Shown here: positions 1-64,000 of the stretch, piece after piece | Layout of the letters: every line of letters starts with the position of its first letter | Numbering within the stretch: position 1 is the stretch's first letter | Source: an uncultured Acidimicrobiales bacterium | GTDB lineage: Bacteria > Actinomycetota > Acidimicrobiia > Acidimicrobiales > SZUA-35 | Assembly: GCA_963723995.1 (NCBI GenBank) | Contig: CAVRSZ010000001.1 | Coordinates: forward strand, 1,307,573-1,371,572 | Direction of reading: 5' to 3' | DNA length: 64,000 bases | Position numbers and translations under genes: made by a program | The notes under the pieces: generated by a model | Told to the model about the DNA's origin: nothing | What the model saw: only the letters and a program-made list of their open reading frames with translations | Database searches by the model: none

Positions 1-450
1 CAGCCCGTCGTCCACCGGCCATCGTTCGCAATTCTCGGGGTGTTCGTTGGAGATCATGAGGATGCGGGTCCCGGCCTCCAGGATCGATGCCAGCTCGGGA
101 GCGTGGAGCAAACCCTCCACGGTGCAGTCGGCCACGAAGTCGGCGGCCCGCAGGGCGGCCATGGCCGCCGGATTGTCGTCGATGGCCACCGAAGCTCCGG
201 TGGACCGGATGGGCAACGGGCCGGGGTTGGGCGGCGTCGGCACCACCACCTCGACCGGAACCATCCCGAGGGAGGCCAGGGCCAGGCGGGCCGTCTCCAC
301 CACGATGGGTCGACTTCGGGTCTCCGACAGCACCACCGCCACCTCGCCGGCCGACACCCGGCACGCCTCGAACTGGCGGGCGTAGCGTTCGACCCACGGC
401 CACTCGATGCGATGGCCGCCTCCGATCCCGGCGTTGAGATCGCCGATCAT
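1..450 (-). CDS. Peptidase M29 / 2,5-dihydroxypyridine 5,6-dioxygenase (NicX)-like protein, 3' end outside the window
   Basis: Not in the ORF track. My translation from the ATG at 450 (ATGA overlap with the upstream stop at 447-449) gives MIGDLNAGIGGGHRIEWPW...VVLSETRSRP...PIRSTGAS...DCTVEGLLHAPEL...RILMISNEHPE, motifs I recognise from this family. Open to the window edge. Confidence 0.75.
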   Translation of the reverse strand, partial: MIGDLNAGIGGGHRIEWPWVERYARQFEACRVSAGEVAVVLSETRSRPIVVETARLALASLGMVPVEVVVPTPPNPGPLPIRSTGASVAIDDNPAAMAALRAADFVADCTVEGLLHAPELASILEAGTRILMISNEHPENCERWPVDDGL

Positions 451-1679
451 GCCGGCGACTCCAGGTCGGGATCGGCGTCGTCGCCGTCATCGGCGAACAG
501 CCCGGCCCGGCCGAGCCGATCCAGGCAGACCTCTACGCTCCACGGCAACATCGTGGCCCCGGCCCGCGAGTCCCGATAGTACTGCTCCAGGGGCGAAGGC
601 CGGAGCATGGACCGGCCGCCGCACACCCGGATGGCGGTGGAGGCCAGGGTCGGGGCGCCCTCCATGGTGGTGACCATCGAGCTCCACGCCCGGCGAACCG
701 CCGCCGGCGACGGGTCGACGCCGACCTCGCCCAGCACCCGATAGCACAGGGCCTGGGCCCGCTCGTATACCAGGTTCATCTCGGCCCAGCCCTGCTGCTT
801 GATGGGATGGCTCCGTCGGGCCCGAGGCCCTCCATCACCGATGAGGTAGGCGGCGGTGGCGTCCATGACGGCCCGCATCAGGCCCAGGTAGGCGAACGAC
901 AGTGTCATGTAGAAGTAGGGCCAACGTCGGGCCGCCTGATCGAACATGCCGGGGGGAATCCACTCGTTGTCGGCCGGCACGAACACGTCGTTCAGCACCA
1001 GATCCCGGGAATCGGTGGCCCGCATACCCAGGGGATCCCAGTCGCCCACCACCTCGACCCCCTCGCTGCCGGCCGGTACGCCGAGTAGCCGGACCCGGGG
1101 ATCGCCCTCGACCAGGCACACGATGTTGTGGACGTGGGCCGCGCTGCTGAGGGAGGCGAAGATCTTGCGCCCGGTCACCCGGTAGCCTCCGTCGACCGGC
1201 ACGGCCCGGGTGGCGTAGCCGGCGGTGGCACCGGCGGCCACGCCCTCGGAGAAGGGCTGGCTGTGGATCATGTGACGCTCGATGATGCCGGCCCGCAGTG
1301 TGTGGCGACGGCGGTGCAGGACCGTCCGTTCGTCGTCGGCGAGATCCATGTCATCGGCGATCTGGCCGGTGAGCAGGGTGGTGGCCACGTGCATGTTGAA
1401 CGTCAGGGCGGTGGCGGTGCAGTGGCGGCCCAGTTCCTCGGCCACCAGGGCGTAGCCCACGAAGTCCCCGCCCAGTCCGCCGCCGTCGACCGGGATGCAG
1501 ACTCCGAGCAGACCGGCGGCGGCGAAGTCCCGCCAGTTCTCGGTGGGGAATCCTGCGGTCCGGTCGTAGTAGGCCGATCGGGCGGCGATGTCGGTCCCGA
1601 GCGCGGCCATGCGTTCCACCAACGCCGCCCGCTCCGGGGTGAGGATGCCGTCGGCGTGGGCCAGATCTGTCAGGGTCAA
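447..1679 (-). CDS. Acyl-CoA dehydrogenase family flavoprotein (possibly a flavin-dependent monooxygenase component)
   Basis: FPTENW, GGLGG, GRKIFAS, WDPLGMRATDS and LEQYYRDSRAG motifs; ATGA overlaps at both ends. Confidence 0.85.
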   Translation of the reverse strand: MTLTDLAHADGILTPERAALVERMAALGTDIAARSAYYDRTAGFPTENWRDFAAAGLLGVCIPVDGGGLGGDFVGYALVAEELGRHCTATALTFNMHVATTLLTGQIADDMDLADDERTVLHRRRHTLRAGIIERHMIHSQPFSEGVAAGATAGYATRAVPVDGGYRVTGRKIFASLSSAAHVHNIVCLVEGDPRVRLLGVPAGSEGVEVVGDWDPLGMRATDSRDLVLNDVFVPADNEWIPPGMFDQAARRWPYFYMTLSFAYLGLMRAVMDATAAYLIGDGGPRARRSHPIKQQGWAEMNLVYERAQALCYRVLGEVGVDPSPAAVRRAWSSMVTTMEGAPTLASTAIRVCGGRSMLRPSPLEQYYRDSRAGATMLPWSVEVCLDRLGRAGLFADDGDDADPDLESPA

Positions 1680-2524
1680 TGCGTGTTCTCCCGGTTGTGG
1701 GGTGTGGGATCGCCGGCCGAATCGGGTTGGGCCAGGAACTCGAGCACCAGCCGGTTGAAGGTCTCCGGGTCTTCCGACGGACTCAGGTGACCGACTCCGG
1801 CCATGATCTCGAGCCGAGCCCGGGGCAGGCCGGCGGCCAAGGCCTCAGCGTAGGCCACGGGGGTCTCGGTATCGAGTTCGCCCACGACGACCAGGGCCTC
1901 CTGTTCGATCTCTGCCAGCCGGCCCCGCACGTCATGGTCGGGCAGGCACTCGACGGCAGCCCGCAGCCCGTCGGCGGGAATGCGGGCAAAGGCGGCTATC
2001 AGGTCGATCCGGATCTTGGGACCCAGTGGCCGACCGGCGATGGCATCGAGCACGTCGGAGGCCATCTCGGCCGGTGTCGATCCGCAATCGAGCGGCTGGA
2101 GCCGGGCCCGCTTCCAGCCCTCGGCCGAGGTGCCGTCCAGCCCGAAGGCGGGGCTGGTGTCGACGAGCACAAGCCGGCGTACCCGCTGGGGGTGTCGAAG
2201 CGCGCTGTGAAGGGCATGCATGCCACCGAAGCTCAGTCCCACCAGATCCACCGGCTGGTCGGGATCGACCCCTGCATCGTCCAGGAACTCGACCACCCGG
2301 TCGGCAAGGAGGGGGAAGGTCAGCTCAGCCTCCGGCTCGGCCTCCCCGTAGCCCGGCATGTCCCACGCGAGGCAACGGTGGTCGGCTCCAAGCACGGCCA
2401 GTTGGGGATTCCACGACTCACGGGTTCCCCCCAGCCCGTGAAGGAACGCGACGGGTGGACCGGCTCCGCACTCCCGCCATGCCGACCGGCCGCGTCTTCG
2501 GTCATGACAGATGGGCTCCTTCAT
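1676..2524 (-). CDS. Alpha/beta fold hydrolase
   Basis: FLHGLGG, WDMPGYG, nucleophile elbow GLSFGG, GELD and GHL catalytic motifs. Start moved to the ATG at 2524 (MKEP). Confidence 0.85.
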   Translation of the reverse strand: MKEPICHDRRRGRSAWRECGAGPPVAFLHGLGGTRESWNPQLAVLGADHRCLAWDMPGYGEAEPEAELTFPLLADRVVEFLDDAGVDPDQPVDLVGLSFGGMHALHSALRHPQRVRRLVLVDTSPAFGLDGTSAEGWKRARLQPLDCGSTPAEMASDVLDAIAGRPLGPKIRIDLIAAFARIPADGLRAAVECLPDHDVRGRLAEIEQEALVVVGELDTETPVAYAEALAAGLPRARLEIMAGVGHLSPSEDPETFNRLVLEFLAQPDSAGDPTPHNRENTH

Positions 2525-2561
2525 GTCGCCACTGTGCCACCTCGGTGGCCGCCTTCTGGCG

Positions 2562-2596
2562 CCGGCAGCTCCGAAAATCGGAGTTCCTGCCACCGG
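2562..2596. terminator. Intergenic hairpin (possible terminator or REP-like element)
   Basis: CTCCGA-AAA-TCGGAG core with imperfect outer CCGG-CAG / CTG-CCGG pairing. Confidence 0.35.
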
Positions 2597-2623
2597 AACC
2601 GCGATGAGCGGCGCATGCCGGGC

Positions 2624-3697
2624 CTACGACGGGGCCATTCGGTGGTGGACGACACCCCACTCGGTGCCGCCGTCGAAGCCGAACAGTTCCGAGCAGGCCA
2701 TCATGAACATACGCCACCGCTGAATCCAGCGTTTGGTGTCGGGCCCGTAGACCGGGCCCAGCACGGCCTCGATCCGGTTCCGATCGGCGTCGATGCGTTC
2801 GAGCCAGGCATCGAGGGTGCGAGCGTAGTGATGGCCCGGGTACCACCAGGTCCCCTCGACGACCAGACCGGTGTCGTACTCGGCGGCGATGCGGGGGAAC
2901 AGGTCGGCCGACGGCATAACCCCGCCGCTGAAGAAGTACCGGGTCATCCAGTTGGCCGAACCCTCGTCTTCGAACGGGTAGAAACGATCCCGGTGTGCGA
3001 AGACGTGCACATAGAACCGGCCGTCGTCGGTCAACAGGTCCCGCAGCCGGCCGAACAGGCGGCGATGATTGCGCACGTGCTCCAGCATCTCCACACTGAT
3101 GATCCGGTCGAATCGACCGTCGGCGGTCAGTCCCGCCCGATGCAGTCCGTTGACATCGACCACTCGATGCTCCACATTGGCCAGACCGGCGGCCGAGGCC
3201 CTGGCGGCGATGAACTCCCCCTGGGAGGCCGAGTTGGAGACGGCGAGCACGGTGGTCGCCGGGAACCGTTCGGCCACACGGAGGGCGATCGACCCCCAGC
3301 CACAGCCCAGGTCGAGCACCCGCATTCCTTCGGCCACACCGGCCTGATCGATGGTCCGGTCGAGCATGCGACGCTCGGAGGCTTCCAGATCGTCGCCCTG
3401 CTCCCACAACCCGGACGAGTACTTCAATCGGGGTCCGAGGATGAGTTCGAAGAAGGCGGCCGGCACCTCATAGTGCTGGCGGTTGGCCTCTTCGGGCACC
3501 AGGGCCACCGGCCCGCCCGACCAGGCCTCGAGCCATTGCCGACGCTCTTCGTCGCTCCGATCTCGCTCGACCGCCAGCCGGCGACCGATGGCGGCCCGCA
3601 TCCCGGCCCGGACCAGGCGGTCGGGCGCGCCTCGCTCCGCCGCCTCGATGCCGGCCCTGACTGCGTCGTCCACCACCCGTTCGAACACCGGGCTCAT
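2624..3697 (-). CDS. SAM-dependent methyltransferase, cyclopropane-fatty-acyl-phospholipid synthase family
   Basis: ANRQHYEVP, LGPRLKYSS, VLDLGCGWGS, SVEMLEHVRN, YFFSGGVMPS, WRMFMMACSELFG. Start set at ATG 3697. Confidence 0.85.
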   Translation of the reverse strand: MSPVFERVVDDAVRAGIEAAERGAPDRLVRAGMRAAIGRRLAVERDRSDEERRQWLEAWSGGPVALVPEEANRQHYEVPAAFFELILGPRLKYSSGLWEQGDDLEASERRMLDRTIDQAGVAEGMRVLDLGCGWGSIALRVAERFPATTVLAVSNSASQGEFIAARASAAGLANVEHRVVDVNGLHRAGLTADGRFDRIISVEMLEHVRNHRRLFGRLRDLLTDDGRFYVHVFAHRDRFYPFEDEGSANWMTRYFFSGGVMPSADLFPRIAAEYDTGLVVEGTWWYPGHHYARTLDAWLERIDADRNRIEAVLGPVYGPDTKRWIQRWRMFMMACSELFGFDGGTEWGVVHHRMAPS

Positions 3698-3746
3698 GAT
3701 GCCCCGGCCGCCGGCAGGGTGCGACATCGGGATTCCCGGCAACGGC

Positions 3747-4907
3747 TCAGCAGATACGGGGGAGCTGCTCACCGAGAGGGAGATCGACGACCCTGGTGGC
3801 ACCGAACGGGGTCTTGGCCACCACGATGCCGGGGTGGTCCTCGACTACCCGCCCGATCACGCAGGCCTGCCGGCCTTGAGGGTGGCCGGCCATGGCGGCC
3901 AGGACGATGTCGACGTCGGCCTCGGCCACCATGGCCAGAAGACGGCCCTCGTTGGCCACGCTGACCGGGTCGAGACCGAGGAACGAGCAGGCGGCTGCCA
4001 CCTCATCGGGCACCGGCAGCAACGACTCCTCATAGGCGATCCCGACCCCGGCGGTGCCGGCGATCTCGCACAGCGACGCCGCCACGCCACCCCGGGTCGG
4101 GTCCCGCAGCATGTGGATGTCGGCCACCTCGACCATGGCCGCCACCAGCCCGTTGAGGGGCGCCGAATCGGTGGCCAACGAGGTGCCGAAGGCCAGCCCC
4201 TCCCTTTGCGACATCACGGCCACGCCGTGAAGACCGATGGGACCACTGACGATGACCACATCACCGGGAGCGGCCCTGGTGGGGCGGATGTCGACACCGG
4301 CCGGGATGATCCCGATTCCGGTGGTGTTGATGTACAGACCCTCGTCGCCACGACCGGCCGATGGTGAACCGTCGATGATCCGGTCGATGACCTTGGTGTC
4401 GCCGGTGACCACCCTGACTCCGGCCGATCGTGCCGCCGCCCCCATCGACTCGACCACCCGGCCCAGCACCGCCAGCTTCAGCCCCTCGGTCAGGACGAAT
4501 CCGGCACTCAGGGCCACCGGTCGGGCCCCGGCCATCGAGACGTCGTTGACCGTACCGTTGACCGCCAGGTCGCCGATACAGCCGCCGGGGAAGAACAGGG
4601 GCCGCACCACGTAGGAGTCGGTGGAGAAGGCCAGCCGCTCCCCTGTGGCCAAACCTTCGCCCAAGACAACCGCTGCGTCGTGCAGCTCGACGGGCTCGGG
4701 GCCGGCGGTGTAAACGCCATCGTGGAACCCGGAGACGAAGGCGGGAAGGAACAGATGCTCGATGAGTTCGGCCGACATCCGCCCGCCCCCGCCGTGGCCC
4801 ATCACGATCCGGTCGTGATGGCGCAGCGGTAGCGGGCAGCTCCAATCGGCGAAGTCGGGAGCGGCCGGTCGGGTGGCAGCCGCTGCTCCGGGCCCGGGCT
4901 CAGCCAA
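3747..4907 (-). CDS. hypE: Hydrogenase maturation protein HypE
   Basis: [37 protein letters not shown] and C-terminal LPRIC. Probable TTG start at 4907 overlapping the hypD stop. Confidence 0.95.
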
Positions 4908-6033
4908 CGCCGACCTCGACCGGAGCACCGTCGAGCCGCCGGTACTGGTAGTAGGCGGCACACGCTCCCTCACTGGAGACCATGGTCGCCCCCAGCGGCG
5001 TCCTCGGCGTGCACTGGCCGCCGAAGGCCTCACACTCGATGGGCTTGATCAGGCCCTGCAGCACCTCACCGCTACGGCAGACGGCCGACTCCGGGGAGTC
5101 GATGGCGCCAACGTCGAACCGGGTTTCGGCGTCGAACTCGGCATAGCGATCGGACAGGCACCATCCACTGGCCGGGATCGTGCCGACACCCCGCCATTGG
5201 CGGTCACAGACGGTGAACACGTCGTCGACCATCTGCTGGGCCGGAACATTGCCCTTTTCGCTGACCACCCGGGGGTAGGCGTTGTCCAGCTCGGCCCGTC
5301 CCTCGACCAGCTGGGCCACCACCCGGCGGATGCCCTCCAGGACATCGAGCGGTTCGAACCCGGTTACCACGATGGGCAGACCGAACCGCTCGACCAGCGG
5401 TCCGTACTGCCAGGTCCCCATGACCGAACAGACGTGGCCGGCGGCCAGGAAGCCGTCGATCCGGCTGGTGGGCGACGAGGCGATGGCCTCCACTGCGGGG
5501 GGAACCAGCACATGGCTGACCAGGACCGAGAAGTTGTCGAGCCCCCGAGCCCGAGCCTGGTGGACGGCCATGGCGTTGGCCGGGGCCGTTGTCTCGAACC
5601 CGATGGCAAAGAACACGACCTGGCGATCGGGGTTGTCCTCGGCCAGGTTCACCGCGTCGAGGGGCGAGTACACGACACGAACATCGCCGCCCTCGCTGCG
5701 AACCGAGAAGAGGTCGCGGCCGGTTCCGGGCACCCGGAGCATGTCGCCGAACGAGCAGAAGATCACGTCCGGCCGGGAGGCGATGGCCAGGGCCTTGTCG
5801 ATCACGTTCAGCGGGGTGACACACACCGGGCACCCCGGACCGTGGATCAGTTCGATGGCGTCGGGCAGGAGTTGGTCGATGCCGTTGCGGATGATGGCGT
5901 GGGTCTGGCCCCCGCACACCTCCATGATGGCAAGGGGGGGCTCGCCGGCCGGTCGATCGGACACCAGCTGCTCGATGTGGGCCAGCAGGTTACGGGCGAG
6001 AGCCGGATCCCGGAATTCGTCGAGGTACTTCAT
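4900..6033 (-). CDS. hypD: Hydrogenase maturation protein HypD
   Basis: [38 protein letters not shown]. Confidence 0.97.
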
Positions 6034-6323
6034 CCTCCGCCCCCTCCGTCACCCGCCGCCGGCTCGATCGGTGCCGGTTCCGCTCCCAGTCCGTCCTCCA
6101 GGATCCCCAGTTCTGCGAACAGGGCCAGGGTCTCCAGAGCCGACGCCTCGTCGACCTTGGAGATGGCGAAACCGACATGGACGATGGCGTAGTCGCCGAC
6201 CTCGATGTCGGGCAGGTAGGCAAGGCAGATGTCCTTGTGGATGCCGTCGAAGTCGATGGTGGCCATCCTGGTCCCCCGCTCTTCACGGATGTCGACGATC
6301 TTTCCCGGTACTGCCAGACACAT
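6030..6323 (-). CDS. hypC: Hydrogenase maturation chaperone HypC
   Basis: N-terminus MCLAVPGK at ATG 6323; VHVGFAI motif. Confidence 0.96.
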
Positions 6324-6324
6324 A

Positions 6325-8793
6325 TCAGTGCTCCTGGTTCTGCTGAGGATCCTCGGGGTCGGGCTCGGCGAGGGCTCGGTGTAACCCAAGATAGGCCTGG
6401 CCCAGGGCCAGACCTCCATCATTGGGCGGTACCACGTGGTGGGTCAAGAGCTTGATGGCGCGTCCGGAACCGTCGATGACATGACCCAGCGCGTCCAGGC
6501 ACAATCGGGTGGCCAACACGTTCTGGAACACCCCACCGGACAACACCACGGCATCGACCTCCCCCTCGGCCGGAAACGACTCGGCCAGCAGGGTCTGGGC
6601 CAGCGTGGCCACCACCTCGGCCACGGCCTGGTGGAACCAACGGGCGATCATGCCGACCGGCCGGCCGCGACCCAGATCGGCCATGATCTCCACCAGGATC
6701 GGGCCGGGGTCGATGACGATCGGCTCGTCGAGGTCGGACCGGACCAGGCCGAACCGGTACCGGTGGCCGGGATCACCGATCGCCGACTCGGTCCCGGTGG
6801 CGGCCACAGCCTCGGTGTCGGGCATGGTCCCAGCCACCGTCTCGGCATCGCTCGCCGCGATCTCCAGCTCGATGGCGGCCTGGGCTTCGTAGCTGATGGT
6901 GTGGCGCAAACCGATCAGCGACGACACAGCGTCGAACAACCGACCCATGCTGGTGGTGGGTACACACGCCACGTCGCCGTCCAGTTGGGCCCGGAGCAGG
7001 GCGACCTCACGGTCATCGGCCCACCGGGCGGGCCGGCTGCCGGGCCAGTCGATGCCGGCCGAGTGGAGGTGGGCCAGGGCTACCCGCCACGGGTTGGCGA
7101 TGGCGGCATCGCCACCGGGAAGCGGGATCGGTGCCAGGTGGGCCACCCGGGTCAGGTCGGTCACCGGACCGGCGAACACCTCACCTCCCCAGATGGTGCC
7201 GTCGTCGCCGTAGCCGGTGCCGTCGAAGGCAAACCCGACCACCCGCGTCGTCGGCGAAAGGCCGGCCTCGGCGACCACGGCGGCGACATGGGCCCGATGG
7301 TGCTGGACGTCGAACACCGGCTCCGGTCGGCGGCGAGCCCAGCCCGACGACAGGTATCCGGGATGGGCGTCGGCCACCAGCCGTTCGGGGACCACGTCGT
7401 AGAGGCGGGTGAACCGCTCGACGTTGGCCTCCACGGCCTCGAGGGTGGCCAGATTCTCCATGTCCCCCAGATGCTGGCTGACCCAGGCCCGCCCCCCGGC
7501 GGCCAGGCAGAACGTGTTCTTCAGCTCGGCCCCGACAGCCAGAAGCGGCGGCCCGAAGGGCACCGCCACCGGAATCGGTGCGTAGCCACGGGCCCGGCGG
7601 ACCGGCAGCAGCCGGTCTCCCATGACCCGAACCACCGAGTCGTCGCAGGGCGAGGCCACGGGGCGGTCGTGGTCGAGCAGCCCGTCGTACAGTGGGGCCA
7701 GGGCGTCGATCCCGGCCCGGTCGCTTACCAGGGGCTCGCCCGAGACATTGGCGCTGGTCATGACCAGCGGCCGATCGAGCTCGGCGGACAGTAGGTGGTG
7801 GACCGGGGTGTAGGGAAGCATCAGCCCGACCAGGGGGTTGCCGGGAGCCACCTCGGCTGCCAGGAGCCGATCCGGTCGGACTCGGACCAGCACGATGGGG
7901 GCGGCCGGGGAGGCGAGCAGATCGGTCTCGGACCGGTCGATCACGGCCAACCGGCCGGCCTGGTCGAGGTGGGCCACCATCACCGCCAACGGCTTGTCGG
8001 GACGGTGCTTGCGTCGGCGTAGTTCGGCCACCGCTCGGCTGTCGGTGGCGTCACAGGCCAGGTGATAGCCCCCAAGGCCCTTGATGGCGACAATGCCGCC
8101 GTCGGCCAGCATGGCCGCTGCGGGCCGAATCGGATCGGCATCATCGATGCCGGACCGGCCCGAACGCCGATCCTCGAACCACAATCTCGGACCGCAGTCA
8201 TGGCAACCGATGGGCTGGGCGTGATAGCGGCGGTCACCGGGATCGCGGTATTCGGCTCGGCAGGCGTCACACAGATCGAAGCCGGCCATGGTGGTGGCAG
8301 CCCGGTCATAGGGCAGATCGGTGATGATGGTGAAGCGGGGACCGCAGTTGGTGCAGGTGATGAACGGGTGGTGGTGGCGCCGGTCGACCGGATCGAACAG
8401 CTCGGCCAGGCATTCGGCACAGACCGCGGTGTCGGGTGGGACGAGGGTTCTGGCCCCGTCGGCTGTGGCGCTGGCCACGATTCGAAACACCGGCTCGGCC
8501 CCGGGATCGGGGGCCAGCGTCGATCGACGAACCTCGGTGATCCGAGCCAGCGGTGGACTTTCGTCGACCAGGCGTCGGGCGAAGCGATCCACCGCCTCCG
8601 CCGACCCGGCGATCTCGATGAAGACCTTGGCCGAGTCGTTGCCGACATGGCCCGACAAGCCCAGTTCAGTGGCCAGGCGGTGGACGAAGGGGCGAAAGCC
8701 CACCCCCTGGACCACACCGGTCACCTCGACCCGCTCCCTGACCGTCGCCGGCGACCCGGGTGATTGCGCAAGCCTCTCGGATGCTGCCGTCAT
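6325..8793 (-). CDS. hypF: Carbamoyltransferase HypF
   Basis: GVVQGVGFRPFV acylphosphatase domain, CxxC zinc fingers (CTNCGPRF, CHDCGP), KGLGGYHLACDA, FDGTGYG, PPNDGGLALGQ. Confidence 0.97.
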   Translation of the reverse strand: MTAASERLAQSPGSPATVRERVEVTGVVQGVGFRPFVHRLATELGLSGHVGNDSAKVFIEIAGSAEAVDRFARRLVDESPPLARITEVRRSTLAPDPGAEPVFRIVASATADGARTLVPPDTAVCAECLAELFDPVDRRHHHPFITCTNCGPRFTIITDLPYDRAATTMAGFDLCDACRAEYRDPGDRRYHAQPIGCHDCGPRLWFEDRRSGRSGIDDADPIRPAAAMLADGGIVAIKGLGGYHLACDATDSRAVAELRRRKHRPDKPLAVMVAHLDQAGRLAVIDRSETDLLASPAAPIVLVRVRPDRLLAAEVAPGNPLVGLMLPYTPVHHLLSAELDRPLVMTSANVSGEPLVSDRAGIDALAPLYDGLLDHDRPVASPCDDSVVRVMGDRLLPVRRARGYAPIPVAVPFGPPLLAVGAELKNTFCLAAGGRAWVSQHLGDMENLATLEAVEANVERFTRLYDVVPERLVADAHPGYLSSGWARRRPEPVFDVQHHRAHVAAVVAEAGLSPTTRVVGFAFDGTGYGDDGTIWGGEVFAGPVTDLTRVAHLAPIPLPGGDAAIANPWRVALAHLHSAGIDWPGSRPARWADDREVALLRAQLDGDVACVPTTSMGRLFDAVSSLIGLRHTISYEAQAAIELEIAASDAETVAGTMPDTEAVAATGTESAIGDPGHRYRFGLVRSDLDEPIVIDPGPILVEIMADLGRGRPVGMIARWFHQAVAEVVATLAQTLLAESFPAEGEVDAVVLSGGVFQNVLATRLCLDALGHVIDGSGRAIKLLTHHVVPPNDGGLALGQAYLGLHRALAEPDPEDPQQNQEH

Positions 8794-10739
8794 TGCCGCC
8801 GGGCCGACTCGAGATCGTGGGCCGGCACCATGAACCCGTCGAAGAATGCGGCCAGCTCGTCGAAACCGTCGAGCGGCAGAACGTGGGCCACATGTTGGTC
8901 GGGACGCACGATCACCATTGCCCCGAACTCCCTGTCGAGCTGTCGATGATCGAAGATGTCGGGGCCGCGGATGACATCGGGGCAGAAGACCTTGTGATAG
9001 TCGACGAGGCCGTAGCGACCCTTGGTCGGCCGCAGCAACGGGGGGACGTCACCGATGACCAGCTCACGGTGACTCTGCTGGAGCACGGCCCGCACGTCGA
9101 TGACGGCATCGACATCGGCCCCGGACGGCGTGAAACGCGCGACGGGTGACGCCGGATCGTCCCGGAGGAGCCGACACAGCATGGCCAGCCGGGAACCGTC
9201 GTCGTCCGGCCGGGCACGATCGGCAAACAGGACGACCCGCCACCGGCCATCGGCGGTCGCGGTGTGACCGAGGTGCATCGGTTTGGCGTCGGCCAGCCGG
9301 ATCACGGGAGCGGAATGGAAGCGGGTGCCGATGACAAACCCCCGGGCCAAGGATTGATGGAAACCGTCGCCGGTCACCACGGACGGCTCGTAGCGGGTGG
9401 CCACACCCGCCGTGAATCGCCCGTGCTGCTGGAAGTACCGTTGAAACTCGTCGGGATCGACGCCGCCCTCGTCGTCGGAGGTCCTTGGCCGGGCGCTGAA
9501 CAGTCGGGCCAGTTCGCGGTCGAAATCGATGAGCTCCTTGGCTACGGCCCGTCGCTCGGCCGAGTAGGTGTGCAGCAGCTCGGGCCTGGACCGGCCGGTC
9601 AACACCGACGCCAGTTTCCAACCCAGGTTGAAGCCATCCCGCATCGACACATTCATTCCTTGTCCTGCTTTGGGACTGTGAGTGTGGCAGGCATCGCCGG
9701 CGATGAACACCCGGGGCAACCGAATGTCGGTCTCTGCGGCGGGTACGTCGTCGAACTTGTCGGTCAGGCGCTGGCCGATCTCGTACACCGACCACCAAGC
9801 CACCTCATGAACCTCGACGGTGTAGGGGGCGAGAATACGATTGGCCTCGGCGACCAGTCGCTCGATCGTGATGTCGCGGTCGGCTGCCCGTTCATTCTCG
9901 CGGAGCTTGTCCAGCTCGATGTACAAACGGACGAGGTAGCCGCCCTCTCGGGGGATGATCACCATGTTGCCCCCGTTGGCCGAATACACCAGCGACTTGA
10001 ATCGGATATCGGGGAAGTCGGTGACAGCCAGGACATCCATGACCCCCCACGCCTGGTTGGCCGTGTCGCCGGTCAAGGTCCGACCGATGGATGTCCGAAC
10101 GGTGCTTCTGGCGCCGTCACAGCCGACCACATAGTGGGCCCGCATCGTCTCGATCTCACCGGTGTGGGCGTCATCGGTGCGCTCGAATCGGGCCGTGATC
10201 GGTACGGCCGGATCGTCGGGGCGGTCCAGCCCGATCAGGCGACGGCCGTAGTCGGGTGTCAACCCACTCGGGCCCTCGGCCATGAAGCCGAGGAAGAAGT
10301 CGTGGACCCTGGCCTGGTTCAGAATCACGTGGGGGAACTCGGACAGTCCGTCCTCGACATCCTGAATACGGTCGCTACGACAGATCCGATGGGGGGCGGC
10401 GGGATCCGGCTTCCAGAAGACGGTCTCGTTGACCCAGTACGCCTCCTTCATCACCTTGTCGGCGAACCCGAAGGCGTTGAACATCTCCATGCTCCGGCAG
10501 GCGATCCCGTCGGCCTGGCCCAAGCGAAGGGGCCCATCCTTGAGGTCGACGATGCACACCGACAGAGTCGGGAACACCGACAGTTGGGACGCCAGGGTCA
10601 GGCCGGTCGGACCGCAGCCGACGATCAACACATCGACGTCGGAGGGAAGGCGACGTCGACCCACCGGAGGTGGCAACGCCGCCTCGGGATCGACGATGGC
10701 CGGATCCCCCGGCCTGAATCCATTGAGATGAAACTCCAC
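8790..10739 (-). CDS. FAD-dependent aromatic monooxygenase (phenol 2-monooxygenase / 3-hydroxybenzoate hydroxylase family)
   Basis: GTG start giving MEFHLNGFRPGDP; GCGPTG Rossmann motif, GQADG, GCDGARS, IAGDACHTHSPKAGQGMN, C-terminal thioredoxin-like VRPDQHV. ATGA overlap with hypF. Confidence 0.9.
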   Translation of the reverse strand: MEFHLNGFRPGDPAIVDPEAALPPPVGRRRLPSDVDVLIVGCGPTGLTLASQLSVFPTLSVCIVDLKDGPLRLGQADGIACRSMEMFNAFGFADKVMKEAYWVNETVFWKPDPAAPHRICRSDRIQDVEDGLSEFPHVILNQARVHDFFLGFMAEGPSGLTPDYGRRLIGLDRPDDPAVPITARFERTDDAHTGEIETMRAHYVVGCDGARSTVRTSIGRTLTGDTANQAWGVMDVLAVTDFPDIRFKSLVYSANGGNMVIIPREGGYLVRLYIELDKLRENERAADRDITIERLVAEANRILAPYTVEVHEVAWWSVYEIGQRLTDKFDDVPAAETDIRLPRVFIAGDACHTHSPKAGQGMNVSMRDGFNLGWKLASVLTGRSRPELLHTYSAERRAVAKELIDFDRELARLFSARPRTSDDEGGVDPDEFQRYFQQHGRFTAGVATRYEPSVVTGDGFHQSLARGFVIGTRFHSAPVIRLADAKPMHLGHTATADGRWRVVLFADRARPDDDGSRLAMLCRLLRDDPASPVARFTPSGADVDAVIDVRAVLQQSHRELVIGDVPPLLRPTKGRYGLVDYHKVFCPDVIRGPDIFDHRQLDREFGAMVIVRPDQHVAHVLPLDGFDELAAFFDGFMVPAHDLESARRQ

Positions 10740-10829
10740 GGCCTGGAACCTCTGGTGAGCAGGCTGGGACAACGCTACACCGGCAATGGACGCCGAATGC
10801 AACTCTGCGACCGCCAGTAGGCTCCGAGA

Positions 10830-11210
10830 GTGCACGAACTCTCGTTGTGCGGAGCCATCATGGAGACCGTGGCCGACCACGCCGATGGCCGACCGGTCCG
10901 CTGCGTCAACCTCACGATCGGGCACTTTCGTCAGGTCGTACCGGACACGCTGCAATTCTGTTGGCAGGCCCGGACGGCGGGAACCGGCTTCGAGGGCTGT
11001 GAACTCCATGTCGACTACGTGCCGGCCACCGTGTCATGCCGGGAGTGCGGCACCACGACCACGTTGGTCCATCCCATCCTGCGGTGTGGAAGCTGCCAAT
11101 CCCTCGACGTAGTGTTGGAAAGCGGTGAGGAGTTCGTGATCGAGTCCTTCGACCTGGCCAACGGCTCCACCGACCCCGAGACGGCTGGGACATCCGAGGA
11201 GAACCCCTAG
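10830..11210 (+). CDS. hypA: Hydrogenase nickel metallochaperone HypA
   Basis: MHELSL N-terminus, two CxxC motifs (CREC, CGSC), SGEEF. Confidence 0.95.
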   Translation: MHELSLCGAIMETVADHADGRPVRCVNLTIGHFRQVVPDTLQFCWQARTAGTGFEGCELHVDYVPATVSCRECGTTTTLVHPILRCGSCQSLDVVLESGEEFVIESFDLANGSTDPETAGTSEENP

Positions 11211-12019
11211 TGGGCCGATTTCATCGACACGCCGACGGCACGGTACATACCCACGACCACGATGACCACGGGCATGACCAGACCCATTCCCACTCCGGCA
11301 CCGGCAGGCGGGATGTCGGCGACCATTCCGGCTACGAGACCGGCATCGATCGGATCATGGTGCTGGAGCAGATCCTGGGCGAGAACGATCGCACGGCGGC
11401 GGCCAACCGCACCGATCTGGCTCGGCGCAACATCCGGACCATCAACCTCATGTCGTCGCCGGGGGCGGGCAAGACCACCCTGCTGACCAGAACGATTCCG
11501 GCCCTGGCTGACGACTACCGCATTGGAATCGTCGAGGGCGACATCGCCACCAGCCTGGATGCCGATCAACTGAGCGACCTCGGCGCCCAGGTGGCGCTGG
11601 TCAACACCAACGCCGGCTTCGGCGGTGAATGTCATCTGGACGCCACCATGGTCAGGGCCGGGCTCACGCGACTCGATCTCGATGCCCTTGACCTGATCAT
11701 CATCGAGAACGTGGGCAATCTCGTCTGTCCGGCTGAATTCGACGTCGGCCAGGACGCCAGGGCCATGGTCTACGCCGTCACCGAGGGCGAGGAGAAACCG
11801 CTCAAGTATCCGGTCATGTTCCGAGCCGTCGACGTGGTGGTGGTCAACAAGATCGACCTGCTCCCCCACCTTCGGTTCGATCTCCATGCATTTCGATCCA
11901 ACCTCGATGCCGTCAATCCCGGTGTCGCCGTGATCGAGGTCAGCGCCGAGACCGGTGCGGGCCTCGACCTGTGGCTCGACTGGCTTCGGTCGGTTGCCAC
12001 CGCCCCGCCCGGCACCTAG
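11210..12019 (+). CDS. hypB: Hydrogenase nickel incorporation GTPase HypB
   Basis: His-rich N-terminus, SSPGAGKTT, ECHLDA, ENVGNLVCPAEF, KPLKYP, NKIDL. Confidence 0.96.
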   Translation: MGRFHRHADGTVHTHDHDDHGHDQTHSHSGTGRRDVGDHSGYETGIDRIMVLEQILGENDRTAAANRTDLARRNIRTINLMSSPGAGKTTLLTRTIPALADDYRIGIVEGDIATSLDADQLSDLGAQVALVNTNAGFGGECHLDATMVRAGLTRLDLDALDLIIIENVGNLVCPAEFDVGQDARAMVYAVTEGEEKPLKYPVMFRAVDVVVVNKIDLLPHLRFDLHAFRSNLDAVNPGVAVIEVSAETGAGLDLWLDWLRSVATAPPGT

Positions 12020-12140
12020 ACGGTCTTTGGCGAGGAGGTGGCCGACTTGATTCTGCGAATGTTGCCGGCCGACCCAGAGGGCCTCAACGCCGTTCGTGAC
12101 CAATTATTCACCGGTGCAACGCCTCGGGACGGCGAGCAGA

Positions 12141-13571
12141 TCATGTCCGACGGCTGAGTTCGTCCTGGGCTCGAACGATGGCCCGGCGAAGTCGATCGAC
12201 GACCAAGTCGATCTCGGCTCGGTTGATGACCAACGGCGGCGACATGACGTTCAGATTGTCGATGGGACGCACGATGAGGCCGAGCCGGTCGGCCTCGCTG
12301 GAGACCAGCTTGCCCACCCCGACATCTTCGGGATGGGTCCGTTTGGTTGTCTTGTCAGCCACGAACTCGACGCACGCCATGAGATGCGAGCCTCGAACGT
12401 CGCCCACCATGGGAAGGTCATGCAGGGTGTGGAGCTGTTCGATGAAGTAGGGCCCGACGTCGCGGACATGCTGGAGGAGGTTCTCCCGCTCCATGATCTC
12501 GATGTTCTTGAGCGCGGCGGCGCAGCACACCGGATGACCGGAATAGGTGTAGCCGACGGCGAAATAGCGCCCGTGACCCCGATCGGAGATGGCATCGAAA
12601 ATCCGATCGCTGAACAGCATCGCCCCCAGCGGGAGGTAACCCGACGTCAGGCCTTTGGCCGAGATGATGATGTCGGGCTGGATCCCGAAAACGCGCTCGG
12701 AGGCGAACCACTGGCCGAGACGGCCGAATCCGGTCACCACCTCGTCGGACACGTAGAGGATGTCGTGATCGCAACAGAACTGCCAGATTCGCTGTAGGTA
12801 GTCGGCCGGTGGAACGATCACGCCACCGGAACCCATGATTGGTTCGGCGAAAAAGGCGGCTACCTTACCTGGTCCACCGAGTTCGGCCACCTTGGCCTCG
12901 AACTCGGCCACCAGATCATCGGCGAACTCCTGCTCGCTGCGTTCACCCCCATGCCGATAGTGGTTGGGTGAACTGAGATGGTGGATGATGTCGTCGATGA
13001 ACTCGAATTCGGGCGGGCGGTCCCCCGGCTTGCCCCCGATGGAGACGGCGGCGTAGGTGGTTCCGTGATAGGCGTCGACACGGGAGAGTATGTGACGCTT
13101 CTGGTGGAGGCCCCGGGCGTGTTGATAGAACTGAACCAGGCGAAACGCGGCGTCAACCGCAGTCGAGCCTCCCGTGGTGAAGAACACGTGGTTGATGGGA
13201 GCAGGGGCGAGTTCGACCAACCGCTCGCTGAGTTCAACCGCCGGGATGTTGGTCATGTCCACGAACGGGTTGGCGTACGCCAGCCGTCGCACCTGCATGG
13301 CGATGGCCTGGGCCATTTCCTCCCGCCCCAGACCGATATTGGTACACCACATCCCACCGACGGCGTCGATGTAGTCGTTGCCATCGGCATCCATGAGGTG
13401 GACCCCGGAGCCCTGGGCTATGGGGAGGACGGGTTCGTCGAGGTAGGTGTCGAAGACCTGGTAGGGGTGGACGAGATACTGCTGATCGGAGGCGACGAGG
13501 CGAGCCGTGTCGATCGACGCCGGATCGACGGTCGGATCGCTCGGCTCGGCTGGGGACGAGGGCTGGGACAT
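12141..13571 (-). CDS. Class III PLP-dependent aminotransferase (omega-amino acid/polyamine type)
   Basis: DAVGGMWC, YHG, FAEPIMGSGGVI, DEVVTGFGRLG, PLP lysine in SAKGLTSGYLPLG. Confidence 0.9.
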   Translation of the reverse strand: MSQPSSPAEPSDPTVDPASIDTARLVASDQQYLVHPYQVFDTYLDEPVLPIAQGSGVHLMDADGNDYIDAVGGMWCTNIGLGREEMAQAIAMQVRRLAYANPFVDMTNIPAVELSERLVELAPAPINHVFFTTGGSTAVDAAFRLVQFYQHARGLHQKRHILSRVDAYHGTTYAAVSIGGKPGDRPPEFEFIDDIIHHLSSPNHYRHGGERSEQEFADDLVAEFEAKVAELGGPGKVAAFFAEPIMGSGGVIVPPADYLQRIWQFCCDHDILYVSDEVVTGFGRLGQWFASERVFGIQPDIIISAKGLTSGYLPLGAMLFSDRIFDAISDRGHGRYFAVGYTYSGHPVCCAAALKNIEIMERENLLQHVRDVGPYFIEQLHTLHDLPMVGDVRGSHLMACVEFVADKTTKRTHPEDVGVGKLVSSEADRLGLIVRPIDNLNVMSPPLVINRAEIDLVVDRLRRAIVRAQDELSRRT

Positions 13572-13610
13572 GGTCGGCTTCTCCGTCGGGGAACGCCAGA
13601 GTATCCGATC

Positions 13611-14624
13611 TCAGGAACCCTCGGTCCAGTGCCGCAGCGCCTCGTGCTGTTCCGGCGTCCCCAGGACGATGATGGTGTCCTCGGGACACAACCGTTCGTC
13701 ACCACGGACATTGTGAACCCACGAGCCGTCCGACCGGCGTATGGCGATCACCGTGATCCCGGTGGAGTCGGCCAAACCGGATTCGGCCAGCGTTCGGTCG
13801 CTCAGCCGGCCGCCGGCCCGCACCGTGCGCTCCCCGAGACGCAGTTCGAGATCACCATCGGTCATGTTCTCGCCGATGAAGTCGGCAACGTTGGGGTGAA
13901 GCAGGAACGAGGCCATGCGATTGCCCCCGATCTCGTGAGGGTTGACCACCCGATCGGCTCCGGCATGCAGCAACTTGGGAGCGGCGTTGGGGCCGTTTGA
14001 CCGGGTCACGATGAACAGCGACGGATTGAGGGACCGGGCCGACACGACGACGTACATGTTGTCCGCATCGGAATCGAGGGCGACCACCAGAGCCGACGCC
14101 CGCTCCACTCCGGCCCGGCGCAGCACCTCCTCCTCCGTGGCGTCACCGGAGACGAAATACGCCCCGTTTTGGCGAATCTCGGCGTGTTGGTCGATGATCG
14201 TGACCGTCCGGCCCCGCCCGGTCAGCATGCGCCCTATTGATTGTCCCACCTGACCCCAACCACAGATGATGATGTGGCCGCGGAGGGCGTGCAGTTCGCG
14301 TTCCATGCGGTTCCTTTCCAGACGACCCCGAAAGTGGCCCTCCATCAATCCATCGAAGGTGACGCCAATGGTGTACGCCGAGACGCCGACCCCGAACAGG
14401 ATGATGAACGACGTCACCACCCGGTAGGTGTCGTCGACGGTGGGCCCGACCTCACCGAAGCCGACGGTCGACACCGTGATCAGGGTCTGATAAAAGGCTT
14501 CGATCCAGGTCAACCCGATGAGTCGATAGGCCAGGGTACCCAGCCCGAACACGGCGGCCACGGCGGTCAGACCGAAGCGAGTACGGCGCCAGGGGTCCGG
14601 CGCGAATGTCGGGCTACCGTACAT
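13611..14624 (-). CDS. Potassium channel protein with TrkA-N/TrkA-C (RCK) domains
   Basis: Pore motif TVSTVGFGE, GWGQVG Rossmann motif, GDATEEEVLRRAGV, AGADRVVNP. Confidence 0.9.
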   Translation of the reverse strand: MYGSPTFAPDPWRRTRFGLTAVAAVFGLGTLAYRLIGLTWIEAFYQTLITVSTVGFGEVGPTVDDTYRVVTSFIILFGVGVSAYTIGVTFDGLMEGHFRGRLERNRMERELHALRGHIIICGWGQVGQSIGRMLTGRGRTVTIIDQHAEIRQNGAYFVSGDATEEEVLRRAGVERASALVVALDSDADNMYVVVSARSLNPSLFIVTRSNGPNAAPKLLHAGADRVVNPHEIGGNRMASFLLHPNVADFIGENMTDGDLELRLGERTVRAGGRLSDRTLAESGLADSTGITVIAIRRSDGSWVHNVRGDERLCPEDTIIVLGTPEQHEALRHWTEGS

Positions 14625-14705
14625 AGTCCGATTCAAGATACCCCGGCGGCGGCCGGGCGCTGTTCATGCCCGTCAGCCGGAAACGGCCTCGGGCGAAGGG
14701 ACCCC

Positions 14706-14754
14706 AACAGGGCGCCACCACCGGGACATGATGACCCGGTGGTGGCGCCTTGTT
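14706..14754. terminator. Strong hairpin downstream of hsp20, probable terminator
   Basis: AACAGGGCGCCACCACCGGG-9 nt-CCCGGTGGTGGCGCCTTGTT, a 20-bp near-perfect inverted repeat. Confidence 0.75.
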
Positions 14755-14784
14755 TGTCGGTTGTTCCGTCGACGGATCGGACGA

Positions 14785-15258
14785 TCACACGCTGGTTTTC
14801 ACCTCATCGGCCTCGTTCTCGGTGCCGACGTCGATCGACTCGGCCTCGATGGCCGAGGGCTCGGTGCCGATGGTGATCTTGCGAGGCTTGGCCCGCTCCG
14901 AGATGGGAATCCGGAGGGTCAGCACACCGTCGTTGAAGGTGGCCTCGATGCCCTCGGGGTCGAGACTCTCACCGAGATGAACCTGGCGGCGGAACCGGCC
15001 CCGGGGCCGCTCCAGCAGGTACATCTGATCACCTTCCTTGCGCTCCCAGTCACGCTGGGCCTCGATGGTCAGGACACTTCGTTCCACCGAGATGTCGACT
15101 GCGTCAGCCGACACCCCCGGCAGGTCGATGTGAACCCAGACATTGCTGCCCCGCCGGTAGGCGTCCATGGCCATACCGTTGATGTCATCGTTGCGGCCGG
15201 CCATGCGCCGAAACATCTGGTCGAAGTCGCGGAACGGGTCATTCTGGGACAAAAGCAT
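14785..15258 (-). CDS. Hsp20/alpha-crystallin small heat-shock protein
   Basis: DPFRDFD, MDAYR, DLPGV, ERPRGRFRRQV, GVLTLRIP, AKPRKI. Confidence 0.95.
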   Translation of the reverse strand: MLLSQNDPFRDFDQMFRRMAGRNDDINGMAMDAYRRGSNVWVHIDLPGVSADAVDISVERSVLTIEAQRDWERKEGDQMYLLERPRGRFRRQVHLGESLDPEGIEATFNDGVLTLRIPISERAKPRKITIGTEPSAIEAESIDVGTENEADEVKTSV

Positions 15259-15329
15259 CGTTGCTCTCCTCGATTGGTTGTCGAAACAAGGGGGTTTGAC
15301 CTATCGGACTCTGTTTGCCGAATAATGAA

Positions 15330-15360
15330 AGTATTTCAGATTGAGTGATATGTTGTCAAG
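15330..15360 (-). promoter_or_regulatory. SigA-type hsp20 promoter overlapped by a HAIR-like (HspR) operator
   Basis: Minus strand TTGACA (15359-15354)-18 nt-AATACT (15335-15330). Plus strand ATTGAGT-N7-TGTCAAG (15340-15360) versus the HAIR consensus CTTGAGT-N7-ACTCAAG. Confidence 0.65.
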
Positions 15361-15400
15361 AATCTTGAAGGTGAGTTGCTGATTCGCTAGTGTCGTCACC

Positions 15401-16000
15401 ATGAGTCGACAACCTTCACGACCGCGGTTGAGTCGGGATGCGCTCACTACGGTCGCGCTGCTGCTGGTGGACGAGTCGGGGTACGACGCCCTGACCCTCT
15501 CGGCGGTGGCCGAGCAGCTCCAGGTCGGGCCTTCCGCCCTCTACACCCACTGCGGGGGTCTCGACGGTCTACGTCATGTGACGGCAGTGGCCGCCACCAA
15601 CAACCTGGCGGGCCATGTCCGTCAGGCAGCCATCGGCACCGCCGGCGGCGACGCGGTCAAAGCCGTGGCCCACGCCTACCGCGATTTCACCCTCGATCAT
15701 CCCGGCCAGTTCGCCGCCACGCTCCGCCCACCCCGGGCCGACGACGACGAGCTGGTCGAGGCCGATCAGGCCATCACCGATGTGTTTGCCCTGGTCTATG
15801 TCGCCATGGGAATGACGCCGCCCGAATCGACCCTTGCCGCCCGCAGTATCCGATCGGCCGTCCACGGCTTCCTGGCCCTGGAACACAACAGCGGTACCAC
15901 CGAGACCTGCGCCGACGACTACCAGCACCTTCTCGACACCGTGCATCATGGCATCAGCGAGCGGTACTTCGCCGACGTGGAGGGCCCTGCACCGGACTGA
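15401..16000 (+). CDS. TetR family regulator with WHG-type C-terminal domain
   Basis: HTH LTLSAVAEQLQVGPSALYTH; AYRDFTLDHPG; RSAVHGFLALE. Confidence 0.85.
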   Translation: MSRQPSRPRLSRDALTTVALLLVDESGYDALTLSAVAEQLQVGPSALYTHCGGLDGLRHVTAVAATNNLAGHVRQAAIGTAGGDAVKAVAHAYRDFTLDHPGQFAATLRPPRADDDELVEADQAITDVFALVYVAMGMTPPESTLAARSIRSAVHGFLALEHNSGTTETCADDYQHLLDTVHHGISERYFADVEGPAPD

Positions 16001-16064
16001 TGTCAAGCCGACCCGGCACTGCCATTACCGATCGCAGCCACCCGAACCGACGTCGACGATGGTA

Positions 16065-16472
16065 CTAGGTGAACGCATCGGCCCGAAACACCAGGGCGCG
16101 GACCTCATCAGGCAGGGTCATGGGATCGAAGGGCTTGTGGATGGTGCCGATGGCTCCGGCATTCACATAGTCCTGAAGATCGTGCTGTTGAACCTTGGCC
16201 GTCATGAAGATCACCGGGATGTGTCGAGTGGCCGGATCGTCCTTGAGAATTCGAAGCGTGGCCATGCCATCCATGTCGGGCATCATCATGTCGAGGAGGA
16301 TGACGTCCGGTTCGTGTTCGACGGCCAGGGCGATACCTTCCGTACCGCGTGCGGCGAGGCACGTCTCGAAGCCACCGACCTGACTCAGGCTGATGTCGGC
16401 GATCATGCGAATTTCCGCATCATCCTCGATGAGAAGGACGCGCTGCAGGTCGGTTGCGGGCGGTGGGGTCAC
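16065..16472 (-). CDS. Single-domain response regulator
   Basis: VLLIEDD, LLDMMMPDMDG, IFMTAK, KPFDP. GTG start at 16472 after GAGGAG. Confidence 0.9.
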   Translation of the reverse strand: MTPPPATDLQRVLLIEDDAEIRMIADISLSQVGGFETCLAARGTEGIALAVEHEPDVILLDMMMPDMDGMATLRILKDDPATRHIPVIFMTAKVQQHDLQDYVNAGAIGTIHKPFDPMTLPDEVRALVFRADAFT

Positions 16473-16612
16473 GGGCACTCCTCGTCTGAGGTTCCTGGTC
16501 ACCACCATCGGCCGAACCGCCGGCCGGCTTGAGCCACGGCACCGGGACACCGCACCCGGTGGGGGCCTGCCGTCGAATCAAGAACGATGGATCAGGGCCG
16601 ATGGAGTGGGCG

Positions 16613-18763
16613 ATGACCGTCGACCATCGTGATATCGCGTCGAGCGACGCCCGTGCCGACCCCGGCGCCGGGCCCGGCCAGATCTCTCCGACCAAGCTGC
16701 TGGAGCACATCAGTCGGGCCCAGCGGGACTTCATCCTCGACGGCGATGCCCGCGAGGTTTTCAGTCGTCTGCTGGACGGCATTCTGGACATCACCGCCAG
16801 CGAATACGGCTTCATCGGCGAGACCGAGCCCGGCGACGACGGAAGACCGGTGCTTCGGACCTGGGCCATCACCAATATCGCCTGGACCGACGAGTTGGCC
16901 CAATGGTTCGAGAAGAACAACCCCAACGGGCTGATGTTCGAGAAGCTGGAAACCCTGTTCGGGGCGGTGCTCACCGAGGGCGAGCCCGTCATTGCCAACG
17001 AGCCCGGCACCGACAGCCGCCGGGGCGGTTTGCCCGAGGGTCATCCCCCGCTTCTTGCCTTCCTCGGACTCCCGTTTCTCCTCGGAGGCGAGGTCGTCGG
17101 CATGGTCGGCCTGGCCAACCGGGTCGGTGGGTACAACTCGGAGCTGGTCGAACAGCTCGAGCCGTTCGCCGCAACCTGCGTCAGTTTGATCGGTGCCCTG
17201 CGGGCCGGGCGGGAACGGGACATGGCCAACTCGGAGCGCCGGCAACGGATCGCCGAGACGGCCACAGTACTGGAGTCGGTGGCCGACGCCGTGGTCGTGG
17301 TCGATGAGCTGGGCGTGATTCGTACCTACAACCGGGCGGCCGAAACCACCTTTGGCTACTCGGCCAAGGAGGCCATCGGGCAGAGGATCACACTGCTGAT
17401 GCCCGATGAGCTGATCCCGCCACCTGACGTGCTGGCCGACCACGATCGGCTACGGCGGTATGTCGAGCGTGGTGTGCAGCCGTTTCTCGGTATGAGGCAG
17501 GAGGTGTTCGCCCGCCGCAAGGACGGCACCGTGTTTCCCATGGAGCTGATCGTCAGCGAGGTCGTCAGTCCCGATGCCACCATGTTCGTGGGGACATGCC
17601 GGGATCTCACCAGCAGGCACCTCGCCGCCACCGAACTGCAGATGTATGCCGGCACGATCGAAGCCACTCCCGACTTCGTCGGGGTCGGCACCGCCGACGG
17701 GACCGTGTTGGCCATCAACGAGGCGGGCCGTCGGCTGATCGGATTCCCCCTCGACGAGCCGATCATGAACCTGCAAATCGGTGATGTCCACACCGATGCG
17801 TCACGCCGGCTGGTGGTCGAGGTCGGGCTGCCGACCGCTCTTCGCCAAGGTTCGTGGTCGGGCGAGACCGAGTTCCGGCGACCGAGCGGCGGGGTGATTC
17901 CCATGTCCCAGGTCATCATGGTCAGCCGGGACGCCCACGGCCATCCCCGCTATGTGTCCACCATCGCCCGCGATATCAGCGAAGCCAAGGAGGTGGAGCG
18001 ACTCAAGACCGAGTTCGTGTCCACTGTGTCCCACGAGCTGCGAACGCCGCTCACCTCCATCCGGGGATCGCTCGGCCTGCTCACCGGAGGGGTGGCCGGA
18101 CAGCTGCCGGAGCAGGCGGCGTCGATGATCCAGCTCGCCCTGTCCAGTACGGAGCGGCTGATCCGGCTGGTCAACGACATCCTCGATCTGGAAAAGGCCG
18201 AGACCCAGAGGCTGGGCTTCGAGATGCGGCAGCTGCGACCGGGCGAACTGGTCAATGCCACCATCGACGCCATCGCCGGGCTGTCGGAGGAAGCCGATGT
18301 CGCCGTCGTGGTCGAGGGACTGAACCGGCCGGTGGCCGACGCCACGTTCCTGGGCGACATCGATCGGCTGGTCCAGCTGCTGGTCAACCTGATCGCCAAT
18401 GCCATCAAGTTCTCCCCCCCGGGGGACACGGTCACCGTGTCGCTGTCGGTCACGCCCGATGGAACGCTCCGCATCTCGGTCTCGGACAATGGATGCGGCA
18501 TCGACGAGACCCATCTCGAGACGGTCTTCGAGCCGTTCCGCCAGATCGATTCATCGGATCGTCGCCGTGTTGGGGGTACCGGATTGGGCCTGGCCATTGT
18601 CCGGGCCATCGCCGAAGGCCATCACGGCTCGGTCACCGTCCGGAGCACCGTCGGGGTCGGTTCCACCTTCACCGTGCGACTGCCGACGATCGATCCTCGG
18701 GAATCAGGCGATCACGAAGCCGCTGCTGCTCGGCCCGATACTCGGCTACACGCCTCACCTTGA
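16613..18763 (+). CDS. Soluble GAF-PAS-PAS sensor histidine kinase
   Basis: GAF (GGLPEGHPPLLAFLGLP), PAS/PAC (ARRKDGTVFPMEL), H-box SHELRTPLTSI, N-box NAIKFS, DNGCGI, GGTGLGLAI. Confidence 0.92.
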   Translation: MTVDHRDIASSDARADPGAGPGQISPTKLLEHISRAQRDFILDGDAREVFSRLLDGILDITASEYGFIGETEPGDDGRPVLRTWAITNIAWTDELAQWFEKNNPNGLMFEKLETLFGAVLTEGEPVIANEPGTDSRRGGLPEGHPPLLAFLGLPFLLGGEVVGMVGLANRVGGYNSELVEQLEPFAATCVSLIGALRAGRERDMANSERRQRIAETATVLESVADAVVVVDELGVIRTYNRAAETTFGYSAKEAIGQRITLLMPDELIPPPDVLADHDRLRRYVERGVQPFLGMRQEVFARRKDGTVFPMELIVSEVVSPDATMFVGTCRDLTSRHLAATELQMYAGTIEATPDFVGVGTADGTVLAINEAGRRLIGFPLDEPIMNLQIGDVHTDASRRLVVEVGLPTALRQGSWSGETEFRRPSGGVIPMSQVIMVSRDAHGHPRYVSTIARDISEAKEVERLKTEFVSTVSHELRTPLTSIRGSLGLLTGGVAGQLPEQAASMIQLALSSTERLIRLVNDILDLEKAETQRLGFEMRQLRPGELVNATIDAIAGLSEEADVAVVVEGLNRPVADATFLGDIDRLVQLLVNLIANAIKFSPPGDTVTVSLSVTPDGTLRISVSDNGCGIDETHLETVFEPFRQIDSSDRRRVGGTGLGLAIVRAIAEGHHGSVTVRSTVGVGSTFTVRLPTIDPRESGDHEAAAARPDTRLHASP

Positions 18764-21700
18764 GCTCCTCGAAGCCCCGCACCATCTCGGGCAGCCGGGC
18801 GAGCGCCAGCGCCGCCCCCATGTCCGACTCGGGAATCACCGGTGTCGAGGAGATGCGATCCAGCATCGAGCCCACGACCGCCTCGTAGTCATCGACCAAC
18901 TCACGTTCCAGCCGACGCATCGCCGTCATCCCGAACGGATCGAACCGAGTTCCTCGAAGCCGCTTGCCTCGGGCCAGAGCCCGGAACGCGGGGGCGGCCG
19001 CCGCCGGGATCCTCACCTTGCCGCCATAGCCGACGCGGCTCAACATCGGTTTCAGGATGGGGGGATGGAGGTGCCAGGTGATGGCCGGCAGCGGTGGATC
19101 CGGCGTGAGTGAGGCAGTCGTGTTGTCGGCCGGTGGGGGCGGAGCCGAGGTTGCGAGCCGTTTGGCCGGAGCCAGCCCGTCGGCCTTGGTCATGAGCCGG
19201 GCCACTTCGTATTCGTCCTTGTAGGCCATCAGCTTGTGGAATCCCCGAGCCGTGGCCATGGTCAGCGCCACATGGCCGGTGGCCGCTCCACGGGCCACCA
19301 ACCGAAGGAATCGGCGGGCGTAGGCCTCGTCCTGATAGTCCACCAGGTCGGCGACCAGCATCTCGATGATGGCCCTGTCCCGGTCGTTCGGTGCGATTCC
19401 GGCCACCGCCTGCTCGACCTCGGCCGCCAGCCGGGCCGACAGGCGGTCGACATCGATTCGAAGCCCACCATCGGACCCCGAGGACCATCGGGCCAGTTCC
19501 CGGTTGGCGGCGGCGGCGTCGGCCCATAGGCGACGGCCCCACTCCAGGGCGGCAAGATTGGCCTCGACGGCCACCCCGTTGAGTTGCACGGCCTGCCGCA
19601 GGGAGTGGAGCGATACCGGCAGTCGACCGGACTGCAGGGCGGCGCCGACCAGGATCATGTTGGCCGTAGCCGCCACGCCGGTGACGATTCCGGCCGTCTC
19701 GGCGGCGTCGACGGTGAAGTCCGGGTCCCGATCGATGGCGCCTCGGAGCCGCTCGGCCACGGTGCCCCGGTCGGACAAACCGGGATCGGTGATCTGCCTC
19801 CCGGTCGGGGTCTGTGTGGTGGAGGCAAGAACCACGGTACGGGGGCTCAGGGCACCCAACGCGCCGTCGGCCGCCGCCACCATCAAGTCGAAGGCCAGCA
19901 GGAGATCGGCCTGGGCCCGACCGGCAAGGTTCGATCGGTGGGCCACGGCCCCACCGGGATGGATGATCACGTCGCTGATCACGGGGCCGGCCTTCTGGGA
20001 CAGCCCGGTCTGGTCGAGGCCCGACACCCGATGACCGTCAAGCATGGCGGCGGTGGCGATGACCTGGGCCACGGTCACCACCCCGGTGCCTCCGATTCCG
20101 GCCAGCCTGACCACCGCGGTGTCGGACGCCGGCTGGGGTTCCTCAACGGCAATGACGGACGGATCGGGTAGGACCCGATTGTCGGACTGCGACGGATCCC
20201 GGCCGTCGACTTCAATGGTCATGAACGCCGGACAGTCGCCCTTCAGGCACGAGTAGTCGTAGTTGCAGCCGGCTTGGTCGATCCAGGTTTTCCGTCCCAG
20301 CGGAGTGTCGACCGGCTGCACCGACAGGCAATTGCTGACATCGCCGCAGTCGCCGCATCCCTCACAGATCCGGTGGTTGATGACCACCCTGGTTCGAGGG
20401 GTGGGGGCCAAACCCCGCTTGCGGGCCCGCCGCAGTTCGGCGGCACACGCCTGATCGTGGATGATGACGGTCACACCCGGTATCCCTGCCAGCTGCCGCT
20501 GGAGTTCCACCAGTTCGGTTCGATCGTGCACGGAGACCGTCGAGGGAACCCGGCTGCCCCGATAACGACGGGAGCGGCGGGAGTACAGCGAGGTGTCATC
20601 GGTGGTGATCACCACCTTGCCGGCGCCGTGGGCCAGCAGGATGGCGGCCAGCTCGACCGGCCCTACGCTGTGCGACGCGTCCTGGCCACCGGTCATGGCC
20701 ACGGTGTGGTTGTACAGGATCTTGAATGTGACGTTGGCGCCGGCCCCGATGGCGGCCTGGATGGCCAGCTGGCCGGAATGGAAGAACGTTCCGTCCCCGA
20801 AGTTCTGGAACACGTGCTTCGTCTCGACGAAGGGAGCCATGCCCAACCACTGCGCTCCCTCGTTGCCCATGGCCGTGATGCCGATCGAATCGCCCACCCG
20901 CTCAGGATCCATCAGCAGGGTCATGCCGTGACAGCCGGTGCCCATACCGACCACGGCACCGTCGGGAACCTTCGTCCCCCAGTTGTGGGGACATCCAGAG
21001 CAGAAGTACGGGGCTCGCTGCACGGTGAGAGGTGGACGTGACGGCGCCGGGGGCGAGGGCGGAGCCAATCGATCGGTCAACCGGGGCTCCAGCCGCGTCC
21101 GGAGCGCCGGTTCGATGACGTCGCCGTCGAGCTGGCCGTACGACGGCAGCAGGCTGTTGCCCTCGGCATCCTCCTTACCCACCACCTGGGGCCTCATGGT
21201 GGTGGCGTAGAGCGCATCACGAACCAGGCGCTCCAGAGTGGGGTTCTTCTCCTCCACCACGAAGATCTGTTCCAGGCCACGGGCGAAGTGGGCTACGAGA
21301 TCCCGGTCGAAGGGAACGGGCATGCGGAGATTGAGCAGCCGGATCCCGGCGTCGGCGATGGCCTGCCGGGACTCGAAGCCGAGCCGGCGGAACGCCTCGA
21401 GGACCTCGCCGAAGGTGAAACCTGTGGCCACCACTCCCAGCCATGCGTCGGCCGGGTCGGCCGGCACCTGGTTCAGCTCGTTCTCGATCCCATAGCGCAG
21501 GGCCAGAACGGTTCGGATCTCGTGGAACTCCCGCTCCACCTCCACCATTCTCGGTCCCAGGAACTGGGCCGAGGGATGAGGCAGCCAGCGTCGACCGTCG
21601 ATGTCGAGGGTCGGCACGATCGGTTCCCGATCGAGGGCGGGAAGGTGAACCGTCCCGTTGCCGTCGGCCACGGCCGTCACCACCTTCAGCGCCGACCACA

Positions 21701-22319
21701 GGCCGGTGGCCCGGGACATGGCGATCCCGTGGAGCCCCAGTTCCAGACATTCGGCCACCGTGGCCGGATAGAGGATCGGCATATGGAGATCGACCAGGGC
21801 GGCATCGGACGATGACGGCATGGTCGACGACTTCGCCGACGGGTCGTCGCCGACCAGGGCCAGGGCGCCACCGGTGGCGCTGGAGCCGGCGAAGACTCCG
21901 TGGCGAAGGGCGTCGGTGGCCCGATCAAGGCCGGGTGCCTTGCCGTACCACACGCCGACCACACCGTCATAGCGACAGTCGCTTCTGGTTGCGGCCAGCT
22001 GCGAACCCATGACGGCGCTGGCCCCCAGTTCCTCATTGACCGCCGGGAGATGGGTGATCGGAAGTTCGGGGCCGATGATCCGCAACGCTTTGGCCAGTTC
22101 GAGATCGAATCCTCCCAGCGGCGAGCCGGGGTAGCCCGAGACGAACGCCGCTGTGTTTCGCCCGGCGCGCCGGTCACGCCGGATTTGCTCGATGGGGACA
22201 CGGGCCAGGGCCTGGACCCCGGTGAGAAACACCATGCCGTCGTCGGCCCGATACCGATCGGCCAGGTCGTAGTCATGGGCCGGAGATCTCCGGCCGATCT
22301 TGATGTCGTCCACGGACAT
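18669..22319 (-). CDS. Fused indolepyruvate:ferredoxin oxidoreductase family protein
   Basis: SGYPGSPLGG, WYGKAPGLDR, YFCSGCPHN, GDGTFFHSG (TPP), CEGCGDC, GIGGTGVVT, KLMAYKDEYEVARL. Confidence 0.92.
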   Translation of the reverse strand: MSVDDIKIGRRSPAHDYDLADRYRADDGMVFLTGVQALARVPIEQIRRDRRAGRNTAAFVSGYPGSPLGGFDLELAKALRIIGPELPITHLPAVNEELGASAVMGSQLAATRSDCRYDGVVGVWYGKAPGLDRATDALRHGVFAGSSATGGALALVGDDPSAKSSTMPSSSDAALVDLHMPILYPATVAECLELGLHGIAMSRATGLWSALKVVTAVADGNGTVHLPALDREPIVPTLDIDGRRWLPHPSAQFLGPRMVEVEREFHEIRTVLALRYGIENELNQVPADPADAWLGVVATGFTFGEVLEAFRRLGFESRQAIADAGIRLLNLRMPVPFDRDLVAHFARGLEQIFVVEEKNPTLERLVRDALYATTMRPQVVGKEDAEGNSLLPSYGQLDGDVIEPALRTRLEPRLTDRLAPPSPPAPSRPPLTVQRAPYFCSGCPHNWGTKVPDGAVVGMGTGCHGMTLLMDPERVGDSIGITAMGNEGAQWLGMAPFVETKHVFQNFGDGTFFHSGQLAIQAAIGAGANVTFKILYNHTVAMTGGQDASHSVGPVELAAILLAHGAGKVVITTDDTSLYSRRSRRYRGSRVPSTVSVHDRTELVELQRQLAGIPGVTVIIHDQACAAELRRARKRGLAPTPRTRVVINHRICEGCGDCGDVSNCLSVQPVDTPLGRKTWIDQAGCNYDYSCLKGDCPAFMTIEVDGRDPSQSDNRVLPDPSVIAVEEPQPASDTAVVRLAGIGGTGVVTVAQVIATAAMLDGHRVSGLDQTGLSQKAGPVISDVIIHPGGAVAHRSNLAGRAQADLLLAFDLMVAAADGALGALSPRTVVLASTTQTPTGRQITDPGLSDRGTVAERLRGAIDRDPDFTVDAAETAGIVTGVAATANMILVGAALQSGRLPVSLHSLRQAVQLNGVAVEANLAALEWGRRLWADAAAANRELARWSSGSDGGLRIDVDRLSARLAAEVEQAVAGIAPNDRDRAIIEMLVADLVDYQDEAYARRFLRLVARGAATGHVALTMATARGFHKLMAYKDEYEVARLMTKADGLAPAKRLATSAPPPPADNTTASLTPDPPLPAITWHLHPPILKPMLSRVGYGGKVRIPAAAAPAFRALARGKRLRGTRFDPFGMTAMRRLERELVDDYEAVVGSMLDRISSTPVIPESDMGAALALARLPEMVRGFEELKVRRVAEYRAEQQRLRDRLIPEDRSSAVAR

Positions 22320-22405
22320 CTCACCAGAGTAGATCAGCCACCGACAATCAGTCGGATGATGAAGTCGACTCGAGATGTTCATCTCGTCGAGCTACGATCT
22401 GCCGG

Positions 22406-22858
22406 ATGGTCGTTCACTCAACACCGGATCTCGATGATCTTGATCGGAAGATCGTCGACACCTTGAAGCGCAACGGCCGACTGTCGATCCCGGCACTGGC
22501 CGAAGCCGTCGGCACGTCGCGTGCCACCGCCTACACCCGATTCGATCGATTGGTGGACACCGGCGTGATCACCGGGTTCCGGGCCACGGTCGATCCCCGC
22601 CACCTGGGCCTCATGGTCTCGGCGCTGGCCATGGTCCGCATCACCCAGGCTCGGTGGCGAACCGTGGCCGACTCCCTGGCCACCATCGACGGTGTGGAGT
22701 GGCTGGCCTTGAGTGCCGGGAACTCGGACTTCGTGTTGCTGCTTCGGGCCAGGAGTCTCGAGCACCTGCGCGATGTCGTGTTGGAGCAGGTGCTGGCGGT
22801 GAAGGGGGTGCAGGGCATCGAGACCCGGGTTCTTCTCGAGGAACTCAGACCTCGGTAG
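22406..22858 (+). CDS. Lrp/AsnC family regulator, divergent from the oxidoreductase
   Basis: LDDLDRKIVDTLKRNGR-HTH, GVITGFRATVDP. Confidence 0.92.
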   Translation: MVVHSTPDLDDLDRKIVDTLKRNGRLSIPALAEAVGTSRATAYTRFDRLVDTGVITGFRATVDPRHLGLMVSALAMVRITQARWRTVADSLATIDGVEWLALSAGNSDFVLLLRARSLEHLRDVVLEQVLAVKGVQGIETRVLLEELRPR

Positions 22859-24653
22859 CCTCCGTGGTGGTCGCCGGCGGGGGATCATCACCGCCCGAGG
22901 GGGCGCCACCGCCGCCGACGATGTCGGGGTCGGGGCCGAACTGGATCAGCAGGTCGTCACCACCGGCGGCATTGATCGAGGTGAACACGACGCGACGGCT
23001 GTCGGGAATCACCCGGCACAGGCTGACCCACCCCGGATCATCGAGCCGTTCGACACCAATGGTTCGCATACCAACACCGATGCCGACGAGGTGACGGAGC
23101 CGACCGGCCGTGTACTGGGGCGGTAGTAGTGTCCGGGGGTCCACCAGCTTCGTGGTACCGGCGTCGTTGGAACGGGACGGATCGTGCAGCGCATACAGAT
23201 TCTCCGATCCGATGACTTCGGCAATCTGGCGAAGCGCGAACGTGTCCAGATGGTCGATTCCGGATAAGGCGACGGCGTGGCGTATACCGAGGGCGGCCAT
23301 GGTGTCGACGAACTCGTGGCGGTCGATTCGGCCCGAGTAGACCATCTGTCCGCACTCGATGGCCCGCTTCTCGTCGTCGTCGGTGAGGCCGATGTGAATG
23401 GCCGGGATCTCTAGTTCGTTGAGCTCCTCGGCAAAGGCGACGGCGAAGGGCCCGCCGCCGATGAGGGCGACACCATTGGACTCGGCCTGGGCCACCCGGA
23501 GGCGATCGGCGGCCGGACCGGCGCCGAGGCCGACGACCAGGACGGTACCCAGCACGACGGTGAACACAACCGGTACCAGAGGACCGGGGTCCATGCCGAG
23601 TTGGTCCAATTCCTCGGCGAAGAGCGAGGCCACGGCCGCCGCCACCACGCCACGGGGAGCCATGAGCATCAGGTACTTCCGGTGTGGAGAGGGAAGATCG
23701 GTTCCCAGCGTCGAAGCCAACACGGCAAGTGGACGAGCCACGACCAACAGCACGGCGATAATGGCCAGGCTGGCCGGCGCGTAGTCGAGAATCTCGGCTA
23801 TGTCGACCCGAGCCCCCAGCACGATGAACAGGGCGCCGAGAACCAATCCACCCAGGTTCTCGCTGAATTCCACGATATGAGCCGATGGGACCCGGCTCTG
23901 ATTGGCGAAGGCCATGCCCATCAGGGTGGCCGCCACCAGACCGGCTTCGGGCCGGATCTGGTTCGACAGGGCGTAGGCGGCGACCAGGCCGGCCAGGGTC
24001 AGATTGACCTGAAGATGGTCGGGAATCTGACGGAGAGCCAGTGCACCGATCAACACCACCGAGATGGCGGCACCGACGGCCAGGCCGGCTCCGAAGGTGG
24101 TCAGAACCTGAACAAGAGCCCGCTCAAAGCCCCGATCCTCCAAGATGGCATCCAGAACCACGATGGCCAGACCGGCCCCGACCGGATCGATGAGAATGCC
24201 CTCCCAGCGCACGATGGATGCCGTCGGTTCCCGAGGCCGCACGGCCCGGAGAATGGGAATGACCACCGTGGGACCGGAGACGATGAGGATGGCCCCTATG
24301 AGCAGAGCCAGCTTGACGTCGAGATCGAGGATGAGCCCGGTCACCAGCGATCCCACAAACCAGGTAACCAGGGCGCCCACGGTCACCAGGCGAATGACCG
24401 GGAACTTCGCCTCGCCTATGTCGTTCCATCGAAGGCTGGCCCCGCCTTCGAACAGCAGGACGGCCACTCCGACACCGACGCCGGTGAACAGCAGCTCGCC
24501 AAAAACCTCATCGGGGTTCAGAATGGTACTGAGAGCCATGCCGGCGGCGAGTAGGAACAGCACCGACGGCAGCTTGAGGCGCCCACCGATCCACTGGGCG
24601 ATGGCCGCGGTCGACAAGATCACGGCCAGAGCCACCAGAGGACTGGTAATCAC
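22845..24653 (-). CDS. CPA1/NhaP-type cation:proton antiporter with C-terminal NAD-binding-like domain
   Basis: Many TM helices, LFEGG, VSGPTVV, WEGILIDPVG, APRGVVAAA. Confidence 0.88.
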   Translation of the reverse strand: MITSPLVALAVILSTAAIAQWIGGRLKLPSVLFLLAAGMALSTILNPDEVFGELLFTGVGVGVAVLLFEGGASLRWNDIGEAKFPVIRLVTVGALVTWFVGSLVTGLILDLDVKLALLIGAILIVSGPTVVIPILRAVRPREPTASIVRWEGILIDPVGAGLAIVVLDAILEDRGFERALVQVLTTFGAGLAVGAAISVVLIGALALRQIPDHLQVNLTLAGLVAAYALSNQIRPEAGLVAATLMGMAFANQSRVPSAHIVEFSENLGGLVLGALFIVLGARVDIAEILDYAPASLAIIAVLLVVARPLAVLASTLGTDLPSPHRKYLMLMAPRGVVAAAVASLFAEELDQLGMDPGPLVPVVFTVVLGTVLVVGLGAGPAADRLRVAQAESNGVALIGGGPFAVAFAEELNELEIPAIHIGLTDDDEKRAIECGQMVYSGRIDRHEFVDTMAALGIRHAVALSGIDHLDTFALRQIAEVIGSENLYALHDPSRSNDAGTTKLVDPRTLLPPQYTAGRLRHLVGIGVGMRTIGVERLDDPGWVSLCRVIPDSRRVVFTSINAAGGDDLLIQFGPDPDIVGGGGAPSGGDDPPPATTTEATEV

Positions 24654-24902
24654 GTCGTATGCACTCCCTGCAACCGCCGATGCCTGCGAGGGCCGGCGAT
24701 CTGCCTTGACTGTCGGTCCCCCCGTCTATCGGTTCAGCCGACCAGAACGTTCGCGTAGACATGCCAAACTAGCGCTGTCCAGGCCACCAGGCTCAAAACC
24801 ACGTTCCCGAGGGACAGACGTCGGGGATAATGACTAGGTGGGCGCCGGATGGGTAGAACACCTGTTGTTCAGAATCGACCCCTACTGCAGGCGGTGACCG
24901 AT

Positions 24903-26486
24903 ATGGAAGCATCGAACAACGACAAGGCGCCGTCCGAGAAACCGGCCGTGACGACCGGCGTTGCCGATCCGGCAACACCGGAAGCAACGTCCGGCCTTGC
25001 CATCGCCGTCATCGGAGCAACCGGGTATGTCGGAGGTCGGCTCGTGCCCGAACTCCTGGCCGCAGACCACCGAGTTCGCTGCCTGGCTCGCAAGCCCGAT
25101 CGACTCGACGGCGTGGAATGGCGTGACCGGGTCGAGGTGGTCCAGGCCGACGTATTGGACCGGGAATCGCTGGATGCGGCCTTCGACGGCATCGACGCCG
25201 TCTACTACCTGGTTCACGCCATGGGCCACTCGGGCGACTTCGAACGTACTGATCGGGTGGGAGCCGACAACACCCGTCAGGCGGCCGAAAAGGCCGGCGT
25301 CGCTCGCATCATCTACCTCGGAGGGCTGGGCGACGACGCCAACGACGACTTGTCGGACCATCTCGCCAGCCGGCACGAAGTGGGTCGAGTCCTGGCGTCA
25401 GGATCGGTGCCCGTCACCGAACTGCGGGCAGCGGTCATCATCGGATCCGGCTCCGCCTCGTTCGAGATGCTTCGTCATCTGGTCGAGGTCCTGCCGGTGA
25501 TGGTGTGCCCACGCTGGGTGACCAGGACCAAATGCCAGCCCATCGCCATCGCCGACGTTCTGCGCTACCTGGTGGCCGTGGTCGACCACCCCGAGGCCGA
25601 GGGTCGCGTTCTCGAGATCGGTGGTCCCGACGTCCTGACCTATCGGGAGATGATGGATCACTACGCCGACGTGGCCGGCCTGCAACGACGACTCATCATT
25701 CCCGTGCCCCTGCTGACACCCCGATTGTCGTCACACTGGGTCAACGTGGTCACCCCGCTCCCCTATGGTTTGGCTCGACCCTTGGTGGGAAGCCTCATCA
25801 ACGATGTCGTCGTCACACCGCAGCGGGACATCGGCACCATCATGGATCACCGACCCTTCACGTTCGACGAGGCGCTGCAACGGGCGCTCTCCAGGGTCCA
25901 GGACATGACCATCAAGACCAGTTGGATGGACAGTGCACCGTCACTACTCAGTTCCGCCTCTCCCCTGCCCCAGGACCCTGAATGGTCGGGTGGCACCATC
26001 TACCAGGACGTCCAAGACGTGGCATCCACCGCCGGCCCCGACCGGTTGTTCGCCGCTGTCAGTGGTGTCGGCGGAAGCCGGGGCTGGTACGTGGCCAACA
26101 GCCTCTGGGCCCTTCGGGGTGTGGCCGACAAGCTGGTGGGTGGTGTCGGGATGCGCCGAGGTCGTCGCCACCCCGACGATCTCCGAGTCGGCGATGCCCT
26201 CGACTTCTTCCGGGTCGAGGAGTATCGGCGACCCCATCTACTGCGACTACGGGCCGAAATGAAGGTGCCGGGCGAGGCCTGGCTGGAATGGCGCATCTCG
26301 CCGGGGGACGACGGTGGGACCCATCTGAGCCAGGTGGCCCGGTTCCATCCCCGAGGATTGGCGGGGCGAGCCTACTGGTGGGTATTGCTACCGATCCACA
26401 AGATCATCTGGAGACGTCTGGCCAGGCGCCTGGCCGAAACCGCCGAAGTGGAGTCGGCATCCAAGCAGGAGCCTGTCGCCGCCTGA
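24903..26486 (+). CDS. SDR/NAD(P)-binding oxidoreductase with C-terminal DUF2867 (YbjT-like)
   Basis: GATGYVGGRL, YYLVH, LRAAVIIGSGSASFEML, LRLRAEMKVPGEAWLE, GRAYWW. Confidence 0.9.
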   Translation: MEASNNDKAPSEKPAVTTGVADPATPEATSGLAIAVIGATGYVGGRLVPELLAADHRVRCLARKPDRLDGVEWRDRVEVVQADVLDRESLDAAFDGIDAVYYLVHAMGHSGDFERTDRVGADNTRQAAEKAGVARIIYLGGLGDDANDDLSDHLASRHEVGRVLASGSVPVTELRAAVIIGSGSASFEMLRHLVEVLPVMVCPRWVTRTKCQPIAIADVLRYLVAVVDHPEAEGRVLEIGGPDVLTYREMMDHYADVAGLQRRLIIPVPLLTPRLSSHWVNVVTPLPYGLARPLVGSLINDVVVTPQRDIGTIMDHRPFTFDEALQRALSRVQDMTIKTSWMDSAPSLLSSASPLPQDPEWSGGTIYQDVQDVASTAGPDRLFAAVSGVGGSRGWYVANSLWALRGVADKLVGGVGMRRGRRHPDDLRVGDALDFFRVEEYRRPHLLRLRAEMKVPGEAWLEWRISPGDDGGTHLSQVARFHPRGLAGRAYWWVLLPIHKIIWRRLARRLAETAEVESASKQEPVAA

Positions 26487-26540
26487 GACTCGTTCCCGGT
26501 AGGTCTCACCGGGGCGGCGGAGGCGCCACCGGGCCGACGA

Positions 26541-27728
26541 TCAGAAACGATGGGCAACTGCCAGGGCCAGCGTGGCACCGGCGACAATGGACAGCGCCAC
26601 CGTCAGCCACATCACCGTATATCCGGCAACCTCGATCAGCCAGCCTGTGATCAGGGGGGCACTGAAGACACCGACATAGACGCCCATCTGGGTCGTTCCC
26701 GTGGCCGAACCGGCAGCGGCGGCATTGGTCCTGACGATGCCGAAGTTGGTGAACACCGGCCACACCCAGCCACCGGCGAACGCCACCATGGTGGCGACCA
26801 CGTGGACGGGGACCGAACGCACGGCCAAGGCTGCCGCTCCCAGCGCACCGATCAGCACCGTTGTTCCGGCCACCCGGAACGGACGGATCCGCAAGCCGTC
26901 CAGTCGATAGCCGGAGAACAGCCGTAGGACGATACCGCAGGCAGCGCCGAGGCTGAGCATGAGCCCGGCCTGACCCTCGCCGAGGCCGGCGTCCACTCCC
27001 GACGACACCACCCAGGCGTTGAGGGCACCGGCCCCGAACGAAAGGAAGCCGCCGGCCACGGCCGCCATTGTCAGATCACGGGCGGTCGAGACCGGACGAG
27101 GTCGGGATGCCGGCGACACGGGTGCTGTGGGAACGATGACCGCCCTCACCGCCACCAAGGCCATGGCGGCCATGACCACACCGACCATGAAGGCCCAACG
27201 CCATCCGACGGTCAGGGCCAGCCCCGGCACCATCAGACCGCCCAGCAGGCTGGCCGTCGGCATTCCCGACTGCTTGAGAGCGATGGCGAGGCCGAGCCGC
27301 TCGATACGGGCCTGGGTCAGCGCCAAGTTGACTGCGGTCTGGGTGGCGGCGTTGGCCAGACCACACACGGCCAGTGCCACGACAAGCCCAAGGAAGCCCG
27401 ACACCAACCAGGCGACCGACAGTTGGGCCCCGATGGTGGCGGTCAGCGACAGTGTGATCTGCCGACGCGGTCCGATGGTCTGAACCAGCCGGCCCAACAG
27501 CAGCGAACCGAACATGGCGGCGAGGAAGAAGCCGCCCAGTGCCCACCCGTAGATCTTCTCGGTCACGGCGAATTCGGCACCGACCTGCACGGCCAATGCC
27601 CCAGCCAGGAAACCGGGGAACACACTCGACACCGTGGTCAAAACGGCGGCGGCGACGAGCCGGCGATCGAACGCCTCGGCTTCGCCCTGTGGCGGACCGC
27701 CGAACCTAAGGCTGGTTTCGGAGGTCAA
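26541..27728 (-). CDS. MFS transporter
   Basis: About 12 hydrophobic helices; LGRLVQTIGPRR motif-A-like segment. Confidence 0.8.
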   Translation of the reverse strand: MTSETSLRFGGPPQGEAEAFDRRLVAAAVLTTVSSVFPGFLAGALAVQVGAEFAVTEKIYGWALGGFFLAAMFGSLLLGRLVQTIGPRRQITLSLTATIGAQLSVAWLVSGFLGLVVALAVCGLANAATQTAVNLALTQARIERLGLAIALKQSGMPTASLLGGLMVPGLALTVGWRWAFMVGVVMAAMALVAVRAVIVPTAPVSPASRPRPVSTARDLTMAAVAGGFLSFGAGALNAWVVSSGVDAGLGEGQAGLMLSLGAACGIVLRLFSGYRLDGLRIRPFRVAGTTVLIGALGAAALAVRSVPVHVVATMVAFAGGWVWPVFTNFGIVRTNAAAAGSATGTTQMGVYVGVFSAPLITGWLIEVAGYTVMWLTVALSIVAGATLALAVAHRF

Positions 27729-28740
27729 GGACGTTTCGACCCGTGATCGATCCCCGAACGATGCCGTCGAGCACCGACTCCAGTTCGTTCAGCCCGATGT
27801 CGTGGCCGATGGACTCGAGCCCGGTGGGGCGGAGGTCGCCTCCCAGTCGTTCCCACACCATCCGGCGGCGCTCGATCGGGGTCTGTACCGAGTCGACTCC
27901 GAGCAGGGCGACACCCCGGAGGATGAAGGGCATCACGGTGGTCGGCAGATCACCGCCACCTGTCAGCCCGGAGGCGGCAACCGCGCCCCCGTATTCGGTG
28001 CGAGCCAAGACATTGGCCAGAGTCACACCGCCGACACAATCGACGGCGGCGGCCCACGACGTCGGCTGCAGCGGGCGTCCCGGTTCCGAAAGCTCACTGC
28101 GATCGATGATCGAACCGGCCCCCAGGCCCTTCAGGTAGTCCGTGGCTTCGGCTTTCCCGGTGGAGGCGATGACCTCATAGCCCCGCCCCGCCAACATGCT
28201 CACGGCCGTGCTCCCGACCCCACCGGTGGCACCGGTCACCAGCACCGGGCCGTCGTCGGGCCCGACGCCGTGCTCCTCGAGTTGCACGACCGACAGGGCG
28301 GCGGTGAACCCGGCGGTGCCGAGGACCATGGTGTCGCGAAGTGACAAGCCGGCAGGTTTGGCCACCAACCACCGGGCGGGAACCCGGGCGTACCGGGCAA
28401 ACCCACCGTGGCGGGCAACACCGATGTCGTGGCCATGACCGATGACCTCGGACCCCGGCGGGAACCGCTCACCTTCATCGCCCGGATCGACCTCGACCAC
28501 GACACCGGCCATGTCCACCCCCGGCACCAGCGGGTTGATCCGGGCCACTCGGCCCTTGGGAATGGTGGCCAGGCCGTCCTTGTAGTTCACGCTGGACCAA
28601 TGGACCTCGATCAGAGCACCATCCTCGGGCAGATCATCGAGTCCGAGTGCGGCGACGGATCGATCCACGGATTCGCCGGTGTCATCGGCCGTGGCCACAA
28701 AGGCGGGAAAGGTTGAGTGCTGGTCGGTGGACGAACTCAT
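27706..28740 (-). CDS. Acryloyl-CoA reductase AcuI/YhdH-family MDR oxidoreductase
   Basis: SSVNYKDGLA, GTAGFTAALSV, VTGATGGVGS, TVMPFILRGVALLGVDSV. Confidence 0.88.
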   Translation of the reverse strand: MSSSTDQHSTFPAFVATADDTGESVDRSVAALGLDDLPEDGALIEVHWSSVNYKDGLATIPKGRVARINPLVPGVDMAGVVVEVDPGDEGERFPPGSEVIGHGHDIGVARHGGFARYARVPARWLVAKPAGLSLRDTMVLGTAGFTAALSVVQLEEHGVGPDDGPVLVTGATGGVGSTAVSMLAGRGYEVIASTGKAEATDYLKGLGAGSIIDRSELSEPGRPLQPTSWAAAVDCVGGVTLANVLARTEYGGAVAASGLTGGGDLPTTVMPFILRGVALLGVDSVQTPIERRRMVWERLGGDLRPTGLESIGHDIGLNELESVLDGIVRGSITGRNVLDLRNQP

Positions 28741-28997
28741 GGAGGCGACGGTATCGCCCCTGACCGAGCGGTGCGAATCACCCCATGGTGGCCCCGCCCG
28801 TCACCAAATCCGGGCCCGCAGGGGCATGCGACTCCCCACCGAGACCCATCCGGCGGAAACCTCGCTGTCCAAGCGGCAAATAACCCGAATGTCACAGCCG
28901 AAGATTCCCAAAGCGGCAGCGTGAAAAGCTATGGTGACAAAGGAGCCCGAAATGGGGTCGCACATCGGGCACAGGACGGCCCACGAAAGGAAACGAC

Positions 28998-31742
28998 ATG
29001 TCCACGAAGTGGTTGTATTCCTTCGACGAGATTGACGAGGCTCAATCCCGAGTGGGGGGTGACTGGGAAGCGGTCCGAGGTCTCCTTGGCGGCAAGGGAG
29101 CGAATCTCGGAGACATGACCCGGCTGGGGATACCGGTCCCGCCGGGGTTCGTCATCACCACCGAAGCCTGCAACGCCTATACCGATTCCGACGGCAAAAT
29201 GCCCGACGGCCTGTGGGACCAGGTCATGGAGGCCATGGGCCACCTGGAGGAACAAACCGGCAAACGCTTCGGCGACCCGGCGAACCCGTTGCTGGTGGCC
29301 TGCCGCTCGGGAGCCAAGTTCTCCATGCCGGGAATGATGGACACCGTGCTCGACATCGGCCTCAACGACGAAGTGGCCGACGGCATGATCAAGGCCACCG
29401 GCGACGAACGCTTCGTGCTCGACTCCTATCGGCGCCTGATCCAGATGTTCGGTGGAGTCGTGCTGGGCGTGGCCGACGAGGCCTTCGAGGCAGTACTCAA
29501 GGCCAAGCGGGACCAGGCCCACGTCGCCACCGACGCCGAGCTTGGCCCCGACGACCTGCGGGGCGTGATCGACTCGTTCAAGACGGTCGTCGCCCGGCAG
29601 GCGGCCGAGCCCTTCCCGATGGAGCCATCGGAACAGCTCCGACTGGCAGTGCAGGCCGTGTTCGAGAGCTGGCGGGGCAAGCGGGCCCACGACTACCGGG
29701 TGGCGGCCGGCATTGCCCACGACCTGGGCACCGCGGTCAACGTGGTGACCATGGTGTTCGGCAACATGGGCGACGGTTGTGCCACCGGTGTGGCCATGAG
29801 CCGTGACGCCACCACCGGTGAGAACCACCTCGAGGGCGACTACCTGCTCAACGCCCAGGGTGAGGACGTGGTGGCCGGTATCAGGGAGACCAAGAACATC
29901 GCCGACCTGAGCCAGGACATGCCCGATGTGGCGGAACAGTTCGCCCAGATCGCCAAACGGCTGGAGAACCACTACCGCGACATGCAGGATATGGAGTTCA
30001 CGGTTGAGCGGGACAAGCTGTGGCTGCTGCAGACCCGCACCGGCAAGCGCACCGCCCAGGCCGCAGTCCGCATCGCCGTCGAGTTGGCCGACGAAGGCCT
30101 GATCACCCGAGAGGAGGCGGTGCAGCGGGTCACCCCGGAACAGATCGACTTCTTCCTCCACCCCCAATTCGCCTCCCAAGCCCTCGATGCCGCCAGCGCG
30201 CTGACGTCGGGCCTCAATGTGTCCCCCGGCGCCGCCGTCGGTGTGGTCGCCTTCGATGCCGACCTGGCCGAACGGTGGGCCAAGGAAGGACGCCAGGTCC
30301 TTCTCGTCCGGCCCGAGACCAAACCCGACGACGTGCACGGCATGCTGGCGGCCGAGGGCATCCTGACCTCCAGCGGCGGCCGAACAAGCCACGCCGCTCT
30401 GGTCGCTCGGCAGTTCGGCAAGCCGGCCGTGGTCGGAGCCAGCGCGATCGATATCGACCTGTCGGCCCGCCGACTCTCGGTCGGTGGGACCGAGATCAAG
30501 GAGGGCGATTGGATCTCGGTCGACGGAACGACGGGGAAGGTCTATCTGGGCCAGATCGAGACCCAGGACCCCGATATCGACAACGAATGGCTGACCCGCC
30601 TGTTGGAGTGGGCCGACGAGTTCCGGACGCTGGGGGTTCGAGCCAACGCCGACGATCCGGTGGAGGCCGAGCGGGCCCGACGATACGGGGCGGCCGGAAT
30701 CGGGCTGTGCCGTACCGAGCACATGTTCTTCGCCACCGATCGGCTGCCCATCATGCAGCGGATGATCACCTCCCCGACTGCGGCCGAGCAGCGGGAGGCC
30801 ATCGCCGCCCTGTTGCCCATGCAGCGCGAGGACTTCCTCGGACTGTTCCGGGCCATGGAGGGCTACCCGGTCATCATCCGCCTGCTCGACCCGCCGCTCC
30901 ACGAATTCCTACCCAGCTATGAAGAGCTGACCAAGGAGCGGGCCGACCTGCGAATCCGATTGCTCCGAGCCAAGGATCTGGCCGAGCTCGACAGTTTGGT
31001 CGACCAGCTGTCGGAGGTCAAGGTCATGCGGGAGCGGGTTGACGATCTGCGGGAGACGAACCCCATGCTCGGTCTCCGGGGTGTCCGGCTCGGCCTCAAG
31101 ATCAAGGACCTGATCCGTATGCAGACCCGGGCCATCACCGAAGCCGCACTCGATGCGACGGCCGAGGGCCATGATGTCCACGCCGAGATCATGGTGCCCC
31201 TGGTCAGTCACGCCACCGAGATGGAGGCCGCCCGCGCCCTGATCGAGGGGGAGATGGCCAAGGTGTTCGCCGAACGGCATATCACCGCCGACGAGGCGAT
31301 CGAGATACCCATCGGAACCATGATCGAGGTGCCCCGAGCGGCACTGACGGCAAGCGAGATCGCCGAGCACGTGGACTTCTTCTCCTTCGGCACCAACGAC
31401 CTGACCCAGATGACCATGGCCATCAGCCGTGACGATGCCGAGGCCAGCTTCCTTCTCGCCTATCTGGCCGACAAGGTCATCGACGACAACCCGTTCCGCA
31501 CCATCGACGAGAGCGGCGTCGGGCGGCTGATGGAGCTGGCGGCAAAGGAAGGTCGAGCCACCAAACCCGATCTCCAGATCGGCATCTGCGGCGAACATGG
31601 AGGCGAGCCGGCGTCCATCGCACTCTGTCAGAAGTACGGGTTGGACTACGTGAGCTGCTCGGCCTATCGGGTCCCGGTCGCTCGCCTGGCCGCGGCCCAC
31701 GCCGCCCTGGCTCAGCGCGCCGCCGAGTCATCGGCCGAGTGA
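28998..31742 (+). CDS. ppdK: Pyruvate, phosphate dikinase
   Basis: LLGGKGANL, SMPGMMDTVL, phospho-His in GGRTSHAA, GLCRTEHMFF, FSFGTNDLTQ, GICGEHGG. Confidence 0.97.
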   Translation: MSTKWLYSFDEIDEAQSRVGGDWEAVRGLLGGKGANLGDMTRLGIPVPPGFVITTEACNAYTDSDGKMPDGLWDQVMEAMGHLEEQTGKRFGDPANPLLVACRSGAKFSMPGMMDTVLDIGLNDEVADGMIKATGDERFVLDSYRRLIQMFGGVVLGVADEAFEAVLKAKRDQAHVATDAELGPDDLRGVIDSFKTVVARQAAEPFPMEPSEQLRLAVQAVFESWRGKRAHDYRVAAGIAHDLGTAVNVVTMVFGNMGDGCATGVAMSRDATTGENHLEGDYLLNAQGEDVVAGIRETKNIADLSQDMPDVAEQFAQIAKRLENHYRDMQDMEFTVERDKLWLLQTRTGKRTAQAAVRIAVELADEGLITREEAVQRVTPEQIDFFLHPQFASQALDAASALTSGLNVSPGAAVGVVAFDADLAERWAKEGRQVLLVRPETKPDDVHGMLAAEGILTSSGGRTSHAALVARQFGKPAVVGASAIDIDLSARRLSVGGTEIKEGDWISVDGTTGKVYLGQIETQDPDIDNEWLTRLLEWADEFRTLGVRANADDPVEAERARRYGAAGIGLCRTEHMFFATDRLPIMQRMITSPTAAEQREAIAALLPMQREDFLGLFRAMEGYPVIIRLLDPPLHEFLPSYEELTKERADLRIRLLRAKDLAELDSLVDQLSEVKVMRERVDDLRETNPMLGLRGVRLGLKIKDLIRMQTRAITEAALDATAEGHDVHAEIMVPLVSHATEMEAARALIEGEMAKVFAERHITADEAIEIPIGTMIEVPRAALTASEIAEHVDFFSFGTNDLTQMTMAISRDDAEASFLLAYLADKVIDDNPFRTIDESGVGRLMELAAKEGRATKPDLQIGICGEHGGEPASIALCQKYGLDYVSCSAYRVPVARLAAAHAALAQRAAESSAE

Positions 31743-31763
31743 GGCAACTCTCCTACGCTCCTC

Positions 31764-31799
31764 TCACCGTTTCGCGGCGTCCGCGCCGTGAAGCGGTGA
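31764..31799. terminator. Hairpin between convergent genes, probable terminator
   Basis: TCACCGTTTCGCGGCG-TCCG-CGCCGTGAAGCGGTGA stem with G-T pairs. Confidence 0.55.
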
Positions 31800-31855
31800 T
31801 GGGAAGCGGTGCGGGGGGGAGGCGCCGCGGGGAGGCAGTGACTCGGGGGGGTCGG

Positions 31856-32293
31856 TCAGCGCAGCACGCGACCGGAAATGAGCGACGGCTCGATTCGGAC
31901 CCAGATAGGCCGCCATTCCGCCTTGGCCCAGGGCACCAACCCGATCTGGTCGAGTTGGGCCTCCTCGGCCCAGTTGGTCACCTCCCGAGCAACGCCCTGC
32001 ACGATGACACTCCATCCCGACCGGGATTGGGCGTCCCACTGGTCGACCTCGAAGCAGACCTTCTGCTCGTTCGCTGCGGCCGCCAGCTTCTGGCCGTCGA
32101 GGGTTCGGAACACGATGCTGTTCTCGTACCACTTGAAGTTGACGGGCAAGGCCAGGATCTCATCGTCGACAATGAACGCCACCCGACCGATGGGCGTCGA
32201 CTCGAGCAATTCGATGCACCCTTCGTCATCGATGACACCCATCTTCGAGACGATGTCGATGGCTACCGGCTCCGGGTCGCTGGGGGAGGTCAT
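31856..32293 (-). CDS. Pyridoxamine 5'-phosphate oxidase-like (split barrel) protein
   Basis: IGRVAF, LPVNF, IVFRT, VCFEVD, GWSVIVQG, ISGR. Confidence 0.88.
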   Translation of the reverse strand: MTSPSDPEPVAIDIVSKMGVIDDEGCIELLESTPIGRVAFIVDDEILALPVNFKWYENSIVFRTLDGQKLAAAANEQKVCFEVDQWDAQSRSGWSVIVQGVAREVTNWAEEAQLDQIGLVPWAKAEWRPIWVRIEPSLISGRVLR

Positions 32294-32440
32294 TGCCACG
32301 TCCTTTCCTGGACCACGTTCTGCAACGCCGCCATCCTAACGCTGCCATCGGGGCTAGCTGCAACCAGCCGCATTCCCCCACTAACCGCAATCGCCACCAC
32401 TATCCGCAAGAGATCAAACACGTAATGAGAAGGGACAGGC

Positions 32441-35400
32441 ATGTCAGAAGCAGGCTCTGAACCGGGCTCACCGATGTCCTCGGTGACCATCGACGGGAAC
32501 GAGGCGGCGGCCCGCATCGCCCACCGGGTGTCGGAAGTAATCGCCATCTACCCCATCACGCCGGCCTCCCCCATGGGCGAGCTGGCCGACGCCTGGTCCC
32601 AGGCCGGGCAGGCCAACCTGTGGGGTTCGGTTCCCGAGGTGGTGGAGATGCAGAGTGAAGCCGGTGCCGCCGGTACCGTCCACGGTGGGCTGCAGGCCGG
32701 AGCCATGACCACCACCTTCACCGCCTCCCAGGGCCTGTTGCTGATGATCCCCAACCTGTACAAGATCGCCGGTGAGTTGCTGCCGGCGGTTGTTCACGTG
32801 GCCGCCCGGTCGGTGGCCACCCACGCCCTCAGCATCTTCGGCGATCACAGCGATGTCATGGCCTGCCGCCAGACGGGTATGGCCCTGCTGGCCTCGGGCT
32901 CGGTTCAGGAGGCCCAGGATCTGGCCATGGTGGCCCATGCCGCAACCCTCCGATCCCGGGTACCGTTCCTTCACTTCTTCGACGGCTTCCGTACCAGCCA
33001 CGAGGTGGCCAAGATCTCGGTCATCAATGACGAGACCATGCGAGCCATGATCGACGAGGAGCTGGTGGTGGCCCACCGCCTGCGGGCTCTGGACTCCGAC
33101 GCGCCCGTCATCCGGGGCACGGCCCAGAACCCCGATGTCTTCTTCCAGGCCAGGGAGGCGGCCAACCTCTACCACCTGGCCGTGCCCGATCTGGTCACGC
33201 AGGAGATGGATCGGCTGGCGGAACTGACCGGGCGCCGGTACCGGCTCTTCGACTACCACGGCCATCCCGAGGCGGAACGGGTCATCGTGGCCATGGGCTC
33301 GGGCTGCGGCACCATCGCCGAAGCCGTCGACGCCCTCGTGGCCGATGGCCATCGGGTCGGCCTGATCACCGTCCGCCTCTACCGCCCGTTCGACGTGTCG
33401 GCCCTTGTGTCGGCCCTTCCCCCCACCACACGGAAGGTGGCGGTTCTGGATCGAACCAAGGAACCGGGAGCCCCTGGCGAACCCCTGTATCTCGATGTCG
33501 TGACGGCGCTCACCCAGCAGTGGCCGGGCACCCCTCCGCGGGTGGTCGGCGGCCGCTATGGACTGTCGTCCAAGGAGTTCACCCCGTCGATGGCGGTCAG
33601 GGTGTTCGAACATGTCGACCAGGACGATCCGGCCCGGGAGTTCACCGTCGGCATCTTCGACGATGTCACCCATCTCAGCCTGCCCCAACCCGAGGAGTGG
33701 CACGAGCCGGACTCGGTCAACCGGGCCGTCTTCTACGGCCTGGGCAGCGACGGTACGGTCGGAGCCAACAAGAACACGGTGAAGATCGTGGGTGAGCATA
33801 CCGACCTTCACGCCCAGGGCTACTTCGAGTACGACTCCAAGAAGTCGGGCTCGACCACGATCTCCCACCTTCGGTTCTCGCCCCGACCCATCGGCTCGGC
33901 CTACCTGATCAACCATGCCGACTTCGTCGGCGTGCACTACTTCGGAGCCTTCGAACGGTACAACGTGCTCGATGTGGCCCGGCCCGGGGCCACGGTGTTG
34001 ATCAACTCCCCCCACTCACCCGGCGATACCTGGGACCACCTGCCGATGGAGACCCAGCAGGCCATTGTCGACAAGAACCTCGAGGTTTGGGTGGTCGACG
34101 CCAGCCGGGTGGCCAGGGAGAACGAACTCGGTGGCCGGGTCAACACCGTGCTGCAAACGTGCCATTTCCATCTGTCCGGCCTGCTGCCACCGGAGGAAGC
34201 GGTGGAGGCCATCAAGACGTCGATCGCCAAGACCTACGGTCGACGGGGGACCATGGTGCTCAAGCGCAACTACGCTGCCGTGGACGGCGCAGTGGCCGCC
34301 CTGGAACGCATGCCGGTACCGGCATCGGTGACCGCCACCCGGTCCCGGCCCCCCATCATCTCCGATGCCGCTCCCGACTTCGTGCAACGGGTGACGGCCA
34401 GGATGATGGCGGGCGAGGGCGACCTGCTGCCGGTGAGCGCGCTGCCGGTCGACGGCACCTTCCCCACCGCCACCACCCAGTGGGAGAAGCGGGCCATTGC
34501 CGCCGAGATACCCATCTGGGAGCCTGATATCTGCATCGATTGCGCCCGCTGCGCCCTGGTCTGTCCTCACGCCGCCATCCGGCTGAAGGTGGTGCCCGAC
34601 ACCGAACTGGGCGGCGACGGGCAGACGCCGCCTGACAGCTTCAAGCACAAACACTGGAAGGACCGGGAGGCCGAAGCCGCCGGCATCGAGACCCGGCTCA
34701 TCGTGCAGGTCGCCCCCGACGATTGCACAGGCTGCGGGGTCTGCGTCAGCATCTGCCCGGCCAAGAGCAAGGAGGAGGTCAAGCACAAGGCCATCAACAT
34801 GATGCCGATGGCCGAGCACGCTCCGGCCGAGCGGGTCAACTACGACTACTTCCTCGACCTGCCGGAATACGACCGGACCAAGCTGCGGCTCAACACGGTC
34901 AAAGGCTCGCAGTTGGCCCAGCCCCTGTTCGAGTACTCCGGGGCCTGCTCGGGCTGCGGCGAGACCCCGTACCTGAAGTTGCTGTCGCAAATGATGGGTG
35001 ACCGGCTGATCATCGCCAACGCCACCGGCTGCTCGTCGATCTACGGTGGCAACCTGCCGACCACACCGTGGGCGGTGGACAACCACGGCCGGGGTCCGGC
35101 CTGGGCCAACTCGCTATTCGAGGACAACGCCGAGTTCGGCCTCGGTATCCGGCTCGGGGTCGACTCCCACGAGGCGGCGGCCCGCCACCTGGTTGGCGAG
35201 CTGGCGGCCGAGCTGGGAGACCTCGCCACCGAGCTGCTGGACAACGCCCAGGATTCGGAGGAGGCGATCGCAACCCAGCGGGCCAATGTCCAACGACTCG
35301 ATGAGTGGCTGGAGGCCAACCCCGGTCCGGCCGCCGGTCGCCTGAAGTCGCTCAGCCATTACCTGGTCCGCCGTTCGGTGTGGCTTGTCGGTGGCGACGG

Positions 35401-36136
35401 TTGGGCCTACGACATCGGTTTCGGCGGGGTTGATCATGTGCTGGCCTCGGGCCGGGACGTGAACATCTTGGTGCTCGACACCGAGGTCTACTCCAACACC
35501 GGTGGCCAGACCTCCAAGGCAACCCCGAGGGCCGCCATCGCCAAGTTCTCGGCCGGGGGCAAGGCCACGGCCAAGAAGGACATCGGCATGATCGCCATGG
35601 CCTACGGCGATGTCTATGTGGCCCACATCGCCATGGGGGCCAACATGACCCAGACGGTCAAGGCCTTCGACGAGGCGGCGGCCCACCCCGGGCCGTCCAT
35701 GATCATCGCCTACAGCCCGTGCATCGCCCACGGTATCGACATGAGTGACATGATGGGTCATCAGAAGATGGCGGCCGACAGTGGCTACTGGCCCCTGTAC
35801 CGGTTCGATCCCCGCCGGGAGGCCGAGGGCGACCACGCACTGGTCCTCGACAGTCGCAAGCCGACCATTCCGTTCAAGGACTTTGCCATGACCGAGGCCC
35901 GGTTCTCCATGCTGACCAGAACGAATCCCGCGGTGGCCGACGAGCTCATGGCATTGGCCCAGCGAGACATCGACGATCGGTGGCATCTCTACGAGCAGAT
36001 GGTGGAGGTGGAACGAACCGCCCGGTTCGGACTGGTCGACGACGAGGACGAACCCCATGACGAGCCGGCGACCAAACCGACAACCGCTCCGGACGGCAAA
36101 CCAGCGGGCGAAACCACAGCGGAGGCACGGCAATGA
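32441..36136 (+). CDS. nifJ: Pyruvate:ferredoxin (flavodoxin) oxidoreductase
   Basis: AIYPITP, EMQSEAGAAG, DGFRTSHE, two ferredoxin motifs (CIDCARC, CTGCGVC), GACSGCGETPY, GGDGWAYDIG, VYSNTGGQ. Confidence 0.97.
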   Translation: MSEAGSEPGSPMSSVTIDGNEAAARIAHRVSEVIAIYPITPASPMGELADAWSQAGQANLWGSVPEVVEMQSEAGAAGTVHGGLQAGAMTTTFTASQGLLLMIPNLYKIAGELLPAVVHVAARSVATHALSIFGDHSDVMACRQTGMALLASGSVQEAQDLAMVAHAATLRSRVPFLHFFDGFRTSHEVAKISVINDETMRAMIDEELVVAHRLRALDSDAPVIRGTAQNPDVFFQAREAANLYHLAVPDLVTQEMDRLAELTGRRYRLFDYHGHPEAERVIVAMGSGCGTIAEAVDALVADGHRVGLITVRLYRPFDVSALVSALPPTTRKVAVLDRTKEPGAPGEPLYLDVVTALTQQWPGTPPRVVGGRYGLSSKEFTPSMAVRVFEHVDQDDPAREFTVGIFDDVTHLSLPQPEEWHEPDSVNRAVFYGLGSDGTVGANKNTVKIVGEHTDLHAQGYFEYDSKKSGSTTISHLRFSPRPIGSAYLINHADFVGVHYFGAFERYNVLDVARPGATVLINSPHSPGDTWDHLPMETQQAIVDKNLEVWVVDASRVARENELGGRVNTVLQTCHFHLSGLLPPEEAVEAIKTSIAKTYGRRGTMVLKRNYAAVDGAVAALERMPVPASVTATRSRPPIISDAAPDFVQRVTARMMAGEGDLLPVSALPVDGTFPTATTQWEKRAIAAEIPIWEPDICIDCARCALVCPHAAIRLKVVPDTELGGDGQTPPDSFKHKHWKDREAEAAGIETRLIVQVAPDDCTGCGVCVSICPAKSKEEVKHKAINMMPMAEHAPAERVNYDYFLDLPEYDRTKLRLNTVKGSQLAQPLFEYSGACSGCGETPYLKLLSQMMGDRLIIANATGCSSIYGGNLPTTPWAVDNHGRGPAWANSLFEDNAEFGLGIRLGVDSHEAAARHLVGELAAELGDLATELLDNAQDSEEAIATQRANVQRLDEWLEANPGPAAGRLKSLSHYLVRRSVWLVGGDGWAYDIGFGGVDHVLASGRDVNILVLDTEVYSNTGGQTSKATPRAAIAKFSAGGKATAKKDIGMIAMAYGDVYVAHIAMGANMTQTVKAFDEAAAHPGPSMIIAYSPCIAHGIDMSDMMGHQKMAADSGYWPLYRFDPRREAEGDHALVLDSRKPTIPFKDFAMTEARFSMLTRTNPAVADELMALAQRDIDDRWHLYEQMVEVERTARFGLVDDEDEPHDEPATKPTTAPDGKPAGETTAEARQ

Positions 36137-37188
36137 CCACAGAGCCGATGATGACGGACTCAACGGCCACCGGCCCGGAGAGCCGAACCGACCTCACCAC
36201 CACCTACCTGGGGCTGACCCTACCCCATCCCATCATGGCATCGTCGTCGCCGTTGACCGGCAACGTGGAGTCGCTGCTTGCCCTCCAGGAGGCCGGGGCG
36301 GCGGCCGTGGTCCTGCCCTCGCTGTTCGAGGAACAGGTGGAGCACGAGGCCATGGCTTACGGCACCCTGCTCGAGTCGGGAGCCGCCTTCAACCCCGAGG
36401 CCTACGACGGGTATTTCCCCGACCTCGACGACTACAACACCGGGGCCGAGGAGTATCTCGACCTGCTCAACGCAGCCAAACAGGAGCTGTCGATCCCGGT
36501 GATCGCCAGCCTCAACGGCACCTCGGAGGGAGGCTGGACCTACTACGCCTCGGAACTCGAGAACGAGGGGGCCGACGCGCTCGAGCTCAACATCTACCAT
36601 GTGGCCGCCGACCCCGACGAGACCTCGGCCCAGGTCGAGGACCGCTACCTCCGCCTTGTGGAGGAGGTCAAGACCGAGATCAATATCCCGCTGGCGGTCA
36701 AGATCGGACCGTTCTTCAGCTCTCCGGCCAACATGGCCCGTCGCCTGGCCTCGGCCGGAGCCGACGCCCTGGTGCTGTTCAACCGCTTCTACCAGCCCGA
36801 CATCAACCTCGAAACCCTCGACGTACTGCCTGATCTCGACCTGAGCACCCCCGCCGAAATGCGCCTGGTGCTGCGATGGATCGCCATCATGCATGGACGG
36901 GTTGACGCCGATCTCGCCGCCACCACCGGGGTGCACGACGGCCACGGGGCGGTGAAGCTGGTGCTGGCCGGGGCCAACGTGGCCATGATGACCTCAGCGC
37001 TGCTTCACCACGGTCCGGGTCACATCCGCACCGTGGTCAACGAGATGGAGCGGTGGTTCACGGAACGGGAGTATTCGTCGTTGGCCCAATCCAGGGGCAG
37101 CGTCAGCCAGGTGTCGGTCGCCGACCCCAGCACCTTTGAACGGGCCAATTACATGCGCACATTGACCTCCTACGATCATCACGGGTGA
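36133..37188 (+). CDS. Dihydroorotate dehydrogenase-like FMN protein
   Basis: TTYLGLTLPHPIMASSSPLT, PSLFEEQ, IPVIASLNG, LVLFNRFYQPDI, FERANY. ATGA overlap with nifJ. Confidence 0.9.
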   Translation: MTTEPMMTDSTATGPESRTDLTTTYLGLTLPHPIMASSSPLTGNVESLLALQEAGAAAVVLPSLFEEQVEHEAMAYGTLLESGAAFNPEAYDGYFPDLDDYNTGAEEYLDLLNAAKQELSIPVIASLNGTSEGGWTYYASELENEGADALELNIYHVAADPDETSAQVEDRYLRLVEEVKTEINIPLAVKIGPFFSSPANMARRLASAGADALVLFNRFYQPDINLETLDVLPDLDLSTPAEMRLVLRWIAIMHGRVDADLAATTGVHDGHGAVKLVLAGANVAMMTSALLHHGPGHIRTVVNEMERWFTEREYSSLAQSRGSVSQVSVADPSTFERANYMRTLTSYDHHG

Positions 37189-37360
37189 CCAGCCCGGTTC
37201 CGGCCACCACCGTCGTGGGCCGCAGCGGCGAGATCTCGACCGCCTGTCGGCTGTTGACGAATATCGCCGTTGCCACGCTGGGGTGTAGTGACCGACGTTC
37301 ACCGTGCCCCACCGGCCGGATCCAAGCATCTCCTTCCCGTCCCGGTTGCGACCTATCGCG

Positions 37361-37738
37361 ATGATCACCGTCTCCCGTCATATAGAGGCCCCGGCCGAGC
37401 AAGTGTGGACGCTCCTGGTCGAAACGCGGTACTGGCCGAAGTGGGGGGCCACCATTCTGGAGGTCGATGGTCCCGACCGGTTGGCCGTGGCCACGACCGG
37501 TCGGGTCAGGACCATCGTCGGCCCGTGGCTCGAGTTCGAGATCACCGAGTTCGACGAAGCGGAGATGTACTGGGGTTGGCGGGTGGCCGGTGTCCGGGCC
37601 ACCACCCACAAGGTCATCAGCCGTGGTCCCGGGGCCTGCACTGCGGTGTTCGGTGTGCCCCGGTGGGCTCCGCCCTATGCCGCCCCGGTGTGGCTCAGCC
37701 TGCGCCGACTGGAACGGTTGGCCTTCGAGTGGAACTGA
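37361..37738 (+). CDS. SRPBCC (START-like) family protein
   Basis: VSRHIEAPAEQVWTLL...WPKWG pattern. Confidence 0.75.
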   Translation: MITVSRHIEAPAEQVWTLLVETRYWPKWGATILEVDGPDRLAVATTGRVRTIVGPWLEFEITEFDEAEMYWGWRVAGVRATTHKVISRGPGACTAVFGVPRWAPPYAAPVWLSLRRLERLAFEWN

Positions 37739-37886
37739 GCCCTGGTGACGGCCGGTCCGGTCCATCCGCCAGACGGATCGACGAGACCGGCGGAATCCGG
37801 CGACGCCGGCGGCGGTTTGAATGGTGACGAGGTTGGTAACACCGCCTTCAGCCCTCCGACGTTCGCCCTCGAAGAAGGACAAGTTC

Positions 37887-38519
37887 ATGGCTTCCGACGC
37901 CACTGCCCCAAACGGTCAACCGCCGTTCTATGTCGACGGTGTTCCCCCTGAGTGGTCGGGGTTGAACCATCTCGCCTTGGTGACCACGGACATGGATCGA
38001 ACCGTGCGGTTCTGGCACGGCGTCATGGGAGCACCTCTAGTGGCCACCGTGGCCACCGACGCCTTTCGCCACTACTTCTTCGACGTTGGTGGCAGCTGCG
38101 TCGCCTTCTTCGAATACCACGGCCTCGATGCCGAGACCGTGGCCAAGCCGGCCGGTGTTCCTGACACCCGATTTTTCCAGTTCGACCACCTGTCGCTGAA
38201 CCTGCCCAACGAGGCTGCGATACAGGAGCTCAAGACTCGACTCGAGGCCTCGGGAACCGAGGTCACCGACGTGGTCGATCATGGATTTCTGCGCTCCATC
38301 TACTTCACCGATCCCAACGGTGTGGCCATGGAGGCATCCTGGTGGACCAGTGACCCCACTTCGGGCCGCAGCTCAACTCATCACTTCGCCGATTCCAATC
38401 CGGTGCCGGCGGTACAGGAGATCATCAGCGGCCGGCTGAAGCCCGTGGCCACATTGCTGGTGGACGGCCCGACCACCGATATCGGGGACATCTGGACCAC
38501 TGCCGGCGTGGATGCGTGA
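37887..38519 (+). CDS. VOC/glyoxalase family protein
   Basis: GLNHLAL, HYFFD, FDHLSL, SIYFTDPNGVAMEAS. Confidence 0.88.
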   Translation: MASDATAPNGQPPFYVDGVPPEWSGLNHLALVTTDMDRTVRFWHGVMGAPLVATVATDAFRHYFFDVGGSCVAFFEYHGLDAETVAKPAGVPDTRFFQFDHLSLNLPNEAAIQELKTRLEASGTEVTDVVDHGFLRSIYFTDPNGVAMEASWWTSDPTSGRSSTHHFADSNPVPAVQEIISGRLKPVATLLVDGPTTDIGDIWTTAGVDA

Positions 38520-38620
38520 GAAGATCTCGAGACTCGGCCCGGTTCCGGTAGACCATCGGCCGTCGGATCAACGCAGTCGGAGCCGAGGTCTCCCTTCGGT
38601 CGGCTCCCGCATCAGCCGGG

Positions 38621-40054
38621 CTACTCGTCGTGTCCGGTCACGGAGGCGAGCCAGGCGTCGAGGTCACCCTTGCGTCTGAGGGCGGCGTCGGTGAAGGGGC
38701 GAACCTTGCCGATCACAGCCCGTTCCTGGAAGCCCTGGTCGTGGCGGCCGAAACACCATGCCACATTGGCGTAGCTGTTGGCGTCACGACCATCGAGGAA
38801 GTACCGGTTGTTGAGGTCGAGAAGGGTTCGAAAGGCATGGCCCGGCGTGTTCGTCCAGTACAGGATCTGTTTGCCCCAGTACATGCGAAGTTGATTGTGG
38901 ACCCAGCCGTCGGTTCGAATCGCGGTCATGATGGTGTTCCATATTCGGTCGCCGGTTTTCCCCGCTTCCAGTTCGGCTGCGGTGTACACCGCCGGTCGTT
39001 CGTCGGCGCTGTGGTCGTCCAGAGTGGTTCGGGCCCACTGGGGCAGGGAGGTGAACGAGTCGACGTCGGGCTGGTGGACCACGTAGTTGATCGCCAGTTC
39101 CCGCCTGACCACCAGCTCTTCGATGAAGGCGTCGACCTCGTCCGCCGGCGCACCGGATGAACGGGCGGCCACGGCGACCGCCACCGGTGAGATCTGTCCG
39201 AAGTGCAGATAGGGCGAGAGCCGAGAACACGAATCGGCCAGGTCGTAGCGATTGCGTCGTGTGGAGTAGTCCGGCAGCACGTCCCGGCAAAAGGCCCGAA
39301 GCCGGGCCCGCGCCGCCGGAGTACCGCCGGTCCAGCCTGCCACCGGACCGGGCTCGCCGGCGATGGATAGAGTGTCGAGTTCCTTCCGCCATCGATCCAT
39401 GGGGAACGACGAGATCGAGGGGTCGGAGAGGGATCGGGCCAGGGACACCGGTCGATCACCGTGGGGTACCGATGAGCGGGACACCGCAGTGGTGGACAGG
39501 TCGACCAGGAAGCGATCGAGGTGGTCATGGATGCGGGGACGCAGAGTCCGGGCTGCCGTCTCCAGCTTGTCGGATGCCACATCGACCGGCACCACGACGT
39601 CGGTCTCGACCTCGACCATGGGACAGCCCGTCGCCGCCTCCACATCATCCCGCCACTGCCGCTGCATCGGGAGATAGCCCCGATCCAGCACCAGCAACGC
39701 CATGCGATGGTCCAGATCGCCAAGAATCCGATCCGGACGCCCCCGAAGCACCTCGAAGGCCAGGCCCCGGCGCCGGAGCGCCCCGGCAACGTGTTGGAGA
39801 CCCTCGACCATGAAGTGGTAGTGGCGAAGCGAGGCCTCGGGTACGTCATCGATCAGACAGAAGACCACGGCCGCCGGTAGATCATGGTCATTGGCCGTGG
39901 TGATGGCATACTCCAGGGCCGGGTTGTGCTCGGCCCGTTGGGCCTGCTGCATCCAGTAGAGGACGACGTCACCGCCCTCGGGGCCGGAACCACGACGCCA
40001 GTTGAGCCGCTCGTCCTCGACCGCCGAGGAGGCGAACGAAGAACGCCGGCTCAC
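38621..40054 (-). CDS. Class II CPD photolyase
   Basis: VLYWMQQAQRAEHNPALEYA, LSPYLHFGQIS, EELVVRRELAIN, HNQLRMYWGKQIL, DGRDANSYANVAW. Confidence 0.92.
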   Translation of the reverse strand: MSRRSSFASSAVEDERLNWRRGSGPEGGDVVLYWMQQAQRAEHNPALEYAITTANDHDLPAAVVFCLIDDVPEASLRHYHFMVEGLQHVAGALRRRGLAFEVLRGRPDRILGDLDHRMALLVLDRGYLPMQRQWRDDVEAATGCPMVEVETDVVVPVDVASDKLETAARTLRPRIHDHLDRFLVDLSTTAVSRSSVPHGDRPVSLARSLSDPSISSFPMDRWRKELDTLSIAGEPGPVAGWTGGTPAARARLRAFCRDVLPDYSTRRNRYDLADSCSRLSPYLHFGQISPVAVAVAARSSGAPADEVDAFIEELVVRRELAINYVVHQPDVDSFTSLPQWARTTLDDHSADERPAVYTAAELEAGKTGDRIWNTIMTAIRTDGWVHNQLRMYWGKQILYWTNTPGHAFRTLLDLNNRYFLDGRDANSYANVAWCFGRHDQGFQERAVIGKVRPFTDAALRRKGDLDAWLASVTGHDE

Positions 40055-40062
40055 GACACCAC

Positions 40063-40485
40063 TCAGAGCCGGAAACGGGCGGCGACCCGGGTTCGACCCC
40101 CTGAGTACTGGATATCGACCGAGTCGGCCATGGCCGAGACGAGGCTCAGACCCCGACCACCCAGAGCGAGGGCATCGGGCATCTCAAACGACGGGTCGAA
40201 CTCCTGGCCGATGTTCTCAACCTCGACATCGACCACCTCATCATCGAAATGCAGACGAAGCGTGATCGGATCAGTGGGCTTTGACGCGGCGCGAGCATTG
40301 GACAGCAGTTCGGTGATGACCAGGTGGAGAGCAGACTCCAACTCGGAGATGCGGTGAGCCCCCAACCACCGACTCACGACGGTTCGGGCCTCGGACAGGC
40401 GCAGAGTTCCGGCATCCCAGCTGTGCTCGACGATGCCGGCGGCTTCGGTCGGACTCTGCTGCTCGCCGGCTGTCACCGATCCCAT
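40063..40485 (-). CDS. RsbW-like anti-sigma factor / HATPase_c ATP-binding protein
   Basis: LVITELLSNA, GGRGLSLV; AGGAG ribosome-binding site before ATG 40485. Confidence 0.85.
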   Translation of the reverse strand: MGSVTAGEQQSPTEAAGIVEHSWDAGTLRLSEARTVVSRWLGAHRISELESALHLVITELLSNARAASKPTDPITLRLHFDDEVVDVEVENIGQEFDPSFEMPDALALGGRGLSLVSAMADSVDIQYSGGRTRVAARFRL

Positions 40486-40645
40486 GGGTAGTCTCCTAGG
40501 CCGAAGCATCGCGGATCGAGTGTAGGACACCGACGCCACGTACGGGATTGGTGAGTTTCCCCCATCCGCTCATTGCGGCAGCGGAAGCCGGCCGGTCTTC
40601 GACGACACGGTCGAGGACAAGGTCGTGAGGGCGGGAGGCGATGAC

Positions 40646-40777
40646 ATGAAGACACATACGAAGACGGGATTCCTCGGCTGGATTGCTGCTCACCGGTGGT
40701 ACCCGACGGTCGAGCGATCAAACCACCAACCTGGGCAGTACCATGATTCAGGAGTGGAATCACGGAGGCAGAAGTGA
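40646..40777 (+). CDS. Putative 43-aa small protein upstream of the STAS gene
   Basis: GGAGG 7 nt before the ATG; MKTHTKTGFLGWIAAHRWYPTVERSNHQPGQYHDSGVESRRQK; GTGA overlap with the STAS start. No homology recognised. Confidence 0.3.
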   Translation: MKTHTKTGFLGWIAAHRWYPTVERSNHQPGQYHDSGVESRRQK

Positions 40778-41079
40778 CCGACAGTCTCACCATCGACATC
40801 GACAACCATGACATGGGCAGCACCATCGTTCTCACTGGTGAGCTGGACGCCGACAACTGCCATCAGCTTCAGACGGCGACGGCCGACATCGGTAGTGGTG
40901 CCGTCAACATGGATCTGGGCGGCCTCGGCTTTGTCGACTCGTCCGGTATCGGTCAGATCATCAAGCTCAAGGAACGGGTCGACGGTGGGGGTGGATCGTT
41001 CTCGGTGACCGCTATGTCACCGTCGGTTCACAAGGTCCTCGAAATCACCGGACTTCTCGACTACCTGGGCGCATCGTAA
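40774..41079 (+). CDS. STAS-domain anti-sigma factor antagonist
   Basis: LTGELD, phospho-Ser motif FVDSSGI, VLEITGL. Confidence 0.92.
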   Translation: MTDSLTIDIDNHDMGSTIVLTGELDADNCHQLQTATADIGSGAVNMDLGGLGFVDSSGIGQIIKLKERVDGGGGSFSVTAMSPSVHKVLEITGLLDYLGAS

Positions 41080-41340
41080 CGATCCAGGTGCGGTCACCCC
41101 TGTTCGCGAAAGCCGAACTTGCACAGAGCACCGGCCCAGATGCTCGACCGAACCGGTCGGGCCACCGTTGTCGTCCCTGGTCTGCCGGCGGTGACATTCG
41201 CCAAGCTGGTGGTGGGCGACCGCTCGGTCAGCGCCGACAAGCTGCCGTGAACCGCTTGCTGTAAGGCGGTTGCCGGTAGGCTTTCGCTGGTGAAGGGGCA
41301 CGGCAAACCGGCGAACCCGGTTGGATACGGGCTCTCGCCA

Positions 41341-43284
41341 ATGTTGCGGGTGGCGATCGTAGCTGTCTTGGCCGTCGGGGCGCTCACGTTGTGGGCTCCG
41401 GCCGCCGGTGCCGAGGACCTGGCGGGTGGTGACCCCGACGGGGCCCGACGCCTGGCTGAGAAGTACGCACCGATCGTGATGCTCAAGGCTCAGAAGGTCC
41501 CATGTGACCAGGACGGAGAACCGTACGGACCCATGCCGGTCGATGGTCTGCTCGACAACTCCGAGATTCTGCTCCGCCAGCTGGGCACCGGCAACCCGGT
41601 GATGAAGGCGGGGCCGGACGCAGCGGACCTCTTCGGCCTGGGAGAGGGGTTCTTTCTCGATTTCCCCGGTGACGCCCTCCGGCCCGGTTGCATCTACGAA
41701 AAGGACTATCGGAAATACATCGGAGATGGGCCGTCCGTGGTCTACGCCCACGTCGTCAAACAGGACGACCGTCCCGATCATCTGGCCCTGCAGTACTGGT
41801 TCTACTGGTACTACAACGATTGGAACAACAAGCACGAAAGCGATTGGGAGGGCATTCAGCTGCTGTTTTCGGCCACGACCATTGCCGAGGCACTCGCTGG
41901 TGAACCGGTGAGTGTGGGCTATGCCCAACACGAGGGTGGGGAGCAGGCCGACTGGGATTCGTCCAAGTTGGAACGCGACGGCGACCGCCCGGTTGTCTAT
42001 TCCTCGGCCGGGTCCCATGCCAGCTACTACGGTTCGACGCTCTATCTGGGCCGCAGCGGCAGTGAAGGCTTTGGGTGCGACAACACCGATGGCCCATCCA
42101 TCCGGGTCGAACCAGATGTGGTGGTACTGCCCGACTCGGTGAACGACCCCGCCGATCCTGTGGCCTGGCTTGCGTTCGATGGGCGCTGGGGGGAACGCCA
42201 GGATGGTCCGTTCAACGGCCCGACCGGTCCAAGGGCCAAGGGACGGTGGCTCGAACCGGTCGACTGGCACGATGAACTGCGCCCTACCAGTGTGGTCATC
42301 CCGGCCGGTGACAGCTTGGGCAACACGGTGATCATCGGGTTCTGCGGTGTCGTGGAGTGGGGTTCAGGCACCCTGATCTCGTTTACGACCTCACCAACCC
42401 GGGTCGTCCTGGCCCTCTTGGCCTTCACCTTGGTCCTGTCGTGGTTGGCGCGACGGACCGACTGGGAGAAGGTGTTGGCCCTGCCGCTGCGCCGGAGACG
42501 GCGGGCGGGCCAGATCATCCGCCTGGCCACAGGGTCCTACACCACCAGGCCCCGTGAGCTGCTCGCCTTTGGCCTGTCCTACCTTCCCGCCGCCGCTTTG
42601 GGGGCGATCATCGCCGCGTTGATCGCCATCACCCCGGTCATCAAGGACATTCTGGGCCAGACCAGCGGTGCCAGTGGCAGCGACCTGTTCCTGTCCCTTC
42701 TCGCCGGCGGGATCCCCCACATCTTCGCTTTGGTGTTCATCAACGCGGCGATGGCCGTCTACGTCGACCGGGCCGACACCAACGACCCGCTCTCGGCGTT
42801 CGATGCCGTGAAGCTGGCTTGGGGTCGCCGACGTGAACTGGCCGCCGGTCTGCTGCAGGCAAGCATCGTCGTGGGTCTGCTGTTTTTCACCGTAGTGGGT
42901 ACGCCGTGGGCCATCCGGCAGCTGATCCGCTATCAGTTCATGCCCCATGCCGTGATGCTGGAAGACCTGGACGGTCAAGCCGGGCTGGCTCGGAGTTCGA
43001 CGCTGACCCGGGGCCGGTGGTGGCACACCGCACTGTTCTTGTCGATCCTCAACCTGTTGATTCTCGGTGTCAGCATCGGGACCGGCATCGTCCTGCTCGT
43101 TCTGTTTGCCTGGATCCCGCTCGTACTGTTCTCCATCGTGATCATGGTGCTGTTCGCCTTCATCGCACCCGTCACCGCGTTCGCCCTGACCCTGTTGTAC
43201 GGCGATGCCATAGCCCAGCTCTCCGACAACGGTCCCGCCCAACGGGCGACCACCGACGCCGCATTCGACGGCGTGCCTGCGTGA
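41341..43284 (+). CDS. Membrane protein with signal peptide, Vps62/NPP1-like extracellular domain and multi-TM C-terminus
   Basis: Signal peptide, LAEKYAPIV, LQYWFYWYYNDWNNKHESDWEGIQL, GSHASY, FDGRWGE; several C-terminal TM helices. Confidence 0.65.
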   Translation: MLRVAIVAVLAVGALTLWAPAAGAEDLAGGDPDGARRLAEKYAPIVMLKAQKVPCDQDGEPYGPMPVDGLLDNSEILLRQLGTGNPVMKAGPDAADLFGLGEGFFLDFPGDALRPGCIYEKDYRKYIGDGPSVVYAHVVKQDDRPDHLALQYWFYWYYNDWNNKHESDWEGIQLLFSATTIAEALAGEPVSVGYAQHEGGEQADWDSSKLERDGDRPVVYSSAGSHASYYGSTLYLGRSGSEGFGCDNTDGPSIRVEPDVVVLPDSVNDPADPVAWLAFDGRWGERQDGPFNGPTGPRAKGRWLEPVDWHDELRPTSVVIPAGDSLGNTVIIGFCGVVEWGSGTLISFTTSPTRVVLALLAFTLVLSWLARRTDWEKVLALPLRRRRRAGQIIRLATGSYTTRPRELLAFGLSYLPAAALGAIIAALIAITPVIKDILGQTSGASGSDLFLSLLAGGIPHIFALVFINAAMAVYVDRADTNDPLSAFDAVKLAWGRRRELAAGLLQASIVVGLLFFTVVGTPWAIRQLIRYQFMPHAVMLEDLDGQAGLARSSTLTRGRWWHTALFLSILNLLILGVSIGTGIVLLVLFAWIPLVLFSIVIMVLFAFIAPVTAFALTLLYGDAIAQLSDNGPAQRATTDAAFDGVPA

Positions 43285-43291
43285 TGTAGTG

Positions 43292-43693
43292 TCAGCGACC
43301 GGTGATCAGCCACAGGGCCATCGCGTAGACCCCGTAGAGCACCGAGATCCCCACAGCCATCCAGCGGGCAAGCCGATCGCGATCGAGCCCGGCCGCGATT
43401 CCGAGCGCAGCGCTCACGGTGACCCCGGGAAAGGTTGGCCCGATCAGCCCTAGCCACACCGGGCCCCGTCGGCGGATCAACTGGAGACGGTCCGAGTCAC
43501 GGTCAACCGAAGATTGGTGGCCGAGTCTGGAGCGCAGTCGGTCGCCTCCGAACACGAACATCATCGTCCCGGTCAGCGATCCGGCGACTGCGGCGAGATA
43601 GGTGCCAAGGGCTGAGAGCCCCAAGGCGAAACCGACGAGAACGGCGAACCCGCCACCCACCAGCCCGGCGACGAAAGTAATTAGGTAATCCAC
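43292..43693 (-). CDS. Small multi-TM membrane protein (small multidrug export-like)
   Basis: Four hydrophobic segments; GGGAGG upstream of GTG 43693. Confidence 0.55.
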   Translation of the reverse strand: MDYLITFVAGLVGGGFAVLVGFALGLSALGTYLAAVAGSLTGTMMFVFGGDRLRSRLGHQSSVDRDSDRLQLIRRRGPVWLGLIGPTFPGVTVSAALGIAAGLDRDRLARWMAVGISVLYGVYAMALWLITGR

Positions 43694-43909
43694 CAACGTA
43701 CGCCTCCCAGCCGCCGTGTCGGTCAAGCTCGTGCAGCCAATTCTCGCCCCCCGAACACGTGTCCCCATCGCCCGAATCGGGTGACCAACCCGAGGGTCAA
43801 AGGATGGCTGCGGCGTTGCCGCAATCTCACGTACCGTCGGCTCAGCACAAACTGGCCGTGGGTGGTCAGTTGTGACATCAACTCAACAGACCTGCTAGGT
43901 TCTGACTGC

Positions 43910-46336
43910 GTGTCGGGAGCAATCACCCCTGAGATCGAGAGAGATCACAAGGGCTCGACCGAGCACACGCCCGACACGACCCGTACCCTGTTCTTCGCCG
44001 CACCGGCCGAGGATCCGCGGGCTCGGCGTCCGGCCGATGCCTTCCTGCTGGTGGTCTGTGTTGTCATTGCCCTGTTGACTCTCTGGACTCACCGGGCTCC
44101 CAGCGATTTCGACGTCAGAATCCTCGACTTCGTGTCCGATCGCCTTCCGGGTTGGATCTCAGCGATCTTCGTCTTCGGCTTCGCCCTCGGTGGTCTGTAC
44201 TCAGCCGGCTTGCTGGTGGCCATCGCCATCGTCGGTCGGGACCGACCGGCAGTTGCCCGGGACATGGTGCTGGCGGTCGCCCTCGCCCTCGGGATCGCGC
44301 TGGCCCTGCCGGCCATCACCGGTGATGGCTGGCCCCAACTCCTCCCCGAGTTGACCAGTCGGTCCGGCACTCCCCCCTACCCCGTGGTCCGCCTGGGGAT
44401 TTCCTTTGCGCTTGTCACTGTCGCCGGACCGTACCTGACCCTGCCGATGCGGCTCCTGGGACGGCGGTTGATGATGGTGATGGCGGTCTCGGCCGTGATT
44501 CTCAGTTACGGAACGATCTCGTCGGTTGTCGGGGGGATCGCCATCGGTGTCGGAGCGGCCTCCGTCATTCGACTCATCTTCGGATCCGGAGTCGGCATCC
44601 CCAGCCGGGCACGTATCCTCGACGCCCTGGCCGACAGCGGTCTACCTGCCCTCGAGGTGCACTTTCTCGACGACCAACCAATCGGTCGAAGCCTTGTCCG
44701 GGCCGAGTTGGCCGGCGGGTCCGAGGCCCTGGTCAAGATCTACGGACGAGACGCGGCCGACGCCGCCCTGGCGTCCCGTCTGTGGCGGATGATGTGGTAC
44801 ACCGACCTCGATCGCTCCTTGAGCGCACCCGGCCTGCAGCAAGTAGAACATGAGAGCCTAATGATCCTCGAGTGCGATCGACGGGAGGTGCCGGCGCCGG
44901 AGTTACTGGGCTGGGGCCGGGGGATCGATGGTGACGCCCTGATCGCCACTCAATGGGCCGAGGCTCCAAGCCTCGGCGACCTGGCGGCCGACGAGATCGA
45001 TGACGGGATTCTCGATCGCTGCTGGCAGACGCTGAATCACTGGCGCAACGCCAACATAGCTCATCGCCAGATCGACACCAGCCTGATCCTGCTGGCCGAC
45101 GACGGCCCGATCCTCGACGATCTCTCGGCGGCCGAGGCCTCACCCACGCCCGCCACGCTGGCCATCGACGATGCCCAGATGCTGGTCGCCACTGCCCTCG
45201 TGGCCGGTTCACAGCAAGCGATCGCCGCCGCTCTGGCCTCGATCGGCCCTGAGCGCTTGGCCGATGCCCTTCCCCTGACGCAGCGAAGCGCCCTGTCGAG
45301 CCGGCTCAACGACCAGGCGAAACAGGCGGGTCTCGACCTCAAAGCACTTCGCACCGAGGTGGCCGAGGCCATCGATGCCGAACCCCCCGACCTGGTGCAG
45401 CTGGAGCGAGTGACGTGGGGCAGCGTGGCAATGCTGGTGCTGACCCTGATCGCCATTTGGACCCTCATCAGTTCCCTGGCCGAAATCGGCTTCGACACCA
45501 TCGTCGACCAGTTCGCCGAGGCCCGCTGGTCGTGGGTGGCCACGGCGTTCGTGTTGGCTCAACTGGTGAATGTCGGGGAGTACCTGAGCCTGACCGGGAT
45601 GGTTCATCGTCCGGTGCCGTTTGGCCCGACGATCATTTTCCGATACGCACTGGACTTCGTCTCCCTGGCCGTGCCGTCCGAAGCCGGAGCCATCGCCATG
45701 AATATCCGCTACATGCGCAAACTCGGCGTTCCCACCGCCGCTGCCGTGGCCCAGGGCCCGCTGCTGACGGTGGTGTCGAAGGGTGTCGACATCGTGTTGT
45801 TGTTGCTCTCCATCAGGGTGGTCGGTGAGTCCATCACCTTCGAGGACGTCGACGCCGGGCCGGCTCTGCGGCTGGCCCTCCTCGTCGTCGTGCTGTTCGT
45901 GGTCGGCGTCATCGTCACCTTCGCCGTTCCCGGCATACGTAGACGAATCGTGCCCCAGCTGAAGGTGGCGTACACCGATATCCGGGAATCGATGACCGAC
46001 CCTCAGCGGCTGCTGCGGCTCGTGGGAGGAGCGCTGGCCGGCCGGCTGTTGTTCGCCATGGCCCTGAGCGCCTCGGTCAGTGCCTTCGGCTCCTCCATCA
46101 CGTTCACCGAGGCGGTCTTCGTCAACAGCGCTGTTGGCCTGCTGGTCGGGTTGATGCCGGTGCCCGGCGGCATCGGGATCGGTGAAGCGGCGCTGGCCGC
46201 CGGTCTCACCCTGGTCGATGTTCCCGAATCGGCGGCGTTCGCCGCTGCGCTCAGCCACCGAATGGTCTCCAACTATCTCCCTCCCGTCTATGGCTTCTTC
46301 GCCACTCGATGGTTGACCAAACGGGACTACCTCTGA
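43910..46336 (+). CDS. Lysylphosphatidylglycerol synthase TM (flippase-like) protein with central kinase-like domain
   Basis: N-terminal TMs, VKIYGRD and QVEHESL central region, C-terminal PVPGGIGIGEAAL. Start uncertain (frame open from 43781). Confidence 0.75.
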   Translation: MSGAITPEIERDHKGSTEHTPDTTRTLFFAAPAEDPRARRPADAFLLVVCVVIALLTLWTHRAPSDFDVRILDFVSDRLPGWISAIFVFGFALGGLYSAGLLVAIAIVGRDRPAVARDMVLAVALALGIALALPAITGDGWPQLLPELTSRSGTPPYPVVRLGISFALVTVAGPYLTLPMRLLGRRLMMVMAVSAVILSYGTISSVVGGIAIGVGAASVIRLIFGSGVGIPSRARILDALADSGLPALEVHFLDDQPIGRSLVRAELAGGSEALVKIYGRDAADAALASRLWRMMWYTDLDRSLSAPGLQQVEHESLMILECDRREVPAPELLGWGRGIDGDALIATQWAEAPSLGDLAADEIDDGILDRCWQTLNHWRNANIAHRQIDTSLILLADDGPILDDLSAAEASPTPATLAIDDAQMLVATALVAGSQQAIAAALASIGPERLADALPLTQRSALSSRLNDQAKQAGLDLKALRTEVAEAIDAEPPDLVQLERVTWGSVAMLVLTLIAIWTLISSLAEIGFDTIVDQFAEARWSWVATAFVLAQLVNVGEYLSLTGMVHRPVPFGPTIIFRYALDFVSLAVPSEAGAIAMNIRYMRKLGVPTAAAVAQGPLLTVVSKGVDIVLLLLSIRVVGESITFEDVDAGPALRLALLVVVLFVVGVIVTFAVPGIRRRIVPQLKVAYTDIRESMTDPQRLLRLVGGALAGRLLFAMALSASVSAFGSSITFTEAVFVNSAVGLLVGLMPVPGGIGIGEAALAAGLTLVDVPESAAFAAALSHRMVSNYLPPVYGFFATRWLTKRDYL

Positions 46337-46463
46337 TGGCCCATTGAGCGGGCCGAGGGAGCCGACCCGCCGGCAGCCGACCGCCGAGAGGGTGGGTCCG
46401 ACCAGTAGTTCTGTATAGTCCAAGGCCTCCGATATCTTTTTTGTAGACGCTGGGAGGTCCGCT

Positions 46464-47255
46464 GTGCAACCTACTCCGACGGTCAAGGGTGACGTCACAA
46501 AACCCGGCTGGATGAGCCGAACGCTCATCGGGTCGGTCGGCATCCTCGTGATGCTGACACTTGGCTCCTGTGGCGAGGACGGCCCCCTCAGTGACGTCGA
46601 CATCACCGTTACCACCAGCCCCGACGGCGGAGGCGAAGCCCCGGAGGAGACGACCCCTCCCGAGGAGACGACCCCTCCCGAGGAGACGACCCCTCCGGAA
46701 GAGACCGCGCCCCCAGCCACCGATGCACCAGCCGACGCAACCGACGACGATGGTGGCCTGAGCGGCCAGACCATTGCCCTGATCGCCATCCTCGGCGGGC
46801 TCGCCGTTGTTGCGGTCCTGGGTGCGACCAGCATCATGTCGTCACGGGCGCAATCGAAGGAGGCCGAGCGAGCCGACCAGCGCAGTCGTCTGGCCGAGGT
46901 CATGGGCGGGTTCCGCTGGGTGCACGATCAGGGGTCGATGGACATCATGAGGACCAGCGATCCGGCCCAGTTGCGACGGGCATGGCAGACGACGAACGCC
47001 CGTATGGTGGAGCTCGAGGGGATGGCGTCGGCCATGGCCCTCCAAGCCCAGGTGCCCGAGCAGGCGGCTGCGTTCAACGATCTCGGTCGCGCCTCGGCCG
47101 GTCTGCGAGTCGCCATGGACTCGGACGTTTCGCTCAGGAGCGACTCGGCGGACCAGGCCCGAGACGATCTCGTCATCCAGTCGTCGCAGACGATCCAGCA
47201 GCGCCGGATGGATCTCAACAACGCGATGTCGAACCCGGTACTGCGCATCGAGTAG
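46464..47255 (+). CDS. Hypothetical lipoprotein with Pro/Glu/Thr linker and a second TM segment
   Basis: GGGAGG before the GTG (alternative ATG at 46512); lipobox LGSC; PEETTP repeats; TM segment IALIAILGGLAVVAVLG. Confidence 0.6.
   Translation: MQPTPTVKGDVTKPGWMSRTLIGSVGILVMLTLGSCGEDGPLSDVDITVTTSPDGGGEAPEETTPPEETTPPEETTPPEETAPPATDAPADATDDDGGLSGQTIALIAILGGLAVVAVLGATSIMSSRAQSKEAERADQRSRLAEVMGGFRWVHDQGSMDIMRTSDPAQLRRAWQTTNARMVELEGMASAMALQAQVPEQAAAFNDLGRASAGLRVAMDSDVSLRSDSADQARDDLVIQSSQTIQQRRMDLNNAMSNPVLRIE
46641..46712 (+). repeat. 4 x 18-bp coding tandem repeat (PEETTP)
   Basis: CC(G/C)GAGGAGACGACCCCT x3 plus one degenerate copy. Confidence 0.95.
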
Positions 47256-47277
47256 CGCAGCGGCCTAACCTGCACAG

Positions 47278-47562
47278 ATGCTCATCATCGGGATCCTGCT
47301 GTTCGGACTGGTTATCGGTGCCCTTGTGCAACTCCTGCAGGGCCGGTCGTCCACTCGAATCGACTGGGGAATGGCCCTGGTCGCCGGGCTTGCCGGCTCC
47401 TTTGTCGGCGGTCTCCTCATCAGTCTGATCGCCGGCGACGGTCTGGCGTTTCGACCCAGCGGTGTCATCGGGTCGCTGGTCGGCGCCGCCATCGTGAGCG
47501 TCGCCTGGCTACGGCTCGATCCGCGGAAGGCGGCAGAGGCTCAACGGTCCCGACGGCGATGA
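47278..47562 (+). CDS. GlsB/YeaQ/YmgE (transglycosylase-associated) membrane protein
   Basis: GLVIGAL, GLAGSFVGG, IGSLVGAAIV. Confidence 0.8.
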   Translation: MLIIGILLFGLVIGALVQLLQGRSSTRIDWGMALVAGLAGSFVGGLLISLIAGDGLAFRPSGVIGSLVGAAIVSVAWLRLDPRKAAEAQRSRRR

Positions 47563-47642
47563 GAGGATCATCCCGCCGGTCTCGGCCACGGTGATCCCGA
47601 TCGGGCGGGGGTCTTCGAACGAATCCTTGTTATAAAGAAGCC

Positions 47643-48375
47643 ATGCTTGGTCCCGTTCAGTTCGTTGCGTTCGAGTTCGACACCCTCGACAAGTTCAAGG
47701 GAGGGATCATCGAGAAACTCGATGAGCTCACGTCCGTGGCTGCGGTACGGATCCTGGACATCCTGTTCGTTGCCAAGGAGCAGAACGGCGATCTGATCGC
47801 CTTGGAGTCCGGCGAGCTCGGCGAGGAGGAAGGAGACGAACTCCTGGGGACGGTGATCGGAGAGCTGATGGGCTTTTCGTTCGAAGGCGAGGATCCTGCC
47901 GCCCCACCGGAGGAAATCGGCCAGGCATCGGCGATCGGCGTGAGCCCTGACGACATCCGGCGGTTGGGACAAGAGCTTGCCCCGGGTTCGGCGGCCGCGT
48001 CTGCTGCTCATCGAACACCGCTGGGCCGCCGGGTTGCGGGACGAGATCCAGGCCGCAGGAGGTACCCCCGTGGCCCAGGGTTTTCTGACGCTCGAGGGTT
48101 TGACAATGGTCGGCGCCGAGCTGGCCGCCACCGCCGATGCCATCGAGGCCTTGGAGGTCGCAGCGGCGTTGGAAGCCGAGGCCACCCTGCGTTCACTGCA
48201 GGCCATCGAAACGATCGAACTCGCTCAAGAGATCGAAGCCGCCGTGGTCGCCCGGACGGTTCTCGGTCTTGTCGAGGCCGGCCTCATCGACAAGGGTGAT
48301 CTGTCCGATGCGTTGGACGCCTTACTCGAAGCCGATGGCCAGCAAGAAGAACACGCTGCAAAAGGGAGTTCATGA
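47643..48375 (+). pseudogene. DUF6325/DUF1269-like protein with a 1-nt frameshift at about 48000
   Basis: LGPVQFVAFEF and VRILDILFVAKE in one frame; LLLIEHRWA in the next. Removing T48000 gives a continuous 243-aa ORF. Confidence 0.75.
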
Positions 48376-48683
48376 TGCCACCAGCCAGAAGATCGATGCG
48401 TCGAACCGCTCGCCGGACCTCCCGCCGAACCTCTCGGAGGATGAACCGGAGGATGAACGCGGTCCAGGCGGCAGCAACGCCGGTCCAGCCGGTGTACGCC
48501 GCGCCACCTCCGGCGCCGGTCCAGGCTGCACCGCCACCACAACCGGCCCCGGCTCCTGCAGCCCCGGCCGCGGACGTGCCCGGCTATGTGGCCGAGCTCG
48601 AGCAGTTGGCGTCACTACAGGCCGCCGGTGTACTGACCGCTGAGGAGTTCGAAGCCAAGAAGCGTCAGATCCTCGGGCTTTGA
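48372..48683 (+). CDS. SHOCT domain protein
   Basis: Arg-rich start, Pro/Ala linker, ELEQLASLQAAGVLTAEEFEAKKRQILGL. Confidence 0.9.
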   Translation: MMPPARRSMRRTARRTSRRTSRRMNRRMNAVQAAATPVQPVYAAPPPAPVQAAPPPQPAPAPAAPAADVPGYVAELEQLASLQAAGVLTAEEFEAKKRQILGL

Positions 48684-48693
48684 ATCAGTTCAG

Positions 48694-49240
48694 ATGTCGC
48701 GTCTTCCGTCCTGGTTACCGGGGCCGGCCCGGGATTCGATTGCTGGCTTTCTGGCAGGCTCGGCGGGGATCCCTCCGGAGCAGCGTCTCGCCGTTTTCGA
48801 CAACGACGGGACTCTGTGGTGCGAGAAACCCCGCTATCCCCAGCTCGACTTCCTCATCTGGCAACTCCGGGGCGCCGTGGCCGAACAGCCCGACCTGAAC
48901 GCTGCTGGCCGCACTCGAATCCCACGGCTTCACCAACTGCATCGTGTCCGGCGGTGGCACCGAGTTTGCTCGGGCCATCAGCCAGCAGGCCTACGGTATC
49001 CCGTCGGAACGAGTGGTCGGCACACTTGTCACCTACGAACTGGTCGAGTACACCAACAGCAGCGCGCTTCCGAGTCTGGCCCTGCTGGTGAATCACGACG
49101 ACGACCGGCGGGAGTACGCGTACGAGAGTGTGGCAGGAAGCTTCGAGTCTCACGAGACGATCACGGAGACGGCGGCCAGGCTCGGTTGGACTCCGATCAG
49201 CATGAAGGAGGACTGGGCAACCGTGTTCCCATGTCGCTGA
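48694..49240 (+). pseudogene. HAD-family hydrolase remnant with internal deletions
   Basis: LPSW...AVFDNDGTLWCEKP, then out of frame IVSGGGTEF...GIPSERVVG joined directly to LLVNHDDDRREYAY...ISMKEDW. Core motifs III/IV are missing. Confidence 0.8.
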
Positions 49241-49263
49241 ACCACGCCCAGCTCCGCATCCGG

Positions 49264-50469
49264 TCAGTGGCCGATGGCAGCGGCGGCGTCGACCATGATG
49301 AGATCGTGCCACCAAAGCCGTTGGAAGAGCTGCGGCGAGGAACCGCGCAGGTCGCCCAGCGCCCGTTCATCATCGAACTGCTCGACGATTCGCCGGGCTT
49401 CGGCGTCCAGGAAGAACACCAGATCCCGATCGGTGTGGGCTCGGTTGATCAGCACGGCAGCGATCCCCGGAGGTAGCCGATCCTCGACCATGGTCACCGT
49501 GGTCGGCCGGATCGGCACATAGCTCCGCCAATCCTCGCCGTTCCAACGCACCGGATGCGTCGGTAGAGGGGAGTCGTTGCGGTAGGCGATCACGCTGTGA
49601 CGCGCCATCGTGCCCCGGAAGAGTTCGAGGGCGGCGAACTGTTCGGGTTCGGGCATCGCCGCGATACGCCGACCGTGCGGCACTTCGGTTATGGCCCCAC
49701 ACTGTGGTCGATACGGTGCCTGGCGGACCCAACGACCGAATCGCAGGCCTGCACCCTCGATCAGGCCAAACACTTCGGGGACCGTGTAGGAGCGATCGCG
49801 AGGGTTGAGCAGGGCGTCGGCCAGGGCATCGTCGTGAGCGAAATCCGGCGTGTCTCGCAGCAGGTGGCTCAGCGGATGACCAGCAGGTAGCTCCCTGAGG
49901 GTCGCCACCAGGTCGCCGATGTCGTCCGGTTCGGGTTTCACACCGAGGCGCCGACAGTAGTCCTGCAGGAGGTACACGCCGAAACGGCCGTACGATGCAT
50001 AGACCATGAGGTGGATCGCACCGGTTGGCGCCAGTGCGTTCCGGAGGGTTCGGAGACCGACCTCCGGATTGGCCAAATGGTGCAGGACGCCGGTGCACAC
50101 GATGTGATCGAACGATGGCCCGAGTTCGCCGGCCTCCTCGATCGGCATGCGGTGGAGCTCGAGATTGGTGAGCCCGTACCGTTCGGCGAGCCGCCTGGTG
50201 GCGCCGATGCTCGTCGTGCTGACATCGATCCCGACCACCCGGGCGTTCGGATACCTCAGTGCGTATCTCGCCGCCTGCGACGTGCCGCACCCGGCGATCA
50301 GTACCGCGTGATCGTCCCGGTACGGTAGGGACGGCCACATACGAGCGTGCTCCACCCGTCGGCGCCGGCCGTCCCTCCAGGCGGCAGCATCCTCGTCCAA
50401 ACCGTCGACGGGCGGAGGATAGGGGTGCTGATCGTAGAACCGGGCGATCTCATCGTCATGGACGGACAT
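49264..50469 (-). CDS. Class I SAM-dependent methyltransferase
   Basis: FYDQHPYP, VLIAGCGT, FDHIVCTGVLHHL. Confidence 0.88.
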   Translation of the reverse strand: MSVHDDEIARFYDQHPYPPPVDGLDEDAAAWRDGRRRRVEHARMWPSLPYRDDHAVLIAGCGTSQAARYALRYPNARVVGIDVSTTSIGATRRLAERYGLTNLELHRMPIEEAGELGPSFDHIVCTGVLHHLANPEVGLRTLRNALAPTGAIHLMVYASYGRFGVYLLQDYCRRLGVKPEPDDIGDLVATLRELPAGHPLSHLLRDTPDFAHDDALADALLNPRDRSYTVPEVFGLIEGAGLRFGRWVRQAPYRPQCGAITEVPHGRRIAAMPEPEQFAALELFRGTMARHSVIAYRNDSPLPTHPVRWNGEDWRSYVPIRPTTVTMVEDRLPPGIAAVLINRAHTDRDLVFFLDAEARRIVEQFDDERALGDLRGSSPQLFQRLWWHDLIMVDAAAAIGH

Positions 50470-50475
50470 CCAGCG

Positions 50476-50799
50476 TCACCCGCCGCCGGCCTCGACGCGC
50501 CGCACGGTCCGGGATCCGAGGTGGCTCGTCCCGGTGTCGATCACCTGCGGCCGGCGAGCAGCCGGGCGGTGTCGCCGGCAGTCGTTGGCGGCGCTGAGGA
50601 ACGACCGACCCTTGACGACCCGACGAACGCCGAGAACTGCTCGTTGGTGACGGTCGTCCTCGACATGAGGAGGCTGTCGACGCCAATCCGCTGATCCGGC
50701 GCCTTCCCGAGGTAGTGGCGGTCCGACCCCCATGGTGAAGGTCCCGGCGGGGACGTTCATCATGGTGGGCCGTTCCGCGACGATTCGCCTCGAGATCAC
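50476..50799 (-). pseudogene. Formylglycine-generating enzyme (SUMF1/FGE) remnant
   Basis: VPAGTFTMG, (shifted frame) SDRHY...TVTNEQFSAFV, joined to RVVKGRSFLSAANDCRRHRPAAR...DTGTSHLG. The central part of the gene is absent. Confidence 0.8.
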
Positions 50800-52286
50800 G
50801 TACTGGCGATACCGGCCTGGAGCTTCTCGAGCATCGCCGACACGGTGAAACTCGACGACTCCTGACGGGGCGGGAATTCGACCAGTGTCTGCGCCATCTC
50901 CATCACGTAGGCCTGAGCCGGCACCAACAGATAGGCCCGATCGATCAGCCAGTCGTAATACGTGTTCGACGTGATGTCCGCACGCTCGAAGGGGTCGGTA
51001 CGAAGGTTGAAGATCTTGGGCACCCGCAGTTCGGTGAACGGCTCGGCCCAGATCCGCAACGTCCCGGCGGCCCGTTGCTCCAGGAACACGATCTTCCAGT
51101 TGTCGAAGCGCAACGCCATCAGATCGCCATCATCCGAAACATAGAAGAACGAGTCTCGACCACTCTCGACCGCGTCACCGGTCAGATAGGCAAGCTGGTT
51201 GCAGCCATCCAGATGGACCTTGTACTCGGTGCCGTTCAGATCGTGGCCCGCCTTGAGCTTCCCCACAATATCGTCCTCGCCGGCGGCGGCGAGAAAGGTG
51301 GGCAGCCAATCGGCGTGACTGACGATGCCGTTCAAGATGATGCCGGCCTCGATCCGGCCCGGCCAGCGCACCAAGCACGGGACTCGGAAGGCCCCCTCCC
51401 AGCACGAGTTCTTCTCGCTTCGGAACGGGGTCATGCCACCATCGGGCCACGTGTTCATGTGCACGCCGTTGTCGGTGCTGTAGACCACGATCGTGTCCTC
51501 GGCGAGGCCGAGCTCATCGAGCAGGTCGAGCATCTTCCCGATGCGCTTGTCGTGCTCGACCATGGCGTCGTGATACTCCGACTGCCACGGTCCGGCCTGG
51601 CCACGGATCTCCTCGGCGATGTGGGTGCGGAAGTGCATGCCCGTGGTGTTGAACCATACGAAGAATGGCGTGTCGTTGTCGGCGGCGTCGCGAATGAAAC
51701 GTTGAGCGGGCTCGATGATCTCGTCGTCGATCGTCTCCATCCGCTTCTTGGTCAACGGCCCCGTGTCCTCGATGCGGCCGTCGGCGTAACTGTGGATCAC
51801 ACCCCGTGGGCCGAACCGTTCCCGAAAGTTGGGGAAGCGTTCGGGATCCGGGTAGTCGACGTTCTCAGGTTCCTCCTCGGCGTTCAGATGGTAGAGGTTG
51901 CCGAAGAACTCGTCGAAGCCGTGATTGGTGGGGAGGAACTCGTCCCGATCGCCGAAGTGGTTCTTGCCGAACTGGCCGGTGGCATAGCCCTGGGCTTTGA
52001 GCGCGGTAGCGATCGTCGGATCCTCGTCACGCAGACCGAGATCGGCGCCCGGCAGTCCTACCTTGGTGAGACCAGTCCGATACGGGTTCTGGCCGGTGAT
52101 GAAGGCAGCCCGTCCGGCAGTGCAGGACTGCTCGCCGTAGTAGTCGGTGAACCGGGCACCCTCGTCGGCGATCCGATCGATGTTGGGTGTCCGGTACCCC
52201 ATCAGGCCGTCGCTGTAGCAGCTCAGATTGCTGATCCCGATGTCGTCGCCCCACAGGACCAGGATGTTCGGCTTTCCGTTCGGCAT
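50796..52286 (-). CDS. Arylsulfatase (Cys-type)
   Basis: KPNILVLWGDDIG, SCTAGRAAFITG, GKNHFGD, STDNG, WEGAFRVP. Confidence 0.93.
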   Translation of the reverse strand: MPNGKPNILVLWGDDIGISNLSCYSDGLMGYRTPNIDRIADEGARFTDYYGEQSCTAGRAAFITGQNPYRTGLTKVGLPGADLGLRDEDPTIATALKAQGYATGQFGKNHFGDRDEFLPTNHGFDEFFGNLYHLNAEEEPENVDYPDPERFPNFRERFGPRGVIHSYADGRIEDTGPLTKKRMETIDDEIIEPAQRFIRDAADNDTPFFVWFNTTGMHFRTHIAEEIRGQAGPWQSEYHDAMVEHDKRIGKMLDLLDELGLAEDTIVVYSTDNGVHMNTWPDGGMTPFRSEKNSCWEGAFRVPCLVRWPGRIEAGIILNGIVSHADWLPTFLAAAGEDDIVGKLKAGHDLNGTEYKVHLDGCNQLAYLTGDAVESGRDSFFYVSDDGDLMALRFDNWKIVFLEQRAAGTLRIWAEPFTELRVPKIFNLRTDPFERADITSNTYYDWLIDRAYLLVPAQAYVMEMAQTLVEFPPRQESSSFTVSAMLEKLQAGIAST

Positions 52287-52477
52287 CTGTATCTACTCCT
52301 TTGGAACGATGTACACGCAGGAATTCCGCACCAACACTAGCTGCGGAATCAACCTGGCGCCCCAACCCCCGGCCGTGAGGGGCCAAGCTGGATTTGGGTG
52401 GCCTGGACCACTGGGTTCGGCGCCGGTTCAACCCATCGAATCGGACTGAGCGCTTGGCGCCATGCCATACTGTCACG

Positions 52478-53812
52478 GTGGCGAGTGACGGCGAGCGAAT
52501 CGGGCACGAGCCGAACCGACCGTTCACCGAGAGGGTGTTCGGTCGGGTCGTCGGATCCGTGGTGTCGCCGGTGGTCGACAACGTCGACGTCGATGAGGTG
52601 GTCGCGAGAATCGATGTCAACCACCTCGTCGAGCGGATCGATCTCGATGAGCTCATCGAGCGGATCGACGTCGATCGGCTTATGAGCAGGGTCGACATCG
52701 ACACACTGCTCACCCGGGTCGACATCAACGAACTCCTGGACCGGATCGACGTGGACCGGCTGCTCGGGCGCATCGAGCCCGACCGATTGATCGAGCGGGT
52801 TGATGTCAACGCCATGATCGAGCGGGTTGATGTCAACGCCATGATCGAGCGGGTCGACGTCAACGCCATGATCGACCGGGTCGACATCAACGCCATGATC
52901 GACCGGGTCGACGCCGACCGACTTCTGGCCCGAGTCGATGTCAACGCCATGATCGAGCGGGTCGACGTCAACAACATGATCGAGCGGGTCGACGTCAACA
53001 ACATGATCGAGCGGGTCGACGTCAACGCCATGATCGACCGGGTTGATGTCAACACCATGATCGACCGGGTCGACGCCGACCGCCTCATGAACCGGGTCGA
53101 CGTCAACGCAGTCGTGGAGCGGACCGAGCTCGGTGCCATCATCGCCCGGTCGACGACCGGAATCTTCGGCCAGCTCCTCGACGTGGCCAGAACCCAGTTG
53201 ATCGCCGTGGACCAGGTGGTGCAGGCGGTTCCGGCCCGAGTGCTGCGAGGCCAGGCCCGGGAGGTTCCCTACCTCCCATCGGGCCCCTCCCCCATCGGGG
53301 ACCTGCAGGCCATGTCATTGCCCCAACGGGCGGTCGCACTTCAACGCCACTCGGCCGGGTCGGTCTCCCGATTCCTCGCCTTCCTGGTCGACCAGTTCCT
53401 GGCCGGTCTCCTGTTCACCGGTGGTCTCGTACTCACCTCGGCCGCACTGCAAGTGGTGATCGGCGTCGACCTCGACATCGAGAGCGACTCAACCATCATC
53501 GCCCTCGCCTATGTGTCGTGGCTCTTCCTCTACTACGCCGGCTCACTGGCGGCCACCGGTCGAACGATCGGCAAGGCCGTACTGGGTCTCATGGTCGTTG
53601 AAGCGGACGGCCACAAACTCACGGGTTGGGCACCGGTTGTCCGCACCATCGTGTTCCCGATCAGCTTTCTGCTCTTCGGTGTTGGCCTGCTCATCGGTCT
53701 GTTCCGTCGCGACCGCCGTCAACTCCATGACCTGGTGGCCGGTACCGCCGTGATCTACGCCTGGGACGCAGCGACCGCCCAGCTCCGGGCCGACACCACC
53801 GAGCCTTCCTGA
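52478..53812 (+). CDS. RDD family membrane protein with a long N-terminal 9-aa repeat region
   Basis: RFLAFLVDQ, GRTIGKAVLGL, RRQLHDLVAGTAV. Start uncertain (frame open from 52394). Confidence 0.85.
   Translation: MASDGERIGHEPNRPFTERVFGRVVGSVVSPVVDNVDVDEVVARIDVNHLVERIDLDELIERIDVDRLMSRVDIDTLLTRVDINELLDRIDVDRLLGRIEPDRLIERVDVNAMIERVDVNAMIERVDVNAMIDRVDINAMIDRVDADRLLARVDVNAMIERVDVNNMIERVDVNNMIERVDVNAMIDRVDVNTMIDRVDADRLMNRVDVNAVVERTELGAIIARSTTGIFGQLLDVARTQLIAVDQVVQAVPARVLRGQAREVPYLPSGPSPIGDLQAMSLPQRAVALQRHSAGSVSRFLAFLVDQFLAGLLFTGGLVLTSAALQVVIGVDLDIESDSTIIALAYVSWLFLYYAGSLAATGRTIGKAVLGLMVVEADGHKLTGWAPVVRTIVFPISFLLFGVGLLIGLFRRDRRQLHDLVAGTAVIYAWDAATAQLRADTTEPS
52583..53122 (+). repeat. 20 x 27-bp coding tandem repeat (consensus VDVNAMIER)
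   Basis: Counted 20 consecutive 9-aa units. Most units from 52799 on are near-identical at DNA level (GTCGACGTCAACGCCATGATCGAGCGG). Confidence 0.95.
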
Positions 53813-53848
53813 CCCCCGCGCCGAGTCCGTCCCTCGGATGCGGGGGTC
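53811..53848. terminator. Hairpin between the convergent RDD and DUF1622 genes
   Basis: GACCCCCGC-G-CCGAG...CTCGG-AT-GCGGGGGTC. Confidence 0.6.
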
Positions 53849-53872
53849 CGCAGGCGGGGGCACGGGGCGCGT

Positions 53873-54259
53873 TCACGGGGCGTTGTGTTCAGCGGAATGT
53901 GGGTTGACCGCCTGCCACGGCCACCGACTCTCCATCTCGACCACCAGTGACCAGGCCAGAAATGTCCGAACCAGCACGAGCAAACCAAGTGCCGCAACGT
54001 TGCCGAGGGTCGGCTCCAGCGTCACCGTACGGATGACATCACCGGCGATGAGAAGATCCAACCCGAGCAGGAGCCCTCTGCCGATCTGGTGCTTGAAGGT
54101 CGTGTACGCAGCCGCCGGCGACTCGACGAGGGCGGTTCGAGCGGCGATGACAATGGCCAGGATGACGGCGACCCCGATCACCGACACGGCGACGATCTCG
54201 ATCCACTCCGCAACTCCGTTGGCGATCCGCCACTCGCCGATCTCGAATTCGCTCAGCAT
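53873..54259 (-). CDS. DUF1622 membrane protein
   Basis: GRGLLLGLDLLIAGDVIRTV, LVRTFLAWSL, EMESRWPWQ. Confidence 0.9.
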   Translation of the reverse strand: MLSEFEIGEWRIANGVAEWIEIVAVSVIGVAVILAIVIAARTALVESPAAAYTTFKHQIGRGLLLGLDLLIAGDVIRTVTLEPTLGNVAALGLLVLVRTFLAWSLVVEMESRWPWQAVNPHSAEHNAP

Positions 54260-54380
54260 GCAACCACCTTCCGAGGCTCGAAAGAGTCTAGCGCCGGAGC
54301 AGGCGCCCCACGAGAGCTTCATCCTCCGTCACGGCTTCTGGCCCGACCACCTTGATATCAGCTGAGATATCGTTTGGCCT

Positions 54381-56453
54381 GTGAGCTCCGACTTCCAGAT
54401 GATTCCGGCGCCCCCTTCGTTGCCGATCGATCGTCCGTCCACTCCGATCAGGGTGTGGCGTGTTGTGGTGTTGGCGGTTGCCCAGGCGGTCACCCTGCTC
54501 CTGGTGGATTTCTTGGTTGATGAGTTCCGTATCGATGGGTTTGTGAATGCGTTGGGGATGGTGGTCACTCTTGCGGTGCTCAACGCTGTGTTGTGGCCGC
54601 TGATTGTGCGGGTCACGCTTCCGTTGATCTTGTTGACGTTGGGTTTGTTCACCTTCGGGCTCAACGCTGTTTTTGTGTGGGTGGCGGCGGCGGTTGTGGG
54701 TGGGGTGGAGGTGGGGTCGTTCTGGTCGGCGATCGCTGTGGCGTTTTCCCTGACGGTGGTCAACATCGTTGTGGGTGGGGTCTTGTCGGTTGATGGCGAT
54801 CACGCCTGGCGCAGCAGGGTTGTGCGGCGGGTGGTGAACCGGGTCGAACCCCCGGAGCGGGGGGATGTTCCGGGCTTGTTGTTCATTCAGATCGACGGTC
54901 TGGGTCACGATGTGCTCGAAGACGCCATGGCGTCAGGACACGCCCCGTTTCTGGGTCGCCTGGTTTCGTCCGGCACCCACCGGTTGTTGGAATGGGAGTG
55001 CGATCTGTCGTCGCAGACCGGTGCCATGCAGGCCGGGATCCTGCTCGGCGACAATCACAACATGCCGGCGTTCCGCTGGTACGAAAAAGACACCGGGCGA
55101 ATCATGGTCACCAACCGTCCCAAGGACGCGGCCGAGATCGAGACCCGCCAATCCAGCGGTGTCGGGCTCCTGGTCGGCGGTGGGGCATCGAGGACCAACG
55201 TGTTCAGCGGCGACACCGACGACACGATGATGACCTTCAGCACCGCCGGGACGAAGATCCTGGGACGGAACCGGTTTCTGTATGTGATCTCGAGCCCCTA
55301 CGCCTTGTTCCGGATCATCGCGTTGGCTGTCGCCGACATCGGCCGCGAACTGCGGGCCGCCCGCCGGGCCCGGCGCCACGGTGTCCAGCCCTCTGTGCAT
55401 CGCGGTGGGGTGTATCCCCTGCTTCGAGCGTCCACGACCGTGGTGCTGGCCGAGATCACCTGGTCGGTTCTGGTGGCCGACATCGCCCGGGGTGTGCCAA
55501 CGGCCTATGTCGACCTGGTGGGCTATGACGAGGTCGCTCACCACTCGGGGATCGCCGCCCCCGACGCTCTCGACACCCTGCGACGCACCGATGATCAACT
55601 GGAACGACTCCTCACCGAGTTGTCGGACGCACCCCGCCCGTACTACCTGGTGGTCCTGGCCGACCACGGCCAAACCCAGGGGGCGACATTCAAACAACGC
55701 TACGGGGAAACCCTCGACGAGCTGGTGCAGCGTCTGGCCGGAGCCAGCGTGACCGCCCCGGTGTTGGCCGAGGAGGGCTGGAACAACGTGAGCGGTCTGC
55801 TCACCGATGCCGCCGCCGACGAATCAACAATGGGCAAAGTGGTGGAACGAGCCACCCGACGCCGAGCCGTCGACGGTGAAATCGTCCTCGGTCCGGCCAC
55901 CGAGCAACAACTCGATGACAACGACATCGTCGTGCTCGCCTCCGGGAACCTCGGCCTGGTCTCGTTCGCCACCCTTGCCGGACGGGCCACCCGCCAACAG
56001 ATCGAACACGCTCACCCCGGGCTGATCGAAGGGCTACGACACCACGACGGCATCGGTATCGTCATGGTCCGAGACCAGACCCTGGGCGACATCGTGTTGG
56101 GCCCGAACGGGATCCACCACCTGAGCGATGGCCACATCGAAGGCCAGGATCCACTCGCCGTGTTCGGGCCCAACACCGCCGAACACCTCCGCCGCACCAG
56201 CAGCTTCGACAACTGCCCCGACCTACTCATCAACAGCTTCTATGATCCCGTGGCCGACGAGGGCGCCGCCTTCGAAGAACTGATCGGCTTCCACGGCGGC
56301 CTCGGAGGCAAACAAACCCGACCCTTCATCCTGGCACCAGCCCAACTCCCCCAACCCGCCCACCCCCTCATCGGAGCAGCATCAATCCACCAACTGTTCA
56401 AAACCTGGGTCACCGCAACACAACAACCACCCACCAACACCCCAACAGACTGA
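54381..56453 (+). CDS. 4-TM 'phage holin family' (YvlD-like) domain fused to an alkaline phosphatase/phosphodiesterase-like domain
   Basis: LNAVLWP...LTLGLFTFGLNA; FIQIDGLG, SQTGAMQAGIL, GYDEVAHHSG, VLADHGQ, FEELIGFHGGLGG. Confidence 0.85.
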   Translation: MSSDFQMIPAPPSLPIDRPSTPIRVWRVVVLAVAQAVTLLLVDFLVDEFRIDGFVNALGMVVTLAVLNAVLWPLIVRVTLPLILLTLGLFTFGLNAVFVWVAAAVVGGVEVGSFWSAIAVAFSLTVVNIVVGGVLSVDGDHAWRSRVVRRVVNRVEPPERGDVPGLLFIQIDGLGHDVLEDAMASGHAPFLGRLVSSGTHRLLEWECDLSSQTGAMQAGILLGDNHNMPAFRWYEKDTGRIMVTNRPKDAAEIETRQSSGVGLLVGGGASRTNVFSGDTDDTMMTFSTAGTKILGRNRFLYVISSPYALFRIIALAVADIGRELRAARRARRHGVQPSVHRGGVYPLLRASTTVVLAEITWSVLVADIARGVPTAYVDLVGYDEVAHHSGIAAPDALDTLRRTDDQLERLLTELSDAPRPYYLVVLADHGQTQGATFKQRYGETLDELVQRLAGASVTAPVLAEEGWNNVSGLLTDAAADESTMGKVVERATRRRAVDGEIVLGPATEQQLDDNDIVVLASGNLGLVSFATLAGRATRQQIEHAHPGLIEGLRHHDGIGIVMVRDQTLGDIVLGPNGIHHLSDGHIEGQDPLAVFGPNTAEHLRRTSSFDNCPDLLINSFYDPVADEGAAFEELIGFHGGLGGKQTRPFILAPAQLPQPAHPLIGAASIHQLFKTWVTATQQPPTNTPTD

Positions 56454-58115
56454 TCACCGCCCGGCTCGGGCGATCCACTGCCTGGCGTCGTCGGCGGCAC
56501 GACGGGCGGTCGATCCGAGCCACTCGTCGGATCGGTAGATGTTGTCCTCTCCGATGATGGCGGCGACACCGGTGGCCGAAAGCTGACCGAGCACTCGTGT
56601 GCTGTCGGTCACGATCATGAGCTTGCTGTCGACGGCATGGAGTGAGGCTGCGTACCGGCCGAGCGTGTCGGTGAGCGTCGATCCCAGGTCGGTTCGGCCC
56701 CGCAATCGGACGATCACGACCGAGTTCGTCGAGGACGGGGTGACATCGGGCAGCAGGTCGCCGAAGGTGGATGCCGACGCGAAGAAGAGGCTGCCGTAGG
56801 GCTGGAGCAGCACAACGTCGCCGGCCGGGACGACCGCTGGTGGGTCGGCTTCCCGGAAGCGTTCGTCGACGATGAGGATCTGCTTGACGACGAGGTCGCT
56901 CGACTGCCGGATGACGAACAGCAGCACAGAGATGCCGACACCGACCAGAACCGCGAATTGGAGTGGGATCAGGATCGTCAGGATCAACGTGATGCTCATT
57001 GTCACGGCCTGGACCTGTCCGGTCTTCCAGACGGCGAGGATCTCGGCCGGTTTGATGGTGCGGAACCCGACGACGATCAGGAGACCGGCGAGAGCGGGCA
57101 TGGCGATCTCACCGACGACGCCGGCGAAAGCCACCACGATGACGGCCATGACGACGCTGGCCATGAGCTGGGCCGCCCTGGTCGCCGATCCTGCGGTTGT
57201 GATGATCGATGTGGCCGACATCGAACCACCGACCGGCATGCCCTGGAAGGTGCCCGACACCAGGTTGCCCACTCCTTGACCGATGAAGTCCCGGGAGGCG
57301 TCCGGGTAGCTGCGATCGGAGTTGGGGAAGTTGGCCGAGATTCCTGCCCCCTGGATGAGGCCGACGAAGGCGAGCGAAGCGCCGGGGATGAGCAGCGACG
57401 GGACCGAGGCCAGTAGTGGGAGGCGGGGAGCGGGAAGGCCGCTGGGGATCTCGGCGATGTCCTTGAGTTGGGCCACGTCGTCACCAAAGACAACAACGAG
57501 CGCCGAGCCGACGATGACGGCGACGACCAGGCTGAGGGCACCGAGCCTGGTTCGCTCCAGCCAGAGGATGAGACCGATGGTCGCAATCCCGACGACCAGG
57601 CTTCCGGCATCGATACGGTTCGGATGCAGGAGCAGGTCGAAAGCGCGGGCCAAACGGCTCGACCCGCTGGCTTCATAACCGGTGAAATCGTCGAGTTGGC
57701 CCAAAACAATATTGATGCCCACGCCACTGATGAAGCCGACCATGACCGCGTTCGACACGAAACGCAGCACGGAGCCGAGCTTCAGAAACCCGGCGATCAT
57801 CATGAACACACCGGTCACGATGGCCAGGGTGAACAGCACACGCTCCGGATCGTCGCCCTCACGAACCTCGGACACATCGGCCACGACCGCCGCCATCGCC
57901 CCGGTGGCCTGTACCGTCATGAACTGCGAACTGGTGACCAGGGCGGCGCCGAACATGCCGAACATGTAGGCGTAGAGGCCGTAGATGGGGTTGACCCCGG
58001 CCAGAAGACCGGCAGCCAGACCATCGGGCACACTCTGACCCCCCAGAACGACTCCCGCCACCGCATCGTTCTTGTTCGTGTCGCGACGTAGCAGTGCCCG
58101 CAGTCGACCGAGCAT
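56454..58115 (-). CDS. SulP family anion transporter with STAS-like C-terminus
   Basis: AGLLAGVNPIYGLYA, MPVGGSMSAT, YGSLFFASA. AAGGA before ATG 58115. Confidence 0.9.
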   Translation of the reverse strand: MLGRLRALLRRDTNKNDAVAGVVLGGQSVPDGLAAGLLAGVNPIYGLYAYMFGMFGAALVTSSQFMTVQATGAMAAVVADVSEVREGDDPERVLFTLAIVTGVFMMIAGFLKLGSVLRFVSNAVMVGFISGVGINIVLGQLDDFTGYEASGSSRLARAFDLLLHPNRIDAGSLVVGIATIGLILWLERTRLGALSLVVAVIVGSALVVVFGDDVAQLKDIAEIPSGLPAPRLPLLASVPSLLIPGASLAFVGLIQGAGISANFPNSDRSYPDASRDFIGQGVGNLVSGTFQGMPVGGSMSATSIITTAGSATRAAQLMASVVMAVIVVAFAGVVGEIAMPALAGLLIVVGFRTIKPAEILAVWKTGQVQAVTMSITLILTILIPLQFAVLVGVGISVLLFVIRQSSDLVVKQILIVDERFREADPPAVVPAGDVVLLQPYGSLFFASASTFGDLLPDVTPSSTNSVVIVRLRGRTDLGSTLTDTLGRYAASLHAVDSKLMIVTDSTRVLGQLSATGVAAIIGEDNIYRSDEWLGSTARRAADDARQWIARAGR

Positions 58116-58400
58116 GGTCGTTTCCTTGTCCACGGCTGCCCTACCGGGCTGTCGCCCAGTCGGAGGGAATGCGAAAGCCATCCCCGTCAACCCGGGCCGG
58201 CAGCGTGCCCTGCCCATCAGCCGCCGAGGAGGCCCCGGGGCGGGAACGGTGGCTTCGGTCGCCACCGACTGACTGAGAATCCGACCGAGGATGCTTCCCC
58301 CGGTGCCGACGTCTACCAGCACGCAGCTACCCACCGGCTGTGCTGCTTCGAGGTCTCCCTCGAAATGGAACGTCCTGCCGTCGATCGAGTAACCCTTCAT
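58116..58400 (-). pseudogene. Possible N-terminal remnant of a HerA/DUF87-type ATP-binding protein, in frame with SulP
   Basis: MKGYSIDGRTFHFEGDL...VGSCVLV...LGRILSQ resembles, from memory, HAS-barrel-like N-termini. No P-loop follows. Confidence 0.35.
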
Positions 58401-58837
58401 GAGTCCGCCCGACCTGCGAGGGGGCTCCCGTCCGTGAGCTGGTGGGGTGGCTTGGGCGACGTGATGGCCGCCGAGTATGGCGCACCCCCGACCACGGAAC
58501 AACACAACTTGGCGCCGGTCGCTACGTTTGAAGGGTCCATGATCACAGCCTGCCTCGGAGTCATTGTCGATTGGTGTCCTCGATACCCGTTCGCCGTCGT
58601 CGACGATATCGCTGAACGGCCGAGACCGGAAGCCTATGGTCCGGCCTTGGCGGGCGGGCGCGCCGCGGGTCGGCCTCGCCGTTACGGCCGTCTCGATCGA
58701 TATCTCGTTGTCCCCGGCATCGTCGACGTGGTCGGCTCCTGGCCCGAGCGTCCCGATGGTGACACGGTTCGGCCGGCCGCCACCGGCGTGTCGAAATGGA
58801 GCAGGACGAGTTCGCTCGTTACACCGTCGATCGTTGA

Positions 58838-59029
58838 TCAGGCCGGACGCATAACAAAGGTGGGCGCCGATACACCGCTGAGCAAGGTGGAGACGAGGAT
58901 CCCCAGCGGCAGCGTCCCCCAGTAGGAAAGCCCGAGCCCGAGATTACCCAGAAACAGCATGAGCAACCAGGTTGCAGGGAAGGTGGCGATAAGAAAGACC
59001 GCAGCAATGGCGATCAGTGAACGGATCAT
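58838..59029 (-). CDS. Small membrane protein (63 aa)
   Basis: GAGGAGG ribosome-binding site; two hydrophobic helices, TWLLMLFLGN...SYWGTLPLG. Confidence 0.7.
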   Translation of the reverse strand: MIRSLIAIAAVFLIATFPATWLLMLFLGNLGLGLSYWGTLPLGILVSTLLSGVSAPTFVMRPA

Positions 59030-59260
59030 CTCGAGTTCCTCCTCGACCGGCGATGTTCGTACCACCAATTGAAGCACCACCAAGCGTGGGTTCCAGCCAT
59101 GGTCGACGCCTCATCCCGGTCGGGTGGTGCGTGCATCCTGGTCCCCCGACGCCGACAACCACAACTGCGGCGGCCCCGACCCCCTCCCCCTTCCCGGCCG
59201 GCACTGCATCGGCAACGATCGAACCGGGGCACGGCACAGCCTGGGGTGTACAGTGCCCCG

Positions 59261-59665
59261 ATGGGCAAGATCTACCACGACGCCGAACAGTTCGAGACCC
59301 TCTTTCGACGGCTCTTCACCCAGATTGAGGAAGACAATTCAGACCTCATGACACCGCTGGTCGAGAGCCGGATGATCGTGTGCTTCGAGATTCATGATCC
59401 TGCCGTCCAGATGTGGGTGGACGGTCGGTCGGCGCCGGTTGAGACCAGTTTCGGGGCATCTGCACTGGACGCCACGCTGACCGCCCGCGTCTCCGGCGAT
59501 CACTTCCACGAGATCCTCCTCGGCACACTGCCACTGGGCAGGGCACTGTGGCAGCGCAAGCTCCAAGTGAAGGGACCGAAACTCAAAGCCAGGAAGCTCG
59601 AAAGCCTTCTACACGCATGTCAAGCGGGCTACCCGGATCTGGCCAACGAACTGCTCGGTCGTTGA
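59261..59665 (+). CDS. SCP2 sterol-binding-like domain protein
   Basis: CFEIHDP, FHEILLG, KLQVKGP pattern. Confidence 0.7.
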   Translation: MGKIYHDAEQFETLFRRLFTQIEEDNSDLMTPLVESRMIVCFEIHDPAVQMWVDGRSAPVETSFGASALDATLTARVSGDHFHEILLGTLPLGRALWQRKLQVKGPKLKARKLESLLHACQAGYPDLANELLGR

Positions 59666-59728
59666 AGCCGAGCCGTCGAGGTTCTCACTGATCGCCGACG
59701 TAGGCGCCCCGGCACGTCGCCCTGCGAT

Positions 59729-60478
59729 CTACTCGCCGTGTTCGAGCTGGCCCCGAAGTCGGTCGAAGCTCCGCCTGAGCAGCCGGGACACGTGCATCTG
59801 GCTGACACCGACCCGTTCGGCAATCTCCGATTGTGAGCAGTCTTCGTAGAACCGCAGTTCCAGGATGGTCCGCTCCCGCTCCGGCAGGGTGGCCAGGAGG
59901 GTCCGGACCGTCATCGTCGCCTCCTGCCGGGCCATGGCCGGGTCGTCGCCTCCTACAAGGTCCCCGATCGTCGAAGAGTCACCCTCGACGCCGGCCGGTC
60001 GATCGAGGCTGGTGGGCCGATACGCCCCCTTCACGTCGAGTGCCTCGATCACGGAATCCACCTCGACTCCGAGTTGGCCGGCGATCTCGTCCACGGTTGC
60101 GGCCCGGCCGTGTTCCATCGCCAGTTGGTCGGCCGTCCTGCGGACATCGGCCGACAACTCCTTGAGAGCTCGGGGAACCCGGACGGTCCAGGTCTTGTCC
60201 CGAAAGTACCGCTTCAGCTCACCGTCGATGGTACGCCCGGCGAAGGTCGAGAACTTCACCCCCACCTCGGGATCAAACCGGTCCAGTGCCTTGATAAGGG
60301 CAAGCTGGGCCACCTGCCGGAGATCCTCGCTGTCGGCCCCCCGGTTCCGGTATCGACCGGCGAAGAACTCGGCCAAAGGACCATAGCTCTCGATGAGCGC
60401 ACCGCGGGCCTGGACCGAACCATTCTCGAAGAAGTCGGCGAACAACCGCTCCCGCTGCAAGTCCCGCTCCTCGGTCAT
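59729..60478 (-). CDS. SigB/SigF/SigG-family RNA polymerase sigma factor
   Basis: DLRQVAQLALIKALDRFDP, GELKRYFRDKTWTVRVPR, QSEIAERVGVSQMHVSRLL. Confidence 0.95.
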   Translation of the reverse strand: MTEERDLQRERLFADFFENGSVQARGALIESYGPLAEFFAGRYRNRGADSEDLRQVAQLALIKALDRFDPEVGVKFSTFAGRTIDGELKRYFRDKTWTVRVPRALKELSADVRRTADQLAMEHGRAATVDEIAGQLGVEVDSVIEALDVKGAYRPTSLDRPAGVEGDSSTIGDLVGGDDPAMARQEATMTVRTLLATLPERERTILELRFYEDCSQSEIAERVGVSQMHVSRLLRRSFDRLRGQLEHGE

Positions 60479-60485
60479 TGCCAGC

Positions 60486-60992
60486 TCACTCGGAACCGGG
60501 TTCGGTGCCGGCCACGGAGGCGTCCACCGACGGATTCGTCTCGGAACCGGCGCCGCCCGCGGTGTGCTTGACCAACCAGACATAGCGACGGTCGTCGACC
60601 ACACCGATGCGATAGTCGTCGGTCGTCGCCCCCAACACGGCGTGCAGCAGGTCGTCGACCGCGCTGTCGTCGACCGCGCCGGCATCCTCGGGCCGATCGC
60701 CGGGGGCCGAAGACTCGGCCCGACGGCCCGACTCGTCGTTTTCGTCCACCGTCGTGCCCTCGAGCCGAAAGCCGTCATGGCCGACGAGAAGCCGCAGCAC
60801 GATCTCATCGGCGGTCGACGACTCGACCAGGAAGTTGACAACCTCGGCCACGGCCAGACGAAGATCATCAAGGGCATCGACATCGAACCCGAGATCGGCG
60901 GCCAGTGTGGTGGCCGTGAGCCGGGACACCCGGAGGTAGCCGTTCTCGGCCGGGAAACGCAGTTGCAGGTCTCGCTGGTTGGTGCTGGTCAC
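60486..60992 (-). CDS. RsbW/UsfX-like anti-sigma factor (degenerate ATPase motifs)
   Basis: LRFPAENGYLRVSRL...GFDVDALDDLRLAVAE; lies directly upstream of the sigma gene. Confidence 0.75.
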   Translation of the reverse strand: MTSTNQRDLQLRFPAENGYLRVSRLTATTLAADLGFDVDALDDLRLAVAEVVNFLVESSTADEIVLRLLVGHDGFRLEGTTVDENDESGRRAESSAPGDRPEDAGAVDDSAVDDLLHAVLGATTDDYRIGVVDDRRYVWLVKHTAGGAGSETNPSVDASVAGTEPGSE

Positions 60993-61109
60993 GATCACGA
61001 CCTTTGCTCGATGTGGGCAGAACAATGTAGTGGGCAGGCTGGGAGCAAGGTCGAAACGTATCGGTGATCCCCGCCGGGCCCGAGGGGTTGGGGCGCAGGA
61101 GGGGTTCGG

Positions 61110-61133
61110 GTTTGACGCTCAGTCCACGGGATA
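61110..61133 (+). promoter_or_regulatory. Candidate SigB/SigF-type promoter for the DUF2254 gene
   Basis: GTTTGA-N12-GGGATA; AGGAGG ribosome-binding site before ATG 61196. Confidence 0.45.
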
Positions 61134-61195
61134 GAGCCTACAGAGCGAAGATGGGCTCGGACTGCAGACCGCTTCATTCGATCAGGAGGTAGATC

Positions 61196-62512
61196 ATGGC
61201 CCGAAACCGTAGCCCGTCGTCACTATCGTGGATCCCACGTGTCTGGTGGCCACTGGCCCAACGGCTCCGTCAGAGCCTGTTCGTGTTGCCCGGCACCTTC
61301 GTCGTAGCCGGGGTCGCAGCGGCCGAAGTCGCTATTCGCAGCGATCGGGCCGGCTTTGCCCGCTGGCTTCCCTCGACCTACGAGACCACCGTGGTCAACG
61401 CTCGCTCGGTGCTCGGCGCCATAGCCACCGGCACCATCACGGTGGTCACCCTGGTCCTGACCCTGACACTCATTGCCATCCAGCTTGCCGCCGGTCAGCT
61501 GTCGCCCCGCACCATTATCGACTATCTGGAGGATCGCTTTCAGCAGGTGGCCATCGGCATCATATTGGGGACAGCAGCGTACAGCTTGGCCGCGCTTCGG
61601 GCCTTGGGCCCCGATGACGCCCCTGGCCAAGCTCCAGACCTGACGGTGTTGGTCGGCTTCCTCCTCACCATGGTCTCGCTGCTGGTGCTGCTGGCCAGCG
61701 TCGATCGGATGGCAGGTCGACTTCAGGTCGGCAATCTCATCGACAACATCGCCGACGAAACGTGCGCGCTGGTTCGGCTCCAGCAGCCCGCCGAAGAGGA
61801 GCAGGAAGGCGACCCAGTCAGCACCGATCAGCATCAGCGAGTAGGTGAAGCGATCACAGCGGCCCGAACCGGATGGGTGCAGGCCATCGACGAGTCGACT
61901 ATCGCGGCCACCGTCCCGGATGGCAGCCGTCTCGTGATCCGTCACGGGGCCGGGAGCTTCGTCTTTGAGGACATGGTGATCGTCGAGCTGACGGGCCACG
62001 GGGGCTCACTCGATGACACAAGCCGGGCCGCCATTGGGCGCGCCATCGGCATCGGGGACTCCCGAAGCATGAAACAGGACGTCGGATTCGGACTGATCCG
62101 TCTGGTCGACATCGGCCTGCGGGCGCTGTCACCCGGTATCAACGACCCCAATACGGCGCGCGAGGTCGTACTCCGGCTGGGCCAGATACTTCTCACCCTG
62201 CAAGGTGTCCGCCTCCCCGGACGAACCGCAACCATCATGGGTCGCCGTATCGACCGTCTCGATGCGCTCGACCACGACGGCTACGCCGATGCCGCCCTCG
62301 ATCAACTTCGCCGGGCGGCCACCACCCACCCGGCGGTGCTGACAACGATGGCCGACACGGTACGAACCGTGATCGACGAGTCGACGCGCCGAGGGTTCAC
62401 CGCATCGACCCGAGGTCTGACCCGCCAGCTGTGGCTGTGCGAGCGCATGCTGGGCCGAACCGAGGGCTCGCCGGCCATCACGGCAGCGTCAGTCGATGCC
62501 GGCACCGTCTGA
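61196..62512 (+). CDS. DUF2254 membrane protein
   Basis: QLAAGQLSPR, RTGWVQAID, QDVGFGLIRLVDIGLRALSPGINDPNTA. Confidence 0.9.
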   Translation: MARNRSPSSLSWIPRVWWPLAQRLRQSLFVLPGTFVVAGVAAAEVAIRSDRAGFARWLPSTYETTVVNARSVLGAIATGTITVVTLVLTLTLIAIQLAAGQLSPRTIIDYLEDRFQQVAIGIILGTAAYSLAALRALGPDDAPGQAPDLTVLVGFLLTMVSLLVLLASVDRMAGRLQVGNLIDNIADETCALVRLQQPAEEEQEGDPVSTDQHQRVGEAITAARTGWVQAIDESTIAATVPDGSRLVIRHGAGSFVFEDMVIVELTGHGGSLDDTSRAAIGRAIGIGDSRSMKQDVGFGLIRLVDIGLRALSPGINDPNTAREVVLRLGQILLTLQGVRLPGRTATIMGRRIDRLDALDHDGYADAALDQLRRAATTHPAVLTTMADTVRTVIDESTRRGFTASTRGLTRQLWLCERMLGRTEGSPAITAASVDAGTV

Positions 62513-62533
62513 GTCGAGCTCGGGCCATCGGCG

Positions 62534-62637
62534 TCCGCCGTCCCAACCCGTCGGGAATCGGGATCCTTCTCGACCGTCGGTCCGCCGTCCCAACCCCGTC
62601 AGGAATCGGGATCCTTCTCGATCGCCAATCCGCCGTC
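62534..62637. repeat. About 2.2 tandem copies of a 47-48-bp unit spanning the DUF2252 stop codon
   Basis: TCCGCCGTC begins at 62534, 62581 and 62629; GGAATCGGGATCCTTCTCGA is present in both full units. Confidence 0.9.
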
Positions 62638-63996
62638 GATCGCCTCCATGAAGGTCTGGTAGTCGGCGGCGTTCTGGTTCGCATATTGCATGGCGAACTC
62701 ACCGATGGCTTTGTCGAAAACCGTTCCCTTGCCGAGATACCCGGCGATACCAACAGGATCGCCGCTGACGGCGTGGGCCCGAGCCATCGTGTATCCGCAG
62801 ATCTCGGCATAGCGCTCCAACCCCCGTCCGGTGATGTCGTCGAGATCGGCCGAGCCCTTCCAATCCTTCAGCTGGCGCCAATAGTAGTGGTGACCTTGTA
62901 CCGACTTGCTCCACCCGAGGAAGATGTCGCTCGACGCCTGCATCAACCGCTGGCCCTCCACCACCCTACGACCATGGAGCTGGTACCGACTCTGCGGCAG
63001 GTGGGCCTCGAGCACCGAAGACGTGGCCTCCTTGATCTGAAGCAGCACGACGTCGCCCGGGTCACGCCCTATGCAGAGAGCCACAAGGCAGCGGGTGCCG
63101 ACGCTGCCCACGCCCACGACCTTCAGCGCCACATCGACCAGCTCGTAGTGATCGACCAGGCTGCGAATGTCCTCGGTGAGGCTGCTCCGGTATGAGTCGA
63201 AGGACGCCGCCACCCTTTCATCCATGCCCTCGAGGTCCTGAGCCTCCGGGAGGTCTCGCAGCGGCACGAGCACGGGAGGGGAGCTATGGAATCGATACCC
63301 GCCATCGACCTTTTCGACGAGCTTTGTGGCGGCCTTGAGGCTGTCCCGCGACCGGGCCTTCATGACGGCCTTCCTGACCGCTTTGACCTGCTTCTTGGTT
63401 CCGCCCCGCTCCGTGACCAACTCGAGCAGGTCCTGCTCGCCGACGTGGGCATACCAGTTCTGAAGCCATCCCTGCTTGGCGAAGTTGCGCATGCTGGTCC
63501 GGTAGGCCAGGGCCGCGGTCTCGGCCAGACCTCGTTGTGTGTCCTCGCCGAAGCTGCGATGTTGGGCGGCGATGGTGAAGCTGGCTGCAAGACGTTTGAG
63601 GTCCCATTCGAACGGTCCGGGGAGCGTCTCGTCGAAGTCGTTGAGGTCGAACACCAGGTTCCTCTCGGGTGAGCCGTACACGCCGAAGTTGGCGAGGTGT
63701 CCGTCACCGCACAACTGAACGGTGAGACCCGATGTGGGCGTGGCAGCGAGATCTGCGGCCATGATCGCCGCCGATCCCCGGTAGAAGGTGAACGGCGAGG
63801 CCGACATCCGGCCGCGGCGAAGCGGGACCAGCCAGGGCACCCGGTCCGCGTTCTGGGCCTCGACGATGTCGACGGGGCTGCGCCGGTCGGTCGGCGGCGT
63901 CCAATCGGCGTGGCTCGACCGGGGGACCTCACTCCTCATGGAGCGGCCCACGTCCTCCGAAGACAAGACTTCCTCGTGGTCAAGCGCCTCCACCAT
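62599..63996 (-). CDS. DUF2252 family (kinase-like) protein
   Basis: RMSASPFTFYRGSAAIMA, CGDGHLANFG, FDLNDFDE, KVVGVGSVGTR, RQLKDWKGS. Start lies at the window edge. Confidence 0.92.
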   Translation of the reverse strand: MVEALDHEEVLSSEDVGRSMRSEVPRSSHADWTPPTDRRSPVDIVEAQNADRVPWLVPLRRGRMSASPFTFYRGSAAIMAADLAATPTSGLTVQLCGDGHLANFGVYGSPERNLVFDLNDFDETLPGPFEWDLKRLAASFTIAAQHRSFGEDTQRGLAETAALAYRTSMRNFAKQGWLQNWYAHVGEQDLLELVTERGGTKKQVKAVRKAVMKARSRDSLKAATKLVEKVDGGYRFHSSPPVLVPLRDLPEAQDLEGMDERVAASFDSYRSSLTEDIRSLVDHYELVDVALKVVGVGSVGTRCLVALCIGRDPGDVVLLQIKEATSSVLEAHLPQSRYQLHGRRVVEGQRLMQASSDIFLGWSKSVQGHHYYWRQLKDWKGSADLDDITGRGLERYAEICGYTMARAHAVSGDPVGIAGYLGKGTVFDKAIGEFAMQYANQNAADYQTFMEAIDGGLAIEKDPDS

Positions 63997-64000
63997 TGGC

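Follow-up and report, generated by a model that had tools for sequence, protein, structure and literature searches.

What is a gene for an aromatic monooxygenase doing between hypA and hypF, in the midst of the hydrogenase maturation genes of an uncultured Acidimicrobiales bacterium? A first-pass annotation of the window (the whole stretch of 64,000 nucleotides analysed here) had proposed either that H2 oxidation is functionally linked to aromatic hydroxylation or that the gene is a clean insertion. We compared the locus with 24 members of the same Acidimicrobiia genus (hereafter congeners), among them G015, the closest relative and immediate sister species of the genome under study (G000), and with more distant genomes and metagenomes.

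Identity of the monooxygenase and its surroundings

A 649-aa aromatic monooxygenase does lie between hypA and hypF, as its open reading frame, Pfam and a start-site comparison agreed (Table 1). The longest open reading frame (8790-11009, 739 aa) was rejected as the gene, as it would cross hypA. Translation from a GTG at 10739 gives 649 aa beginning MEFHLNGFRPGDP, and we place the gene at 8790-10739 on the minus strand because this start fits both residue 1 of MobA (MQFHLNGFRPGNP) and the G015 orthologue; the end coordinate of 10830 given previously is the start of hypA. The product carries PF01494 FAD_binding_3 (7e-63, residues 34-406) and the thioredoxin-like phenol-hydroxylase C-terminal dimerisation domain PF07976 (1e-55, residues 448-640), and the motifs GCGPTG, CDGARS and GDACHTHSPKAGQGMN, which we take to be FAD fingerprints, are visible in its sequence. 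It scored 1030.3 bits against NCBIfam PRK08294 (NF006144, cut-off 560), the runner-up family reaching 198 bits, below its own cut-off. The MobA structure 2DKH matched it from residues 1-637 to 1-637 (E 8.6e-263, 877 bits), and a Halomonas homologue is 63% identical.

Full-length similarity, the PRK08294 score and the two-domain build all place the protein among the MobA-type 3-hydroxybenzoate 4-hydroxylases. Pfam and NCBIfam returned aromatic hydroxylase families only, and none of the known maturation families (HypA-F, HupK, endopeptidase etc.). Judged by its sequence, the gene is an ordinary group A flavoprotein monooxygenase of the MobA type. The substrate is probably 3-hydroxybenzoate or a close analogue, which would be converted to protocatechuate using NAD(P)H and O2. 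The orthologues of five congeners have an enoyl-CoA hydratase, a DAO-type oxidoreductase and an AMP-ligase as neighbours; this is no classical 3-hydroxybenzoate context and counts against the substrate assignment.

Table 1 Features around the monooxygenase gene
Feature	Position	Strand	Basis
Acyl-CoA dehydrogenase-like gene, after hypE	447-1679	-	Pfam
Alpha/beta hydrolase, after hypE	1676-2593	-	Pfam
CMAS-type methyltransferase, after hypE	2624-3802	-	Pfam
hypE, start uncertain (longest ORF to 5033)	3747..4928	-	AIRS + AIRS_C
hypD	4900..6033	-	PF01924, 1.7e-150
hypC	6030..6323	-	PF01455 from residue 34 of long ORF
hypF, 822 aa	6325..8793	-	Pfam acylphosphatase, 2 x zf-HYPF, Sua5/YrdC, HypF_C, HypF_C_2
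ATGA overlap, monooxygenase stop / hypF start	8790..8793	-	Sequence; not conserved in G015
Flavoprotein monooxygenase, predicted 3-hydroxybenzoate 4-hydroxylase, 649 aa, GTG start	8790..10739	-	Pfam, NCBIfam, PDB 2DKH, dN/dS
Divergent intergenic region monooxygenase/hypA, 90 nt; presumed promoter region of both	10740..10829	.	Gene coordinates
hypA	10830..11210	+	PF01155, 2.3e-27
hypB	11210..12019	+	PF02492 CobW/HypB/UreG

All five HypF domains are present in the hypF product, the sole HypF match in the genome. The hypFCDE genes are tightly packed, with 1 nt from the hypF stop to the hypC ATG and a 4-nt overlap of hypC and hypD. For the three genes after hypE, NCBIfam matches all fell below cut-off; their synteny is retained in G015 only, and orthologues lie elsewhere in the genomes of other congeners. 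The alpha/beta hydrolase was considered as PcaD and rejected (115 bits; cut-off 256). Pfam annotation of the neighbours bore out the earlier remark that neither a ring-cleavage gene nor a regulator adjoins the monooxygenase; none of the MobR kind was found there, and the nearest regulator is a TetR gene at 15401-16000. A weak LigB-family gene lies approximately 5 kb ahead of the window start. No Rfam family matched the window at the gathering threshold.

Genes that could take up the predicted product were found on another contig, C7, where Pfam identified LigB, a GFO/IDH/MocA-type dehydrogenase, two Amidohydro_2 proteins, an RraA-like aldolase, PrpF and a PobA-like hydroxylase. By family content these match the protocatechuate 4,5-cleavage set, able to take the predicted product, and we presume that the lig gene names apply to the cluster. 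The intradiol dioxygenase family PF00775 had no match in the genome, so the predicted product would enter the 4,5-cleavage route.

Distribution and descent of the pairing

The monooxygenase was found in 15 of the 24 congeners. Within 1.5 kb on either side of these loci, hyp genes adjoin it in one, that of G015, and when 11 other congeners were re-fetched with flanks of approximately 7-9 kb, or to the contig end, none had hyp genes beside it. Seen from the other gene, HypF was found in 11 of the 24, and among the 10 loci examined the monooxygenase was present only at that of G015. In wider sets of loci, no Hyp gene occurred within 6 kb of monooxygenase homologues in genome contigs (0/80 loci) or within 4 kb of them in metagenomes (0/80 loci), and the single HypF locus out of 63 with a monooxygenase within 4 kb was the G015 locus again (same coordinates, identities). 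A neighbourhood search across Actinomycetota, which the first-pass annotation had proposed, went against recurrence: 10 genomes in a sample of 400 others carry the monooxygenase family, none with hyp adjacency, and HypD, found in three of the 10, is in each case on a different contig or at a distance of 1.6 Mb. Across lineages, the monooxygenase was thus not seen to recur beside hyp or hydrogenase genes; the adjacency is confined to G000 and G015. Nor did a hypF-monooxygenase pairing appear among the titles and abstract openings listed by a search of the hydrogenase-maturation literature.

The gene order in G015 is that of G000 (hypB-hypA / monooxygenase-hypF-hypC-hypD-hypE-methyltransferase-hydrolase-acyl-CoA dehydrogenase). 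The adjacency therefore narrowly escapes being unique to this assembly, an outcome that the first-pass annotation had said would count against it, and it is absent elsewhere among the loci examined. The shared order also bears on a misjoin of monooxygenase and hypF, an explanation to which we give almost no credence. Logan contigs of four sediment-metagenome runs could seem to favour it, none of them bridging 8790, which amounts to missing cover only: the contigs are mostly 130-760 nt long, 8792-9400 has no cover from one of the runs (X1), and a contig of that run (10762-10947) crosses the hypA start without differences. Against it, besides the G015 assembly, composition is continuous across the junction, neither reading frame is broken, and the two overlap exactly.

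Phylogenetic analysis placed the monooxygenases of G000 and G015 within a genus-only clade (SH-aLRT 99), by which a fresh horizontal import was rejected. The dN/dS between the two is 0.14 at a dS of 0.30. By these sequence measures the gene is a vertically inherited orthologue in the genus and is under purifying selection. As G015 is the immediate sister and approximately 14 kb are syntenic, the shared adjacency reflects inheritance, not selection for the pairing.

In the congeners G024 and G018, the structural genes for the small and large subunits are followed by an NHL-repeat gene and then by hypFCDE, with HycI and NifU/Rieske genes in G024 as well. For their group-1h-like large subunit, neither G000 nor G015 yielded an orthologue. 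In G000 the hyp genes are apart from the hydrogenase structural genes, and the hydrogenases found are group 3b-like and 3d-like only, both NAD(P)-linked types, which the earlier framing in terms of H2 oxidation does not fit.

Might the hydroxylase nevertheless be expressed with the Hyp proteins to the benefit of hydrogenase biology, by drawing on NAD(P)H, lowering O2 during cofactor assembly or modifying a quinone or phenolic cofactor? Such a functional link appears very improbable to us. A reductant-supply link is chemically conceivable, both hydrogenases found being NAD(P)-linked and the monooxygenase consuming NAD(P)H; the ATGA junction would couple the gene to the sole hypF found, and two species have retained the pairing, the region upstream of which is well conserved. 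These points are set against its absence at all other monooxygenase or hypF loci examined, the lack of the ATGA overlap in G015, the nature of the enzyme, which is orthologous to a catabolic hydroxylase, is unmodified and has other contexts in congeners, and the pathway for the predicted product, which is encoded elsewhere in the genome. At one turnover per NAD(P)H, a group A flavoprotein monooxygenase that lacks a substrate is a poor scavenger of O2. Very improbable, too, are the more specific versions in which hypF is translationally coupled to the hydroxylase, with hydrogenase maturation slaved to the hydroxylase promoter, or in which the hydroxylase was co-opted as a sink for NAD(P)H from the hydrogenases, giving H2-driven aromatic hydroxylation. 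Of the two earlier proposals, comparative data thus favour insertion over a functional link, the adjacency being limited to G000 and G015.

Possible transcription across the junction

Inspection of the sequence upheld the ATGA overlap of the monooxygenase stop with the hypF start. The junction reads caATGAcg, with the hypF ATG at 8793-8791 and the monooxygenase TGA at 8792-8790. No alternative in-frame ATG, GTG or TTG occurs from this ATG to the first strand of the acylphosphatase domain, so the overlap is real. In G015, the monooxygenase ends in TAA and is followed by approximately 65 nt with a GAGG and then by the hypF ATG.

The 4-nt overlap is the one feature that suggests co-transcription, and in G000, where the spacer is absent, it is plausible that hypFCDE are co-transcribed with the monooxygenase. 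As the sole hypF found has neither a spacer nor, on inspection, an obvious ribosome-binding site of its own, its expression may depend on the monooxygenase gene; such dependence would tie the two together in regulation, if not in biochemistry. The alternative is that the monooxygenase stands outside the hyp transcription unit, with a hypFCDE promoter in its 3' part and an overlap of no regulatory consequence. We regard this as possible, though doubtful. The G015 spacer with its own GAGG would allow independent initiation there, and a substrate-induced catabolic promoter would be ill suited to housekeeping maturation genes; a homologue is reported to be induced approximately 2000-fold on 3-hydroxybenzoate (PMC13653839). 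On the other side, the G000 junction lacks a spacer, and a scan of 6000-12200 found no terminator-like site between monooxygenase and hypF and no sigma-70-like site in 8500-11300, the 90-nt gap included, although the E. coli-like consensus used describes high-GC Actinomycetota poorly and tells little about this phylum.

The 90-bp divergent gap to hypA noted earlier agrees with the gene coordinates. Across it, G000 and G015 are 95% identical over a 191-nt aligned stretch, compared with 91-93% in flanking coding DNA; 10720-10850 contains no inverted repeats. A conserved gap and a pairing kept over a dS of approximately 0.2-0.5 in two species are weakly compatible with a shared control region, an argument weakened because the whole block of approximately 14 kb is equally syntenic.

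Origin of the arrangement and comparison with known systems

We consider it highly probable that the adjacency is a lineage-specific juxtaposition, in which rearrangement placed an ordinary MobA-type gene before hypFCDE and which implies no functional coupling. From the comparison we infer the following order of events. A rearrangement in the common ancestor of G000 and G015 would have put the monooxygenase ahead of hypFCDE; unlike those of other congeners, the hyp genes of this lineage are located away from any hydrogenase cluster. The spacer difference may then have arisen later, through loss of sequence by deletion in G000 or gain by insertion in G015, with the G000 stop coming to overlap the hypF start. 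In G000, the monooxygenase promoter would now probably drive at least part of hypFCDE transcription, and protocatechuate from the hydroxylase would be degraded through the 4,5-cleavage pathway on the other contig.

The finding matters little as it stands. Tight, even overlapping, junctions can come from recent rearrangement, and for this reason operon-like spacing seen in a single genome counts as evidence of shared function only if independent lineages show it too. Co-transcription, if true, would be a small natural case in which a catabolic promoter has captured essential maturation genes. The genome is also of modest use for hydrogenase surveys of uncultured Acidimicrobiia, with 3b-like and 3d-like enzymes found, no group-1h-like one, hyp genes apart and a 4,5-cleavage cluster.

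The closest known system is MobA of Comamonas testosteroni (2DKH/2DKI), which we take to be EC 1.14.13.23. Both proteins have the FAD-binding domain, the C-terminal dimerisation domain and an N-terminus of the form M(E/Q)FHLNGFRPG. Unlike MobA, the present monooxygenase has 12 additional unconserved C-terminal residues, and its gene has no MobR-type regulator alongside and lies ahead of hypF. The 3-hydroxybenzoate 4-hydroxylase (3HB4H) of Pseudarthrobacter phenanthrenivorans Sphe3, by its description, resembles it in family and in having an actinobacterial host; annotated as 'phenol 2-monooxygenase', that enzyme converts 3-hydroxybenzoate to protocatechuate with NADH or NADPH, does not use phenol as a substrate and is 49-52% identical to MobA, and the excerpted account, which reports the gene as substrate-induced, makes no mention of a hyp neighbourhood (PMC13653839). 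The group-1h-like clusters of G024 and G018 share with G000 the order hypF-hypC-hypD-hypE, the tight spacing and HypF proteins of 52-62% identity; there, however, hypF follows an NHL-repeat gene behind the structural genes, whereas in G000 these were not found and hypF follows a catabolic hydroxylase.

Gene layout around the monooxygenase

GC content is 62-72% in 1-kb windows over positions 1-22000 of the window, which corresponds to C1:1307573-1371572 of G000, and the G000 genome bearing it comprises 5.8 Mb in 8 contigs (94% complete). The minus-strand gene order was obtained from ORFs picked by third-position GC and Pfam. Every particular of the layout described in the first-pass annotation (ATGA overlap, 649 aa, 90-nt gap) was borne out. 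The monooxygenase TGA (8792-8790) and the hypF ATG (8793-8791) share ATGA, and the sequence read from the hypF ATG onward offered no alternative in-frame start codon upstream of the HypF acylphosphatase domain. GTG at 10739 gives 649 aa with the N-terminus MEFHLNGFRPGDP, aligned with residue 1 of MobA (3-hydroxybenzoate hydroxylase of Comamonas testosteroni), and leaves 90 nt to hypA. The ORF 8790-11009 was rejected as the monooxygenase gene because it would cross hypA.

Features of the window and of other G000 contigs (C2, C7, C8)
Feature	Position	Strand	Basis or orientation
monooxygenase	8790-10739	-	third-position GC, Pfam
hypF	6325-8793	-	third-position GC, Pfam
hypC	6030-6323	-	third-position GC, Pfam
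hypD	4900-6033	-	third-position GC, Pfam
hypE	3747 to about 4928	-	third-position GC, Pfam
CMAS-type SAM methyltransferase	2624-3802	-	third-position GC, Pfam
alpha/beta hydrolase	1676-2593	-	third-position GC, Pfam
acyl-CoA-dehydrogenase-like gene	447-1679	-	third-position GC, Pfam
hypA	10830-11210	+	divergent from monooxygenase
hypB	11210-12019	+	divergent from monooxygenase
protocatechuate 4,5-cleavage-like gene set (L171)	C7:414000-433000		Pfam families
HoxEFUYH-type hydrogenase locus (L173)	C2:230000-249000		Pfam families
four-subunit group 3b-like [NiFe]-hydrogenase locus (L172)	C8:86000-105000		Pfam families

The last three minus-strand genes (447-3802) trail hypE co-directionally with little or no spacing, and this block is syntenic with the sister species G015 only. 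With its longest start the methyltransferase ORF overlaps the end of hypE by 56 nt; the hydrolase is PcaD-like, yet scores well under the cut-off. Elsewhere in the window, a 1237-aa 2-oxoacid:ferredoxin-oxidoreductase-like protein (TPP_enzyme_C, POR, DUF6537; region 18669-22858) adjoins a divergent Lrp/AsnC regulator, and 28998-37188 holds pyruvate phosphate dikinase, a 1231-aa PFOR and a DHO_dh-like gene. For an aerobe-like actinobacterium, the carbon metabolism that these two regions point to is unusual in being so centred on ferredoxin.

Predicted substrate and fate of the product

The monooxygenase has FAD_binding_3 and phenol-hydroxylase dimerisation domains (Pfam) and belongs to the NCBIfam PRK08294 'phenol 2-monooxygenase' subfamily (1030 bits, cut-off 560). 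It is 63% identical to a Halomonas homologue, and its top solved-structure match is MobA (2DKH, E 8.6e-263, 1-637 on 1-637), followed by the far weaker yeast phenol hydroxylases (E 1e-121). According to PMC13653839, an actinobacterial enzyme of this family, labelled phenol monooxygenase and only 49-52% identical to MobA, turns 3-hydroxybenzoate into protocatechuate, accepts either NADH or NADPH, and is inactive on phenol; on that account the pipeline family name is misleading. Our best functional guess is that the protein performs 3-hydroxybenzoate 4-hydroxylation. No intradiol dioxygenase (PF00775) was matched in the G000 genome. On C7, a LigB-type dioxygenase (273 bits) adjoins a GFO/IDH/MocA-type dehydrogenase, two Amidohydro_2 proteins, an RraA-like aldolase, a PrpF-family protein and a PobA-like hydroxylase, which would correspond to LigAB, LigC, LigI/LigJ, LigK and LigU/GalD of protocatechuate 4,5-cleavage. 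Judged from these genes, G000 can use protocatechuate, the predicted monooxygenase product.

At C1:1300800-1302650 (10824-12653 of locus L170), some 5 kb ahead of the window, an ORF that holds just the C-terminal portion of a cytochrome P450 (300 aa; profile positions 324-432) adjoins a weak LigB-family dioxygenase (72 bits); an acetoacetate-decarboxylase-family gene and a MarR-domain protein are nearby. Possibly these genes form a small cluster for modifying aromatic compounds, or what is left of one after decay.

Distribution and descent of the monooxygenase-hypF pairing

Among 24 other species genomes of the genus, 15 contained the monooxygenase at E <= 1e-50 (one match being a fragment), and hyp genes stood beside it (+/-1.5-kb loci) solely in G015, whose protein is 92% identical to that of G000. 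No hyp genes occurred near it in 11 other congeners within flanks of about 7-9 kb or up to the contig end. HypF was found in 11 of the 24, and the monooxygenase adjoined hypF at one of 10 loci examined, again that of G015. In the closed or nearly closed G006 and G018, orthologues of the monooxygenase, hypF, the methyltransferase and the hypB-flanking aminotransferase lie about 0.08 Mb to >2 Mb apart. Five congeners share another monooxygenase context (G001, G019 and G018 by Pfam; G004 and G003 by ORF sizes alone), with an enoyl-CoA hydratase and an unknown gene divergent from the monooxygenase and a DAO-type oxidoreductase, and an AMP-ligase convergent; no two of the remaining contexts are alike. 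In the three Pfam-annotated loci (L046, L052, L053), where the unknown protein has 390-400 aa, the oxidoreductase is FAD-type and the ligase AMP-dependent, this conserved set hints at a CoA-thioester route and would thereby be relevant to the actual substrate of the clade.

Outside the genus, the best 80 monooxygenase loci in genome_contigs were 52-68% identical and nearly all from Pseudomonadota; none had a Hyp gene within 6 kb, and none of the best 80 metagenome_contigs loci had one within 4 kb. The monooxygenase adjoined HypF at 1 of 63 genome_contigs HypF loci, which by coordinates and identities is the G015 locus. Of 400 other Actinomycetota genomes drawn evenly, 10 had the family (one, G307, unpublished), and HypD was found in three of these 10, on other contigs or 1.6 Mb distant.

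In a maximum likelihood tree of 88 sequences (omitting partial loci L105, L107, L118, L121, L124 and L126, and also L021, L022 and L057), the G000 and G015 monooxygenases were sisters (SH-aLRT 100), nested in a 12-row clade (support 99) of 11 congeners and a further record that matches one of these exactly; G014 was the one congener outside. This tree position marks the gene as a relocated orthologue of vertical descent, and fresh import was rejected on it. Between G000 and G015 the dN/dS of the monooxygenase was 0.14 (dS 0.30), similar to its neighbours (0.13-0.33); the gene is evidently functional in the two species.

The G015 monooxygenase has a longer tail unrelated to that of G000, and it ends in TAA about 65 nt before hypF, with GAGG six bases ahead of the hypF ATG, so that of the two species only G000 shows the ATGA overlap. 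Aligning the two junctions required gaps of 38 and 106 columns. Because MobA ends two residues past the conserved F-M, both tails are unconserved additions. G000 and G015 share 95% identity over a 191-nt stretch containing the hypA/monooxygenase gap, against 91-93% for the coding DNA beside it, a difference that could at best hint at conserved control signals; an E. coli-like consensus scan, ill-suited to this phylum, and an inverted-repeat search found neither promoter nor repeat in the gap. From the spacing, transcription starting at the monooxygenase promoter probably continues into hypFCDE in G000; an internal promoter driving them instead is a less likely alternative.

Hydrogenases and the origin of the pairing

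Searching G000 with PF00374 revealed two loci, neither of them close to the hyp genes. Five adjacent genes on C2 have the Pfam families of HoxE, HoxF, HoxU, small subunit and large subunit, presumably a group 3d NAD-linked hydrogenase; on C8, a Fer4_22 protein, an NAD_binding_1 protein, and small and large subunits presumably form a group 3b hydrogenase. G000 has one HypF match. No finding speaks for a biochemical link. Both hydrogenases being NAD(P)-linked and the hydroxylase spending NAD(P)H, one is conceivable; however, the pairing recurs nowhere beyond G000 and G015, and the odds of such a link are therefore low. Of the functional link and clean insertion proposed by the first-pass annotation, the data support the latter, more exactly as a lineage-specific juxtaposition, and do not support the former. 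The pairing is a real but ordinary feature.

The simplest account has three steps. The G000/G015 ancestor would have lacked the 1h-type cluster in which other congeners keep hypFCDE, having lost or never possessed it; a rearrangement would then have placed hypFCDE behind the gene of a catabolic hydroxylase already resident in the genome and turned hypAB to face it; and the spacer may have been closed by a small deletion in G000, or may differ through an insertion in G015.

A second, more distant hypF lineage (40-48% identical) occurs in G006, G002 and G019 (L040, L041, L044). There a CbiA/ParA-type ATPase gene comes after hypF, which faces a family-5 solute-binding ABC transporter, a context unlike that of G000 and unlike the 1h-type cluster. 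A group-1h-like large subunit is present in G024 and G018 but was not found in G000; the G024 query gave only 29-33% matches in G000 and G015, to group 3 hydrogenase loci and one short open frame at a G015 contig start. In the G024 and G018 clusters, hypFCDE come last, after the small subunit (seen in G018), large subunit, HycI protease (G024), NifU/Rieske (G024) and an NHL-repeat protein, a layout that we take to be that of actinobacterial group 1h high-affinity hydrogenase loci.

Follow-up and report, generated by a model that had tools for sequence, protein, structure and literature searches.

The locus and its inverted paralogue

The window is the whole 64,000-nucleotide stretch of an Acidimicrobiales genome that was analysed, and it contains one of two copies of a phosphodiesterase-like gene. 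The copy-1 protein begins with a four-transmembrane Phage_holin_4_2 domain (residues 27-130; Pfam PF04020, 70.6 bits). C-terminal to this holin-like part lies a fused type I phosphodiesterase/alkaline-phosphatase-superfamily domain (residues 166-436; PF01663, 39 bits). The protein has no match in NCBIfam. In window coordinates, the features of the locus are:

48702..52286, no strand: older part of an inverted segmental duplication, 75-86% identical to C1:1740067-1745520
52394..53812, plus strand: RDD-family gene (Pfam), with a paralogue beside copy 2 at 91% identity
53873..54322, minus strand: DUF1622 gene (Pfam), found at the copy-1 locus only, with no match at copy 2
54381..56453, plus strand: phosphodiesterase-like gene, copy 1 of two, 690 codons (ORF, translation and Pfam)
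54410..56475, no strand: high-identity tract, the putative gene-conversion tract, 2,066 bp, 98.9% identical to copy 2 (blastn)
54410..54920, plus strand: 5' ramp of G+T-rich synonymous sites, the excess fading toward mid-gene (K3 0.65-0.82, z +2.9 to +6.2)
55760..56453, plus strand: 3' ramp of A+C-rich synonymous sites (K3 0.30 down to 0.07, z -2 to -6.8)
56454..58505, minus strand: SulP-family permease gene, convergent, its stop codon abutting that of copy 1

Copy 2 lies inverted at G000:C1:1736449-1738513, 375 kb from copy 1. The copies are 100% identical across the last 60% of the gene, and the left end of the high-identity tract sits 30 bp inside the copy-1 ORF. Neighbouring paralogous genes of the two loci are 91%, 75% and 81% identical, against 98.9% in the tract; such a tract within an older paralogous segment of 75-91% identity reads as the signature of gene conversion. 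The older part at 48702..52286 holds methyltransferase- and sulfatase-like genes, as judged from Pfam matches of the genes on the copy-2 side.

The DUF1622 gene breaks homology with copy 2 and therefore sets the left edge of the high-identity tract. The right edge is marked by the SulP flank, which is unique to copy 1; the 3' neighbour of copy 2 is a BrkB-family gene, not SulP. The public contigs of short-read run X1 are interrupted at 54410 and 56463, where their loose ends match the copy-2 flanks. The copy-1 locus carries a surplus of ~470 bp relative to the related genome G015. Copy 2 occupies the ancestral context, the G015 locus being collinear with it over 4.5 kb, flanks included.

Size, shape and recurrence of the skew

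The initial annotation described a mirror-image strand skew in this gene, and the composition bears it out. At 54600-54799 the GC and AT skews are +0.38 and -0.63, at 56300-56499 they are -0.43 and +0.38, and mid-gene composition is unremarkable. As annotated, both strands have their G+T-rich part at their own 5' end, and the sign switches near mid-gene. The third-position G+T excess was also tested conditional on amino acid and codon box, with 4,067 crudely called genes as the source of codon usage. In 60-codon windows it declines from z = +6.2 (K3 0.82, from codon 50) to z = -6.8 (K3 0.07, from codon 630); both extremes fall within the outer 0.1% of 131,230 genome windows. Amino-acid composition does not account for the skew. 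The earlier claim that synonymous sites are affected also holds at four-fold sites, where the keto share is 0.81 in codons 20-170 (A0 C18 G56 T21), 0.48 in codons 250-450 and 0.11 in the last 100 codons (A15 C36 G6 T0). The genome-wide mean in 150-codon windows is 0.454 (sd 0.070, n=20,587). GC3 remains between 0.62 and 0.92 along the gene.

The skew is at the extreme of the genome-wide distribution. Among the genes scanned, copies 1 and 2 alone combine a zmax above 4.5 with a zmin below -4.5, and no other of 3,209 genes has a slope statistic as extreme as theirs (-10.9 and -11.0, against a mean of -0.21 and an sd of 1.31). In copy 1, the cumulative skew turns at -58 and -13 bp relative to the tract edges, reaching its peak at a fractional length of 0.54. 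Neither the upstream leader nor the ORF's first 30 bp is skewed, placing the onset at the homology edge, and neither flanking 200 bp shows skew in the direction of the adjacent edge. The geometry first proposed was right, with a discrete unit of 2 kb affected from each end inward. An excess of G+T on one strand also characterises the replication-associated GC/keto skew of bacterial chromosomes; unlike that skew, the present one is 10-20 times larger (about ±0.4 vs ±0.02), changes sign within 2 kb and is identical in two opposite-orientation copies on the same contig stretch.

The mirror pattern recurs in unrelated repeat families of the present genome, irrespective of gene orientation. The mirror statistic M exceeds the 95th percentile in 8 of 13 dispersed families and the 99th in six, and falls below the 5th in none. 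The pattern is absent from the other five, which include the adjacent 91% RDD pair; the RDD-family gene, part of the older duplicated segment, has an M of 0.03. Slopes below -3 occur in 31% of genes with a paralogue of at least 90% identity (n=29), the strong negative slopes there coming from about five families only, and in 1.7% of genes without a paralogue at 80% identity or above (n=3,129). In E. coli K-12, where MutS and MutL were both found, none of seven IS families exceeds the 95th percentile. Only three of eight repeat families examined in other Actinomycetota exceed 0.144, counted irrespective of NucS content (IS110: 0.17, 0.01, 0.30, -0.06 and 0.20; IS3-like: 0.05 and -0.04; IS256: 0.00), all of them insertion sequences, whose likeness may reflect recent transposition rather than conversion.

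Several tandem-repeat genes of the present genome carry, instead of the mirror pattern, a one-sided skew that is conserved in G015, which shows that some further or different process is at work there.

Substitutions on the present lineage

The gene's single-copy relatives lack the skew: orthologues 88%, 78% and 53% identical, in G015, G009 and G011, have |z|<=2.6 rather than being equally skewed. The 5'-3' contrast in K3 is 0.65 here, and across 151 other homologous ORFs it averages 0.03 (sd 0.077, maximum 0.33). These comparisons show that the skew arose on the present lineage only.

Changes on this lineage were polarised by parsimony with two outgroups and crude gene calls. Codons 1-150 gained 18 C>T, 10 C>G and 4 A>G changes, against one each of G>A, G>C and T>C; codons 601-691 gained 15 G>A, 4 G>C, 4 C>A and 3 T>C, against one C>T and no C>G. 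The ratio of C>T to G>A is 26:2 in codons 1-300 and 7:21 in codons 451-691, and C>G and G>C, at 16:2 and 3:13 in the same intervals, are polarised as strongly. The axis of the pattern is keto/amino, not GC/AT. Keto-neutral changes are polarised as well, with G>T:C>A at 4:0 at the 5' end and C>A:G>T at 4:0 at the 3' end.

Along six bins of the gene, ancestral third-position C has changed at 46, 43, 17, 22, 8 and 15% of sites and ancestral G at 8, 5, 5, 26, 22 and 67%; on the G015 control branch, 16-34% changed in every bin, with no gradient. At the 5' end, keto-increasing changes are up ~2-fold and keto-decreasing changes down ~3-fold, with the mirror image at the 3' end, and the branch totals of 138 (present lineage) and 140 (G015 control) show no rise. 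Because the favoured changes are up, the reverse changes down and the total constant, the pattern looks like biased fixation rather than a burst of mutation. No distinguishing sequence context was found around the mutated C. Amino-acid identity is lowest at the gene ends (0.82 and 0.77, vs 0.93-0.94 in the middle bins).

Proposed conversion between the copies and competing explanations

The skew probably arose as a side effect while the inverted copies of an ordinary membrane phosphodiesterase-like gene evolved in concert. As its best reading we tentatively put forward a biased gene conversion that is strand-asymmetric and acts at the edges of the homologous tract. The genome encodes full-length NucS (NF002876, 348.6 bits; cut-off 252), and a search of the 94% complete assembly for MutS_V and MutL_C found neither. 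EndoMS/NucS cleaves G/T, G/G and T/T mispairs but not C/C, A/C and A/A (PMC4838380). In M. smegmatis, NucS is needed to eliminate information from annealed oligonucleotides that makes dG-dT, dG-dG or dT-dT mispairs; that making dA-dC, dC-dC or dA-dA mispairs persists (PMC11551744). An M. tuberculosis preprint names synthesis-dependent strand annealing (SDSA) as the predominant route of homologous recombination in mycobacteria and argues that NucS repair is lowered during recombination (PMC13061034).

Under the conversion reading, a break within one copy would be repaired from the other by SDSA. To the left of the break, the resident top strand, as the 3' tail, would pair with a donor-templated bottom strand, and to the right the roles would swap. 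NucS would see only G/T, G/G and T/T mispairs and restore the resident strand at these; A/C, C/C and A/A mispairs would escape, and such sites would be converted in half of the daughter cells. A resident top-strand G or T would thus be protected to the left of a break and an A or C overwritten, with the opposite on the right. Usable breaks would be confined to the homologous tract, so sites at the left edge would mostly see breaks to their right and sites at the right edge breaks to their left. The net drive would be strongest at the two edges, with opposite sign, would vanish in mid-tract and would be absent outside, amounting to a keto-biased conversion with an edge effect.

For every keto-increasing change, one of the two reciprocal heteroduplexes contains a G/T, G/G or T/T mispair and the other an A/C, C/C or A/A mispair. 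With two copies and complete conversion bias, favoured changes would rise at most 2-fold, disfavoured changes would be lost and the total would stay constant. If copy 2 were the usual recipient, sites that differ would be expected to have a keto base there and an amino base in copy 1, which is the arrangement at 10 of 11 informative sites in the 5' half. A toy simulation of the NucS/SDSA rule reproduces the sign and shape and leaves the total rate unchanged, but its amplitude is only 0.55 vs 0.39, where about 0.8 vs 0.1 is observed. The observed bias is at or beyond the two-copy maximum: in the last bin, 10 of the 15 ancestral G sites have changed, where the background is about 20%. The polarised keto-neutral G>T and C>A changes are not directly predicted by the NucS rule; two-step paths could lie behind them.

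As in GC-biased gene conversion (gBGC) and the concerted evolution of paralogues, where base-preferring heteroduplex repair mimics selection, favoured changes are up, disfavoured changes down and the total similar, and a high-identity tract lies amid more diverged paralogous flanks. Unlike in gBGC, the axis is keto/amino (G+T vs A+C) on a defined strand rather than G:C vs A:T, GC3 is unchanged and the sign flips between the tract ends; no description of such a strand-polar edge effect was found in the literature searched. The mispair partition, with G/T, G/G and T/T corrected toward the resident strand and A/C, C/C and A/A ignored, is that of NucS/EndoMS repair and of mycobacterial oligonucleotide recombineering, the efficiency of which depends on the strand (PMC4838380; PMC11551744). 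That work treats replication errors and annealed oligonucleotides rather than paralogue footprints or recombination heteroduplex, and it is by analogy that NucS may act on recombination heteroduplex in the present genome. One cited work reportedly declares in its title that NucS repair is independent of homologous recombination.

The main rival, damage to single-stranded DNA, is possible but unlikely. Each strand would be single-stranded longest toward its own 5' part of the tract, through recombination (resected 3' tails, or nascent strands behind migrating D-loops) or replication stalling at the repeat; the resulting C>T, C>G (by abasic-site bypass), A>G and G>T changes would then be carried to both copies by conversion. 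Gradients of single-strand time are known from the heavy strand of vertebrate mitochondria, from retroviral DNA edited by APOBEC3 and from strand-coordinated mutation clusters where breaks are resected or replication is break-induced, and they share with the present case a monotonic, strand-specific, C-directed change with a strand switch, each strand being altered most toward one end. The polarity and gradient here fit the exposure-time gradients of mitochondrial and retroviral DNA, and the spectrum on the putatively exposed strand is alike at both ends (C>T 18/15, C>G 10/4, A>G 4/3, G>T 4/4), covering the keto-neutral G>T that falls outside the NucS rule. Inter-copy differences in codons 76-306 comprise nine C/T and no G/A on the coding strand. 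A 97%-identical strain from another study's run has G at 56375 and 56417, where the present genome has A, which argues that change is recent and continuing. Of 22 uniformly skewed repeat genes, 17 also follow the replication-type skew of their surroundings.

Against damage stand the flat branch totals: codons 1-300 hold 59 changes vs 54 on the control branch, where ~78 would be expected had extra C changes merely been added. The reverse changes are suppressed, ancestral G having changed at 5-8% of 5' sites vs 16-26% on the control branch. Resection should reach the flanks too, but the skew ends at the homology edges, and breaks repaired from the sister chromosome would cancel the asymmetry. 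The known gradients differ further in that here there is no rate excess or motif, C>G is polarised as strongly as C>T, and the setting is a bacterial chromosome, with the pattern limited to a tract of homology. The deamination footprint first proposed is, in its simple form, incomplete as an explanation: C>G is polarised as strongly as C>T (10 vs 1 at the 5' end), reverse changes are suppressed, the total is unraised and the mutated C has no distinguishing context.

Transcription-associated mutation is improbable. It would have sense transcription expose the non-template strand at the 5' end and antisense read-through expose it at the 3' end, there being no space for a terminator because the convergent neighbour's stop codon abuts that of copy 1. 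A convergent gene ends within 0-6 bp at both copies (SulP at copy 1, BrkB-family at copy 2), and the genome-wide mean synonymous keto residual drops slightly across gene deciles (first +0.013, last -0.007). However, the G015 orthologue has the same convergent layout as copy 2 and is unskewed, the onset lies at the homology edge rather than at the start of the ORF or leader, and the 3' end of SulP shows no reciprocal effect. The enrichment among paralogues and the suppressed reverse changes are also left unexplained.

Selection on the RNA seems more doubtful still. The G+U-rich 5' end would pair with the A+C-rich 3' end, or a C-rich, G-poor 3' end would load Rho and a C-poor 5' end resist premature termination. 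Rho favours C-rich, G-poor RNA, and third positions at the 3' end are 63% C and 7% G. The end-to-end folding suggested by the initial annotation receives some support from a cofold gain of -94.5 kcal/mol between 54446-54850 and 56050-56455, vs -64.7±8.5 for 60 codon shuffles (z=-3.5), but these shuffles also wipe out the within-segment gradient, which by itself favours antiparallel pairing. The best inverted pair spans only 20 nt at 85%, and an Rfam search gave no match. Orthologues with the same protein and neighbours show no such pattern, which recurs here in unrelated repeat families in any gene orientation, and the low amino-acid identity at the ends indicates pressure on DNA rather than constraint.

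A non-autonomous mobile cassette or small circle, copied or nicked from both ends, would suit two copies with sharp boundaries and strands each G+T-rich at their own 5' end, as strand displacement from both ends would leave them, but it is largely refuted and highly improbable: orthologues occupy the same locus with the same flanks, the tract starts 30 bp inside the ORF, conserved terminal repeats, target duplication and mobility gene are all absent, the loose contig ends are copy-2 flanks rather than a head-to-tail circle junction, and the supposed unit is the 98.9% tract common to two inverted paralogous loci. Neither proposed end motif holds, GATCAG at 54446 being unconserved in copy 2 and G015, and CTGATC at 56450-56455 being simply two abutting stop codons. 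The loosely inverted end tracts do exist, as 20 nt at 85% complementarity, but they result from the skew acting on a protein sequence that is conserved, not from the inheritance of terminal repeats. Overall, the original interpretation is partly supported.

Biased conversion between the inverted paralogues is the reading we retain; the skew is probably the record of an ongoing mutual correction of the two copies.

The skewed gene and its second copy

The skewed region is a single ORF with an inverted second copy on the same contig. The features needed below are as follows.

Window 52394–53812: RDD gene, upstream neighbour of copy 1
Divergent neighbour of copy 1: DUF1622 gene, present only at the copy-1 locus
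Window 54381–56453, + strand: copy 1, the ORF that holds the whole skewed region
Convergent neighbour of copy 1: SulP permease gene, its stop codon abutting that of copy 1, present only at the copy-1 locus
Contig C1 of the source genome, 1736449–1738513, inverted: copy 2, 375 kb from copy 1

The encoded protein has the architecture and length of its family, an N-terminal four-TM PF04020 domain followed by PF01663 in about 650–700 aa. PF04020 (Phage_holin_4_2, a four-helix membrane domain) covers aa 27–130 with 70.6 bits (cut-off 28.8), and PF01663 (type I phosphodiesterase, alkaline-phosphatase superfamily) covers aa 166–436 with 39 bits (cut-off 23); NCBIfam has no model for the protein. There are 152 homologous ORFs of at least 600 aa, from Acidimicrobiia, Solirubrobacterales and related groups; the first two commonly carry homologues of equal length, and the nearest named records are Acidimicrobiales MAGs. 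Within the genus the gene is accessory, occurring in three of 24 other genomes at 88%, 78% and 53% identity, and its closest metagenome relative is 85% identical.

The base counts of the initial annotation, which described a G+T-rich 5' end, an ordinary middle and an A+C-rich 3' end, are correct. GC skew and AT skew are +0.38 and −0.63 at 54600–54799 and −0.43 and +0.38 at 56300–56499, with ordinary composition mid-gene. The whole genome (5.8 Mb, 8 contigs, 65–67% GC; 4,067 genes from crude calls by GC3) was scanned in 60-codon windows, with third-position G+T excess scored conditional on amino acid and codon box. Along the gene, this score falls from z = +6.2, where the third-position G+T (keto) share, K3, is 0.82, to z = −6.8 (K3 0.07), each value lying in the outer 0.1% of 131,230 genome windows. 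At four-fold sites only, the keto share is 0.81 at the 5' end, 0.48 in the middle and 0.11 in the last 100 codons, against a genome value of 0.454 ± 0.070. The linear-trend statistic is −10.9 (mean −0.21, sd 1.31 over 3,209 genes), and copy 2 carries the same skew, with a slope of −11.0. The skew persists at four-fold sites and lies at the extreme of the genome-wide range, two of the points on which the initial annotation had staked it; it is real, and it is the most extreme of its kind in the genome.

Amino-acid composition and hydrophobicity are excluded as causes by the conditional z-scores and the four-fold sites. An assembly or consensus artefact is likewise excluded, as independent short-read contigs show 0 differences over 55563–56463 and elsewhere; the same skew in a 97% relative from another study's run is further evidence against an artefact. 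Change-points set by cumulative skew are clean for the window gene and noisy for other repeat families, because weak flank skews shift the minima in the latter.

Anatomy of the locus

Copies 1 and 2 are 98.9% identical over window 54410–56475 (2,066 bp). This tract sits in an older inverted segmental duplication in which the RDD gene is 91% identical, a sulfatase 75% and a methyltransferase 81%, so that a sharp-edged, high-identity tract stands amid more diverged paralogous sequence, as gene conversion would leave it. Short-read contigs from a public run end exactly at 54410 and 56463, and their loose ends are copy-2 flanks. Identity grades within the gene, from 100% over the last 60% to 98% and then 94% towards the 5' end, and past codon 27 all 13 copy-to-copy differences are synonymous. 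The copies are far closer to each other than to the orthologue in the related genome G015 (84%); with distal flanks 75–81% and RDD genes 91% alike, the duplication may be either older or younger than the split from G015. The orthologous locus of G015 is collinear with copy 2 for 4.5 kb, and copy 2 is therefore in the ancestral context. Judged from its sequence, the locus has the anatomy of gene conversion between paralogues, not that of a mobile cassette.

The initial annotation had suggested a mobile cassette or small circle, or else selection for end-to-end folding. Its idea of a process acting from both ends was right, but the cassette itself was a misreading: there are two paralogous loci with collinear orthologues, with neither conserved terminal repeats nor, in the assembled contigs, a circular junction. 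The high-identity tract begins within the ORF, which argues against a cassette, and no insertion polymorphism is seen, G015 and metagenome loci being collinear with copy 2 across the gene and both flanks. No conserved terminal inverted repeats occur at the ends of the unit; at best, the two ends pair in inverted orientation over 20 nt at 85%. Both copy 2 and G015 carry an altered form of the supposed end motif GATCAG, whose partner CTGATC is a pair of abutting stop codons. Assembled contigs of four runs contain no head-to-tail or circular joint, although rare forms may be absent from contigs. At the peptide level the G/T-rich 5' tract matches G015; its synonymous sites have been recoded. Rfam and promoter scans each gave 0 matches and a terminator scan gave 7 terminator-like matches, all within T-rich coding sequence. 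Taken together with the search for terminal inverted repeats, they brought up no more than short matches due to composition.

At window 56451–56456, the stops of the phosphodiesterase-like and SulP genes abut with zero intergenic bases, so each transcript must end inside the opposite gene; copy 2 has a similar convergent layout with a BrkB-family gene 6 bp away. The N-terminal half of the RDD gene (window 52608–53155) contains diverged internal tandem repeats, about 70–78% alike at an offset of about 162 bp, which are shared by the RDD paralogue beside copy 2. The sequence GATATC-AGCTGA-GATATC (window 54354–54371), previously described as a near-palindrome, is not a genuine palindrome but a palindromic hexamer repeated directly. 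The 58-bp stretch that contains it separates the divergent DUF1622 gene from the start of the ORF and occurs only at copy 1; the motif may be an operator.

Directional substitution and its possible causes

The skew is specific to this lineage. Three orthologues lack it (|z| ≤ 2.6), and the 5'–3' contrast in K3 is 0.65 here against a mean of 0.03 (sd 0.077, maximum 0.33) in 151 other homologous ORFs. Changes were polarised by parsimony with two outgroup genomes (G015 and G009).

Table. Polarised substitutions at the two ends of the gene
Codons; favoured changes; reverse changes
1–150; C>T 18, C>G 10, A>G 4, G>T 4; G>A 1, G>C 1, T>C 1
601–691; G>A 15, G>C 4, C>A 4, T>C 3; C>T 1, C>G 0

Substitutions on the G015 branch are balanced. 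The axis is keto versus amino (A+C), as C<>G transversions are polarised as strongly as transitions. GC3 along the gene is 0.62–0.92, lowest in the last window, and the skewed ends are not raised over the orthologues. At the 5' end, ancestral third-position G changed at 5–8% of sites vs 16–26% on the control branch, and ancestral third-position C changed at 43–46% of sites there and at 8–15% at the 3' end. Disfavoured changes are depleted, beyond being outnumbered. At 56375 and 56417 the 97%-identical relative still carries G and this genome A, and the process is therefore recent. A motif-specific deaminase was considered and rejected, there being no −1/+1 context preference among 83 mutated vs 352 unmutated C.

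A mild gradient (contrast 0.31–0.33, K3 from about 0.55 to about 0.2) is present in the homologues L129 and L135. The pairs L129/L243 and L135/L244 represent two Acidimicrobiales MAG loci, 69% identical to the protein and 93% alike in nucleotides, and one of these genomes has a decayed partial second copy at about 70–73% nucleotide identity. As an independent case of duplication going with skew, this is suggestive only.

The best-supported explanation is strand-polar, keto-biased gene conversion between the inverted copies, and the range of mispairs recognised by NucS plausibly determines the bias. A full-length NucS of 219 aa is encoded in the genome (NF002876, 348.6 bits, cut-off 252; PF01939, 120.5 bits), and MutS_V (PF00488) and MutL_C (PF08676) were not found in the assembly, which is 94% complete. 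According to PMC4838380, NucS/EndoMS acts on the mispairs G/T, G/G and T/T and leaves A/C, C/C and A/A untouched. In Mycobacterium smegmatis, according to PMC11551744, annealed-strand information that forms G/T, G/G or T/T is erased in a NucS-dependent short patch, and information that forms A/C, C/C or A/A mispairs is retained. Synthesis-dependent strand annealing (SDSA) is stated in PMC13061034 to be the predominant route in mycobacteria.

We infer all of the mechanistic steps that follow. By analogy with oligonucleotide recombineering (PMC11551744), NucS would act on the inter-copy heteroduplex and favour the resident strand. Each keto-increasing change (C>T, C>G, A>G, A>T) would give a mispair that NucS acts on in one heteroduplex and one that it ignores in the reciprocal heteroduplex. 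SDSA to the left of a break would join the resident top strand to a donor-templated bottom strand, with the reverse to the right; resident top-strand G/T would be protected and A/C overwritten on the left, and the opposite would hold on the right. Because breaks repairable from the other copy would be confined to the homologous tract, the two polarities would be unbalanced near its edges and cancel mid-tract. This model predicts the observed sign, ramps of roughly 0.5–0.9 kb with a flat middle, skew that halts at the homology edges, as seen, and indifference to gene orientation; favoured changes should be doubled and disfavoured ones lost, with the total the same. A toy simulation of these rules reproduced the sign, the shape and the unchanged rate; its amplitude, 0.55 vs 0.39, is smaller than the observed one of about 0.8 vs 0.1. 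The observed bias is at the theoretical two-copy ceiling, so a contribution from added repair mutagenicity or damage is likely. Informative 5' sites that differ between the copies are keto in copy 2 and amino in copy 1 at 10 of 11 positions, as would be expected if copy 2 is the usual recipient.

Single-strand damage during recombination or replication is a rather unlikely alternative, though it would share the observed geometry and sign and would account for the polarised keto-neutral changes G>T and C>A (4:0 each). Damage predicts extra substitutions, whereas the branch totals are level, at 138 in this lineage vs 140 in the control. It also predicts no depletion of reverse changes and a spill-over into the flanks; depletion is observed, and no spill-over is seen. 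At the 5' end, C>T (18) and A>G (4) are in excess and C>G (10) is equally polarised, with the total not raised and the reverse changes depleted. Transcription-associated mutation loses weight because the G015 orthologue, with its genes arranged in the same way, is unskewed, and because the skew begins where the homologous tract does. Support for selection on RNA pairing or Rho loading is at most weak, and such selection also conflicts with the faster amino-acid change at both gene ends.

GC-biased gene conversion favours G:C whatever the strand, whereas here G+T is favoured on one strand at one end and A+C at the other, and a search of the full-text literature found no description of strand-polar keto-biased gene conversion.

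Repeats elsewhere and wider meaning

Dispersed repeat families (≥800 bp, ≥90% identity) were compared by a strand-invariant mirror statistic, M, the keto share of the first third minus that of the last third; paralogues and repeat copies are non-independent observations. In this genome, 8 of 13 families exceed the 95th percentile and 6 of 13 the 99th, with none below the 5th, and the M of the window gene (0.53) is above that of all 2,367 single-copy genes (maximum 0.357). The M-positive families are two IS110, an IS21, two HNH (one with a DUF222 domain), an unknown ORF, a PT-HINT pair and the window gene. A synonymous slope below −3 is found in 31% of 29 genes with a paralogue at ≥90% vs 1.7% of 3,129 genes without one at ≥80%, an excess driven by about five families. 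As a control, none of seven insertion-sequence families of E. coli K-12 exceeds the 95th percentile (M 0.06, 0.06, 0.10, 0.11, −0.20, −0.06 and −0.02). In other Actinomycetota three of eight families do so, with M values of 0.17, 0.01, 0.30, −0.06 and 0.20 for IS110, 0.05 and −0.04 for IS3-like and 0.00 for IS256. Insertion sequences make a poor test, since the likeness of their copies stems from recent transposition and not from conversion, and the wider repeat-linked pattern is suggestive, not settled.

The mirror pattern may partly be a property of IS110. Moderate mirror skew (M 0.17–0.30) is seen in three of five IS110 families of four other Actinomycetota genomes (loci L219–L232), and none in the IS3-like and IS256 families of the genomes G080, G090 and G051.

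One-sided skews also occur in this genome. A GerM/Gmad2/PG_binding_1 gene (contig C7, 664522–666171, − strand) has about 90% G or T at third positions of codons 40–290, a tract that coincides with three tandem 249-bp units, 99.2–99.6% alike. The G015 orthologue (partial, from codon 178) shares this skew and its abrupt end, and the one-sided skew is therefore older than the mirror skew of the window gene. The most keto-rich coding strands of the genome (total z +8 to +18) lie at C2:67502–74345 and C2:317050–326254; the genes are two PT-HINT polymorphic-toxin paralogues in tandem, with 92% identity over 2.1 kb, and those for a pair of surface proteins with 7 and 17 SdrD_B repeats. Among 22 genes with |total synonymous keto z| > 6.5, which are non-independent, the skewed strand agrees in sign with the chromosomal keto skew around the gene (±150 kb) in 17, irrespective of which strand is coding. 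Repeats seem to amplify a replication-type skew.

Even if single-strand damage is the cause, the locus preserves with unusual clarity, over 2 kb, the natural traces of a strand-switching process, with a dated outgroup and a 97%-identical strain that shows the process to be continuing. A broader and tentative proposal, which we regard as somewhat doubtful, is that in organisms with NucS/EndoMS and not MutS/MutL, recognition restricted to keto–keto mispairs would make gene conversion strand-asymmetric, giving dispersed repeats a mirror skew at their edges and tandem arrays a one-sided one. If so, mutual correction of repeats would in every case push the resident strand towards G+T. Such a force, selection-like in its effect and not described before, would act on the sequences of paralogues, insertion sequences and repeat proteins in Actinomycetota and many archaea. 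Tests for selection are strongly confounded by biased gene conversion, which also drives base composition and is known essentially as a GC-versus-AT effect. A strand-polar, keto-versus-amino form tied to the mispairs that NucS recognises would account for the extreme local skews and unusual codon usage of actinobacterial and archaeal repeats, and would be expected to mimic selection or horizontal transfer in paralogous families, mycobacterial antigen families among them. From its footprints one could trace conversion tracts, read their polarity and tell which copy usually receives, and so obtain a sequence-only read-out of recombination polarity.
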